Shown: one piece after another, positions 1 to 64,000 of the stretch
Layout of the letters: the number at the start of each line of letters is the position of its first letter
Numbering within the stretch: the first letter of the stretch is position 1
Source: Octopus vulgaris
Taxonomy: Eukaryota
Reading direction: 5' to 3'
Length of the DNA: 64,000 nt
NCBI GenBank assembly: GCA_951406725.2
Contig: OX597818.1
Coordinates: 1,922,001 to 1,986,000 of the forward strand
Made by a program: the position numbers and the translations under genes
The notes under the pieces: model-generated
What the model saw: the letters and a program-made list of their open reading frames with translations, nothing else
What the model was told of the DNA's origin: nothing
Database searches by the model: none

Positions 1-3000
1 AGGAGAAGGGGGGAGAGGATAGGATGGGGAGAAGGAAGGGGATGAGGGGGATGAAGGAGGAAAGAGGGAGAGGGGGAGAGAGAAGGGGAGAGAGGGAGTG
101 AGGGAGCAGAGGGAAGGGGAAGAGGGAGGGAGAAAGAGGGAAGAAGGGAAGGGGAGTAGGGGTGAAAGGATGAAGGACTGAAGAAGTAGGGGTCGGGGGG
201 AGAAAGGATAGGTGAGGAGGGGGTGAGGTTAGATGAGGAGGGGGGAGAGTTGAGACCAAATGGCGTATAAGAGCGAAGAGAGAAGATTAATTCCTGTTCA
301 CGGCGCAAACGGGAATCCGGATGGCCTCTGTGTAAGGACAAACCGAACACAGATAGGTGTTGCAAGGAGTGACCGGTTGAGCGGAAATGGCGTGAGACCG
401 GTGTGTCGTTCGCAAGGTGGATGTCACGAAGGTGTTCCGCGAACCGGTCAGCCAAGCGGCGTCCCGTTTGTCCGATGTACAAGGAATTGCAGAGAGAGCA
501 AGAGATGCAATAGATAATATTGCTGGAGGTGCAGGTGAAGGAGTGGATGATGGGATAGGGTCGATGGTGGGTGCTAGTGAGGCGGGTGGTGTTGGAGATG
601 TAAGGGCAAGTGCGGCAACGTGGGCGGGAGCAGGGGAACGAGCCGGGTTGGGAGGTAGGGTCAGGGAAGGAGCTATGGACCAAAAGGTCCCGAAGGTTGT
701 GGGCTCGTTTGAAAGAGGGGAGGGGTCGGTTAGGGAAGAGGTGTGAAGTGGACGGGTCGGACTGGAGATGACGGAAAGCTCGAAGAATGGTGCGTTGGAG
801 ACGTAGGGTCGTGGGGTGGTAAGTGAGGGGAAAAGGGAGGCGGGAGACTACAGGGCGGGTTCGGGGAGAGAGAGCAGATACACGGTCCACGGACCGTGCT
901 CTGGCAAGGGCGGTGTGGATAGTGGTGAGGGGGTATCCACGTAGGGTGAAGTGGTGAGCCATACGTTGAGACTGAGTCTCAAAGTCATGGTCGTCACTAC
1001 AGAGCCTACGTAGACGGAGGAATTGGGAATAGGGGATGGAAAGCTTGGTGTGTTCTGGGTGGGAGGAAGAGAAGTTGAGGTATGAGTGTGAGTCTGTGTG
1101 TTTGTAGTGAATGGAGGTGGTAAGAGTGGAGTGAAGAATGCTAACCGAAATGTCGAGGAAGGAGACAGAGGTGTTGGAGATAGTGGAAGTGAAGTGGAGG
1201 GCTGGATGGAAAGATTGGACGAAAGAGAGGAAGGAATCTAGATGTTCGCGGGAGAGTGAGGTGGCACCGATAATGTCGTCAATATAACGACCATATAGTT
1301 CAGGAGTGGGACCAGTGAAATTAGAGAATATTTGGGCCTCAACATAGCCAACGAACAGGTTCGCATAGTTGGGGCCCATTCGCGTTCCCATGGCCACTCC
1401 CGAGACCTGATGGTAGAACTCGCCCGCGAACGAGAAGCAGTTCAGAGTAAGGACAAGTTCGGCCAGACGAATGAGTGTGGAGGTGTCAGGTACAGGGTTA
1501 GAGCGGAGGTCAAGAAAGTGTCGAAGGGCCTGCAGTCCTTCGTGGTGAGGGATAACAGTATAGAGGCTTTGGATGTCCATAGTAAAAAGGATTTTGGAGG
1601 AGCCGGGAGGAAAGGAGAAAGAGTTGAAAAGCCGGAGAGCATGGTTGGTATCGTGGATGTGGGAGGGAAGAGATGCCACTAGGGGGGCAAGGACACGGTC
1701 GAGGTATTTAGAGATGAGCTCCGTGGGGCAGTTACAGGCGGAGACGATGGGGCGGCCAGGGTTGTTGGGTTTGTGGATTTTGGGGAGGAAGTAAATGGTG
1801 GGGGTACGTGGGGTTCGCACAATTAGGTTGGATGCGGTGCGGGGGAGACGGGAGGACGAGATGAGGTCTTGGACAGTAGAGGATACCGTCTGTTGGTAGC
1901 TACGTGTGGGGTTAGAGGGCAGAGGGGAATAGAAGGAGGTGTCATTGAGTTGGCGGAAAGCCTCGGCCCTATAGAGGTCCGCGCGCCACACCACTACAGC
2001 TCCACCCTTGTCAGCCGGTTTGATGATAATGTCAGCGCGCCGTTGGAGGGAACGAAGAGCCAAGAGCTCAGCCGGGGAGATGTTGAGGCGGCGTTGGCGC
2101 CTGGAGAAGTTGAACCGCTCCAATGCACGCTGACAAGCGCCCGCGAAAAGATCCACTGCTAGGATCTGGCCAGGGGCAGGCGTCCACGGGGATGGTCGGC
2201 GGCCCAGGCCAGTGAAGCAGTCGTCCTCTTCGTTGGGTGTGGGTGGCGAGTCGTGGTAATGCGCACCCAACCGGACACGGCGCACAAAGCTGTGGACATC
2301 AACTCGCGTCTGGAATTCCTTACAGGATGGAGTGAGGGGGATGAAACGCAGACCCCTACCAAGGACGGAGCGTTCAGCCGCAGAGAGGGGAAGATCGGGG
2401 GGAATGGTAACAACAGACGGAAGTGGAGAAGGGGTGGATGGAATAGAAGTAGGAGGGGTGGTAGGTCTCGTGGAGGTCTGAGGGGGAGGGATTGGAGAGG
2501 TGTGTGGGGGGTGGTTGGGCGGGGCAGTAGGGTTAGGTGTAGGTGGATGGAGCCTAACGGGAGGGGAGAAGGGGTTGTAGGGAGGGACAGTGGGGTTAGG
2601 TGTGGGTGGATGGAGCCTATCGGGAGGGGAGAAGGGTGGTGGAGGAGTTGGGGTAGTGGCGTCGGGTAGGGTGGAATGGAAGAGTGATTGGAGTTTACGA
2701 AGTTTGGTATGAGAAAGAAATTGATGGAAGAGTTGATTCAAATGGATAATGAAGCGTAGCGTGTTTGGAGCATAAAGAGGCGGCAGAGAGGAGAAGAAGG
2801 TGGAGAAAGCAGGAGGAAGAAGGCGGTTGATGGCATGTAGTTTGGAGAGATTGGAGCGAATGGTGGCCCGCATAAGGCGGTAAGATGTGGTGCGGAGTAT
2901 GGGTAAGATGGAAGAATCCGAGTGGAGAGCAGGGTGGAAGTGGAGGCGGAAACCTTTAGGGATGAGTCGGTGATGTAGGCAGCGGCTTAGGAAAGAGACA

Positions 3001-3137
3001 TGGCTAGAGAAGCGGGTTTTTTTAAAAAGAAGTAGAGAGAGATTAACGGACGGCTGAAGGCAATATACAGGAAGCGAACGTAGATGATCCTTCAAACGGT
3101 GATGGAGGGTGAGGAGGTAGGACCTAGGATCCGGCAT
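1..3137 (-). CDS. Penelope-like element polyprotein (RT + C-terminal GIY-YIG endonuclease), apparently uninterrupted, 3' end outside window
   Basis: Manual translation from ATG at 3137: MPDPRSY...HVSFLSRCLHHRLIPKGF, LSAAERSVLGRGLRFIP (~2400-2340), IIIKPADKGGAVVVW, YFLPKIHK (~1790), RYIDD (1289-1275), NIIYCISCSLCNSLYIGQTGR (521-459), PFGLN (~262). The ATG, VVTIPP, LPKIHK, YIDD and GIY-YIG positions all fall in one frame. No stop seen from PFGLN to position 1, which explains its absence from the ORF track. Confidence 0.9.
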   Translation of the reverse strand, partial: MPDPRSYLLTLHHRLKDHLRSLPVYCLQPSVNLSLLLFKKTRFSSHVSFLSRCLHHRLIPKGFRLHFHPALHSDSSILPILRTTSYRLMRATIRSNLSKLHAINRLLPPAFSTFFSSLPPLYAPNTLRFIIHLNQLFHQFLSHTKLRKLQSLFHSTLPDATTPTPPPPFSPPDRLHPPTPNPTVPPYNPFSPPVRLHPPTPNPTAPPNHPPHTSPIPPPQTSTRPTTPPTSIPSTPSPLPSVVTIPPDLPLSAAERSVLGRGLRFIPLTPSCKEFQTRVDVHSFVRRVRLGAHYHDSPPTPNEEDDCFTGLGRRPSPWTPAPGQILAVDLFAGACQRALERFNFSRRQRRLNISPAELLALRSLQRRADIIIKPADKGGAVVVWRADLYRAEAFRQLNDTSFYSPLPSNPTRSYQQTVSSTVQDLISSSRLPRTASNLIVRTPRTPTIYFLPKIHKPNNPGRPIVSACNCPTELISKYLDRVLAPLVASLPSHIHDTNHALRLFNSFSFPPGSSKILFTMDIQSLYTVIPHHEGLQALRHFLDLRSNPVPDTSTLIRLAELVLTLNCFSFAGEFYHQVSGVAMGTRMGPNYANLFVGYVEAQIFSNFTGPTPELYGRYIDDIIGATSLSREHLDSFLSFVQSFHPALHFTSTISNTSVSFLDISVSILHSTLTTSIHYKHTDSHSYLNFSSSHPEHTKLSIPYSQFLRLRRLCSDDHDFETQSQRMAHHFTLRGYPLTTIHTALARARSVDRVSALSPRTRPVVSRLPFPLTYHPTTLRLQRTILRAFRHLQSDPSTSHLFPNRPLPSFKRAHNLRDLLVHSSFPDPTSQPGSFPCSRPRCRTCPYISNTTRLTSTHHRPYPIIHSFTCTSSNIIYCISCSLCNSLYIGQTGRRLADRFAEHLRDIHLANDTPVSRHFRSTGHSLQHLSVFGLSLHRGHPDSRLRREQELIFSLRSYTPFGLNSPPSSSNLTPSSPILSPPDPYFFSPSSFHPYSPSLLPSFSLPLPLPSAPSLPLSPSLSPSPSFLLHPPHPLPSPHPILSPLL

Positions 3138-3857
3138 GATGGGATAGCGGAAAAAAAACGTTCGAAAAAACAAAAAAAACAAAAAACAAAAATTATCGTA
3201 TGAAAAAATAGAAAAAAAGGATAGCGAAAAAAGGGGAAAAAACAAACGTTCAAAAAAACAAAAAAATAATAATCGTATGAAAAAACTAGATAAGTAAGCG
3301 ATAGGGGCAGAAAAGACGGGGCAAACGGAAAAGGGAAAGAAAGAAGGGAAGCAGAGAGAGGGGGAGGCAAAAAAAAGGGGGGGTGCAGGCAGAGGAAACG
3401 GAGTATGGACATCCAGAGAGGGAAGAAAGACGGAAAGGAGAACAAAAATTCAGGAAAATGTGGGAAGCATGAAATGAATGTAAAAAAAGTGGTAATATAT
3501 GAGAAAATAAAAATACAACAAACGGGACAGTTTATGCGAACAAGTTCAAGGTTGAAAGTTCAAGGTGAGAAATGTGTAGACGTCGTGGTATATTTTTTAA
3601 GGATTTCACATCAATGCAAAGTCACTTTGATCCGCGAAAGAGAGGTGCAGCCAATGGTAAGTATCCAAGAGGTAAAGAAAATCCAAGGTAGAGGTAAGTG
3701 TTGATAGTGGTATTGGTAGAATATAGGATGAAAGTGAGACCACGTGAGCGCATAATATATAACGGGAAGCTTTATGAAAATAAACAAAAGACGAAGGCAG
3801 GTGGAAAACAAACGAACAATTGTATTAGTATGGCGCTCAGGAAATATAAATAAAACA

Positions 3858-3895
3858 AGTCTTTAACGTTTCGAGCCTACGCTCTTCAACAGAAA
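3858..3895 (-). ncRNA. Minimal hammerhead-like motif in PLE pLTR
   Basis: Minus strand TTGAAGA-GCGTAGGCTC-GAAAC-GTT with palindromic AACGTT stem III; core has U instead of C3 and stem I is weak. Confidence 0.45.
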
Positions 3896-4820
3896 GATAC
3901 ACAGAGAGAGAAAAACACAGAAAGAAGGAGAGAAAAAAATGCGTGCAGTAGCTAACGAATCAACATGGCGATCTGATTTCGGCCAGAGGTCAAAGATCAA
4001 ACATGAGACGCGAGAGCGAAATAAGGGGAGATAATAGGGTTGATAAAAGGGTTGAGGGACCAGCTAAAAGTGCGTGGGAGGGGTCTGGATGTGTGTATGT
4101 ATAGGGTTGGTGTATGTATTAGTATGTATAAGGGTGTGTGTGTGTATGTGTGTGTGTGTGTATGAGAGAGTATTAGTGCGTAAGATTGGTCTGGACGTGC
4201 GTATGTATGGGGTTGGTGTATGTATTAGTATGTATTAGTATGTATTAGTACGTATTGGTATGTATAGGTGTGTGTGTGTGTGTGTGAGAGAGAGTATAAG
4301 TCCGTATGCGGGGTCTGGACGTGTGTATGTATAGGGTTGGTGTAAGTATTAGTATGTACTAGTATGTATTAGTACGTATTAGTAGGTATTAGTTGGTGTG
4401 TGTATTAGTATGGCACATCATATGTGATGTGATGTGTAAAGTCATGTGGTGTAGTGAGGAGAAGAGGGGGAGGGGGAGAAGAGGGGAGGGAGAGAAGAGG
4501 GGGAGAGAAGGGGAGGAGAAGAAGAGGGGGAGGAGAAGGGGGAGAGGAGAGGATGGGGAGAAGGAAGGGGATGAGGGGGATGAAGGAGGAAAGAGGGAGA
4601 GGGGGAGAGAGAAGGGGAGAGAGGGAGTGAGGGAGCAGAGGGAAGGGGAAGAGGGAGGGAGAAAGAGGGAAGAAGGGAAGGGGAGTAGGGGTGAAAGGAT
4701 GAAGGACTGAAGAAGTAGGGGTCGGGGGGAGAAAGGATAGGTGAGGAGGGGGGTGAGGTTAGATGAGGAGGGGGGGAGAGTTGAGACCAAATGGCGTATA
4801 AGAGCGAAGAGAGAAGATTA

Positions 4821-4852
<32 letters not shown>

Positions 4853-4997
4853 ACGACGGGCTTTTTTCAGTTTCCGTCTACCAAATCCACTCACAAGGCT
4901 TTAGTCGGCCCGAGGCTATAGTAGAAGTCACTTGCCCAAGGTGCCACGCAGTGGGACTGAACCCGGAACAAGCTACTTACCACACACCCACTCCTGC
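4853..4997 (-). mobile_element. tRNA-derived CORE-type SINE fragment (OR-like)
   Basis: Minus strand B-box-like GGTTCAGTCCC followed by gcaccttgggcaagtg...gccttgtgagtggatttgg; related copies at 60005-60330 and 63640-63960. Confidence 0.75.
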
Positions 4998-5016
4998 ACC
5001 TATATACATATATGCA

Positions 5017-5633
5017 TACATACATATGAGAGGGATTACCACTATGTGAACACCCTAATGCTAGAAGCAGATCCGCCAAGGTCTTACCACTAAGAAATGT
5101 TCTCTAGAAAATTTAGCAAACACCAGAAACGTAAGCGAGCAAGACAAATGAAAAGTTACAAAAATATAGATGAATCATAAACAATGTTTCACTATCAACA
5201 GATTACGTAATTTTACTTATGCAATTTGTCCATAGATCCTTAGTATGATCACCCATACAAATATAATTTGCAGAACTACACACCAGACGTCCGCACGAGG
5301 TCAAACATGTATGCAGTTCTACCTATTACACTTGTGGTTATTTTTCAAAAGTCCTCATTCTGGCGCGCTAAATTAACGGAAAATAATACTGCATAAAATA
5401 ATTCACTGCAGTAACCTTTGCCGGTTTGAGTAAGTAAAACTGCCTAATCTGTTGATAGTGAAACATTGTTTATGATTAATCTATATTTTTGTTACTTTTC
5501 ATTTGTCTTGCTCGCTTATGTTTCTGGTGTTTGCTAAATTTTCTAGAGAACATTTCTGAGTAGTATGACCATTGCGGATCTACTTCTAGCATTAGGGTGT
5601 CCACATAGTGGTAATCCCTCTCATATGTATGTA
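5017..5633. repeat. Non-coding element with ~155-bp inverted arms
   Basis: 5017-5171 is the reverse complement of 5479-5633. Confidence 0.85.
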
Positions 5634-5980
5634 ATACAATTTACTGATCCTCAGTTTTTTTAATATGCTAGACTACTGGTGTTAAATTAATGTTATCAAG
5701 TTGATATCCAATTTTTCACGCTCATTTTAATTTTAATTATATATGTATAATGTATTATTACACACACACACACATGTGTATATATAATACACATACACAC
5801 ACAAATCCAATTTACCTTTACAAATTTACAAATTCAGGAAAAATAGGGAATAGCAGACACGTCCACGTGGGCTCCGTTGGTTGCACACATCACATCTAGA
5901 TGATACAATATAATAACATTATAACGATAATTTATGAGCACACAGCCCTTCTCTCTCCCCATATACACATTATATATTTG

Positions 5981-6014
<34 letters not shown>

Positions 6015-6079
6015 TGTATGTATGTATGTATGTATGTATTATGTATATATCTATTAATCTTCATATATATATGTATATA

Positions 6080-6229
6080 TAGACGTCACTAAAGTGACTA
6101 AGGGCACTAATCAGCACCAGTATTGCTAGAAATAAGAGTCAAAACAACTCGATAGTCACTGAAGATTTGACTCTTATTTCTAGCAATACTGGTGCTGATT
6201 AGTGTCCTTTGTCACTTTAGTGACGTCTA
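6080..6229. repeat. ~150-bp hairpin (64-bp arms, 22-nt loop)
   Basis: tagacgtcactaaagtgac...aagagtcaaa / tttgactctt...gtcactttagtgacgtcta. Confidence 0.9.
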
Positions 6230-6267
6230 CACACACACGCGCGCGCGCACGCACACATACATTCATG

Positions 6268-6318
<51 letters not shown>

Positions 6319-6323
<5 letters not shown>

Positions 6324-7334
6324 AAATTAAATAAGGGTAGAAATTGATATTAATCAATTAAAACCAGTGGTCTAGCATATTTTTTTAAAATCCGAAGATT
6401 AAAAATTTTTACATACAAAATTTTGAGGACGGACCACTAAAAGTAGACAGCCCTTATGCTAGATATAGGCGTCAAAATCGCCATTTTCAAGGAAGAATGT
6501 GTATTCAAGAAAAAAACTCAGCAAAAAAACAAAGTGTAAAAATAAGCAAGACAAATGAAAATATACGAAATAAAAAACCATTACCTATGTACTAATTAAT
6601 TTCACTTGTTAATATTTACGTATATGGATACGCAAACATCTGCAAGATCATCAGCATAGTCTGTCGTTTACAAAACACAATTTCCAAAACTAGGTACAGA
6701 TTTTTTCTTGAGAAAACATTCTTCGTGGAAAATGGTGATTTTGACGCCTATATCTAGCATAAGGGCTGTCTACGTTTAGTGGTCAGTCCTCTAAATATTG
6801 TATGTAAAAAATTTTTAATCTTCGGATTTTTTTTAAATATGCTAGACCACTGGTTTTAATTGATTAATATCAATTTCTACCCTTATTTAATTTTAAATAA
6901 AAAATGTTCTATAACCATTAATTTGACTGCTGTAGTTTATTAACTGCAGAGCAATTTCCGATCTCAGCGCGCCAAAGTGAAGGCATTTGAAAGATACACA
7001 TGAATATAATTTGTAGAACTTTATACATGCTGGAGTTCGGTTGAGCATTTTGTATCTAGTTCTGGAAATTGTGTTTTATAAACCACAGATTATGCTGATG
7101 ATCTTGCAGATGTTTGCGTATCCATATACGTAAATATTAACAAGTGAAACTAATTAGTACATAGGTAATCGTTTTTCTATTTCGTATATTTTCATTTGTC
7201 TTGCTTATTTTTACACTTTGGTTTTTTGAGTTTTTTCTTGAGAACACATTCTTCCTTGAAAATGGCGATTTTGATGTCTATATCTAGCATAAGGGCTGTC
7301 TACTTTTAGTGGTTAGTCCTCTAAATTTTGTATA
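6319..7334. repeat. Non-coding element with inverted plus partial-tandem architecture (pLTR-like)
   Basis: 6319-6515 inverted at 6701-6898; ~6410-6700 inverted at ~7050-7334; flanked by (TA)n. Confidence 0.8.
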
Positions 7335-7337
7335 TAG

Positions 7338-7458
<121 letters not shown>

Positions 7459-7779
7459 GCTGTGAAGGCCAGAGTATTTTATATTAACAAGTATATCACA
7501 GATTTACAAATTAATATTGTGTCTTGCCGTGTGTTAGCAGTGTGATATTTTCACTTTTAAGTCTGTCTCCATAGATTTTCTATAGAAAAGTTACGATGTT
7601 TCAGAGACACATACGTCTGGATATATATATGTGTGCGCGTGTGTGTATATGTGCGTGTTTGTGTGTGTGTGCGGGTGTGTGTGTTCAATCCAGAGGAACA
7701 GTTAGTTACAGGGTAATCAAAAGTCACATAAGCACCTAAGAAATTAGTAATCACACTTGCATGGGTGATAATTCCAAAG

Positions 7780-8930
7780 AAAAGTGAGACGTGTTTTGGT
7801 GAACATAAGAATAATGGAAAAGGAAGACAAACGCACAAGATGTTACTTAAATAATTTATATCACCATATCACCGACATATTTTTCGATTGATGCATTAAA
7901 ATATATCCGGGAGGAAGAATAATGTGGAAAATGCATCAATCTCATCAGGGAGGAGATTATAAACAACAGTGCTCATCAATAATTCATTTTTACAGATGTA
8001 AGGAACTATAATACATAAGCTATAGGCAAAACAAAGGTGGATAGGGAACGCTAGTAATTTTGAAATACTATTAAGAAATTAGATGTCATAGGACGAGAGA
8101 AAGGGAGAAGGAAGCGAGAAAGAGAATTAAAGGAGTAATGGAGGTACAAACAAATAGAAAGTGAATGACAAATGGTTAGAAAAGATGAAGGAAAGAATAG
8201 GATGTATAGGATGAAAAGAATAAAGTTTAAGTTGCAGATAATATTAGGTAAGGGAGAAGCTATTATGTGAAATAGCTGAAAGTGTGATTTTTTCCAATGC
8301 GAACACTTGTAAACACGTTCTTTATAGGTGTTGACCAGCGTGTGTTTAGAGAAAAGGATATATAGTTGTTCGTTCGTATAAAGAGCGTAGAAAGATTTCC
8401 CTTTATCATAGGGAAAAGGTCTTGACAAAATTTTCCAGTCCAAAGAAAATTGTTTTTACAGTCTTTCAGATGCCAAATTAGTTTACTAAGACCTGTAGCA
8501 TTACGTTTGTGAATATATTTAAATGTAGAAAGATGGTTGGCCACACGTTTTTTTTTTAATTCCGTGGATGAAATGCCAATATAAAAATGTTCTTTATACA
8601 TCCATTACTCTTCAAATTCTCTTTCTCTCTTCCTTCCCTTCTTCTCTCGTCCTTTAACGTCAAATTTCTTAACGGTATTTTAAAATTACTAGCGTTCCCT
8701 ATCCACCTCTGTTTTCCATATATATTATATATTATAGTTCCTAACATCTGTAAAAATGGTTTATTGATGAGCACTGTTTATAATCTTCTCCTTGATGAGA
8801 TTGATGCATTTTTCCGCATTATTCTTCCTCTCGGGTTCATTTTAATGCATCAATCGAAATAACTGTCGGTAATATAGTGATATAAATGATTTAAATAACA
8901 TCTGTGCGTTTGTCTCCATTTTCCATTATT
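7780..8930 (-). mobile_element. 5'-truncated PLE fragment (GIY-YIG C-terminus) with inverted pLTR and HHR motifs
   Basis: FYIGISSTELKKKRVANHLSTF...LSKLIWHLK / WKILSRPFPYDKGK...VYKCSH (8600-8290); ~7850-8170 inverted at ~8600-8900. Confidence 0.8.
7872..7950 (-). ncRNA. Hammerhead ribozyme-like motif with enlarged stem II
   Basis: CTGATGA-GATTGATGCATT...AATGCATCAATC-GAAA-aatat-GTC; perfect 12-bp stem II; inverted copy at 8790-8870. Confidence 0.6.
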
Positions 8931-9289
8931 CTTATATATCTATGTGTGTGTATGTATGTATGTATGTATGTATGTATGTATGTATGTATGTATGTATGTA
9001 TGTATGTATGTGTGTATGTGTGTATGTATGAATGTATGTATGTGTGTGTGTGTATGTATAAAACGGAGAGAAAAAGGAAAATGAAGAAATGAAGAGGCGG
9101 AGTAAAGGGGATATAACTGATCCGGCTGAACTGGGGTACGCAAATGCATGGATGCGTATGTCTATTAAGAGAACCAGTACGTGCGTTGTGTGGAGTGATG
9201 CGTGTTCCATGTGCTTGTGTGTGTGAGGGTGCAATGCATGTAGTTTTCTCTCTTTCTCCATCTCTCTTTATATATATATACATATTCTT

Positions 9290-9455
9290 TTATTTGTTTC
9301 AGTCGAAGAAATCGGCCCCATGATTTATTCGTTGTAAGCCTGGTACTCATTCTATCCGTTCCTTTTGCCGAACCCCTAAGTTATGGGGATATAAACACAC
9401 CAGCATCGTCTATCAAGCGATGGTGGGGAGACAAACAGAGAGACAAAGACACACA
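9290..9455 (-). mobile_element. SINE 3' fragment (OR-like)
   Basis: cctggtact...ttttgccgaaccc.taagtta.ggggat.taaacacacca, matching the 3' part of the SINE at 60005-60330. Confidence 0.55.
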
Positions 9456-9799
9456 CATAAATATATATATATATATACATATATACTTTGATACTTTGAT
9501 AGGTTTCGGCCATTATTGGCCCAGGCCATGTCTAACTTAATAGCACCACCTGGTGCTATATATATATATATATATATTATTGTTCAAAGAATGGTTGGTG
9601 TTAATAGTATCAATGTTATTATTTTCATTAAGTGGATTTGTATTTAACGATGATTTGTGAAAGGTTTTTGGTGTTTAAAATCCCTATTCTGTTTCGGTGT
9701 GAATTGATAATAGAATGGTATCTTCAATTTTGTGGGGGTGGGGAATTCTTATCTATAGCTTCACGAAACTGGTAAGGGACGTTGGATTTGATCTGCTTA

Positions 9800-10620
9800 T
9801 CATATGGAATTAACAACCAAACAGTTTTACTTGGTCATCGCTTCATCATATTCGGTTAAAATGGCTTATTGATGTTGTTTCTCTTTTTTCTTGATGAGGA
9901 GATCGCATTGTTTTACGCCATTTTATTCCCTCTGGAATAATACTAACATTTAGACATATCAATAAACATACAATACTGGGCTTAGTAAATTAATTTGGTC
10001 TCTGAAGGAACATAATAAACAATTTGATTTGGAATGGAATATTCTATCTAGGTCCTTTCCATGCGATAAAGGCAAATCTTCTTGTCCGCTCTATCTAGAC
10101 AAACTCTATCTCATCCTGTTCTCAGAGAATTCTCTTGCAAACACCTTTAAAGAACGCATTTATTGTTGCAAACATTGGCAAAAACATACCTTTAGTTCCT
10201 ATAAGTAATTTCTACCAATCTATAAAATTCGACCTTTAACTGTCTTCTTACATTTCATCTCCACTAAATATATCGATTTCCACGCATTTAAGCTTTATTT
10301 CCATTCATCTATCGCACTACATTTCTCCATTCTTAGTTTTCTCCTATTTTCTTTCTTTCTCCTCCTTCTCTTTCTCTAAATTGCATTTGACGTTAAATCT
10401 ATAATGTGCTTTTTTTTTAAATTGCCAGTGTTCCATTCCTCATATACGCATCATCACATTCGGTTAAAATGTCTTATTGATGTTGTTTCTCTGTTTTCTC
10501 CTGATGAGAAGATCGCATTGCTTTACATTATTTTATTCCCTCTGGAATAATACCAAAGCTTTCTTCGAAACATATGTCGGAAGTATAAAGATTTGAATAA
10601 CACCTGCGTTTAACTCCATT
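9800..10620 (+). mobile_element. PLE 3' fragment, same family as 7780-8930, direct pLTR repeat
   Basis: WSLKEHNKQFDLEWNILSRSFPCDKGK...IYCCKHW (~9996-10185); ~9845-9950 repeated at ~10450-10555; HHR-like CTGATGA-GAAG...CTTC-GAAAC-ATAT-GTC at 10501-10578. Confidence 0.75.
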
Positions 10621-10773
10621 TCTTTATTTATTTGTTATACAAAAACATTTCACTAAACCCTGGAATTGGTACCTTTTAAGTAGGCTATAACATCATTGGT
10701 ACATATGTGAATTTTTGCTACCCTGGTAACTATTTTTCCGTGTTATTTGTACACATTGAAAAAATACAAATGC

Positions 10774-10828
<55 letters not shown>

Positions 10829-10858
10829 CATACATACATACATACATACATACATACA

Positions 10859-10892
<34 letters not shown>

Positions 10893-10894
10893 CA

Positions 10895-11690
10895 TAAACA
10901 AAATAAAATCAATTAATGGCCTTACCAATGCCCCACATGTAATAAAAAGCGTATAGGTAAAAATTAACATAGATATATAATTATATAGATACAATTATAA
11001 TTAATAGTACTGCGAAACAGCACTTACATGTTAGATATAGACGTCAAATTATTCTAAAAACCACTTCATTAGGACAAAGCTAAAAGCGAGGAAATGAATA
11101 AAAGAGATTTAGTAAAAATATTTTTTGATGTTAGTTTATATCATCCGATTTCTGGTTTAGTAATACAATTGCTTCACCGTCATCAGTAGAATATACTAAA
11201 AGTACATAAATGTAAGTATATTTACATACCCAAACAAATACACGTGTATATATACTAATAGATACATATATTCACACGTATATACGATGCAAATCCGATT
11301 ATTCATCTCAACCACATGCGTATTTGATCAAGATAATACCGCAGTAGATATCAGGATCGGAGTGAATAAATAAATATATGCATACATAATTAAGTCTAAA
11401 ATCAATTAATGATTTTATCAGTGGACAGCATGTAATAAAAACCATACAGGTAAAAATTAATATAGATATATAATAAGATATATAATATAGATATATAATA
11501 TAGATATATAATAAGAAACAGTACCTACATGCGTAGGTACTGTTTGGCGTCAAATGATACTAAATACCGCTTCAAATTATTTTAAGTGAGATTTTAGAAT
11601 CATTTGACGTCTATCTCTAGCATGTAGGTGCTGTTTTTCAGTACCCTTATTTATAGTTATATCTATATAATTATATATAATTATATAATT
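10895..11690. repeat. Non-coding tandem plus inverted repeat element
   Basis: ~10900-11075 repeated at ~11395-11575; inverted copy at ~11590-11680. Confidence 0.65.
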
Positions 11691-11711
11691 ATCTATATAA
11701 TTACACACACA

Positions 11712-12420
11712 CAAGGTGACCCCAATAATATGACATCATTTGAAATGGAAATATTTAAATAACTACATGTTCTAGGTAAAAGAAATTAAGTAGGCTTCAT
11801 GTTGACCAATAAAAGATATATTTATCAAAATTCGAACTTGAGCTTTAGAGGGATGTAGATTTTATAACCGATTTCACCAACCTTCATAGATGTTCAATAT
11901 GTGCACCGCCTGTGACACGACGCACGTTAAGTCAGTAGTCCAACTCCTGTCAAACATGCTGTAGCATGTCTTGCGTAACTTTCTCCAGGGCCTCAGTGAT
12001 TCTCTACTTGAGTTCCTCTAGGCTTGTAGGAAGAGAAGATATAAACCAGTACTTTCACATAGCCCCATAGAAAAAAAAATCACTTGGTGTCAAGTCAGGT
12101 GAACGTGGTGGCCATTTCAACAACACTTTGTCATTATTACTGGCACGCCCGATCCATCTCCCTGATAGATTCTCATTGAGATTATCCCACACAGTCAGCT
12201 TTCAGTGACGTGGAGTCCCATCTTGTTGAAAAATGAAAGTGTTCATACTCATTTGCAATCAGCTCATCAAATAACCATTTCTGAAGCATTTGTACATAAA
12301 CATCGCCGGTCGTATTTCCCTCGAAGAGAAACGGTCCATAAAAACCATTTTTACTATACACCAAAGTGTTGCACGAGGAATCTGGGTTTCCAAAGATGCT
12401 CTTCTTACACACTTTCTTGG
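11712..12420 (-). pseudogene. Tc1/mariner-superfamily DNA transposon relic (transposase C-terminus)
   Basis: Minus strand GPFLFEGNTTGDVYVQMLQKWL, then RWIGR...WPPRSPDLTPSDFF-LWGY (~12155-12060). Confidence 0.85.
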
Positions 12421-14717
12421 GCTTCGCACAAATGTTTCCCGAACCTGACTGACAATATCTTCCGATGCTGATGATCATCCAGATCCTTTTACCTTGCACA
12501 GACAGCCTTCCGCTTTGAATTTTTTGTGCTATGTCCAAATCTGCTTTCCAGTTGGTGTATCTTTATTTAATTGACTAAGACCCTCCCACCAAAATTACTG
12601 GACTTGTGCCCAAATCAGAAATCATTATTACGTGTTTTTAATTGGAGAATATTTTGTGTGTTATTTGCGACACCTTGAGGTTCGGCGGCTCAGGCGACCG
12701 CCAAGATTGCCCAGTGTGTCTTCACCGAAAAATGTATGGACTTTTAATAAAAGTGCTTTTATAGTAAAATGGAGAATTAAATCCACATCAAAAAGACAGC
12801 TAACCTCTATGATGGTACGCACAATTTCTTGTCTATACCAAGCAACATTATCCGGCTTGTTAGAAGTTTTAGTGGGGAAGTTCCACTAATATTTCTTGTG
12901 TTGATGGTTACAAATGTATTTAATAACGGTGAGAGGATTTCTATATTTATCCCAGGACAAATTTTTTCTTGGATGGTATTCTATATTATCGTATATTGTC
13001 GGGCATCGAAGAAGAGTGGGACAAAATTAGTTACCGGGGTAAAATTAGTAATTTCTGATTTCTTATTTTCTTCCTACCTGTTTGAAATCATTACATTGCA
13101 AGTACTGTATCATCCCTTCGTACTGTTGCATCACTTTTAGGAGTAAAGATTGGTCAGCATAGTTGCTATATTTGAAGTTGAGAGAGGTTAGAACATAGTC
13201 AGGTGGCAGGTACTTTTTTTCAAAAATTTTTTCTCAACATTGACCCGATTGTAATGTAGGTTGCTAATAAAATATCAGGATAATTTTTTATCTTTAACAA
13301 TCAATATTCATCCATTTCGATTCGATAAAGATAATGTGCCAGTAAAGTACTGAGGTCGACGTAACTTATTAACCTCTCCTACAAAATTTCAGGCTTTGTT
13401 CTTATAGTAGAAAGAATAATTATTAAGAGCGACTTGAGGAAAATTTAGCTGTTATTTCGAGCAAGTCAAGCAATCACGACAGGTTGCCTCATCAGCTCGA
13501 ATCACTTTCAGATCCTACATATTACTTTCCTTCACCTAAAAATTTGAAAATCTTATACCTAGAAATGAAGTCATTAACTGCATAGGTTGCTCTCCTTCTT
13601 GCTATAATTCTTATTCTTGTGGAAGTAATTTTGTATTTTTGCACTTGAAAACTATTTGACTAGAAATCACGTGATTTTTTTCATTCTTTTCAGGATTAGA
13701 TCTTTTAGTTTTTAGCTTCCTGGTACATAGTTACCGTAGAAATATTTTCATGTCTAGCATGATAGATCTCTATATTTGCATCTGTTAACAACTCTTTTGA
13801 TTTTACTTCAATGTTGTCCATTGAAAAGCTTAAAGAAGAAGGCATGATTTTGTTTCATGTAGTTCATTTGGTACATTTGTTATCTCGTCATAGAAGTCAC
13901 ATCACGTTTCGATTACTCGCAAATGCGGATAAAGTTTATTTTCTTTGCAACTAACTCAAACTTAAGAACAAGATAAACAAATATTGTCCTTCAATCTGTT
14001 TGCGGGTAATCCATAGATATTGTCAATGTAAGACGATTAAGTAAATAAAATAAGACCTCATTGAACGTATCTCTTACTTTTGGGGGATTACGTTGCAAAG
14101 AATGACAGAACTGAAAGATGTTTTTATAAATAACTGGACACAGTTTTCACATGTTGTTTATAGAATGTTTTTGTATCATTGTAAAAGTTTATGATTATTT
14201 TTGTGCATTTAATGATTTATGAACTACGGCTGAATTTCTTTTTTCAATTTAGAATATATATATATATAAAGAGAGGGAGAGAGCACGGGAAGATAGGAGG
14301 AGAGGAAGAGAGAGGATGCAGAGAGACAGAGAAGTGTATTATAAAGAACAATAAGCTTTCCGTGTTCTGTTGCAATAAAACATCGAAATCACATTGAATA
14401 CATTGTTACGAATCATCATAACTAAATATACTAACACAGAACAAACCTAGATGATTGATTGATTGACCGAAGGATTAATCAAACAATCGATTAGTTAATA
14501 GGTTAATGATTTTATTAATAATATCAAAGAAAGTGAAAGCGAGCCAGTGCGTGTGTTTATTATTGACATAATGACCCTCTCGAGAAACATGATATGATCA
14601 AACTGCTTTTTGTGTTTTATATATGTAATATTATTTCTATAATATTTTTATAGAATACTTTATATACGTAATATTATCATGAGATTATTTAATGATATAT
14701 ACATTATATTGTTATTA

Positions 14718-14816
<99 letters not shown>

Positions 14817-14826
14817 TTATCAATTA

Positions 14827-14880
<54 letters not shown>

Positions 14881-14881
<1 letters not shown>

Positions 14882-15096
14882 GAAGGCAGCGAGCTGGTAG
14901 AATCGCTAACACGTCGAGCGAAATGCTGAGCGGCATTTCCTCCATCTTTACGTTCTGAGTGCAAATCCCGCCGAGATTAACTTCGCCTTTCATCCTTTCG
15001 GGGTCGAAAAATTAAGCACCAGTGAAACACTGGGGTCGATGTAATCGACTAGTCCCCTTACTCCAAATCTCAGGCCATGTGCCTTTCGTAGAAAGG

Positions 15097-15098
<2 letters not shown>
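14881..15098 (+). mobile_element. tRNA-derived SINE with conserved central box (Meta-domain-like), tail type 1, followed by (ATT)n
   Basis: aaggcagcgagctggtagaa...gcctttcatcctttcggggtcga...aagcaccag...gtgcctttcgtagaaagg. Confidence 0.85.
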
Positions 15099-15150
<52 letters not shown>

Positions 15151-15158
15151 CATTATTA

Positions 15159-15210
<52 letters not shown>

Positions 15211-15211
15211 G

Positions 15212-15504
15212 AAAGCAGCGAGCTGGCAGAATCGTTAGCATGCTGGACGAAATGCTTAGCGGTATTTCGGCTGCTGTTACGTTCTGAGTTCAAATTCCGC
15301 CGAGGTCAACTTTGCCTTTCATCCTTTCGAGGTCGATTAAATAAGTTTCAGTTACGCATTGGGATCGATATAATCGACTTAATCCGTTTGTCTGTCCTTG
15401 TTTGTCCTTTCTGTGTTTAGCGCCTTGTGGATAGTAAGGAAATAGGTATTTCGCCCGTCGATCCGTTCTGAGTTCAAATTCCGGTGAGGTCGACCTTGCC
15501 TTTC
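15212..15504 (+). mobile_element. Same SINE with Tx1-like tail (type 2), followed by a SINE body that is split by a Tx1 LINE
   Basis: Tail ...gtgtttagcgccttgtggatagtaaggaaatag|gtatttcgccc...gcctttc; the body resumes at 20887 (atcctttcggggtcg). Confidence 0.85.
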
Positions 15505-18500
15505 GCTCCAAGTAAGTTTAGTCTAAAACTTTTGTTTACACCAGTTTTGGTGCCGTTTATTCGTTTGGTCCCAAGTTGTTAATAGAAATACCAGGAACCT
15601 GTCACTAATTTTCTGTGTTTGCTTTGCCCTTCGCTGGGCTACATTCGGTCCACCAATTAAGTTCGGTGGGTGTTTAATTCAATACACTTCAACAAGATGG
15701 CGGAGTACATCTTGAAAGAACTAAGATAAAAAAACAACCTCTCCCGCAGGTCCCGCTGATGATTTCCCTCCCCTTCCCTCCGTTACTGGCAATAATACTG
15801 GTGAGGGGGAGGAGGAAAAGGATGGAGAAAAGTGCAGCAGCAGCAATGGCAACATCGACAACAGAAGTGGTAGCAGTGACAGCAACAGCAGCAGCAGAGA
15901 CAGCGACAGTGACAGCAACAGAAGCAGTGACAGTAGCAGCAGCAGTGGCAGCAGCAGTGACAACAGCAATAGCAGTTACAGCAGCAGCAGTGACAATAGC
16001 AGCAGTGGTGGTGGTAGCAACAACAATGCGAGAAACAGCAACAGCAGCAGCGGTGGCAATGACAGAAGTAGCAGAGATAACGTTTTCGTTAATAATGCTA
16101 CGGATTTTGGCGAAAAGAAAAATAATCCAACAATTGAAGGCGGAGTGGAGGGTAATAGCGGTGACGGTGTTGGCGAGAGTGGCAACGGTGGAAGTGGCCA
16201 CAACTACACCATCTCTACCAACATCAACAGCATCATAACAACAAATACGACGACAACAACTACAAAAACAATAGCAAAAATAAAAGGTTTGATGATGTAG
16301 CGAACACAAAGAGAGAAATGTTTGCCATCGGACTCGATGAAGCCCAGATGCAACATCTGTGGAGTCACTAACCACCTGAGAGCTTTCTGTCCCAAAAGGT
16401 TGGGAGGTATGCGGCTATGCCTGCAACCTACATCGCACCCCCAAAACAGCAACAGCAACAACAGAGACCTTCTAATAAAACGGTAGCCTCATCTCCAACA
16501 ACAGTAGACGCACCACTACCTCAACCAAATCCACCAATGCACTCATAACCACATGTAGTCCCCAAAAGAAAGCTCAGTCACCAATACGCAAACACCAAAT
16601 TATGTGCTCGTGAGGAGAGCCAACAAAAATTTTTTGACTTTCATAGCAAGAAACAAGGGGATTGAGAGAGGGGGTGTAATTTACGACACCATCACCCTTA
16701 GGGTTCCAGATCACTTAATGCTACTCAAACCATACAAAGAAATTCAGAAGGATTTCCCGCATGACGTGGGAAGGTCAAACGTTTGTGCTACGAAAAGGCT
16801 TTTAGCCCGTTTCCCAGAGGCTGCCAACAGCTCCAAGAGGGTAAGTAAGCTCACTCTTTTTTTTTCATTTCCTCAACCCTTTCGTGTCGTTATGGCGATT
16901 GTCAGAGTGGGCTGTGTAATTGACCTCAGATCGCTAGGCTTGGATGTGATAGCAGCCAGTGAGATTAGGATTTCCGACACGCGATCTTGCATCCCTTTTC
17001 GACGATTATGAGATCTGCGCATCTCTTAGTTAGCCCGGAATGGGAGGCGGGATGGCAGTGCTATTTAGGAAAGGCCTGAATCTCGAAGTTCGGACAATCT
17101 TCCGGGAACCGGAGGGTGGGTTGGTGGTCCTGGATGTAAGCGACAGTGAAGGTGGTGCCTTTAGACTAGTCGCTGTGTACACCCCACGGAAGCAAGGCAG
17201 CCAGATTTCTTCAAACATTTGGAAGTTTTCCTTGGGTCATCACGCTCTTTAATGTTAGTGGGTGACTAGAACGCCATCTTGGACGCACGCCTGGATAGGA
17301 GAGGGGGGATTAAAAGCCTCACAAACTTGCTCAGTCGCTTCCAGTTGACTGACAGGTACCGACTGGATTTCCCGAATGCGCCAATATGGACATGAGCGAA
17401 CCGCATCGGATCTTCTAGATCGTATCTAGATAGAGTATTTTGTAGGCCTGTAGATAGAATTAGTATACGTTCTCCACGTTTCAAAGTCGTCAGCTACACG
17501 GGCCATAAATTTGTGATCTGTACGGTTGATATAGATAGGATCCAGAGACAAGGCCCCGGATACTGGAAGCTGAACGCATCCTTCCCGGTGCGCCAAACTC
17601 TCAGAGACCGGGTTAGCAAGCTAGTCCATCGAGAGTTGGCAGAGGCAATCGTCAACAGCCGTTAGTGGATAGCCCTGAAAAGGGGTATTAGAGTAGAGGC
17701 AGTAGGTTCTAGTAAGGAAATAGCGTTTGAGGAATCTAGGATAGAGGAAAACCTGGTTAGGAAGCTAGAAGAGGCGCTTAGGAAAGGCGTAGCGACCGAC
17801 GTGCTAGCGTTGAGATTGGCTCAAGCACGAATGTTGTAGTGCCAGAGCTAGGGCGCATGCACAGAGGCCGAAGGGGACGAAAGCCGTTCGATGGGCTCTG
17901 GTGGCAGAGGCGCAACATGGAAACAAAACAACAATTCGGTCCTTGGCGAGATGTGATGGATGCATGATAACCGTGTCCAAGCTGATGTGTGCAGAATTTC
18001 AGCAGTACTTCGCCGAACTGTAGGAGCGCGAGATGGTTCTGTGACGGTGGTGGATTTCACCTCCTATCTCAGTGGCATGCAGCGCCTCTCAGCCAGGGAG
18101 GCGGAGTTCTACAAAATGCTGATAACAGCTGAAGATATACAGAACGCATGAAGGCCTGCGCAAGAGAGAAGTCTCTGGGGCGAGATGGTCTGCCTTTCGA
18201 GCTTTATTTTCATATGCCAGACTTGTTTGATGGTCTCTCGGCAGACGTCTACCATAACTGGCATCAGAACGGGAGAATTCCCAGGGCTGTGAGCCGTGGA
18301 GTGGTGGTGCTGTTGAGGAAGGTGCCGAACGAGGGGGACAAAATTGATCATTTTAGGCCTATAACTCTGCTGAATGCAGATTATAAGATTCTGGACAAAG
18401 TGTTTGCCAAGAGGTTGGCACTTGTCGTCAATAAGCTGGTTGGTGACTCGCATACATGCGCTATCCCAAACAGAACTATCCACAAACTCCACCACACGCG

Positions 18501-19766
18501 GAGAGGGTGGCTAAGGAACCTAGCATGGGTGAGGTCCTGATCAATTTGGATCAATCGAAAGCTCTTGATAGGGTTACCCACCAATATTTGGAGGCTGTTC
18601 CTGCAGCAGCGGGTTTCGGTCCTGTTTTCAGAGGCTGGATCGCTGCAATGTACTGTGACATTTGTTCGGTGGTTAAAGTAAATTGCCACCAATCGGAATC
18701 GTTTAGCATCGCTCTTTCGGTCCGTCAAGGACATCCACTCTCACCTCTTTGGGGCGTATTGGCTCTCGAGCCATTGCTGCGGAAGCTGAATATTTCGAGG
18801 GGCATCCCGCGTGATCTAGGATGCGAAAGTTTCGTGTTGGCTTACCTGGACAACTCGGATATCTCGTAAATCGAGGCAGTGCACTCTGCTCAAAGGGAGT
18901 ACGAAGCTGTGACGGGAGTAAAGATAAACCAGAAGAAGTCGGTGGGCCTGCAGCTCGGCACCTGGAGAGGCAGGTCCATGCCAACCGACAGCATTGTAAG
19001 GCACTGCACGAAAGGACCGGTTAAACTGCTCGGGGTCTGGTTTGGTCGAAACTGTCAGATGGACAAGAACTGTGGGAGGTGACGAGGGTGGCCAATCTCA
19101 ACCAGAAATAGGTAGAGAGGACTCTGAAGGGTCGGGAGGAGGTGGCGAATGCGTACATCACTTCTGTCATCTACTACTGCCTGACCGTCGTCACTTGCTC
19201 CACTTCGTACATGATAAAGATGGAGTGCTTGCTCGTCCACTTTCTATGGAAGGGACGTATTCCGCTCATCAGATGGTATATCTGCTGTCAACAGCCGCTA
19301 AGTGGAGGACTGAGTATGCCGTGGATAATGATGCGCAAACATGCGCTGAGGCTGAGACATCTCCAGCGTTTTCTTAACGGTGAGCAGGAGTGGTCACCGT
19401 TCGTCAAACAGGACTTTCCGCAGCTCGTCTCATTGATGGAGCTAGTCCTGGCTCAAGCGTAGACCAAGAAAGTGCGCTTGGTACCTGGAGTGTCCGTCAG
19501 CTGGGCAACGCGGTCGGTGGAAGTGCCATCATGGAGTTCTATAGAGGATTAGTGGAGGGAAAGTGTGACGATGCACTCGAGAAAACTCTGGGCGTCGACA
19601 GGGATGAGCTAACTGGCAATGCTACCGAGGAGCTTTGCCGGTTCCAGACAAGCTCTACAGACACGGAAGTGCTATCAGACTAACCTGTCAGAGGTGTTCT
19701 CAGGGCGATAAAACCGTCCTACATGCACTTGCCCAGTGTCCGTGCATTGCTGAACTCTGGAGCTTT

Positions 19767-19961
19767 ATTTACATTTGATGGATATTTGTCCTCATCTTGT
19801 TTGTTAACAACGTTTCGGCTGATATACCCTCCAGCCTTCATCAGGTGTTTGGGGAAAATTTCGAACCTGGGTTCTCATTCCTAAGGTATTTTTCGATGTA
19901 GTGGTTAAGAGCGCGGGCTACTAACCCCAAGATTCCGAGTTCGATTCCAGACAGTAACCTG

Positions 19962-20059
<98 letters not shown>

Positions 20060-20230
20060 CAACATCGAAAAATACCTTAGGAATGAGAACCCAGGTTCGA
20101 AATTTCCCCAAGACACCTGATGAAGGCTGGAGGGTATATCAGCCGAAACGTTGTGTTAACAACAAACAAGATGAGGACAAATATCCGCCAAATGTAAATA
20201 ATGTACATAATTCCTTATCTCTTAAATATA
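19767..20230 (+). mobile_element. Composite non-autonomous element: inverted HHR arm / tRNA-like head / (CAA,TAA)n / HHR arm
   Basis: 19765-19899 is the reverse complement of 20062-20201; duplication gaactYtggagcttt at 19752-19766 and 20231-20245; the Tx1 ORF2 resumes after it. Confidence 0.85.
20112..20157 (+). ncRNA. Type I hammerhead ribozyme (PLE-type, palindromic stem III)
   Basis: GACAC-CTGATGA-A-GGCTG(gagggtatat)CAGCC-GAAAC-GTT-GTGTT; stems I and II pair; inverted copy at ~19806-19848. Confidence 0.8.
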
Positions 20231-20840
20231 GAACTTTGGAGCTTTGTCGAACAGCTGTTGTCATGTGTAGGACAGGTCTGGTTATCAGCCAAGTCCATTG
20301 TGAGGATCGCCCCGCCGTCTTCTTTTGGCTGGGGGGGGGGAAAGGCAGATTTCCTCTGCCTGGTGGCTATAGCGAAAGAGGTAGTGTGGTGGACGAGGCT
20401 GAAAGGACTGACGACATACACTTTCCTCATCGCCTTTTTCAAGTTCCACTTGAGAAAGAAAATGAGAGTAGAGAGGGAAGTACAGCCCCCAGTAATTTTG
20501 TGGGTGAATGTTTCGAAAATGGCTCGTATGAATGGGCCTATTCTGAATATTTGTCTGTAAGCTGGAGCAGTTGAGGGGAAGAGGGCTGCCTACCTGGCTT
20601 GCCCTTGGCAGTCGGGATGACCAGGATGTGTGGGGTGCCCTGGTTGGCCCTGGGTAGAACTCCACTCACCCCACTATTGGGGAATTTTTGTTAACTGTTT
20701 TTGTTTTCTACGGTTTACACATTTTCCGTTTTAGACCCAACTTATCCCTTGTTTTGTATTGCCCCTATATATTTTTGTGTTCAGCCCTTGTAGCCAATAA
20801 AAAAGGATTATAAATAAAAGAATTAATTATTAATAAAATA

Positions 20841-20886
<46 letters not shown>

Positions 20887-20888
<2 letters not shown>

Positions 20889-20991
20889 CCTTTCGGGGTC
20901 GCTAAATTAAGTACCAGTAAAACACTGGGTCGGTTAAATCGACTAGTCCCCACACAAAAAAAATTCAGGCGTTTTGCCTATGGTAGAAAGG

Positions 20992-20992
<1 letters not shown>
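20887..20992 (+). mobile_element. 3' half of the SINE interrupted at 15504
   Basis: atcctttcggggtcgctaaattaagtaccag...tgcctatggtagaaagg(att)n. Confidence 0.85.
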
Positions 20993-21060
<68 letters not shown>

Positions 21061-21061
<1 letters not shown>

Positions 21062-23905
21062 TTTAAAAAAGGATTGACGTAACTCTTCACAAAGGTAAAC
21101 AGTCAAGACGAAGAGCGCGATTCGATTGTAAGTTATTTTATTGAACGATATTTCAACAGTATGTCTGTCTTTGTCAAGTTCAAAATAAGAAGCGATAAAA
21201 ATTCAGAAATTTAAAGGTAAAGTATGAATGAGAGCAAGTAGCGTCCACACGTTGATGGAATGACATCATCAGTTTTAAAGTCTTTAACAGGCGAAAAGAA
21301 AGAAAAACACAGAAAAAAGAAGACGACAGAAAAAAAGAAAGAAAAAGAGAGAAAGAAGAATATTTAATCAAACAGCTTTGTATAAATTTGATGATATTTT
21401 GCTGTCATCTTATTCATCCCTCCAGGGCATGATGTTAATAACCCGCAAACATATTTCCCCTCATACATTCTGAGAAGTGAAAGCGAAGTAGATTCAGAAT
21501 ATTTTCTGAGAATATGCACTTTCAAGTCTTCTTCAAAATTGCAGCCGCTTGAAACGAAATGTTCAGCAAGTTCTATCGAACTACTGTTATTGTGCCTGAC
21601 GTCGAATCTGTGGCCATTAAACCTTTTGTTTAATTGTTCCGTTGTGCAATTAACATAAATTAAGTTGTGTTTTGTGCATTCTGTAGCGTACACCAAATGG
21701 GAATCTTTACATGTTCCACCTTCTGTATAAATCATAACATTTCTGTTATGATTTCTGATGGAATTCACTTCACTCATGTGAACACAATGAACAGGGCTTA
21801 CCTCGGATCTTTTCGGTTTGAACGGCAGTTTTTTCTAGCGGTGTCATATGAAATTGTCACCCATAATTATGACCCTAGTATCGATCTATTGCATTTCAAT
21901 CTCTTTTAGGGTATGGGTTAGGGTTAGGGGTGCGGGAATGGGTATCTTTTTTTCTTCAGAAATGTAAATAAACCCAATCTGTTTCTAAAATGAGGGACAT
22001 ACAGCACATAATGTTTTCACCTCAATAGACGTCATTGATTGGTTGAAATAGCAGAAATTGAAGAAAAAAACAACAAATATCTTACAAACTATAGAATTTT
22101 CTCAATAAAGATGTTTTATAAACACATTCTACAAGTATACGAAGTTTAAAAGTGTTTAGTTACGTGGAAAATATTTTTAAAAACTGCCGTTCAAACCGAA
22201 AAGATCCCTTACCTCTCTTGCAGCTGTTCTTTAAGGTACAGCGTGTAGATACTTCAATGTTCGTTTTCTTGGAATCAGATATAGAGGTCAATAATTCTCT
22301 TATATTCTTATTCCGTCTAAAGGCTACAATAGGCGGCTGAGGAAATATCTGTTTGAAGCGAGGATATTTTTTCGCCACATGCTGGTAACTTTCATGCAAC
22401 ACTTTTGAAATGCCAGCGAAATGCCGGTGCCAGTTAATCACTAAAGGAATTATGTCATCTATTGTATTGTGTTTGCTAAAATTATGTCTGTAGGTTTGAC
22501 TATCTTTGTCAATCTTAGCTATTTCATTTGCTATTTCCTTTAATCGTGATTCACTGTAACCGCGTTTGGCATAATGACATACGAAAGCATTTGTATGTTT
22601 CCAGTATTCCAGTATTTTGAGGATAAAACGCGTTTGTACTGACATAAGGATGTCAGTACAAACGCGTTTTATCCTCAAAAATTTGAATTTCGGATTTGAC
22701 CGAATAAGATGATGTGGATGATCGGAGCGGCGGTGGAGATAAATGTGGGATGACGTGGGCTTGCAAAATAATTCTGCCTCCAGAAAACTTGACTTTAGTG
22801 TCCAAAAATTCAACGCTAGTTTTTGAATACCTAGACGTAAATTTTATGTTGAACTTAAAGCCATAGTTTCTAGCATAAAAGTCACAGAAATGCAAGAAGT
22901 CTATTAAACTATCCTGTGATCCTTCCCAGACAAAAAATACATCGTCAGTGAACCGTAACCAGAGTATTGGTTTATGACCATGAAGAGATTTGAATGTCTT
23001 TAGTAATTGTCTCGAATTTCATCATGAAGACATTAACGAAATTAACTGCCATGGGGATACCCATGGCGCAACCCTTTGTCTAGTGGTAAAATCTTTGTCT
23101 AAACTTCATTGTGTTACTTTCTAACCCAAACCTCAATAATCTACAGAGAAAATTTGATGGAATACTTTTGTTTGACCGCTTTTGGAAGGCATCCATGCAT
23201 GCTTCTACCCCCTCATCGTGGTCAATATTGGGATATAAGGAAGAAACATCCATGGTTACCAAAAAACAGTTCTCAATATGGCCTCGGTGCTTGAAAAAGT
23301 TATTGATTTTAGATACAAAATCAAACGTATCCCGAATATAGGAACTTGATCGTTTTGCTGCGGGGAGTAGAAAGCTATCTAGCCATTCCGAAATTTTGGC
23401 CGTGCAACATTCATATCCGCTGCAAATTGGGCGCATTGAAGGAAATCTTTCGAACTTTTTGTGTATTTTAGGGAGACCATAAAATACAGGTGTTCTTTCT
23501 GACCTTAAAATCTTAGATTCAGCCTTATTAACGAAATTGTTTTCCTCCATTTCCAGAATTATTTTGTCAAGTTCCTCTCTGTAATTGGGGTTTGGATCGA
23601 CAGGTAATTCTTTATATGAAGTTTTGTCATGTAAAACTTCTTCACAAGCCGAAATATACTCACTTTTGTCCATAATTACTATAGCGCCTCCCTTATCCGC
23701 CATCTTAATAACAATAGAATTGTTATTAGCTAGACGTTGGAGTGCGTAACGTTGGGAATTTGTGAGGTTGTCCCAGGATTTCTTTCCACTTGTTTTAAGG
23801 CTTTCTCTAATGCCTGCTTGACAAGATTCAAGAAATTCCAGTAGTGCTTGTGAACGTTTAAGGATGCTGAACAAAACACCCATATTTTCAGAAGTGTATA
23901 ATTCA
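21061..23905 (-). pseudogene. Penelope-like element (RT + GIY-YIG), frameshifted
   Basis: IVIKMADKGGAIVIM, FYGLPKIHK, RPICSG, LVTMDVSSLYPNI, WLRFTDDVF, EFLDT; GIY-YIG HLVYATECTKHNLIYV...PGGMN; degenerate HHR-like TTGACAA...GAAA at ~21150-21180. Confidence 0.9.
21805..22207. mobile_element. MITE with 28-bp TIRs and 8-bp TSD inserted into the PLE
   Basis: TIR ggatcttttcggtttgaacggcagtttt at both ends; TSD cttacctc at 21797-21804 and 22208-22215. Confidence 0.92.
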
Positions 23906-24030
23906 AATCCCAACTGGTTAAGGTCAAAGGTCTGACAAGCAAATCTGTGATGTTGAGCAGAATATGTACATGATAACACTTCCAATCAGTTAAGATCAGA
24001 AGTCATGAGAGCCAGTGCCTGGTATTTCTT

Positions 24031-24102
<72 letters not shown>

Positions 24103-24104
<2 letters not shown>

Positions 24105-24365
24105 AAAAGGAGAAGAAAGGGGACTCTATACACCCCCTTTTTTTTACCAGGCTCCCGTTGGCTTTTGTAGGGTTTTTTCCACCAGGAACCTTTCGAGACG
24201 TCTCCCCCTTTTGGGAGTTTTTCATTGTTGAATTTTATAAGTTGTTATAAAGATTTTTACTCGATGTTTTTAAAAAACGGCAAAACCCTTTGTAACCTTT
24301 CGTCCTGTCTTGTCCCTTTATGTAATCATGCGTGTCAGCCCTTGTGGCCAATAAAAAAAAGAATT
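24103..24365 (+). mobile_element. 5'-truncated Tx1-type 3' UTR in (ATT)n
   Basis: Ends gtgtcagcccttgtggccaataaaaaaaagaatt, like the Tx1 end at ~20780-20810. Confidence 0.6.
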
Positions 24366-24366
24366 G

Positions 24367-24404
<38 letters not shown>

Positions 24405-24412
24405 CATTATTA

Positions 24413-24481
<69 letters not shown>

Positions 24482-24496
24482 CACCATCATCATCAT

Positions 24497-25480
24497 TAGC
24501 ATTTCTATGTTTGACTTTTGCTTTGTATTTGTACAAGCTGACTCCATGTCTCACCCAGGGACCTCAAGAGACAACAAGTTAGAAGTTTATGTTGGTGTTA
24601 TGCCTAGGGTGTCATATATTTGGTTTTGCACATACTATTGTTCTAGAAAATGTTTAAGAAAACATAAGAAAATTATGAGTTTGTTTCAAGATTTGAGATT
24701 ACATAGACAGTGTTCTGCGTAGGATATGGGCAGTTCCCATGAGCACTGTCTTTTGAATTTCTGCCCTTTTTGGGTTTCCTGCTATTTGAGCTAGGTAGGA
24801 ATCAGCCCCTTTTGCTATCATTCCATGGACACCTATGACAACAGGCATTGTTTTAGTCTTGAGGTTCCACATTTTGCCAATTTCTATTTCAAAATCTTTA
24901 TACTTGCTCAGTTTTTGGTAGGTCTTGACAGATACATTTATGTCGATTGGGACAGTCATATCAATGAGAAGGCATGATTTTTGTCTGAAGTTTTTCAATA
25001 TAATGTCTGGCCGATTTGCATCTGTCTTTCCGTCAGCTTGAATGGTGAAGTTTCAGAGGAGTGAGATGTGATCATTCTCAAGCACTGGAGGTGGTTTGTG
25101 TTCCACCAGTGTTTATCATGGGGCACATCCGGTTTTTTTCAAATTACCCAGTGAATATATTGTGCTGCTCTATCAAGATCAATGGTTTCATTTTGTTGTT
25201 TACATACACGAAATGTTGAGCTACTGCTGTTCTTTAATATGTTGGCCTGGTGGGTTCTTGTAGGTAGGCATTGGTCATAGGCTGCTATGATAAACGCTAC
25301 TGTTTCTGATTTTAAGCCAGAAGACACTAACCATTGATGAATAAGGGCTTCGTCAACTTCGGCACTATTAGCTCTCTTTGGGTGTGTGCAACTGAGAGGT
25401 TTTTCTTGCCATTTATCAGTAAGAATATCTAAGGCAGCAGTTTTAGCACGGGTTTTCAAACAAGCTTTTTCGGTGTTTGT
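24497..25480 (-). pseudogene. R4/Dong-like non-LTR retrotransposon 3' fragment (restriction-like endonuclease)
   Basis: WLVSSGLKSETVAFIIAA, RPDI, CLLIDMTVP, KLSKYKD, PVVIG. Confidence 0.85.
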
Positions 25481-25502
25481 TATTATTATTATAATTATTA
25501 AT

Positions 25503-25548
<46 letters not shown>

Positions 25549-25551
25549 CCA

Positions 25552-25611
<60 letters not shown>

Positions 25612-25613
<2 letters not shown>

Positions 25614-26320
25614 CAGTAGTTTTATTTTTATAGCGTGCTTTCACTTCACTACCGAGCGCAGCTCTGTGTGCCTTAGGTATGTGCTGTGATTTGTTGTGAT
25701 GCTCTGATGGTTATTGTATGGAAAGTGTTCTGCGTAGGATGTGTGCAGTGCCTAGTAGTGCAATTTTCTGTATGTTATATGTGTTTGTAAGTCCTGGTGT
25801 TTTTGTTATGTATTTGTCTGAATATTTTTTATCATGCCTAATGCACCTACTATGATAGGAATTGTTTCTGTTTTTAGATTCCACATTCTGGTTACCTCTA
25901 TTTCCAGGTCTTTGTATTTTGAAAGTTTCTCCATTTCTTTTAGAGACACGTTGTCATCTGCCGGTATTGATACATCAATTAAAAAGCATTTTTCTTCTTC
26001 ATGATCTCTGACAACTATATCTGGTCTGTTGGCCTTAATCTCTCTATCTGTGTGTATCGGCATATCCCAGAGTATGGTTGCTTTCTCGTTTTCTGTGACC
26101 TTTTCTGGTGTGTGCCTATACCATCTTTTTTCTGTTGTTATTCCATAATGTTGGCATAGCTTCCAGTGTATGTAGGTTCCAACTCTGCCATGTCTGTGAA
26201 TATATTCCTTCTTAGCCAGGACTGTGCAGCCAGAGATAATATGATTTATTGTTTCTTGTCCATCTCCACATATTCTGCAGTTACTTGTTATATTTCTTTT
26301 CATTACATGTTTTTGGTAAT
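25612..26320 (-). pseudogene. R4/Dong-like 3' fragment (CCHC + RLE)
   Basis: CRICGDGQETINHIISGC...RH...ANRPDIVV...LIDVSIP...KLSKYKDL. Confidence 0.9.
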
Positions 26321-26326
26321 TGGTAA

Positions 26327-26377
<51 letters not shown>

Positions 26378-26409
26378 CATCATCATTTTTATTATTATTA
26401 TCATTATTA

Positions 26410-26465
<56 letters not shown>

Positions 26466-26468
<3 letters not shown>

Positions 26469-26935
26469 TGAGAGTGCAGTGCATACCATCAGAGTGATAC
26501 TGGGGTACAAATATACCCATCATCACTTCCCGTCTGATAAAGGTACACCAGGCACATGCACCACAACCATATGTTCACGACTTGGTGATCTCGTAACAAG
26601 ATAAATATCACTTAACTTTGCAGATAGGCACCAGTTGGAATTCTTTTCAGGTCGAGTAGCCTATCCTACACAAGTCCTGAATAAGATTTGTTTCCGGAGG
26701 TGAATAATTCAAACCCCCAAAGAATTCCTTTCAATACATGGTTATGATGTTTCCCCACCACTTCTTGTGATCAGCGATGCACATATCATCAGCCACGAAG
26801 GAACATGCTCAACTGGTTAAGGTCAAGCAACTGACAAGCAAATCAATGGTGTTGAGTAGAATATTTGGTGTAGCCCATCTTTTATACCGAGACAAAATAT
26901 ATACATGAGAGCCAGTGCCTGGTACTGCATCAAGA
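26466..26935. repeat. Unclassified non-coding interspersed repeat embedded in (TAA)n (family X)
   Basis: Similar to 29530-30089 and to a fragment at 23908-24025. Confidence 0.75.
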
Positions 26936-26966
26936 CATGATTATTAATAATAGTAATTATTATTAA

Positions 26967-27009
<43 letters not shown>

Positions 27010-27011
<2 letters not shown>

Positions 27012-29225
27012 TTTTTTTTCTTCTTCTTTCGAATTTGCTATCATTTCTTGCCGAGTGTCTTCCCGACTCCTAGGGCAAAGAAACTCATAGTATACATTGG
27101 TAGGCCATTAAACCAAACTCAGTAGTTCGTTCATTTTTTTTTTTTTTTTTTTTTTAAAGTTAAATTAAAATACATGAGCAGCAACAGTTCTCACATCGAC
27201 AATGCTCTTCTCAATACGTGTGATGTACCAGTTAAGACAATCTTTTGCACTTCTTGCAGGGATGGTAAGCCAGGGATCATTCTCATATAATTTTCGGTTC
27301 CCTTCTTGATCATTCCTAGTGCTCCTACGATCACTGGTATTGTAACCGCCTTGAGATGCCACATTTTCTCAATTTCAATGAGTAGGTCTTTATATTTTCT
27401 GAGCTTGTCAAACTCTTTCGCTGAGATATTATGATCACAGGGGATGCTCATGTCGATCAATAAGCAAACTTTATTGTTTTGGTCTTTCACAACAATATCT
27501 GGTTTATTGGCCTTGATGGTTCGGTCTGTATGTACTGGAAAGTCCCACATAATGGTTACATTTTCTCCTTCAGTTACAGCCTCAGGGTGGTGATTATACC
27601 ACTTGTCGGCAGTTTTGATATTGTAATGCCGACTTATTAGCTAGTGGAGATATTGGCCAACTCTGTCATGTCTTAATTTATACTCCACTGGTGCTAAGAC
27701 TTTACATCCAGAGATTAGGTGGTCCACTGTTTCAATCATGTCGTTGCAGAATCGGCATTTTGGGTCTGCTCCATTTTTCATCACATTGGCCTGGTAGTTC
27801 CGAGTTAATAGGCTTTGATCTTGAGCAGCCAGGATGAAACCTTCGCTCTCTGCTTTTAGCCCTGAGCTCCGTAGCCACTGATGGGTTTGCTTCTGGTCAA
27901 CATCAGCTTGTTTGCTGCGGGTCACATATTTGCCGTGCAGAGGTTTCTCCTCCCACCTATCAGCCAATTGCTCGTGCGCTTTTTTCATTGCCATCATTTT
28001 CACCTTCTTTGCAACAATAGTTGCCGTACTTCTCTCGGGTTGTTCAGTTTGGGTATCCTGCACGAGATCAATAGCAAATTTTTTGCTTTCCTTTATGATA
28101 GAATGAAGCTTCTTTCGTCTCTCGTGATTTTCCACGAGCTTTAGCATCCAGTCATTCGATATTTCGAGATATTTGGCCAGTCCAATTGTGGTTGTTTTGT
28201 AAGCTAGTTCAAATTGGATCAGGCCTCGACCTCCTTGGGCTCTGGGAAGGATAAAGGCGATCTACGTCTGCCTTTGGGTGGTGCATCCTATTACAACTCA
28301 GCAGCTTGCGTGTTTTCCTATCTATATTCTTTACTTCACTCATATTCCAGTTCAACACATTGTAGCTATAAGTAACAACTGGAACTGCTAAGGAATTTAT
28401 AGCTAACACCTTGTTACGTGCATTTAGTTCAGATTTCAGGACTGCACGAACTCTCCTATAACATTCCTTCCTGATTTTCTCTTTCATGCTTGCATGCTGA
28501 ATACCAGAGCCTTCATTTATCCCTAAATATTTGTATGTTTGTTCTTGCTCAAGCTCTCTTATGACTGTGTCAACATCTAACACGACTAAATGGCCTTGGC
28601 ACACTTCTCAAGTCCAAACTCCATCCCGATGTCATCGCTGAATGCTTTCACGGTGCGCAATAGGCCTTCAAGTTCATTATTGTCTTTACCATAAAGTTTT
28701 AAGTCATCCATATAAAATAGATGGCTTATTTTTTTATTGGCAATTTTATACCCATACCCTGTTCTGTTTAATTCACTTGTAAGGGGTATTAGGGCTATGC
28801 AGAATATTAAAGGTGAAAGTGAGTCACCTTGAAAAATTCCACAGTTGATGTTTATATTTTCTGAGGCAAGTACTCCATTAGAGTGGTATAATTGGAGATT
28901 CGTATTCCACAACGACATATTGTGCTTCAGGAAGTTTGAAATCACAGGGGAAATTTTGAAGATGTCCAGCGATCTCAAGATCCATGGATGCGGTATACTG
29001 TCGAAGGCCTTTTTGTAGTCAATCCATGCGGTGCTGAGATTTCTGCGCTTGTTGTGACAGATTGATTAGCAGTTGATCTTTGCATCCGTAAGAGCCTCGG
29101 CGGCACCCTTTTTGTTCAATGGGGAAAATATCGTTCTTCTCCATGAATGCATATGTTTTCTCCGCCAGGATAGATGTTAGGATTTTATACGTGGTGGACA
29201 GACAGGTTATAGGCCGATAGTTTTT
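27010..29225 (-). pseudogene. R4/Dong-like LINE, RT + CCHC + RLE, 5'-truncated
   Basis: NYRPITCL, EQKGC, GIFQGDSLSPL, HLFYMDDLKLY, YKYLG, CRFC...ETVDHLISGC, NKPDIVV. Confidence 0.92.
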
Positions 29226-29263
29226 ATCATTATCATTATTATTATTATTATCTTCATTATTAT

Positions 29264-29472
29264 TCAGTAGTCTTACTTTTATCACATGCTTTCACTGCAC
29301 TACCGAGCGCAGCTCTGTGAGCCTTGGGTGTGTGCTGTGGTTTGTTGTGAGGCTGTTATTTTTACTGTATTGAAAGTGTTTTACGTAGGATGTGTGCGGT
29401 ACTGAGAAATGCTATTTTCTGAATGTTACATATATTTGTTAGTCCGGGTGTTTTTGCTATGTATTTGTCTGA
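29264..29472 (-). mobile_element. R4/Dong-like extreme 3' fragment
   Basis: Near-copy of 25615-25822 (cactaccgagcgcagctctgtg). Confidence 0.8.
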
Positions 29473-29529
<57 letters not shown>

Positions 29530-30088
29530 GAGTGAGAGAGCAGTTCATGCCATCAAAGTGACACTGGGGTAAAATATACGAAGCCCAATATACCCATCAT
29601 GACATGACTACCCGTCTGATAAGGGTACACCAGGCACATGCATCACAACCATATGTGCGCGACATGGTGATCTCATATCAAGATAAACAGCACATGACCT
29701 TGCAGGTGGGGCCCAGTTAGAATTTTCTTCAGGTCGAGTAGCCCATCTCGCTCAAAGGGTCCCTGAATAAGGGTTGTTTAAGGATGTAGAACGAAACACT
29801 AATGTTTCCAGAGGTGAATTATTCAAACCCCAAAGAATCCCTCTCAACACATGGCTATGATGCTCCCCCACTACTTCTGCTCGTGATCAGAGATGCACAT
29901 ATCGTCAGCCACAAAGAGACATGCTCAACTGGTTAAGGTTAAACAACTGACAAGCAAATCTGTGGTATTGAGCAGAATATTTGCTGTAGCCCATCTTTTA
30001 TACCAAGACAAAACAATGTACATGATAACACCTCCAATCAGTTAAGATCAGAAGCCATGAGAGTCACTGCCTGGTACTGCATCAGGGC

Positions 30089-30089
<1 letters not shown>
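29530..30089. repeat. Family X, longest copy, (ATT)n on both sides
   Basis: gagtgagagagcag...gcctggtactgcatcagggc; similar to 26466-26935. Confidence 0.8.
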
Positions 30090-30144
<55 letters not shown>

Positions 30145-31150
30145 GAAAATTCACAGCTTACTTTGCTGGGTATGATGAAAAGTGTCAGCTGTCCACAGCC
30201 AGCAGACTAAGGTGACACTTGTTTACTGGTCATACTTCAAGAACCTTGCAAAGAATTATTGCAGTTCAAAATAATGCTGATTTTTGTAGGTGTTCTACCT
30301 TCACACTTGCTGCAGTCTTTTTCAGCCATGTTGGTAGTTGAGTGCTGATACTTTCAAGTGCACCAATTACTATTGGTATCACGTCTACTCATTGACCACA
30401 GCCTTTGTATTTCCCACTTTAAATCGTCACAGTCGTTTATCTTTTCTTCTTTCACATTCATACTTTTGTCACCGGGGCATGCTATGTCGATCATCACACA
30501 TGCTCTTTATTTCAATTCACTCAACAATATCCGGTTTCCTATGTCTGGTCGGGTGATTACACAGGATTTTGCAATTCTCATTTTCGGTGACTCCTTCTGG
30601 AGTTTGCTCATACAACGTCTTTACTCTTTGTAGGCCATGATTTCCATTGAGCTCCCAATGGATCATTCTTGCCACATTATCATGGAATCGTTTGTGTTCG
30701 CGTTGTGCCAATTTCGGGTATTCGCTAACGACGTACCATACTGTTATCACCCCTCACACCACACATTCTGCATTTGTCGCTATTGGTAGAGCTGTCTATT
30801 CTGCACTTCGTTGACGCATTTCCTTAACGTTTGTTCTTGAGCTGCGCATATGAGTGCTTCTGTCTCTATCTTCAGATCACTCTTCATCATCCATAGCCAC
30901 CGGTACTTTGTATGTCTTGACGTTCACATCTCTTGCAAACTGGCCATATATTTTTCCTTCCCTGCTTTTTCTTATTTTTTTGTTCATTTCTTGTTTAAAT
31001 TTTTCTTTAGTTACACAATTTTCAGTTTTGATAATACCAGCCCTCTTCGTGTGTTTCAACAGTGGCTCCACGGCATTTTTACATACCACCCTCAATACTA
31101 AAACAATGGACCATGTTCACCAAGAAACTCACTTGTGTCTCATCTTTGCC
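30145..31150 (-). pseudogene. Decayed R4/Dong-like LINE 3' part
   Basis: KIYGQFARD, PKLAQREHKRFHDNVARMIHWEL, TPEGVTENENCKIL, RKPDIV. Confidence 0.8.
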
Positions 31151-32149
31151 ATACAGTTTCAAATCATCCATGAAGAGGAGGTGGTTGATTGTTTGGGGTT
31201 TTCCCTTTCCTCAAGTTTTTTTCCTGCAAAATCCCACATTGATTTCTTACTCAAGCTTTTTCTCTTGTAAAGTCGCCAATCCACTAAAATTAAGAAATAT
31301 TTAGTTGTTTAAATCCGTCAGGATATCTTTTTTAAGAAGAAGCCATTACTTGATCATTTGGCCTTCAAGAAATAGCACTCAAATCTCCTTCAAATTATAC
31401 TCTACCGTTTGGGGAAAAACATAATGGTAATGTAGTCGTAGAAGAAAAGTGATCAAGTGATGGACGAGGTCGTCACTGGGAAGACTTTGACCACCGGCCT
31501 GCTCAGTCAGCACCAGCCTGGGGCTAAACGAGCATCACTGCAACAACAAATTCTTTTACACATTTGTAAGTTTATCGGAAATAAAATATCTACTCAGCAT
31601 CTGAATTTAATTATCCCTGGATATTACTATTTTTAAAGAATCTTCTAGCAAAACTTCATGTTATGAAATAAGAATCTAAAGAATGTTCAAGTCTCATAAA
31701 TTTGACTTATGCTGATGGCTGCCTTTTAAATGTCACATATATCAGTTTTACAATCGTTCGCCAGTACACAGTAATATTGTTGATAAAGGACTCCCTTTCT
31801 TTTAATTTTGATAATATCTACGGGGAAAGCTTTATCGTAGAACAACAAACACATTATTTCTGTCACATTCTCATATTCAACCCATTCTTTCTGTCTGAAG
31901 TTCTGCCCCCAAGGGACCTGAATACTCCAGCCTTTCCACAACAATAAATACTTTCTCCAAACACCCTGAGAACTTTGAAGATAATTTTTTTATGAATAAA
32001 AGAAGCAAAAACAACCCGTTCGAGTTAACGAAAAGCAATCACGTTAAACAGCTTTCACACATCAATAAGATTTGAAAGACTTACTTAGCATCACTTGAAA
32101 ATATGTTGCAGCCACAGACCACTGAGACTACAAACATCTTATATAGCTA

Positions 32150-32188
<39 letters not shown>

Positions 32189-33044
32189 TTTAACTATTGA
32201 TTTGTGGGTTAACAAGGCTACCAGAGGTTTCATGCCGGGAGAAAGTTTTTTTTTCTCAGCAGTTTTATCCTGTATCTATCGAGATGCACCAAGCAATATA
32301 AACAACCCCTGTTTGAATCAATGTTCTAAGTTCAAATTTTATCAGGGTTAATTTTGCCTTTCATGCCTCTCGCGTCCATAAAATAAAGACAACAAACTTT
32401 CTCTCGCTAAAATTGCTAGCCGTGTGTCAAAAATTAAAGCAATTATTTACTTATTTTTGACGAAGAACGTGATCATTTGGGGGTGGGGATTCAGTTTACC
32501 ATAAAATGTTAGGGCAGTTATTTTGCTGGTATCTGTGTTGGTAAGGAGAAAACGTTGGTTCCAGTAAGATGTGAACCCAGATGTTAGAAAGAAAATGTGA
32601 CTCCTCTGATTATTTTGATACCGACCACCTTGTGACGCAGCGTGGGGTGTGCAAGGTATGTGATTAGCTGGGGTGGCCATATTATCTATGCGTGTTTGCT
32701 GTAGTCGAAAGTACATTAGTTTTAAGGAAGTAGGACCGGCTAATTTGGCTACTCACAAACCGGCCACAACTTACACCATGCCATTACGATCGCCATTGCA
32801 TAACACCTCTCATCTCCATGAGACTTACCATCATTTACATACTGGAGATTGATCTTTAAATAATAAAACCATTTATAAGGCTGTTTGTTTGTAAAGAAGC
32901 CTAGAAGCGTTAAAGGTCCAGACGGTAGAGTGTTGATTGCTGACTTAATCTCATGATACAATTTTCTTCTTTAACAAAAAAACGAGAACTCACAAATTTT
33001 GAAATTGGTAAAATAACAACAGCAGCAGTAACAGCAGCTGTAGC

Positions 33045-33231
33045 GACGGCAGCGGTTACTGCTGCTGCTGCTGCTGCTGCTGCAATGGCGACGGCAGTTG
33101 CTGCTGCTACTACTACAACAGCGGCAGCGCGGATGGTGGTAAAGGCGGGGAGAGGCGGGGGTTAGCGGCGGTAGTGATGGGACAACGGCAGCAACGACGG
33201 CAACGATGACAGCAGCAGCAGCAGCAGTAGC

Positions 33232-33282
<51 letters not shown>

Positions 33283-33315
33283 GGTGGTGGTGGTGGTAGT
33301 AGTAGTAGTAGTTGC
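33045..33315. repeat. Compound trinucleotide microsatellites (GCT/GCA/GTA/GTG)
   Basis: Direct inspection. Confidence 0.9.
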
Positions 33316-33949
33316 TGTTGGTTCGTACCAGATCTGCCCTCATCGTACAAAGGGTTCCAACCAGATGCAGGCCTCTACGCTGATGCGATAACATGTACAG
33401 TTGCATACTAAAGTAGGCAGAGTAAACTTACAATGGAGGAGTAAGTTCAATGATGGTTATTTATGTCAGTTAAAAATACATGATTTAATGTCTGTAAACC
33501 AGAACAAACTAGAACAGAGAAAGAAGCAGAGCATATGATGACGTCACCTCTAACTTCACCTATTTTTTAATCTGTTGAATTAATATTGCCCGATGGCGTT
33601 CGTTCAAGTTTCTACCTGGCAAACAAATTAAATTCTTGTCATGAGTACGCTATGCTCGGCATATAAACGCATCTAAATTAATCTGTAATGCTGGCGGGCG
33701 TAGTCTTGACCGTGTAATAGTTCGTTGTAAAGCCACATGATTTTGGGTTTGATCGCACTGCATAGTAGCTTCTGTCTTCAACCATAGCTTTCAGTCTACA
33801 AAAGATTTTTCTTTTGGTATGGAAGGAGAGTGAAATTAGATGGAGGGAAATTTTGTTGAAACCATCCCATATATAATGGATTCAGGCCATCCGGTAGAGC
33901 TCGTAAAAAAGCTCCTTAGTTTGTCAGCACAAACCATACAGAGTATATA

Positions 33950-34860
33950 GTAATATACATGAGAAAATAAGGAGAATATAAAGATATAAGCGATTGAGAA
34001 ATATAATGATGAATTTTATTCAACGATAAACATCAAAATATCACGACAAATCTGTTTCAGTAGACACAAAACATGAATAACTCATATTATCGAATTTAAT
34101 GATAAATAAACAACTCACATGTCTTCATTAATTCGAAATGCAAAAAGTTCATAGAAGATAATGCAGAATTTGGGCCACCTCATCGGGTGAAAAAGGTTCA
34201 TTGTTAAATATACCGCGACTTTAATATGCCTTCTCGATATGTGTGTGTGTGTGTGTGAAAAATGCATTGAATACTAAAAAAACGTACACGTAGCACGGAC
34301 ACAGAAGGACCTTAATTCTTCATCAATTATCAACCGAAATGTTAATACTCAGTTTCATGCCTTAGTAAGAACTTCACATAACGGCGGCACCCGCAAAATT
34401 TGCGGAGAATTAGGGCTCGAGCAAACCAAACGATATAGAGTGGTCGTACGAAAGTAAATAAATATAAATTAAAACGATTGACGAAGACGGAATAAATACG
34501 GTCTTTCGGCCAAAACAGACGAGAATGACGGATAACGCCTGGAAGGAATCTTGAATGGATGTAGAAAGAGTAATACCAAGAGAGGGGATAGATATCTACC
34601 AACAAGTTAAGCGTCGGTGCCAAAAGGCAGAAAGATAGGAAAATTAGTCATGGGTCACATGTGGGCAGTAGAGGGGAAGGAGGATAAGAAAAAGGGAGAG
34701 AAACAGTGCGGCAGAGAGAACAAGGAAGGAAGGAAAGAGGTTCACAATTACAAGTGAGAGGGCGAGAGAGAGAGAAAAAAAGGAAGTTGGGATGCTAGAA
34801 AAAGAAGTATGTGAACGAGAGAGAAAAATAAGAAGATAGAAGCGCAAAAAATATATAAAA
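33950..34860 (-). mobile_element. Highly decayed PLE 3' fragment (GIY-YIG tail type seen at 7780-8930)
   Basis: Minus strand ...KFCGCRRY resembles the terminal KCxH motif; degenerate CCGATGA HHR-like box at ~34185. Confidence 0.35.
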
Positions 34861-35227
34861 GCTTACTGTTAACAAATGTCCATATATATGTATAATTTGT
34901 TTTTGTATCTGGTTAGCAAGATTCTTTATGTGAAGATTCTTTATTGTTGAAGCAAATTATGTTTTCGTCTGGGGAGAATCATATTGTCTTAATGCCTTAC
35001 TGTCTAACACACTCACAGGTTTGAATTTTCATTCATTTATAACTTGTATTTTTTCCAAAGTTTTTCGTTGCTTTTACAACCTTGTCCGTTATTGGAGTCA
35101 ACATCCATTGAGAAGGTTGCAAAAGCAACGAAAATTTTGGAAGAAACAATATAAATAATAAATGAGTTGAAATCGAGCTGATGAGTGTGTTAGATAATAA
35201 GGCATTAAGACAATATGACTCTCCCCA

Positions 35228-36235
35228 AAGGCGGCGAGCTGGCAGAAACGCTAGCACGCCGGGCGAAATGCGTAGCCGTATTTTGTATGCCGTTACGGTC
35301 TGAGTTCAAATTACGCCGAGGTCGACTTTGCCTTTCATCCTTTCGGGGTCGATAAATTAAGTACCAGTTACACACTGGGATCGATGTAATCGACTTAATC
35401 CGTTTGTCTGTCCTTGTTTGTCCCCTCTATGTTTAGCCCCTTGTTAGCACCTTGTGGACAATAAAGAAATAGGAAACGTTAGCATGCCGGGCGAAAGGCT
35501 TAGCGGTATTTCGTTCAAATTCCGCCGAGGTCGACTTTGCCTTTCATCCTTTCGGGGTCGATGAAATAAGTACCAGTTATGCACTGTGGTCGATATAATC
35601 GACTTAATCCGTTTGTCTGTCCTTGTTTGTCCCCTCTGTGTGTAGCTCCTTGTGGGCAGTAAAGAAATAAGAAACATTAAGCACACCGGGCGAAATGCGT
35701 AGGTGTATTTCGTCTGCCGTTACGTTCTGAGTTCAAATTCCGGCGAGGTCGTCTTTGCCTTTCAACCTTTCGGGGTCGATAAATTAAGTACCAGTTACGC
35801 ACTGGGGTCGATATAATCGACTTAATCTGTTTGTCTGTCCTTGTTTGTCCCCTCTGTGTTTATCCCCTTGTGGGTAGTAAAGGAATAGGTATTTCGTCTG
35901 CCGTTATGTTCTGAGTTCAAATTCCACCGAGGTCGACTTTGCCTTTCATCCTTTCGGGGTCGATAAATTAAGTACCAGTTACGCATTGGGGTCGATGTAA
36001 TCGACTTAGTCCGTTTATCTGTCCTTGTTTGTCCCCTCCATGTTTAGCCCCTTGTGGGTAGTAAAGAAACATGTATTTCGTCTGTCTTTACGTTCTGAGT
36101 TCAAATTCCGCCGCAGTGGACTTTGCCTTTCATCCTTTCGGAGTCGATAAATTAAGTACCAGTTACATACTGGGCCAATCTAATCGACTGACCCTCTTTC
36201 CCAAAATTTCGGGCATTGTGCCTAGAGTAGAAAGG
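35228..36235 (+). mobile_element. Nested/tandem SINE array (5 units) bounded by one 16-bp TSD
   Basis: TSD aatatgactctcccca at 35212-35227 and 36236-36251; four units end in the type-2 tail, the last in the type-1 tail. Confidence 0.9.
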
Positions 36236-36251
36236 AATATGACTCTCCCCA

Positions 36252-37589
<1,338 letters not shown>

Positions 37590-37649
37590 GTAATGCAATA
37601 CTAGAGTATTGCTTTCCAGTAAAGAATAGCCCGTGAGGGGAAAATACAC

Positions 37650-38040
37650 AAAGTAGTAAATATATGGCACAACGAAGTACCGATATTTACTGGAAATAGC
37701 GAACGTGCTGTTGGCGTTTCGGCGTTTCAGTCGATTGTAATGGCTTTAATGTGGTAACATCTGAGATTTTGTCATGGTATATGCTTGGCTGATGAAGATA
37801 GAACAAGATTATGGGTGGCAGACATATCTTGTAAAATCTGAAACCTGCAGGTCCCACATTATCCTTTTCCAGGTATTTCATCTTTCAGATGTTCTCCCTG
37901 GAGGTAAGACAATTTTTTCTAGTTTGTTGCACACACGCATTTTTGCTAATACATACGCGGTGAAGCTATACATTAGCGTCGTATTATTACGTTCGCTATT
38001 TCCAGTAAATATTGGTACTTCGTTGTGCCATATATTCACT

Positions 38041-38045
<5 letters not shown>
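37650..38045. repeat. Element with ~57-bp inverted repeats between (TA)n tracts
   Basis: aaagtagtaaatatatggcacaacgaagtac... / ...gtacttcgttgtgccatatattcactacttt. Confidence 0.75.
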
Positions 38046-38089
<44 letters not shown>

Positions 38090-38119
38090 TTATATATATA
38101 TATATATATATATTCTAAC

Positions 38120-39090
38120 ATAAATAATATATAAATATATGCATATATACATACATATATGTACATACCTACATCTATATGTATATATACATGCATATAT
38201 AGAACACAATGAGAAACGAAAACATAAAAACAAAAACATGGAAACGAACTTTTGTTCAAAAAACGAAAAAACACTGTACAAGACATACACCACAAGGAAT
38301 ATTCCCCTTCTTCAGTTGTCCCTGTTTCGTCTACTCCGCATTTTGAAGGTAAGGACAAGACGCGACTTCGTTGAAACAGTCCTTCCTGCAAAGCAAATTA
38401 AATAAAATTTGGGATTTTTTGCGGAGGGGTAAAAATGGTAACAAGAACAGGACAGTAAAAACAATACAAATGAAACCAGTAAAAGACAGGACAAGAATAG
38501 CACAGTAAAAATAACGATGAGGGTTGTTAAGCCAAGACAATGGAAAAATTATTTTGAACGCTTGAGGAGACAGCTTATGAGAAGGACAGGATACACCCTT
38601 ATCTCGGTGAAGATAGCAGTCGGAAAGATGGCTTCCCTCTGGTCACGTGTCAGTGACGAGAGAGAGAGGACGAGTAAGAGAGAAGGAACGGTGAAGGGGA
38701 GAGGAGAAAATTAGGGAAGGATGGGAGAGAAAACCAGAAAGTATGACGAACAAGAGAGGGAGAGAGATAGACAGAGGAGAATTAGTGAAAGTTAAGAGTG
38801 CGCATCATAATTATTTGGAAAAGGTTGCGTAGCGTTCGATCTCGAAACACGCATTGAGTCGAACCAGGGGCAGCTGATGAAGGGGAATTTTCCTTGTATT
38901 GTTTGTCCTGTACTCTGTTTTTTCGTTGTTAAAAAAGTCCGTTTCCTTGTTTGATTTTATGTTTTCGTTTCTCGTTGTGTTCTACGTTTATTTATGGTTT
39001 CTTGTACTCATATATGCATGTATATATACATATAGATGTAAGTATGTACATATATGTATGTATATATGCATATGTTTTATTTATTATATT
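38120..39090. repeat. Element with ~210-bp inverted arms (PLE-like architecture)
   Basis: ~38120-38330 inverted at ~38865-39085; adjacent 39130-39195 resembles 3772-3832 of the left PLE. Confidence 0.7.
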
Positions 39091-39096
39091 GTTATC

Positions 39097-39127
<31 letters not shown>

Positions 39128-39809
39128 GTTGAAATTTACAAAAAACAAAAGACGAAGACAAGTGTGTAAACAACAAACAGGTGTATTAGTTTAACACACA
39201 CACGCGCACATATATGTGTGGGTGTATTTTAATATATGTATGTGAATAAATGTGTATGTGTGTATGCGAACTAAACACAGACCTATAACGACCAGTTGTA
39301 AACTTTATTATGCAAGTCAATGAAATTTCCTCTACTTGTTGCTCGACTTGTTAGAGACAGTAAACAAATCCTCTTCAAACTTCACAGACTTCTTTGATCA
39401 GAGACTGCTCGATTAGAGTTCCCTGTGGTTAAACCAAAGCAAAAACAACTATCCGCGCAAAGAAAAACGATAGTGTTGTGAGCCGTTAAACACTAAATTG
39501 TTTTTATGTTCTTAGTTTAATAGGAAAGAAAAAAATTACAAGTCTGTAATAAAACAATAAATAACTTACTAAAATTTATACTGAATTTAGATTTTGTTTC
39601 TGTCAGGATTAAAAGGAAAATAGGTACTGACTGAAAAAAAAATGTTTTTGTGCCGATATATATATTTACAAAGATGACATAAAAATCATTGAAAAGGTTA
39701 GAGTCTAGAGGAAACCGAACCCACAACTCATTCATTAAAGTCTCTCCGTAATTACTGTTATAAGAGACTAGGAACTTGTTTACAGTGAATAGAGATAAAT
39801 AATGATGTT

Positions 39810-39864
<55 letters not shown>

Positions 39865-40400
39865 TAAACTAAGTATGAGTTTCTTTATTGTTGAATCCTA
39901 ATCTTCCGAATAATAAACAACTTATTGAGAAATCATTCAGGAGACATAAAGCCCTTGTGTAATACGAATTCAGCATCGTGAAAAATAATTGGTAATCCTA
40001 TATGTCAGCTGCAATTCAAGTAGTAACTGATATAAAATTATATAAGACTGTATATGATCTTCATAAAAAAGTGGTATTTAGTCCACACCATTCCTCAATA
40101 ACTTGTTAAAATATAATGACTAGTCGTATTAAAATTTCTAGTTGGTTTCATAATTCCAACCGTGGCTCTAAGTCCTGGATTGTTTCGCTGACCAATATGG
40201 ATCCTCTTCCGGGAATATTCTTTATTGAAGTATACGGAACTCCGAATACGTTCATTGTGAAAACAATGCTTATAAAGAGCATTGTCACAGTATGTTAAAA
40301 ATAAGTTTATATCAATATGAAGATAAAAAAAAAGCCCTGCTAAATTAGTCGGTGCATTGGTCATGGCTAAATAGATGACATATCGTATATATATATATAT

Positions 40401-40893
40401 ATTTCTTTATTACCCACAAGGGGCTAAACATAGAGGGGACAAACAAAGGTATTAAGTCGATTACATCGACCCTAGTGCGTAACTAGTACTTATTTTAATC
40501 AACCCCGAAAGGATGAAAGGTAAAGTCGACCTCGGTGGAATTTGAACTCAGAACGTTGCGGCAGACGAAATACTGCTAAGCATTTCGCCCGGCGTGCTAA
40601 CTTTTCTGCCAGCTCGCCGCTTTAGATGACATATCGTATATATATATATATACATATATCCTATTTCTTTACTACCCACAAGGGGCTAAACACAGAGGGA
40701 ACAAACAAGGACAGACAAACGGAATAAGTCGATTACATCGCCCCAGTGCGTAACTGGTACTTAATTTATCGACCCCCGAAAGGATGAAGGGCAAAGTCGA
40801 CCTCGGCGGAATTTGAACTCAGAACGTAACGGCAGACGAAATACACCTACGCATTTCGCCCGGCGTGCTAGCGTTTCTGCCAGCTCGCCGCCT
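40401..40893 (-). mobile_element. Two tandem type-2-tail SINE copies
   Basis: Each runs from (a)ggcggcgagctggcag to cccttgtgggt...aaagaaat on the minus strand; separated and flanked by tagatgacatatcgt. Confidence 0.9.
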
Positions 40894-41028
40894 TAGATGA
40901 CATATCGTGTGTGTGTGTATATATATATAAATATATATCCTATAGTAGCAAAGAATGTCATATACATACAAGCATACATACATACATATATAAACGCGTA
41001 TGCATGTACGTTTGAATGAATATATGTA

Positions 41029-41094
<66 letters not shown>

Positions 41095-41117
41095 TGTGTG
41101 TGTGTGTCTGTGTGTGT

Positions 41118-41150
<33 letters not shown>

Positions 41151-41568
41151 AGTATTTATATAAACAAAGAAAACAAGTTGCTTATGTTACCTATGATATT
41201 TCATTACCCATGATATTTCGAGATCGTCTTCATCAAATGAAAATATCGAAATATTTCGATATTTTTCATTTGATGAATATAATTTGTGAAAGAGCAACAG
41301 AATACATATATAACTTTCTATCTATGTTTATTTCAACTACATGTGGCTCTCGTTACTATGAGTCTATATCTATGCGATCTTATATCATGCAGTTTAGAAA
41401 CAGCTCTACTTCATGTGATAGCATATTGGATGTTTAGGAGGAAAATATCTAAGACTAATTAAGGTGAAATCGGTGGTGTTTTGTGTCATTTTGCAGAGCT
41501 TAATTCCTTTGAGGTTGGCAATATTTATACCCAATTAAACGTGGATGTTCTATTAGAAGAAACGTGGA

Positions 41569-41892
41569 ACCGCAATGGCCTAGTGGTTAGGGCAGCGGAA
41601 TCGCGGTTTCGATTCCCAGACCGGTGAGTGTTTATTGAGCGAAATCACCTAAAGCTCCACGAGGCTCCGCAGGGGGGGTAACAAAGTCTGCTGTATTCTT
41701 TCACCACAGCTTTCTCTCGTTCTTTCTTTTTGTTTCTGTTGTCACACTCAGTGTCACGTTGAATCTCCCCGAGAACTACGTTAAGGGCACACGTGTCTGT
41801 GGAGTGCTCAGCCACTTGCACGTTAATTTCACGAGCAGGCTGTTCCTTTGGTCGGATCAACTGGAATCCTCATCGTCGTAACCGACGGAGAG
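41569..41892 (+). mobile_element. tRNA-derived SINE with Deu/Nin-like domain
   Basis: A box TGGCCTAGTGG, B box GTTTCGATTCC; central cagccacttgcacgttaatttcacgagcaggctg. Confidence 0.75.
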
Positions 41893-42358
41893 CTACGATT
41901 AGAACGAACTATATTGTGGCAGTTACCATGACAGAAACACTCAATGGCTTTTTTGGTGCAAAATGCATACTTGCTTTTATTACTTTCAGGGAGATAAATC
42001 TCCGCTACCGCCGGCACTGAGACCACCGGACCACCTGATTTCGACCTGGTTTGGTCTTGTCAATGATGGACACTCGATCAGCATGTTGACCCATTTTTAC
42101 ACTTAATTTCACATAACTGATAATTTTCTTCTGATGACCACAAAAGGGTTCTATCTGCATACATCATCTGATAAAAGATACTGTTCTTTATACAGAATAA
42201 TAGTGGAACACTTGCTAAAAGATAACCTCACATGCATTTCCTTTAATTTGTATCAGAAGTTGGTTTCGTTCTTTTATTGCAATATTTTTTGAACACTGTT
42301 GTGAAAAATTACTTCGTTAAGAATTATGATGTATCCTGTTGAGTATACATATATATGT

Positions 42359-42403
<45 letters not shown>

Positions 42404-42944
42404 AATATACATAAACACACACATATAAATGTTTAAGCTATTCAAAATCTGCCCAATATTGCGTCATTATTTTTAGTGTATTTCCCTCGCTAGTCATGAC
42501 ATATCGATGAAATTCATATCTAAATTCTATACATTACTCATCGACGAATACTTTTGTGCCGAGTGGCAAAATTTTAATTGAACTGCACTAAATTATAAGA
42601 TACTTACATTATTTCAAGTTTGTTGTTTAGTCATCTTACAAGTGCTCTTTCACTTAAAATATAAAAGGTCGTAATACAAAATCCTATTTCGCCCGATTAC
42701 AAAATAATTGATTGAATACTGCAGAAAATGCAAGTCATGTTTAGAATCTGTCATAAATGTTTTTCTCCAGTAATTCACGGTTAGATAGTTTGTAAATTGA
42801 GTTACGTAGATTCATATACAAAAATACTTACCAATACACAAACACATTTCTTTCTTATGAATCTTCCTACGGTTATTTTACCTAAAGATGTGTATGTGTG
42901 TGTTTTGTGTGTATATGTATATGTGTATATTCATAGATATATAC

Positions 42945-42975
<31 letters not shown>

Positions 42976-43517
42976 TGTATGTATATCATTATTTACGTGT
43001 GAAATAAACAGAGAAAACCATGAACAATCCTTCGCTTGATTACCTATTCGCTCGAGCGTACACGTCAGAAGGTTCGAGACAAAGATATGGAATCCTATGT
43101 TTTTTTACTTTTTTCTTTTTAATGTGTTGTGAAACGTAAACAAACTGGTTACACCGCAGAGTCAAAAAAAGTTGGAGGTTATATGGCTAATTTCTCTGAC
43201 ATATAGTTTTTCCCTCTACCTCGTTGCCATGATCCATGAGATCCCTGATCTGGCTCTTGGTGTAGGCATCCATTACAGAAGGAATATAAGACTTTTCAGC
43301 ACCACCCGCTTCAGAGCCCGTCGACTTACCGCTTTGGCAAAAGGTGCTCAATCAATCGCTAAAGATTAACTACCCGATACGAGTTAATGCTGGCGTCGCC
43401 GAGTTCTGTCCAGGGCTGTATACACTATCAGTAGCTATATATTACAACAGCGGATAGAAAATAGCAAACGACCTCTACTGAAGAATTAGTAGATACTGAA
43501 ATCAATCATCGATCTCC

Positions 43518-43755
43518 TACCTACCTACATACATACATACATACATACATACATACATACATACATACATACATACATACATACATACATACATACATAC
43601 ATACATACATACATACATACATACATACATACATACATACATACATACTTACATACTTACATACATACATACATACATACATACATTCATACATACATAC
43701 ATACATACATACATACATACATACATACATACATACATACATACATACATACATA
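43518..43755. repeat. (CATA)n microsatellite
   Basis: Direct inspection. Confidence 0.95.
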
Positions 43756-44790
43756 AACTTAGTGCTGAAAAGCGAAGAGAACAATATTCTACGCATCAGT
43801 AGTAAACGCCTCAGGAAGCACTCCTATACAATCCTAAAACAGCCGGACTAACAGACCTCAAAGAAGACCTAGATGTGAAACGCCCAGCATACCAAAAAAA
43901 GGCTATGCATAGGTATATTTCCCAAAGACTTGAAGCCGATAGTAATAGTGGCATGAAGCGAAGTCTCTCTTGGACTCTCGACCGCTACATCACATCACAC
44001 TTCGAAGGCGATGTATTTGCAATCCAAGAACAGGAAATTGCTACTAAATGCTTAATAAACAAAAGAGGCAGCGAAACCCTTTAGTTTCAAGATGCAACCG
44101 AAAATGTAGATTGTCATATTTCCGTGGAAGACATTACACATGTGATTGACACCTGCCTAAAAATGTCATCAAAGTACTACGTCCCTTTGCGACACGATGT
44201 TGTCACAAAAACAATGTACAAGGGTATTCAGAAAAAAAATTGTCCTCAAATAAATATAGGGAATCCCCCTGTTATTGAATACATACATACACAAACATCA
44301 ATAAACAGAATACTGATGGAATATTTCCTTCAAAACATCTGTGAAGTGTAAACATAACAGACCAGATATTGTTGTTTGAGATAGACAAAAAAATTATGTA
44401 CCGTCATAAAGGTCAGCTGTCCTACTGAGGTGAATAACTCTTTGGAAATCAAAAAGAAATAGAATAACTGTGGACAACTGCTTCGAAACCTCCAGCTTCT
44501 ACATCCAGATTGTTGATTCACATGTATACCAAATAATTGATGCACTTGGTTTTGTGAGTAAATGCCTAAGAGACAATCTGGATAAGCTAGGGGATTACTT
44601 AACTATTTCGCACATTTCAAATACAATCTGTAAATGAAAAAGTAAAAATATGCAAGACATTTCTCAAGTTTAAAATGTGATATTGTTTTCATTATCTACA
44701 TTCCAATTATGGAGTTTTTTTTATTTTTGTTAGAAACCAGCTCCTTCTTCAGAGGAAGAATTTAATTAATTAAAAACAGAAGAGTATACA
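43756..44790 (+). pseudogene. RLE-type (R4/NeSL-like) non-LTR retrotransposon 3' fragment
   Basis: SLSW...TSHFEGDVFAIQEQEIATK, CRL...EDITHVIDTC, PLRHDVVTK, HNRPDIVV. Confidence 0.8.
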
Positions 44791-44946
44791 TATACTTCTA
44801 CCTATACGTATATGTTTGTGTGAGTTCCACAAGCTCGCAAAATAACTTTACGTGGATGGAGAAGAAGAGAGAGAGATGCCTTCTCATAACTATGATGATG
44901 ATGACGATGATAACAAGAGCACTCTGAGAGCGCGAACCTTCGCCAA

Positions 44947-46747
44947 TGTTTCTTGGCACTACGGCCACAACACAGAGGGGACACTATAAAGACAGACACA
45001 ACACCACGGTGGGGACAAAAATCATAAAACGAATGAAAATGAGATGTTATATAAAAATGAAAAATGAAATGGCTGCATAGACCCCACTCCCATGCAGTAT
45101 CATTTGAACGTTTATATAAACTACTTACAATCGTTCTATCATCTTATTGTTCTTTCTTAATCTCGCTTTTTCCTCTCTTTTTTTAAATGAAACAATTTTA
45201 CTTTTTTCCTTCTTTCTTCAATAAAACAATTCTACTTACTTTTTCCTTTTTAATATCACATGAAAGGTTCTAAATCTTTTAGCTCCATTACTGGTGGCAA
45301 TTCATCAAACTATACCATCACTCCTGGTGGGTCAATCCCTTCTCCACACATGTCTTTTAGTCTGTTGTAGGTGTCATTGTCAACCACAATGGCCTTCACA
45401 TTCTCGGAATACACATCTGTGGGCAACTTGACTCTTATAATATGTTTAAACTTTAATACTTTCTTTTCAGTGTCTTTGCTTTTTGCATACGTCACAAAAT
45501 TCCATCGAAATTTTCCTTTTCTTATTTTTTTCTCTTTTCCTGCTCCGTTCCTAGCACCTTCTTCTTTTCTTCCACCTCTCTGAACAGTCTCTCCAGTTGC
45601 GTTTCTAAATTTTCTTCCTCCACTGGAACAATCGGTGTTTTCACCAATGTCTTTTCCTTATGCAACTCCTCCTTGAACACTTCTTCAAGTTCCTTTTCGC
45701 TTACTTTATCCACCACCATTTCGTCTTCCGTCCTTCAGGTCATCTCCTTTTCCATCTCTTCTTTCTTCATTTTCTGCTGCTCTGGCGGAGAGCTCACTCT
45801 CCCACTTCTCTTTCTTTTTTTAAACACCGTGAACCCCTCATCCGTTGCTTTCTCCTTTATCTCGACCTGTACCACCTGGTCCGTGCTCTCCTGCCTCTTC
45901 GTCTGCTTTATCTGCTGTTCCCTCTGGGGGCACATTGCCTTCATGTGGCCCTTTTCCCCACATGTATAACATATAGGCGGCGTGCCCGCCACCACCACTC
46001 TCAATCTTACGTCATCGGACAGCACTATCTCTTCGACAATTCTGTTTAGGTCTTCCACTGTTGCTTGAACGGTTAACTTTATTCCATATCCCCAGTTGTT
46101 AAATCTTTGGGTTCTTGTGGCCTTCAGTATCTTGACCTCCTCATTTATGTCATACATTTTGGCTGTCATCAACCATGCTTCTTTCAGCTCTGGGGGCACT
46201 TTGCCAACTCGCACCCTGGCCACACGTTTGCCATAGTACGATGGCAAAAGTACCCATTCTTCAGATCTTATTGCCTCCGTGGAATTGCTTCCTCTTCTGA
46301 TGCAATAAGCACCTCCACAGTAGCGTACTTTCTCCCTTTTATTTTAAATGTGGTTAGTCTTTTTATATTCTTCAAACATTCTTCAATAGCCTCTATTGTC
46401 GCTATTTCTATTTTCCTTGTTGCTATCTTCATTGTCTTCCATATCACCGTTCTTTTCATTACATTGGTTGTTCCGTCTCTTTCCAGCAACTTCTCGCATT
46501 CCTTCATTTTTCGAGGTTCAACCTTTATTTCTCGTACCCCCAGCATTTACATGTCTGCCCCTTTTCCAGTTGCAGCCACATAACTGTGGCCACCTGCTGG
46601 CATTTTCTCCATTTTTCCCACAACGGGAAAAAACAACAATTCAAAATAATACAAGCAACAATTTGAACAGTAACAATCAATCAAACAAATATTTAACTTA
46701 CGTCTAACATGACAAAAAAACAACTCAAACCGCCTGTGTGGTCACAT
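44947..46747 (-). mobile_element. ORF1-only Tx1-derived retroelement A (~1.8 kb)
   Basis: Frameshifted ORF1 with CYTCGEKGHMKAMC knuckle and C-terminal FDELPP; no APE/RT; 16-bp TSD cgcgaacctYcgccaa at 44931-44946 and 46748-46763. Confidence 0.85.
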
Positions 46748-46780
46748 CGCGAACCTCCGCCAAGGCAACATCAACGTCCT

Positions 46781-48589
46781 GATTTCTTTTATTATGCACA
46801 AGGCACAACACAAAAACAGACAAAACAATACAATGGGTTACATAAAAACACATACCGTATGAAATTATTGATACAATGAAAAATGAGGATGGAATTACTT
46901 ACCTGCCCCCCCCCCCCATAAGCAGGCAGTTTCATTTTACTGTTTTTAAATAAAGTTTTACTAACAGTTCAATATCCTGTCTTGTATCTGTTGGTTTTCC
47001 ATTTTTTCCCTTTTATTTTTAATTAAAACAAAGTCACCAGTATAATCCAATAAATCTTCGAATACCACCATCGGCGGCAACTCATCGAAACGAAACTGTA
47101 CTATTGTCACCTCTATCTTTTCCCCAAAACAATTCCTTCAACCTTTCTCTTCTTTCTCTTTCCAGCAGAATAGTTTTCATACCTTGCACTCTGTGAGCGC
47201 CAACTTAACCCCAACCACGTTCTTCATCATCGCAATCCCTTTTTCCATCTCTACACCTCCTGTGTACTGTATCATAGTTCTTATATTTTTCCCTTCTGGT
47301 GTCACTCTCTGCCTTCCCTCACCAATCTCCTTTACTGTTGCTGGCATTCCTATCGCTGTATGTCTTTCACTCTTTGTTGCTATCATCTCTCTTTCACCTT
47401 CCTCTTTCTTCTGTACTTCTCCTCCTTGCTAGTTGATGGTAACGGTTTCTGCCTTCGCTCCTCGACCTTGTCACTTACACGTGTTGACCCCTCATTTCTT
47501 CCCTGCTCGTTCGCCTTTCCTTGTTTTCCACTCTGCGTCTCCTCTCCACTTCCCTTTCTCCCCTTCCTAGGACCCCTCGGTGGTGAGTCCGTGTTACTTT
47601 TCTTCCTCTTCACTACTGTATACTGTTCTTCCATTTTTTGCTCCTCTACGGTTGAACCCTCTTCCTCTTCATGTTCCCTCTCTATCTCCTCCTCTTCGCG
47701 CTTCCAGGGACACCCAGCCTCCATGTGTTCCCCCAGCCCACATTGACAGCATACGGGAGATCCCCCCTCCACCACAACTCCCAACCTCGTCCCGTCCGGC
47801 AACACCAACTCCTCCGTAATCTTGTGGAGGTCCGGCAAACTGATGTAAAACGATACCTCAAGGCTGCATTCCCACCAGTCCACCTCCGCAGCTCTTGCAA
47901 CTTTCAGCATTTTGGTGTCCTCATCCGCACTACAAAGGATGGCTTCCACCAGCCACGCCTCGTCAACCTCTGGGGGCACACCACCAATCCCCAATCCGGC
48001 CGCACATTTGCCACAGTAGGCCGGCAGCAGCACCCACTCAGCTGATCTCAAAGGCACAGTAGAGTGTCCCATCTCCTCTCCCTCACTCACGAAGCGCACC
48101 TCCACTGCGCCGCACTCCCCTCCTCTGGTTCAGCACATCGCTAGATCTTTGACCTCTCTCAAGCACTCCTCGACCGACTCCACTGCTGCCATTTCCACTC
48201 CCTCTGCTGAAACAGACAGCTTTCTATATATTATTTTCCTTCTCTCTGTCCTTTCTACAACTTCCCTAGGCGGTACCAGCCTCAGGCTGTCCCCTCCCCC
48301 TCAACAGCTCATTTAACCTCCCGAAATCCGTTTCGTTCAATTGAACTTCTCCAACTTTCAAGACATCCGCGGCTAGACCCCTCCCATCCACAACCGCCTG
48401 CTGGCACTGGTCTACCTTGCATAATATTATCCACAAATTCACCCATAAATGGGGAAGAAATACAAAAAGTCAGGCAACAATAAATTCAACAATTTAGTAA
48501 TATAACAATTTAACAATAACAAGACTCACATGGAGCGAACACACATCAAATGCAACAGGGAACCAAATGACTCGACACAACACTAAGGA
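46781..48589 (-). mobile_element. ORF1-only Tx1-derived retroelement B (~1.8 kb)
   Basis: ORF1 homologous to A (VPPEVDEAWL, LGVVVEG, CCQCGLGEHMEAGC, FDELPP); 15-bp TSD caacaYcaacgtcct at 46766-46780 and 48590-48604. Confidence 0.85.
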
Positions 48590-48915
48590 CAACACCAACG
48601 TCCTCTCAACGATTTTTTAAAATGAGAATATCTGAAATAAAATCGACTTCTCTCACAAACGAGAATACTAAAAATGAACCCGACCGCTCTCAAAAATTAA
48701 ATTAAAAAAAGCCAGAGAAATCATCCAGAATCTTTGTTCGGTAGCAGATCGATCCCAAAATCTAATCAATTCGTGCAAGTCACGAGCCCAAACATCCCTG
48801 AAAGCTTCATCCGAATCCATCCAGCAGTTCTTGAGAGATCTTGTCCACGGACAAACAAACAAACAAACAAACACGACTGAAAACAATACCTCCCTCTTCG
48901 CTATGGCGGAGGTAA

Positions 48916-49819
<904 letters not shown>

Positions 49820-49820
<1 letters not shown>

Positions 49821-49960
49821 GTTTCAAATTTTGCCACAAGGGCAGCAATTTTGGGGATGAGTCGATTACATCGACCCAGTTACTATATCAACCTCGAAAG
49901 GATGAAAGGCAAAGTCAACCTAAGCGGAATTTGAATTCAGATCGTAAATACGGACGAAAT
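49820..49960 (-). mobile_element. 3' part of a SINE split by a Tx1 LINE (head at 54767-54826)
   Basis: Minus strand atttcgtccgtatttacg...ttcaaattcc...ctttgcctttcatcctttcgagg. Confidence 0.85.
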
Positions 49961-52900
49961 ACCAATTTCTTTATTGCCCACCGGGGGCCAAACATAGAAA
50001 TGGACAGAACAACTGATGGGATCAGTGAAGCGATATGATTTTATATATAGTGACTTTAAAAATTTAAATACAATATATAAAAAATCGAATGGAATTAACA
50101 ATACAAAGACAAAACAAATGAAGCGATGATCAGGCCACGCTCCGACCCCACAAGCCCCGATCTACCGCTGGTACCTTTTTTTTCTCCTTTTTTTCCCGTC
50201 TATTAACACGGTTCCTTGCACGCACAACACTCGTGCAACATGCTTCCATCTCTTTTGGAGCGTACACTCCGACAGACATCTCTTCTCCAGCCACAGTTTC
50301 CTTTTCAAATGAAAAGAAAAAAAGTTCGTAAATTGTGGCCAGAGATAAAGTTGTCTGTCTTAATTCCTTATATCCTAGTCTTCCATACTGCCTCTTTCGC
50401 TATTGCTACAACCGTAAGAAAACAATTCTTACCTTCGTTCGTTAAAACTCCCGGTGGGTCAATTTTTACAATTGACTCAGTCGACAGCTGTACTCTTCCT
50501 TCGCCGGACAACAGGTGTTCAGCATAAGCCCACATTTCAGTTATGTCCGGACACTGATCAATAATGTGAGGGGCGGTTTCCCTGTACCCCCCCCCCGCAT
50601 CTTGGACTGGTCGGCGACTGACGTTTACCATGTCTTGCGAGCTTATCCCAAACGGGCAAGGCACCTCTTAGCGTTACCAGGTTATGGACTTTTGGAAGGT
50701 GTCCAACGTTCCCAACCCGAATGTACGGTGAAACAAGCTGTCCAGTTGAATAAACACAAGACCTAGAGTCGACCTCAAGCCATCGTCGCGTTCAGACTCT
50801 ACCAACCCACTATATAAAATCCGTGTGGAACCCCCACCGCTGGCGTTGTCCGAGCGCCGGAATAGCAAGAGGGCCTTACGGCACTCTTTATGCCACTCAC
50901 TCGACCTCGGTCTACGAGAACACCAGGCTTCCTGTTCGCAAAAACTTTTGAACTCGGAGAACATTTGTCTGGCCAGCGGAGACCATACCCATTCACTATC
51001 TTGGAGAATCCAGAGGTGCCTCAACCTCAACGCATGTCTGCGCATCATTAACCAGGGCATCCCTAAACCTCCCGTTAAAGGCTTTTGACAGCAGACAGAG
51101 CGTTTCACAAGTGGCGACCTGCCCTTCCACACAAAGCGAAAGAGCTGTCTCTCCAACCTGATCAACCACGAATCCGGACAGGGTAGGTAATGACCGATGC
51201 GGTAAACACATTGGCCACCTCCGCCCCTCCTTTCAGGGATAACTACCGCCAAGACCAGGTCTTGACTACTGCAGCCACCCTGTTCAATACCTCCGTCCAG
51301 TTCTTCTCTATCTGGAAGCCTGGTCCAAACCAAACTCCCAGCAACTTAACCGGTCCCTCCGTCCAGCGCTCAACAATGCTATCTGAAGGCATCGATTTGC
51401 CAACCCAGGTGCCGAGCTGCAAGCCGACCGACTTTTCCCGGTTAATCTTTGCTCCTGTCACCTCCTCGAAAGCCTCAATAGTCTCACCCACTTCACGTAG
51501 GCGTGCTACTGAGGTTACGCTGATAGTGATATCATCCGCGTAAGCCCTAACAAACTCCTTTAGACCTGGTTCTCTCAGGATGCCACTCAACCTTCACAGT
51601 AAGGGCTCGAGAGACATCACATACAAAAGTGGTGAGAGCGGACATCCTTGGCGAACCGAGCGTCTGATGCAGAACGGCTTCGAAAGGAACCCGTTCACCC
51701 GAACTATCGAGTCAATGTTGTGGTACAAAGCGATAAACTACCTGAGGAAGCCAAGGCCCAGGCTGAACCGCGCAAGCACAGTCGCCAGGTATCGATGGTC
51801 AACCCTATCAAAAGTCCAAATGTACCAATACCCCACCTTTGCCAGATTTATTACCAACCCTCTCTATGATATAGCGAATAAGATGGAAGGTATCCTGAAT
51901 GGTTCTGCCCGGGATGGTACATGTCTGTGCTTCCCCGACTATACCATTCGCGACACGCGCCAACCTTTTTGTTGAGACCTTGGCCAAAATCTTCACTTCT
52001 GCGTTTAAAAGAGTGATGGACCTGAAATTCCCTATAACGTCCCCCTTTTCCGGGTCCTTTCTGACCAACGTCACTACCCCCCGGCGCACAGAGCTGGGGA
52101 TAAACCCATTCTGTTGCCAGTTCGCGTACACGTCAGCCAGTATTTGCCCGAACAAGTCTGGCATACATTTATACAGCTCGTATGGAAGACCATCAAGTCC
52201 CGGCGACTTACCCGCTTTACAGTCGGCCAAAGCCTCCATCACCTCCACAGGCGTGATTGGCCTTTCGCAAGACTCAACATCCGACCCCGAGAGACATGGC
52301 AGCCCGGCAAGAAAGTCCTCGAGAGCTCTCTCACCACCAGGAACACCGCTACCCTCGAACAGCTGGGCGAAGTACTCCCGAAAGGCCTCACGCATTTTCT
52401 CGGGTTCGTTTACCAAGACATCATTTTGATTCGTCAAAGACCGAATAGAGGAACTATTTCCTTGCCGAGATTCCACCACTCGGGCCCATCCAGCGACCTT
52501 GATTCCTTCACTTCCCATGTATTGGGCTTCAAGATGCTGGTTTAACTCTAGTCTTTTCACCCTCGCTTGGTCCGCATTACCAGTCCTCCAGGCTTCTTCT
52601 AGTTCCTTAACTAGACCATCTATTCTTCGTCCCTTCTTAGCTAAACTTATGCTAAACCTAATAGACTCATATTTGATGGCTCTTTTTAGGGCGTACCACC
52701 ATTTGTTATTAATGACGGTACCTGTTAATGCCCTCTGTATTAACATCTTGATCCGCTTTCTGTACTCCTCAATCGCCAAAAGTTTCCAGTAGCCAGATCC
52801 CTGACTATGCAACTTATCTACCGTCAGTTTACAGGTAACCATCTTGTGGTCATTGTAGCTGACTAGAAAAACCTGTGGACACACGACTATGGACTTATCT

Positions 52901-54766
52901 GTTTCTCTAATTATAATCTTATCTAGATATGTTCTGGAAGACCCGTCACTATTTGACCACGTCCACTGTGGAGTGTTCGGGCGTTCCAGCCTATAAGGAT
53001 CTGCTAGCTGAAATTGACTTAGCAGATCTCGTAAGTCCGGGTTACATTTTCTGTTCATGTCCGAGCCAACACAATCTGTGTGTGCTACACATATTGTTTT
53101 AAAGTCTCCAAACAATACTAGCGAATGCGATGTGGCTAGGAACTTGCCCAGGTCACGAAAATAATCAGTTTGCGGGCCCATAATGTTAGGTGCATAAATA
53201 GTGACCAGCCTGATTGTCTTGCCACAACTGAATGTCAGGTCAAGAACGACCAACCTGCGTTCTGTGTCAGAAAAGAACAACTTTTTCTCGGCTTCTCGGT
53301 TTCATTTTAGTAGGATCAATACTCCTCCCCCACCTCCCGCCCGACTCGGAGAAACGTATTTCTAGTAGCCGTTCAGGAAGGGGAGCAGATCTCTTGGCCT
53401 TTTCACCCGGGTTTCCGTTGCAACAATTACATCCAAGTTTCTCGACCTGATGGCATTTAGAAAGCGCCCTTGCTTCCAGCTTGACATCAGGCCACGAACA
53501 TTTATACAACCAATGTGAATAGACGTGACTTACCTTGTGGAGAGGGATTCTCCACTTTTTCGTGACTCAGGGTCGGAGATGGTAAGCCTTCAAACATGGA
53601 TTGGTGAAAATCAAGTCTCCCTGTTGAGACCGATTTTTTATATGTGTAAAACAACATATTGTACGTTTTTTCGTCCAATTCGTAAAATTCATAGTTTTTA
53701 TATTTCTCTGACAGTTCAATTAATCGAGTTGCCGATTTTGGGGTTTTTATTTCCCGCATTAAATCTTCGTTTTTACTGTATAGTGCAGCTATTCCTCCGC
53801 TCGTCACCCCCTCCGCCTTCCTCGGTCTGTCTCTCTTGGCTGTTTTTTTTTGGGGGGGGGTTGTCTCAACTCGCTCTGCTTTTGCTGGTTCGAGCCTTCC
53901 ACTTTCCTTTTGTTGTTTATTTTTCCTTTAGTTTCTCTCTCTCTTTCTTTCTCTTCGCCGTCTGATTCTTCTACACCTTCTTTACAATATTTTTTAATGT
54001 GACCCAGTTGGCCACACTGGAAACATCGGGCGGAATTCTTGGTATTCTCACTTTTGACGTTCTCATTCCCATGTAAATTGGGATTAACATTATGTCTTCC
54101 GACTCTAAAGATTTTATAGAGTGTTTTTGTGCAGTTTCTGCATTTTTGAACCTCACCACGATGGTACCAAACTTCTTCCCTCTGGCTAGATATGTAATGT
54201 CCTGCCAGACATTTTTCAATTTTTTGTTCACATATTTTAATAATTTTACGAGCTTTTAAGCAAAATGTCTTAAAAATAATGATTTTCTTTTTTTCCTCCG
54301 TTAATTCTTCTTCCTGTATTTCCACTTTTACTATTTCATCTCGTTCTGTTATCATATCTTTATATTTTAATAATTCTTTTATGTCAGTTGTCGCGCTCCA
54401 CCACCAGCCGCTGACGCAAAACTTTTCTTTTCTTCATTTTGGATGGTCCTTTTTTTCTGTCTTCCTATTGATGTTCGTAACTCTTGGTAATGTTGGAAAT
54501 TCGCTTTCCGACACATCAGAAACGTTGTCAAAAATTATGCTTTCTATTTTCTTTGCTTCTCTTTCAATCGATGATTCGTCCCCCGACGAAGAACACGAAC
54601 TTTTCCGCATCTTGCCGGCAATTAAAGGGGAAAACCACAGATAGCTTTCGACAAAAAAAATATAATACAATTTTTTCAACAATAAGTCCAACAATAGGCA
54701 CAACAAGAAACATAACAATTAATAGAAACTTACGAACACACTCCAACAATAAATTTTCAGTAACAG
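49961..54766 (-). mobile_element. Tx1-clade LINE, near full length, decayed, inserted in a SINE head
   Basis: ORF1 knuckle CFQCGQLGHIKKYC; APE (TIYAPN, LFGDF, SRTYLDK, DHK, GSGYWKL); RT (KSPGLDG, FRSITLLN, AYADD, VKLLGVWF); 11-bp TSD acggacgaaat at 49950-49960 and 54767-54777. Confidence 0.92.
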
Positions 54767-54986
54767 ACGGACGAAATGCGGTTAAGTATTTTGTTCGGCG
54801 TGCTAATAATTCTACCACCTCGACTAATAATAATAACAACAGCAACAACAATAATAATATTGCTATTATTATTATTTTGGGGTCTATAAATTAAGTACCA
54901 GTGAAATACTGGAGTTAATGTAATCGACTAGTCCCCAAAAATTTTCAGGCCTTATGCCTATAATAGAAAGGCTATCATCATCGTCG

Positions 54987-55031
<45 letters not shown>

Positions 55032-55646
55032 GAAGAAGAAGAAGAAGAAGAAGAAGAAGAAGAAGAAGAGCAACAACAACAACAACAACAACAACAGCAG
55101 CAGCAGCAGCAGCAACAACAACTACAAACACACACACACACAAGACTAGAAAAGGAGAAAGTTACAAACAATATTGTGATATTTCTAATGGCTGAAGCAC
55201 ATCTGGAAAATATTGTTTAAATATTTAGAAATCTAAAGAAGGAGAGTCAGAACAGTGGAACTTGTTCATATTAAGTTACTATGGTTTACGTTACATGTCT
55301 GTCTTACATCAACTATTTATATAAAATACCCGTCTAAAAGTATTTTGATATATTTCTCTCGATCTAAAATACGTAACATTTGGGTAAGTGTAAATATTTG
55401 TAAACAGTTTTGATTTATACATTTATGAACTATCTAGTCTTTTACTCCATTACAGGCTTCAGTCATTGGATGTGGCCATGCTGGGTCACCGCCTTCGGTG
55501 GCTCTCAGCCGACTACATGACCCTAGTACATCGACCTTGGAAAAATGGAAGAAAAGCGAAAATGACCTGAAGATGTAGATCAAAAACAGCACACCTCATT
55601 TGGTTCGGCGCGCTACACTACATTTGTATGTATAAGCGTATGAGTA

Positions 55647-55711
<65 letters not shown>

Positions 55712-55950
55712 TAATCATCATCAACATCATTTAACGTTTGTTTTCCATAGTAGCATAGGTTGGATGGTTTGACAGTAGTTGGCAATTTCGGGAGCCGTGC
55801 CAGGCTCCATTGTCCATTTTTGCATGAATTCTACAGCTGGATGCCCTTCCTAACGCCAACCACTTTGCAAAGTATACCAGATGCTTTTATGTGGCACACC
55901 AGCACCGGTGTTTTTTATGTGGCACCATCACCGACTGGATCACCAAATAT
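55712..55950 (-). mobile_element. RTE-type LINE/SINE 3' tail fragment
   Basis: ctacagctggatgcccttcctaacgccaaccac motif plus terminal catcatttaacg. Confidence 0.55.
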
Positions 55951-56579
55951 TTTGCAAGACAAAAAAGAGGCAAAAAGACCTCAACTGGGAAGGGAAGTAG
56001 CATTAAGGGAGATTTGTACTAGTTAAGAAGTTAAAAGTATAGAGGGACAGCGATAGATGCCTTGCTGTAGATGCATGGATTACCCGGTTGGAAAAGGGAG
56101 AGTAAAATAGAGAGTAAGATAAGAAGTGTGATAGTAAGAAAGATGATGGCAAAGATGTATCGGAATATGCCCTCGAGGGACATTAGGGGTGGTGAGAATA
56201 GGTGAAGTGATACAGAGGTTTGGACTGGGTAAGTAGGTTGGATAGAAGTGACTGTAGCAAATGATGGAGAGAAATATATGAGAGGTCCGGGGGAAGGGGT
56301 TGCGGTCATTGAGGGTGACAACCGATAAGCGAGGTATTAATGATGAATAACAGCAGAACGAGAAGGCATAAAAAGGAGGTGATTTGGGCGGGGGTAGATA
56401 ATGGGAAATGGAAGCGGTTTTGGGGTGAGAGGAAGTGAGGTAACTGAGAAAGCCGGGAGATATAGTAGTGTGTGCCTATTCTGCTGATACAGAAGTAGTG
56501 GGTATTAGGGAATGAAATATGTAGAGGGAAGGTTGATGGGACAGAGAGGAGGTGGGGGAGTAGATCCCTTCACAGACAA

Positions 56580-56730
56580 GCATTACCAAGGTGGTTTTAG
56601 AATATCAATTCTGCTGTGATAAACGGGTCTTCTTGAGGACAGCAAGGCACCAAATATTTGTCCTTTGTCCTCCCCTTCGTAAAGCTCAGCGTCGAGATCA
56701 GCTTTCAATACTTCGTCACATGTCTGCCTG

Positions 56731-56783
<53 letters not shown>

Positions 56784-57740
56784 CAAGTTCTATCTACTTT
56801 GAGTGATCAGCATTTCTTTATGCAACTGCCCTCATCCATATGCATCACTTGACCAAACCAGCACAATCTTCTCTCTTGCATATTGCATCTAATTCCTCTT
56901 ATGCCAAACTTTTTCCTCAATACGCAACACTGTGTCACACATGTACACTGACACTGCACATCCAGTGGAGCATGCTTGCTTCATTCCTCTCAAGTCTTCT
57001 CGTCTCTGCAATCGGGGCCCCACGTCACACTACCATGTATTTTTGCTGTTCATACACATTCATTTTACAATTTTCTATTCACTCGGAAAGAGAAACCTTT
57101 GGTTGCCAGCAGAGGTAAAAACTCTCTGAACTTTCTCCATCGTACTCTTAACTCTAGCAATTACACTTTTGATACATCTTCTTCCACTACTAATCAGGTC
57201 ACCTAGGTAGCAGAAATTATCCACTACTTCTATAGAGCCTCCGCGGCATTTGAGATATATGTAGGCTTCTGTGGATCTTCCACATACAAACACTACTCTC
57301 TCTGTTAACCTTCCTATTATTCCACAGCACTGCTGGTGTTCTATAGCTTGCACAAGGTACACCCCATCTACACTTTTCTTAGATATTGAGTAGAGCCATT
57401 TAATTGGAGGGGTAGGGTCCTGTCTGTTTTCTTGCTTAGTAAGATTTTGGTCTTTGCAAAGTTGCCTATAAGGCCCACCGACTCCAGGTTTTGCTTCCAC
57501 ACCTGGAATTTCTTTTCTAATTTGGTTACGGATCATCATCATATAGTTGCCGGTTTTATATTCCTCTGTTATGGCCTGGGGGACAATAATGAATAGGAGG
57601 GAGGTGAGGACCAGGCCTTGGTGAACGCTTACCTGTACACTAAATTCATCAATGTACCCATGGCTAATGCTTACCTTACTAACAGCACCCCTGTGCATGA
57701 CCTGTACTGCTTTTACAAAAGATTCATCTATCCCGAGCAG
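56580..57740 (-). pseudogene. RTE-clade LINE RT/C-terminal relic
   Basis: EFSVQVSVHQGLVLTSLLFIIV, IEVVDNFCYLGDLISSG, RQTCDEVLKADL. Confidence 0.75.
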
Positions 57741-59532
57741 AGACTACCATATCACAGAGCAAGTGATAATATAATGAAATATAAAGATGGCCAAGTTGAA
57801 AAGACAATCGAAAATATACATGTCCTACCACAAAATACAATGAATATGAATGTTCTATTTGTGTTAAAACAAAAAAATTTTCTTAGGACGTGAATTTATG
57901 TTTTTAACAGTCTTCCGTTCAAAATAAAATGTGTAATGTTGTCATCAACTGTAGACAAACAGAAAAAAAAACCAGACAGATGCGAATACAGCTGAAATGT
58001 TGATAAGTCTTTCTTGACAATAGTGTTAATAAATTATTTTACAACAGGGCTGATGACTTTTTAATTAATCGCAAAAAATAATACTTAAAAAACAATTCTT
58101 AGAATCGCGTTGTTTTATTGATAATAAAAATAAATAAGATTTTAACGGCTTTTGTGTGTTTCTTAAATGGCTTATAAACACCTTCCACGCTGCAATTGTT
58201 TTCGTTTCAGCACACGATCTCAGATCAAATTACTTGCTATGCGAGTACATCTCCGATTTTAACATAGAATGTAATAAATATGAAAATAAAGCCATGTTTA
58301 GTTTTGATAATTATATTTTTTCGTCAGGTTTACAAAATAGATATTTCTACAATTAACATAACTCATTCTTCCAGGTTGATTTTAAATAACATCTTTACTA
58401 TTAATTTCAGAGATTCTAGCCGAACTATGATCAAAAATGTCCAGTTTTGACCATTCCATCAATTTCTATAGCCAAGACTACAAAAGCTAATGGATCTTAC
58501 TTGAGATGATATAAAATGATTTGAGGGAGATTTGACTGCTATTTGTAACAAGTCTAGTGACTAACTCATGGACTCCCTTGTTAGGTTACGGTCTAAAATT
58601 TATGTATTACGTTTTCGATACTGTCCTAAATATATGAACAATATTCGAATGGAACTGAAATAGTTTGTAATCCAGGGGAGAAAACCTAGTATTTGAGACT
58701 AGATCTTGAAAATGTTGTGTGTGGGGTGGCTGGGCGTTGTATAATGAACTCCCTAAAATACTGAGAGCTAGCACAGCAATATTAAATATGTGAAGTACTG
58801 GAATACGGCCCTAACTATGTTAAGGGTGTACTTTCGCCAGATGAGATCCTCAGTGATAGTGAGATCCGGTATTTCCACCAATGCTACACCCCTATTAGAC
58901 TCCATGTCACCACCACAATGTTAAATAGCCCGACATCACCAACATGTAAGCTCCTCACCACCACCCCTTCTACCTTCCTGTTAGACCGCCACGATATTAG
59001 ACTGCCCGCCCTATTTATTACTGTTTAGTTGGTGTTTTTTAATTATTCCTAAAAGATTTAGGTGTGCCTCTCGTCTATGAAAACATTTGTTCAGTACAAG
59101 TTGTTGGTGAACAGAATAAATCAGTCATTTTGTCATCTTATCTTTGGTTTCATATAAAAATTTTACTGTCATTTCTCTACTGCTTACTTTGCACATCACT
59201 TGTTGCTTTTACTATTTGTTTACGCTCTTTCCTTTTTATCACTAATATAAAAATACTTTAATACCTTTCTGTGAAGAAATATAAAAATATTCTGAAAGGT
59301 TTATTCATATTTAAACATGACAGTGCAAAGAAATAGCATAATTTTATGATTAGTCATTTAGCTGTTTTTACATTGAAAATAGATAATTACTTGCGAATTT
59401 AGCATACATCACACACATATAGATCAGATAGATATAAAGGGGGTCACCTACTTGTTAGAAAAGCTTTTACTAGTATAGTGAACAACCACTGGCTTACCGA
59501 TGTCTCATATTTCATTAATATCTGCAAGAAGA

Positions 59533-59680
59533 AGGGCAGTGAGCTGGCAGAATTGTTAGCGGTCTTCACCTTCTGAGTTCAAATTTCGCCTTTCAACCTT
59601 TTGAGGTCAATAAAATAAATACCAGTTAAGCACCGGGTTCGATATAATCGACTTACACCCTCCCTCAAAATTTGAAACCG
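59533..59680 (+). mobile_element. Deleted copy of the Meta-like SINE
   Basis: agggcagtgagctggcagaa...gagttcaaat...gcctttcaacc...aataccag. Confidence 0.7.
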
Positions 59681-60004
59681 ATAGATACAAGTAATGGAAC
59701 TCAGTCGAACATACTTCGGGATCCCAACTCTTATTATTATTCTTTATGGAAACCCCTAACCCTATATCCAATCCACTAAAGAACGCATTCACTTGTACTT
59801 CATTTTCCATTGTTTCAGAAAAGAATTGATGGGTCTTTCAAGTGGAAAATATAAGGAAATTTCCTTGGTTCATGTTCCAAGGAAAGAAAATTAAGAAATA
59901 ACAATATGTATAATAGAAGGAATTTCAGAGTAGGATTATGTGTAACATTTAGAAGGGATACATATTACACACTAAACTTAACATTTAATGTGAATGCATG
60001 TCGC

Positions 60005-60330
60005 ATAATAAATCACGTGTAAGAAAATTGTTTCCCAACCATATGGTTCCAGGTTCAGTCCCACTTCGTGGCATCGCGGATGACTTCTACTATCGCCTCG
60101 GACCGACTAAAGCCTTGTGAGTGGATTTAGTAAACGGAAACTGAAAGAAGCACGTCGTATGTGTTCGTGTGTGTGTGTATGCTTGATTCTTTGTTCTTTG
60201 TGTTTGCTCCCCATCGCCGTTTGACAATCGATGTTGGTGTTTTTAAAGTCCCCCGTAACTTAGCAGTTCACCAAAAGAGGCCTCAGAATGACCGAAATCT
60301 AATGACTGAAACAAGTAAAAGATGAAAGAT
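60005..60330 (+). mobile_element. CORE-type tRNA SINE (OR-like)
   Basis: ggttccaggttcagtcccac...aaagccttgtgagtggatttag...gactgaaac. Confidence 0.75.
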
Positions 60331-62249
60331 CTAATGTCATTTATGTACAGAATTCCCAGGATTCAGAAAAACGTTTATTGATTTCACCGCCCAGGCACTA
60401 TCACAGTTCAGACTTCATCTCTGCAAGCAAGAAATATAATAAAATGGATGACCTTAAAATGATGTCTGAAATTAAAAGATTGCAAAATAGATTCATGAAA
60501 TCTGTTATTAAAGAAATTATGAAGCTGAATAACACACTGAACTCCAATGACAAGATAAAATAAAGATCATTAAAATTGAGAATAGGTAAGTTCAAACTTA
60601 CCTATTCTCAATTGGCATTGAAGGCAGTGTATCGATCGAACGATAGGAAAGAGTTCTAACAAGGGAAATAACTTGCGGAATTTATCACATTTAAACAAAA
60701 TCCTTTGGTAATCTTTCCTTGAATTTTTCACAAATAAATTAAGAAACTTGCTTGATTTCTATTAGGTCCACGATTTGTATGTGGGAATTAACTCCCTCTA
60801 GTTTTCTGCTCCCAGGTAAAATAGATTTCAATAAAATCAATTTGAATGTAATCAATTTTCTTTAAAATGTCTAACGGCTTTTACTTTAAGCAATATCAGA
60901 AGTTATCAACTTTCTATTTTAAATGTTTCAATTTTTTTTTTGCAAGATACAAAAGTTTAACGGGAGGATCAAATCGTTCATGCCTTTTCCACGTCTTATC
61001 ACATTGTCAACGTTATTTCTCTATCTAAATCGCATTTAACTCTACTTAGTCCATTTATGTCACCTTTTGCATCTTCCCTAACTTTACAAATCTTTTTTTT
61101 TTTCTTTTTGAAATTTCTATTTGTCTTTCAACATTTCCTTCAGTCAACCGACAGAATATCTATACAATTCTACTTTTACATCTTACTTACTTCACTCTTC
61201 GTTGAGGCTAATCAATTTTCCTAAAGAAAAAAAATAAAATTACAACTTGATTTGAAACATTGTCCCGAAATATCTTGACAACATTGAAAACTATAAGCGA
61301 AATAATACACCTATTGAAAATGCTTATATACGCCCAGTGAAAAATGAAGGCCACTCAGTCTATGTAAGCTTTTTTGTTTGTAATTTATTTCAATACAAAC
61401 AATCTGGGAGTATATTTTTCTCTCTTTTATTGGCAATAGTCGTGATATCTACTTGATATATTTAGCTTATGGAGCAGTTTTATCTCTTTCTTTATAAGAT
61501 ATTGTAAAGAAAAAATTTTGACATTCTTTTTCTCCTTTTATTTTCTTTATCACTTTCTGCTTCAGTGACCAGATCACTCACTTAGTTTCTCCCAGTTATG
61601 CAGAATATGTGCTTAGTTACTTACACAACCGGGACATATTTTAGTTGCAAAATAAACCAGCAAAGTAATACATTAATAAAGTAAATCTTTATAAATTTCT
61701 TTGAACCATTGCATATATGAGACTCATTGAAATTATTGTTTTAAATTCTAATATAAATTCCTTACTTTTAGAGAAGCTGCAGTAACATTTAGTAACTATA
61801 ATAATGAAAATATTGATTTTTCGGAACAAAAAAAAAATACGTAAATTGAGTTTATTCGATTAGTCTTGTCTACGGGCACACAGGCATAAATTTACAAAAG
61901 TCCACTGAATCGGTCCCAGTACATGACTGCTACTTATTTTATAGACACTGGAAAACTTAGACTAAACCCGGAACATGGAGAATTTAAACTTGGAAGAAGA
62001 AATTAAGAACTAGAAAGCATCCAACTCGGTGCTCTGTCTTTTTTTACCAATGAAGCAAGTAAGATTAATGTAAACATCCTTTTCATTGCAAAAGTCCTGC
62101 TGCATTCTCCAACTGGACAAACGAACATCTCAAGAAAACTTAAAAACTTTAATATATTACTCAAATACGTAAACATGCTTTTTATTGCAACAACACAATT
62201 GAATTCAGAAATTCAAAAATCCAACGACGTGAATGTCAGAGGCAAAAAC

Positions 62250-62458
62250 AGCACGCCGGGCGAAATGCGTAGCCGTATTTCGTATGCCGTTACGTTCTGA
62301 GTTCAAATTCCGACGAGGTCGACTTTGCCTTTCATCCTTTCAAGGTCGATAAATTACATACCAGTTACGCACTGGGGGTCGATGTAATCGACTTAATCCG
62401 TTTGTCTGTCTTTGTTTGTCCCCTCTATGTTTAGCCCCTTGTGGGTAGTAAAGAAACA
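62250..62458 (+). mobile_element. 5'-truncated type-2-tail SINE
   Basis: agcacgccgggcgaaatg...gccccttgtgggtagtaaagaaac. Confidence 0.85.
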
Positions 62459-62759
62459 GGGGATCTTTGCCTTTTGAAAGCCAGATTTTCCTAGTTAACT
62501 AAACAATTTGAAACTTCGTATACTGGTAGATTGTGTCAAATGAAAACATAATAGTAAACCAAAATGAAAACGGAATTGTAATTTTTAAGTTTAACGTTGT
62601 TTAAAAATTGGAATTTTAACCAATGATATTCTTTCTTTCGGCCTCATATTATTTACTGCTTCTCAAAATATTGTTACTGTGACGTAAACAGCTATTTTGT
62701 GACGTAGCTAACGTATCAAAATGTAAACATCCGCTTATCGTTGCTGGTCTGGTTGCGGA

Positions 62760-63090
62760 GAAGAAGCAATAAGCATTTTCTGATTTTCATTAAAATTTGT
62801 CGAGCTTTTTTGATTTTCTGATTGCATGCAAATGGTTGCAGGCAGCTTTCTGGTTAACTTGAAGTTCTTTTGCCAGTTCTCAAGTGGTTTTATATGGATC
62901 TTTCTCAATGACAGTCTCTACATAATGCTCACAATCTGCAAAATCATTTAAACCATTTTCAAGCTGACCTCTCACTGGTCATTTCCCCACCAAATGTTTC
63001 ATTGATATCATGAACAGTTTTAGCTGCTTTACATCTTTTTTTGAAGTTGAATAGCAAAACTGCTCAAATATCACACTTTCACAGTTCCAT
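62760..63090 (-). pseudogene. mariner transposase N-terminal (HTH) relic
   Basis: Minus strand AVLLFNFKKRCKAAKTVHDINETFG...KWFK...IEKDPYKTT*ELAKELQV...HLHAI. Confidence 0.75.
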
Positions 63091-63639
63091 TTCAGATGAT
63101 TGTAACAATGGGGAAAAAAAATATATAAATGTTAATTTATTGATGCATTTGGGTAAGTTTATATCTGTATTATCAGACAAATGCAAAAAAATGTTTAACA
63201 AAAATTCAAAACCCTGCAAAAATCTGGTACAAATTCTTCATGGTTCAAAACGTTGCTTATTTTTTATTCAACCTGATAATTGATTCGCTGTCTGAGGAAT
63301 TTTTAATAAGAGATATTTTATCATTTTCTCTTACATGTATAATATTCTAACTCCTACTAGCAAATGAAACATGTGCAATGGTGAATAAATAATACTAAAA
63401 ATATTTTCCAGTCTACTGTTTTGATGCGTAATTACTCTGCAAATATTATTTTCCAATATTTTTCTACTCTTATACATGCCTCACACAATTATAACATCTA
63501 CATACAATGTTGGCATACTGGAATATACAGGTGTGCTTCACGAGGACACGGCTTCGATTACAACCCTATCTACATACTATATATGTGTGTATGTATATAT
63601 ATATGCACGCATACATATGTACAAAAAGACTGATAGAAG

Positions 63640-63960
63640 GCACAGGCACATAGTTCCCTTCTTAATCATATGGTTTTGAGTTCAGTCCCAGTGCATGGCA
63701 AATTCGCCAAGTATCACTTATGATAGCCAAGATTGACCAAATCCTTGTGAGTGAATTTGATAGATGGAACCTGTAAGAAACCCATCTATATAATATGTGT
63801 GTATATCTGTTTATGTTTGTGCTCTATAAAAGTTGCAAGCTACAAGGTTTGTTGTTGTCATTTCTCTGGTTGACAAATTGTCTGCTTACTTCAAGCCTTT
63901 CAAGGCATGTGTAATTAAGAGATTCCTTATTTAAAACACAGTCAAGTGTTAATGACAGAA
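63640..63960 (+). mobile_element. Decayed CORE-type SINE
   Basis: gagttcagtccca...ccttgtgagtgaatttg. Confidence 0.6.
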
Positions 63961-64000
63961 AAGGCATCTGGTTGTGAAAGAATACTTCAATCATTTTTTC

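Follow-up and report, generated by a model that had tools for sequence, protein, structure and literature searches.

In a 64,000-nt window of the Octopus vulgaris genome (contig OX597818.1 of assembly GCA_951406725.2, forward-strand positions 1,922,001 to 1,986,000), two retroelements that carry ORF1 only, here called A and B, lie within a single repetitive host element (Table 1). A preliminary description of the locus had reported two elements of about 1.8 kb, each with its own TSD, and the boundaries in Table 1 bear this out. In contigs from other copies of the host, 44947-48589 is absent and two letters separate 44946 from 48590, which is what reconstruction of the empty site from the TSDs predicts. 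With a TSD of its own for each element and empty sites in other host copies, A and B were inserted by target-primed reverse transcription (TPRT). On the empty host their 3' junctions are 17 nt apart, the spacing that had been described, and about 364 nt of host remain once both elements are taken out.

Table 1. Features of the locus, in coordinates of the 64,000-nt window.
Feature	Position	Strand	Remarks
Host HINE 3' end, terminal TT	44912-44946	-	3' subTIR left copy 44936-44946 (one mismatch); palindrome 44919-44933
TSD of A, left copy	44931-44946	.	16 nt; sequence comparison; 1 mismatch to right copy
Element A, ORF1-only retroelement	44947-46747	-	1801 nt; TSDs, tblastn, contigs
3' region of A	44973-45195	-	homologous to that of B
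Tandem duplication after A ORF1 stop	45167-45237	-	34 nt
ORF1 of A, decayed	45250-46612	-	~453 codons; homolog P0005 matches first and last residues
ORF1 C-terminal domain of A	45537-45253	-	profile search
CCHC knuckle of A	45971-45930	-	C-x2-C-x4-H-x4-C; Pfam zf-CCHC E 3.4e-6
TSD of A, right copy	46748-46763	.	16 nt; contains intact host 3' subTIR
Intact host 3' subTIR	46753-46763	-	
TSD of B, left copy	46766-46780	.	15 nt; 1 mismatch to right copy
Element B, ORF1-only retroelement	46781-48589	-	1809 nt; sense-strand A-to-G excess
3' region of B	46797-47031	-	homologous to that of A; starts within ~10 nt of ORF1 end
ORF1 of B, decayed	47040-48422	-	~460 codons; lower end approximate
ORF1 C-terminal domain of B	47314-47042	-	profile search
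CCHC knuckle of B	47751-47710	-	C-x2-C-x4-H-x4-C; no Pfam match
TSD of B, right copy	48590-48604	.	15 nt
Host HINE body and 5' end, terminal TT	48605-48915	-	
(TTTG)n run of host	48851-48872	-	
Short IR of host	48887-48893	-	
Host 5' subTIR	48904-48913	-	

As laid out in the available text of two sources, HINEs have a 5' subTIR with an IR, a microsatellite, a 3' subTIR with a palindrome, and TT ends (PMC7492417, PMC4067079). The host has the subTIRs, IR and microsatellite of this layout, with TT at both ends, a candidate palindrome and microsatellite on both flanks, and judged by its sequence it is a minus-strand HINE, a non-autonomous Helentron. The earlier assignment to a Helentron-type host therefore stands on layout, but the side was wrong: by the published layout the insertions are at the 3' and not the 5' subterminal repeat, and in the host's own orientation. 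Because the TSD of A copies the whole subTIR, the host 3' end is near-intact and the target is regenerated. By eye the 3' palindrome forms a six-pair stem with one G-T pair; it is weak by folding (z -0.5, not above shuffles). Like HINEs and DINE-1-like elements as they are described in the accessible parts of the same sources, the host lacks coding capacity, is present at very high copy and has a 4-nt microsatellite (PMC4067079, PMC7492417). The host pattern gave no matches in genome, viral and metagenome contig collections, and Rfam gave none across 44700-55100.

ORF1 and the common 3' region

One Gag-knuckle ORF1 ending near FDELPP had been described for each element. Both elements have it, with termination just past FDELPP; the reading frames are, however, interrupted by stops and frameshifts. 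In 4/4 sequencing runs, almost all of the depth that covers three in-frame stops of A carries another base, so these stops are private to the window copy. The ORF1 cores of A and B are identical at 53 of 119 residues (45%), in agreement with the view that the two are clearly diverged, and a tree built by a quick method only joined A and B as a clade with support of 87 (not starred). The octanucleotide accgcctg, proposed as a motif common to both 5' UTRs, lies 12 nt from the 5' end of A but 190 nt into B, within ORF1 codons 8-10; at least one common 8-mer occurred in 910 of 1,000 shuffles, and the motif was discarded.

A phmmer search returned 382 matches at E values up to 0.001, of which the best 150 are listed. 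The relatives that could be named, from 20 of 154 proteins looked up by cluster, are gene models of Octopus bimaculoides and O. sinensis, and both the A-like and the B-like ORF1 types occur in O. bimaculoides. P0005 starts and finishes like the ORF1 of A and matches it end to end. A common C-terminal motif ends seven O. bimaculoides or O. sinensis proteins (P0005, P0010, P0017, P0021, P0040, P0054 and P0071), and a profile of the C-terminal domain built from these seven matched A at E 2.5e-39 and B at E 1e-17; the C-terminal domain is 75% identical to an O. bimaculoides protein. For the relative P0040, a structure predicted from a 74-row alignment (pLDDT 76.6) contains two RRM-like domains, and tandem RRMs top its Foldseek matches (E 3.5e-4 to 1e-3); the best VIA-align Z, 8.2, marks a common ferredoxin-like fold only. 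ORF1 is thus a complete LINE RNA-binding protein, with two predicted RRM-like domains, a CCHC knuckle and a C-terminal domain. Among 183 pattern matches to the ORF1 of A in metagenomes there was no confirmed locus. The read-through of P0071 beyond the ORF1 end resembles the post-stop sequence of A; this stretch is of low complexity and was not counted.

The window also contains two long APE/RT elements: C (about 49963-54766), whose ORF2 comprises APE plus RT, and D, which starts at 15506. When all sense frames of C and D were used as tblastn queries, A and B gave ORF1 matches only, consistent with the earlier statement that neither has APE or RT. From the ORF1 end onward the 3' regions of A and B align colinearly, with 159 of 214 positions identical (z=18, equalled in 0/200 shuffles). 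They contained no significant remnant of an ORF2 C terminus (5-20 of 40 shuffles score equally high); a likeness to ORF2 C termini of the form FHLK...R was rejected as not above shuffles. Two independent deletions are not expected to give the same junction; the junction common to A and B is what one old loss of ORF2 would leave, and such a single, early loss is probable.

The relation of A and B to APE/RT elements consists of a distant ORF1 likeness and a common tail tip. The ORF1 of C matched those of A and B at E 3-5e-5, and P0006 matches A, B and C (C at E 1e-11). Only the last 50-100 nt of the tails are alike between C/D and A/B, at z 1.7-5.3 (B vs C 3.7, B vs D 5.3), and the C-terminal-domain profile had no match in C or D, so that homology of that domain to C/D is unsupported. 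The Tx1-type 3' end that had been proposed holds as homology of ORF1 and tail tip to the APE/RT elements C and D, which by their likeness are of putative Tx1 type, and A and B with them. As autonomous partner of A and B, these neighbouring full-length elements do not qualify, because they have only the tail tip in common with A and B and are inserted in a SINE, not a HINE. A search with the ORF2 end of C passed 0/48 candidates.

Copy families and their origin

We aligned Logan contigs from 4 of 24 listed runs (four samples with four organism labels) at 80% likeness; these contigs are short, and no single one spans a whole element. Abundance is expressed as the ratio of summed contig depth to the depth of a single copy, which was estimated by eye on near-identical or typical contigs; the ratio is not a copy number. 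In 4/4 runs this ratio was 38-47 for the body of A, 11-14 for the body of B and 9,000-14,000 for the host, or about 10,000 single-copy depths for the host across the four. A and B are multi-copy, at roughly 40 and 12 single-copy depths, respectively.

The passage from the ORF1 stop into the 3' region of A is crossed by five diverged contigs (X1 rec 1, X2 rec 17, X7 rec 25, 26 and 27) with 33-67 differences, which represent at least three different copies among the 32 listed of 38,121 pieces. For B it is crossed by three diverged contigs (X1 rec 5, X2 rec 20 and X7 rec 29), or at least one other copy among the same 32 listed pieces; X7 rec 30 is the window locus. Depth in the bin with the A ORF1 stop shows no dip (2492 against 2515 adjoining in X1). 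It rises 4-6 fold over the last 130 nt of A (10,000-14,800 in X1), a rise expected from TPRT copies truncated at the 5' end or from families with the same tail, and falls to 190-890 at 44952 against 8,300-14,800 at 44976 (X1, X2 and X17); a 6-nt insertion was called at 44952 in three X17 contigs. The persistent multi-copy ORF1-only lineage of the preliminary description is upheld by a junction common to other copies and to A and B, and by the presence of both ORF1 types in O. bimaculoides.

Both window copies (2/2) occupy the same target. A paralogue of B (X7 rec 29) runs 6 nt into this target, and the diverged A 5' end in X17 rec 13 runs through the host spacer and may be this locus in another species. 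One published criterion for target specificity, in the text available, is that more than 20% of copies are flanked by the same target (PMC4494074); for the other copies of A and B, such specificity is hinted at by these few contig records, by the insertion call at 44952 and by two O. bimaculoides gene models, P0071 and P0145, in which A-like and B-like pieces are joined.

We regard it as likely that two multi-copy families of non-autonomous LINEs, of which A and B are decayed copies, borrow the ORF2 protein of a putative full-length Tx1-type partner. A single old internal deletion would have removed ORF2 and kept ORF1 and the 3' tail. Transcription may start from the 5' UTR of 135-167 nt or from the host, which has the same orientation; ORF1p, with its two predicted RRM-like domains and knuckle, would package its own RNA, and the 3' tail would recruit the partner's ORF2p. 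The partner endonuclease would then nick the 3' subterminal repeat of the HINE, at two sites 17 nt apart, and TPRT would proceed with a stagger of 15-16 nt. In the case of A, the resulting duplication would regenerate the target and leave the host 3' end near-intact.

Passive multiplication is an unlikely alternative, in which one ORF2-deleted copy inside the HINE was spread by rolling-circle transposition, with no retrotransposition now. It is mechanically possible, since with the TSD of A the host retains its 3' subTIR, its palindrome and a near-intact 3' end, and shared flanks are what it predicts as well; according to the accessible parts of two reports, Helentrons carry internal cargo (PMC7492417) and SINEU-3 confronted Kojima with the same alternative, which had to be tested (PMC4494074). 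Against this, two families with 45% identical ORF1s, different sites and different TSDs would have to have one junction in common, and the depths of A and B differ about threefold. In the gene models P0071 and P0145 of O. bimaculoides the A-like piece is followed downstream by the B-like one, an order reversed relative to the window, and the 3'-biased depth and the private sense-strand A-to-G excess of B fit passage through RNA.

Also improbable, in our view, is that A and B represent minor deletion-bearing subfamilies within families that are still autonomous, with full-length members of like ORF1 and tail, ORF2 having been lost repeatedly at one favoured junction. HAL1 did arise from L1 several times, as the available text of PMC5753468 has it; ORF2-bearing elements could supply the extra depth at the tail of A, and the short contigs are compatible with ORF2-bearing members of both families, as are the contig loose ends listed, all of them from the host. 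What speaks against recurrent loss is the even depth at the A junction and the several contigs that cross it, together with the shuffle-level scores for ORF2 C-terminal remnants in the 3' regions. None of the 154 proteins matched the APE or ORF2-end queries from C, a weak point as C-like ORF1s are not fused either. That each element is a full-length Tx1 reduced by its own deletion after insertion, or that the locus is an assembly artefact, is very improbable: the decay of both ORF1s and the full-length relatives in the neighbourhood would fit, but diverged copies carry the same ORF1-to-3'-region junctions as A and B, A and B have the junction in common with each other, and near-identical contigs from other samples (X1 rec 6 and X7 rec 30) span the B junction, which rules out an artefact there.

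Relation to known elements

The non-autonomous LINEs listed as keeping ORF1 in the available text of Kojima 2018 (PMC5786205) are HeT-A (Jockey clade), HAL1 (L1) and Ag-Sponge (CR1 clade), none of them Tx1. A and B, with a complete ORF1, no ORF2 and multiple copies with a common junction, are a HAL1-like ORF1-only LINE lineage; each building block is known, and they are an extension rather than a new mechanism. As in HAL1, ORF2 of A and B was probably lost internally while the 5' UTR, full ORF1 and 3' tail were kept in multi-copy families, and the accessible parts of the HAL1 literature describe long retention of ORF1 (PMC3627910), which was apparently open for long, with 29-44 Myr quoted for guinea-pig HAL1 (PMC5786205, PMC5753468, PMC3627910). 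Unlike HAL1, A and B are in a mollusc, lack a poly(A) tail, are inserted at a defined site of another transposon and have an ORF1, with CCHC knuckle and two predicted RRMs, that is related to octopus Tx1-like elements. HAL1 proper, of mammalian L1-clade origin, was rejected as an assignment in view of this ORF1 and of closest named relatives that are octopus proteins.

From the available text of PMC4494074, Xenopus Tx1L has the piggyBac-type Tx1D as its insertion site, and Mariner-N4_AMi is the target of crocodilian Tx1-Mar and SINEU. A and B likewise sit in a non-autonomous DNA transposon, where insertions in the known systems are often in tandem. Those passengers are autonomous LINEs or non-coding SINEs, whereas A and B code for ORF1 and their target is a Helentron 3' subTIR (PMC4494074). 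The repeat annotation of O. vulgaris includes 80 L1-Tx1 families (PMC13282606), and its supplement contains no HAL1, ORF1 or Helentron term; PMC9115989 contains no Tx1. The literature, searched by listings and abstract openings, showed no ORF1-only or Helentron-targeting Tx1, and the A and B families may have been described before.

The likely reading, borrowing of ORF2 by two ORF1-coding families, would extend the ORF1-keeping non-autonomous LINEs from the L1, Jockey and CR1 clades to a target-specific Tx1 type, going by the accessible text of PMC5786205, and would make a Helentron end a further landing site. With their single junction and nick sites 17 nt apart, the two old sister families would form a natural experiment on the retention of ORF1 in cis and the borrowing of ORF2, and on whether site choice belongs to the RNA tail or to the partner nuclease.

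A-to-G excess in B

On the sense strand the G and A counts are 596 and 539 in B against 489 and 660 in A, with equal pyrimidines. Relative to homologous proteins, the ratio of A-to-G to G-to-A changes is 44:15 in B (110 differences) and 16:21 in A (99 differences; Fisher p 0.003), and where two homologs agree it is 22:4 in B and 10:12 in A (p 0.006); with single-step changes only, the contrast between B and A is weaker (p 0.04 and 0.05). The sites at which other contigs mostly differ from the window copy comprise 14 A-to-G, 3 G-to-A and 1 T-to-C in B (25 listed) and 3, 3 and 1 in A (15 listed), these 40 being drawn from 1,986 rows. A C>T excess over the whole stretch, tried as support, was gone after normalising for base counts (both purine transitions 1.5-fold).

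The strand-specific excess of B suggests passage through RNA, and we lean slightly towards editing of the RNA template before insertion as its source. If B was edited as RNA, then an ORF2-less RNA was reverse-transcribed. The ADAR mark is given as depletion of 5' G in the available part of PMC2873906; in B there was no such neighbour preference, the 5' neighbours at the 14 sites being 8 A and 6 G. A wider picture can be put forward only tentatively, with some doubt: an old octopus radiation of ORF1-only Tx1 families, in which ORF2 was lost once, ORF1 was selected for tens of millions of years, neighbouring sites at one Helentron 3' end were used, and B is the fossil, in germline DNA, of a retrotransposon RNA hyper-edited from A to I. 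Were B such a fossil, it would be direct evidence of cephalopod RNA editing writing heritable mutations into LINE copies, and the animals in which RNA editing is most extensive would leave its marks in germline DNA too. In the ORF1 tree the branch to B measures 0.64, against 0.22-0.26.

Long elements and their SINE hosts

Both APE/RT elements of the window lie within SINEs. Element C was inserted into a common SINE, and the tip of its tail is similar to the 3′ tail of that same host SINE (z 5.9). Element D likewise sits within a SINE, but at a site that differs from that of C, and its stretch at about 19900-20200 looks like a nested insertion. The head-to-tail SINE arrays may have arisen by self-insertion of a SINE, aided by a C-like element.

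Features of the window outside elements A and B
Feature	Position	Strand	Remark
Element D, second APE/RT element	15506-20806	+	decayed
Penelope-like RT and GIY-YIG-like frames	21364-23985	-	judged by eye
SINE arrays, head-to-tail	35244-36189 and 40386-40934		periods 184-271
Element C, full-length APE/RT	49963-54766	-	TSD 13 nt
TSD of C	49950-49962 / 54767-54779		13 nt, one mismatch

Base changes and depth in the ORF1-only elements

Relative to its relatives, element B (46781-48589) has an excess of A-to-G changes on the sense strand that peaks in its 5′ half, a possible fossil of A-to-I editing. In contigs of four public runs, depth over the last 130 nt of element A (window 44950-45100) exceeds that over the rest of the element 4-6 fold, which may reflect truncated copies or other families that share the tail.

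Gene models with ORF1 pieces

Two O. bimaculoides gene models (P0071 and P0145) each fuse pieces from two elements of the A/B ORF1 group, in the same orientation and with the A-like piece preceding the B-like one. In a further gene model, P0057, a piece of an A/B-group ORF1 lies within an apparent RGS-domain gene.

Follow-up and report, generated by a model that had tools for sequence, protein, structure and literature searches.

Target-specific Tx1 retrotransposons use RNA genes, microsatellites, DNA transposons and LTR transposons as safe harbours. Those of the Dewa type target tRNA or Pol III genes. The targets described for Tx1 elements include a piggyBac element, U2 and U5 snRNA genes, 5S rRNA, satellites, microsatellites and Mariner, Harbinger and LTR elements (PMC4494074). 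In crocodilians, Tx1-Mar and SINEU-3 share a transposon target into which they insert in tandem, the tandem SINE insertions sandwiching the target site duplication (TSD), and sister SINE families show a weaker preference of 13-23% (PMC4494074). A SINE tail homologous to the 3' end of a LINE suggests stringent 3'-end recognition; because only three L1-clade tails were found among 58 surveyed SINE/LINE pairs, most of which involve CR1 or RTE, SINE partners in the L1 group are rare (PMC3747384). In Octopus vulgaris, 80 L1-Tx1 and 17 tRNA-Deu consensus families have been annotated, and SINEs make up 11.6% of the genome (PMC13282606).

The locus described here, from a 64,000-nt stretch of O. vulgaris contig OX597818.1 (hereafter the window), holds a 4.8-kb LINE within a SINE (Table 1). 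Like Xenopus Tx1L, Keno, Kibi/Koshi and the crocodilian Tx1 elements, it is an APE-RT LINE with a putatively CCHC-type ORF1 and a TSD, occupying a defined site within a sequence present in many copies (PMC4494074). As in the Tx1-Mar/SINEU-3 system, a Tx1-type LINE and a SINE have one target inside another transposable element, but that target is a Mariner DNA transposon in crocodilians and the SINE itself in octopus; moreover, SINEUs combine an snRNA head with a poly(A) tail, whereas the octopus SINE shows A- and B-box-like motifs and ends in a hairpin-bearing, LINE-like 3' tail (PMC4494074). SINEs are not among the targets consulted in that source for the Xenopus and crocodilian families, and no SINE was found as a Tx1 target in the research papers searched. 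Octopus repeat surveys cover the same element classes as here (L1-Tx1 LINEs, tRNA-Deu/CORE SINEs) and, in the parts consulted, give their abundance and age without target sites or partners; no match of the LINE family or the SINE was made to the named Octopus consensus sequences (PMC13282606, PMC8967140).

Table 1. Coordinates, within the window, of the split SINE, the LINE and the SINE copies discussed in the text.
Feature	Positions	Strand	Basis
SINE-T unit abutting a host SINE body at site B (15446)	15212..15504	+	
Five-unit nested SINE array, four T-tailed units and a last unit with tail B	35228..36240	+	
Two tandem SINE-T copies, non-SINE AT-rich target present three times	40400..40895	-	
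Host SINE body, B-box-like motif ~49926-49938, non-T tail "A"	49820..49943	-	
TSD 3' copy (site B), exact core 49950-49960	49944..49962	-	sequence match
Tx1-like APE-RT LINE, decayed, without poly(A) or simple-repeat tail	49963..54759	-	
3' tail common to LINE and SINE-T, 4-bp-stem hairpin 49976-49988	49963..49998	-	
ORF2 remnant: APE endonuclease, RT (YADD), C-terminal part like zf-RVT-bearing relatives	50204..53523	-	
ORF1 remnant: RRM-like stretch, CCHC knuckle	53505..54610	-	
TSD 5' copy, exact core 54767-54777, decayed extension to ~20 bp	54760..54779	-	sequence match
Host SINE head, 5' piece, degenerate A-box-like motif ~54807-54817	54780..54826	-	empty-site alignment
5'-truncated SINE-T, non-SINE flanks, no duplication found	62241..62460	+	

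The LINE is bracketed by two exact copies of ATTTCGTCCGT, the only other matches to which (at most one mismatch) lie at the SINE array junctions at 15448 and 36075 (chance expectation, 0.8). The duplication lengthens to 13, 15 and 17 bp with one, two and three mismatches, respectively, and to ~19-20 bp by eye. Since it extends in this way beyond the identical 11 bp, which the first-pass annotation had taken for an exact TSD, these are probably the surviving core of a decayed duplication of 13-20 bp. Removal of the insert in silico yielded a SINE that aligned at 79.5-81.5%, across a gap-free joint, to all three intact copies tested. These data confirm that one SINE was split by a LINE insertion bearing the TSD of L1-group APE non-LTR retrotransposons. 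As had also been proposed, the 3' junction of the LINE coincides to the base, in SINE coordinates, with those of the arrays at 15446, 35889 and ~36072. Some 900 bp of (ATT/ATC)n adjoin the host SINE body and its tail A. Four of 24 listed public runs were used, as contigs only. Contigs of runs X1-X3 join 49955 to 54783 at single-copy depth, which may reflect an empty allele or a paralogous SINE; among the matches listed from the public runs no read or contig spanned the LINE junctions, and no second LINE junction was readable in the contigs listed from the four runs or in metagenome, GTDB or viral contigs.

This LINE copy is dead and autonomous in type only. The ORF1+APE+RT layout noted earlier under the label "autonomous-type" is present, but ORF2 carries at least eight in-frame stops and three frame changes (tblastn tiling) and ORF1 is spread over three frames with an apparent internal deletion, which rules out its being intact; the intact ORF1 and ORF2 of an active autonomous LINE are thus wanting. 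Pieces from run X4, whose RNA origin is a guess only, showed 0-7 differences from this copy, which has no bearing on expression.

The Tx1-like identity given to the element was supported. An RRM/zf-CCHC-type ORF1, and not Transposase_22, marks the Tx1 clade (PMC5203782). Here, the RRM-like stretch is common to two ORF1-only elements (tblastx E 2e-5 and 4e-5), with no RRM match in Pfam; zf-CCHC was matched at E 0.004, under the curated cut-off, and at E 3e-6 in a related ORF1-only element; and Transposase_22 was absent from the two ORF1 pieces scanned against Pfam. A SopD match on a charged ORF1 piece (E 0.001, under the cut-off) was dismissed as compositional. As in L1-group APE non-LTR retrotransposons, ORF2 has an APE endonuclease followed by an RT: relatives bear PF03372 and PF00078, as does the first match in the protein atlas (score 0.96; commonest taxon, Mollusca). 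Pfam returned RVT_1 in two fragments with scores under the curated cut-off and nothing for the 497-aa APE/RT piece or the N-terminal APE piece. The closest solved structure was human L1 ORF2p (E 4e-26, vs 2e-3 for R2) in a PDB that covers few clades. In a 32-row tree with no named Tx1 row, the LINE grouped with a second LINE of the window and an Argonauta hians protein (support 0.96), and searches for its protein relatives returned no named Tx1 protein. Searching with the ORF2 alignment yielded five distant metagenome loci (25-30% identity) and none in GTDB or viral contigs; the LINE tail pattern occurred at no locus in metagenome and viral contigs. Taken together, the sequence comparisons support assignment of the LINE to the L1 group as a Tx1-like element of an octopod lineage.

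Beyond what had been noted before, the 3' tail links the LINE to SINE-T, the SINE subfamily that builds arrays. The last ~37 nt of the LINE align with the tails of five SINE-T copies at 79-88% identity over 33-37 nt, with one further match of 20 nt at 90%, while none of six other-tail SINE segments matched the LINE tail (p 0.34-0.99). The two elements thus share a tail in the manner of known SINE/LINE partners, for which self-targeting is not described in the sections of the survey at hand (PMC3747384). When five LINE-like tails of the window were compared, that of the LINE was best for five of the eight SINE-T tails and tied for one, other Tx1-like tails scoring higher for two and tying for one; because this motif also occurs in other Tx1-like elements of the window, a sister family may be the true partner. 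In DNA runs X1, X2 and X3, respectively, 188, 100 and 239 contigs follow the LINE tail to 49998 and continue into internal SINE-T sequence; loose ends among the matches listed were mostly SINE contigs, with no LINE-family flanks. A hairpin was present in all tails examined. In an alignment of windows centred by eye, from which the tail at 44950, with its 6-nt loop, and that at 59680, where no loop was found, were left out, 86.7% of the hairpin cells were paired, vs 63.2% upon shuffling (0/500) and 30-53% in slid controls; 12 cells had changed on both sides, so that the hairpin covaries. Folded as a single sequence, the LINE tail was unremarkable (z -1.0), one of six tails falling below -2.

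Where SINE-T has landed bears on the target. Three of its eight 3' ends in the window lie at the exact site of the LINE (site B), two at a second site of that SINE head (site A), ~35 nt further upstream, and three, from two of four loci, outside SINEs. The site-B junctions come from two loci; with site B occurring ~12 times over the 128,000 strand positions, our arithmetic gives a random insertion a chance of ~1e-4 of hitting one. The 35-kb array has junctions at site A (35472, 35669) and site B (35889, ~36071) and is flanked as a whole by a 16-bp duplication (35212-35227, 36236-36251). Its three intact units (the 35473 unit, with a deleted body, was omitted) are 91.5-94.1% identical to one another and 94.0-96.6% identical to a dispersed copy at 40.8 kb. 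In the 15212 unit, the head carries a non-T variant at one diagnostic base before a T-type body. The end of the tail showed no in-register homology to the head sequence preceding site A or B. Since intact units are as unlike each other as they are unlike dispersed copies, and the 16-bp TSD lies outside, nested insertion fits the arrays better than tandem duplication, the simple form of which was rejected as their main origin.

These counts temper the earlier view of a SINE-specific Tx1 family. A preference for the site is supported, but "SINE-specific" is too strong for one LINE copy and a SINE-T with two sites and ends outside SINEs. The Kojima criterion for a target-specific Tx1 family is one sequence type in >20% of flanks; here the only LINE copy examined (1/1) is flanked by SINE and, as a proxy, five of eight SINE-T ends lie in the SINE head. 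The preference of SINE-T is a loose one, like that of SINEU-1 and SINEU-2. The four large Tx1-related insertions of the window do all sit within other repeats, as first observed. That at 15.5-20.8 kb ends in (ATT)n, resembling the microsatellite-embedded fragment at 24.1-24.4 kb, and therefore need not be SINE-directed.

The LINE site falls between A- and B-box-like motifs, called by eye against the box consensus. The host head had been described as tRNA-derived; the box-like motifs are there, but neither Rfam (up to E 10) nor ARAGORN returned a tRNA match, so that the term rests on motifs and literature. The idea that the LINE gains an upstream Pol III A box proved unsupported because the host A box is degenerate, the B box has been displaced 4.8 kb by the LINE, and a run of at least six T begins ~107 nt into the element, which has eight runs of at least five T overall. 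Given these T runs and the displaced B box, we rejected the idea that Pol III transcribes the LINE from the A box of its host.

On balance, we favour with moderate confidence the reading that the family of this dead Tx1-like LINE prefers the SINE site and mobilises the tail-sharing SINE-T there; the matching 3' tail and the same landing position make the LINE the likely partner enzyme of SINE-T. We give a lesser, though not negligible, chance to a loose preference common to octopod Tx1-like families, with opportunistic landing at site B and arrays that are dimeric or multimeric composite RNAs, stemming from one or few ancestral nested loci and spread by the partner of tail B. The 35-kb array, with its single outer duplication and tail B end, could then be one retrotransposed multimer, and a single composite master RNA could lie behind all three array junctions at site B; having no run of four T, SINE-T may allow Pol III read-through, three of eight SINE-T ends lie outside SINEs, and there is precedent for dimeric SINEs amplifying as units (PMC10702118). 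Even so, this account still needs founding insertions at sites A and B, the LINE came independently to the same base in a host that carries another tail (A), array units are no more similar than dispersed copies, and the 15212 head differs, if at one base only, from the T type that follows it.

That the arrays arose by unequal recombination or slippage, the likeness of the tails being a generic Tx1 motif and no sign of partnership, strikes us as highly improbable. SINE-derived satellites and SINE tandem arrays attributed to recombination between TSDs are on record (PMC10702118, PMC11481361), and the hairpin recurs in every tail examined, yet the tail end shows no register with the head upstream of either site, two loci and the LINE have the junction base in common, the units are not homogenised and the last has another tail, and other-tail SINEs do not match the LINE tail. 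Equally hard to credit is that the element actually targets a tRNA or other Pol III gene, the SINE head being struck for its resemblance to one. The position between box-like motifs would suit such a target, and non-LTR elements are known to insert into tRNA genes (PMC4640811, PMC5035012); against it, the failure of Rfam and ARAGORN to find a match places the target far from any modelled tRNA, and the window has no tRNA gene for comparison.

Under the favoured reading of a site-preferring LINE family that mobilises SINE-T, the endonuclease would nick site B of the SINE head, and site A too in the case of SINE-T, whereupon ORF2p would bind the 3' hairpin and prime reverse transcription at the nick. 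As SINE-T itself contains the target, repeated insertion would build head-to-tail nested arrays in older, other-tail SINEs. A SINE-T body landing at site B would place its own B box behind the host A box, so that the host became a unit with a T tail. The LINE itself would gain nothing from that A box and most likely used its own 5' UTR. More tentatively, and rather less probably than not, an octopod SINE has captured its 3' tail from a Tx1-type LINE, the endonuclease of which cuts within the SINE's own Pol III promoter, closing a self-targeting loop that builds nested arrays and swaps tails between subfamilies.

If true, a SINE target used by its own partner LINE would be a new target class, and would add one more to the rare L1-group-tailed SINEs and a new APE specificity for targeted insertion work. 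It would also offer a mechanism, open to testing, by which SINEs form tandem arrays and SINE subfamilies exchange tails, processes for which recombination or template switching is the usual explanation. Since SINEs account for ~12% of the genome of O. vulgaris (PMC13282606), repeat annotation and genome structure could be strongly affected. Should the self-targeting loop hold, every new SINE copy would be a fresh target: LINE insertions would disable host promoters, whereas SINE-T at site B would rebuild an A-B promoter with a T tail, so that SINE-T would take over rival subfamilies and each tail would be linked to a Tx1 family that has a target of its own.

The LINE, a decayed Tx1-like APE-RT element, splits its host SINE on the minus strand and is bounded by exact copies of ATTTCGTCCGT (54767-54777 and 49950-49960, minus strand). 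When up to one mismatch was allowed, the only further matches in the 64-kb window lay at 15448 and 36075, both of them junctions in SINE arrays. In-silico removal of the LINE yielded an empty site that aligned as a SINE, gap-free at the joint, to all three intact copies (79.5-81.5%), as expected from the first-pass annotation of a LINE inserted in a SINE with an 11-bp duplication. The 11 bp are indeed identical; the original target site duplication was nevertheless probably longer, because the repeat extends to 13, 15 and 17 bp upon tolerating one, two and three mismatches, and SINE paralogs among the public contigs listed align as far as 54765. The duplications of two neighbouring ORF1-only elements measure 15-19 bp. 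The LINE insertion is genuine, and the copy is decayed.

ORF2 carries eight stops and three frame changes. At four of these stops, nearly all family contigs listed from three public sequencing runs (X1-X3) have another base, so that the decay is private to the window copy. ORF1 is similar to that of the ORF1-only pair at 45-48 kb, in which ~215 nt separate an RRM-like stretch from the knuckle; in the LINE they are directly adjacent, suggesting that an internal segment was deleted. Human L1 ORF2p was the best solved relative of ORF2 (E 4e-26). A 32-row RT tree, with no named Tx1 protein among its rows, placed the LINE in a group (support 0.96; identity 55-63%) with the second LINE of the window and a protein from Argonauta hians, which makes an octopod host likely. 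The "Tx1" label is given by architecture (PMC5203782, in the part consulted) and behaviour rather than by tree placement. Several organisms in the public runs carry the family in multiple copies; contig depth there does not equate to copy number, and the contigs listed were mostly from SINEs. Scans of metagenome, GTDB and viral contigs by tail pattern or ORF2 alignment yielded no octopod loci of the LINE.

Coding remnants and reverse transcriptase elements in the window
Feature	Position	Strand	Description
ORF1 remnant of the LINE	starts 54610	-	spread over three frames; CCHC knuckle weak
ORF2 remnant of the LINE	~53523 to 50204	-	APE, RT with YADD, C-terminal region resembling zf-RVT-bearing relatives
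Second decayed APE-RT LINE	15506-20810	+	RT identity 55% to the subject LINE
Young Penelope-like element	3-3449	-	stop-free 1149-aa frame, RT E 1e-7, weak GIY-YIG
Decayed RT element, Penelope-like look	21400-24000	-	RVT_1 E 0.003
Stacked 5'-truncated RT/zf-RVT pieces	24500-31000	-	each (TAA)n-bounded

The 16 SINE-related matches cover ~3.8% of the window. The copies have head and body in common and end in one of three 3' tails: A, that of the host SINE; B, followed by (ATT)n in three of four copies (the (ATC)n variant in one of them); and T, the LINE-like end defining the SINE-T subfamily. The host SINE head shares an (ATT)n tract with a 5'-truncated tail-B SINE (54879-54975, plus strand) that lies ~50 bp away in opposite orientation.

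The final ~37 nt of the LINE were 79-88% identical to tail T and matched none of six A/B tail segments. LINE tail up to 49998 followed by SINE-T sequence was found in at least 188, at least 100 and at least 239 contigs of X1, X2 and X3, respectively. Among five LINE-like window tails, the subject LINE scored highest for five of the eight T tails, tied for one and was outscored for two; since the tail motif is common to other elements, the partner of SINE-T may instead be a sister family. A 4-bp stem with a 5-nt loop was present in 17/17 aligned tails, and compensatory changes occur from one family to another; pairing held in 86.7% of cells, against 63.2% upon shuffling (0/500) and 30-53% in slid controls. 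Because these windows were centred by eye on related sequences and single-strand folding of the tails is weak, the alignment supports, without proving, a common 3' recognition hairpin.

Three of the eight SINE-T 3' ends (15446, 35889, 36071) fall at site B, the very SINE-head base at which the LINE ends, bearing out the common junction claimed earlier. Two (35472, 35669) lie at site A, ~35 nt upstream, at an A-box-like motif (box motifs were identified by eye against the A/B box consensus); the remainder lie outside SINEs, two in tandem at an AT-rich target and one within unrelated flanks. By locus, two of four SINE-T loci and the single LINE locus are in SINEs, and the outermost tail is non-T in all three nested loci. 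The 15212 unit has a T-type body behind a head with a non-T base at one diagnostic position, as expected, on this single base, if the host head had been retained. At 40375-40960 (minus strand), two SINE-T copies, 85% alike, have three copies of a 20-45-bp AT-rich target around and between them, a repeated insertion into a single non-SINE site.

One 16-bp duplication flanks the whole array at 35 kb. Identity among its three intact T units (91.5-94.1%) is lower than that of each to the dispersed copy at 40.8 kb (94.0-96.6%). No in-register homology that could seed unequal crossing over was found at the array junctions. Arrays may have grown where they now lie, or may have spread as composite RNAs.

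Anatomy, duplication, common tail and common junction base were observed directly; the remaining mechanism, for which target-primed reverse transcription provides the established basis, we infer. ORF2p would recognise the 3' hairpin, nick the SINE head and copy LINE or SINE-T RNA there; SINE-T insertions would then nest, because SINE-T contains the target. In target-specific insertion, the endonuclease picks the target (PMC4494074, in the part consulted). We lean towards the LINE family being the partner of SINE-T and preferring the SINE head. The suggested gain of a Pol III A box suits the LINE poorly: transcription off the host A box appears unlikely, as the insertion pushes the A- and B-box-like motifs 4.8 kb apart and a run of at least six T occurs ~107 nt inside the element. 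It better fits SINE-T, whose body at site B would supply a B box at normal spacing.

The second LINE lies inside a SINE body at a third position. It may be microsatellite-directed: it has an (ATT)n tail, is flanked by no clear duplication, and a tail related to its own sits in (ATT)n at 24.3 kb. Its end is similar to tail-B SINE ends and to a fragment (24100-24360) in (ATT)n, making this LINE a possible partner of tail B. The element also hosts another insertion, with inverted arms, at 19765-20201. ORF1 of both LINEs (54610, minus strand; 15697, plus strand) starts in a CAAGATG context, a YY1-like motif of L1-type internal promoters.

The two ORF1-only elements (44950-48590, minus strand) have Tx1-like tails and 15-19-bp duplications. 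A gap of ~20-30 bp separates them, and both lie close to the same end of one repeat (~44915-48920), in which (GTTT)n and a subterminal inverted repeat are seen, as in Helentron-associated non-autonomous elements. Both ORF1-only elements are possibly non-autonomous derivatives of Tx1 that use a different transposon as target. The stacked pieces, interleaved with another repeat family, resemble microsatellite-targeting R4/Dong elements. The young Penelope-like element has a terminal repeat (1-291 and 4531-4822, 98.6%).

In the literature searched, no report was found of a SINE serving as a Tx1 target, nor of partners for octopus SINEs; an earlier description in Repbase Reports or Dfam is possible. 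Tx1-Mar/SINEU-3, in the part of its description consulted, works similarly; the difference here would be that the SINE serves as its own target. Because both tail and site are common to LINE and SINE, the case holds more interest than a single nested insertion.
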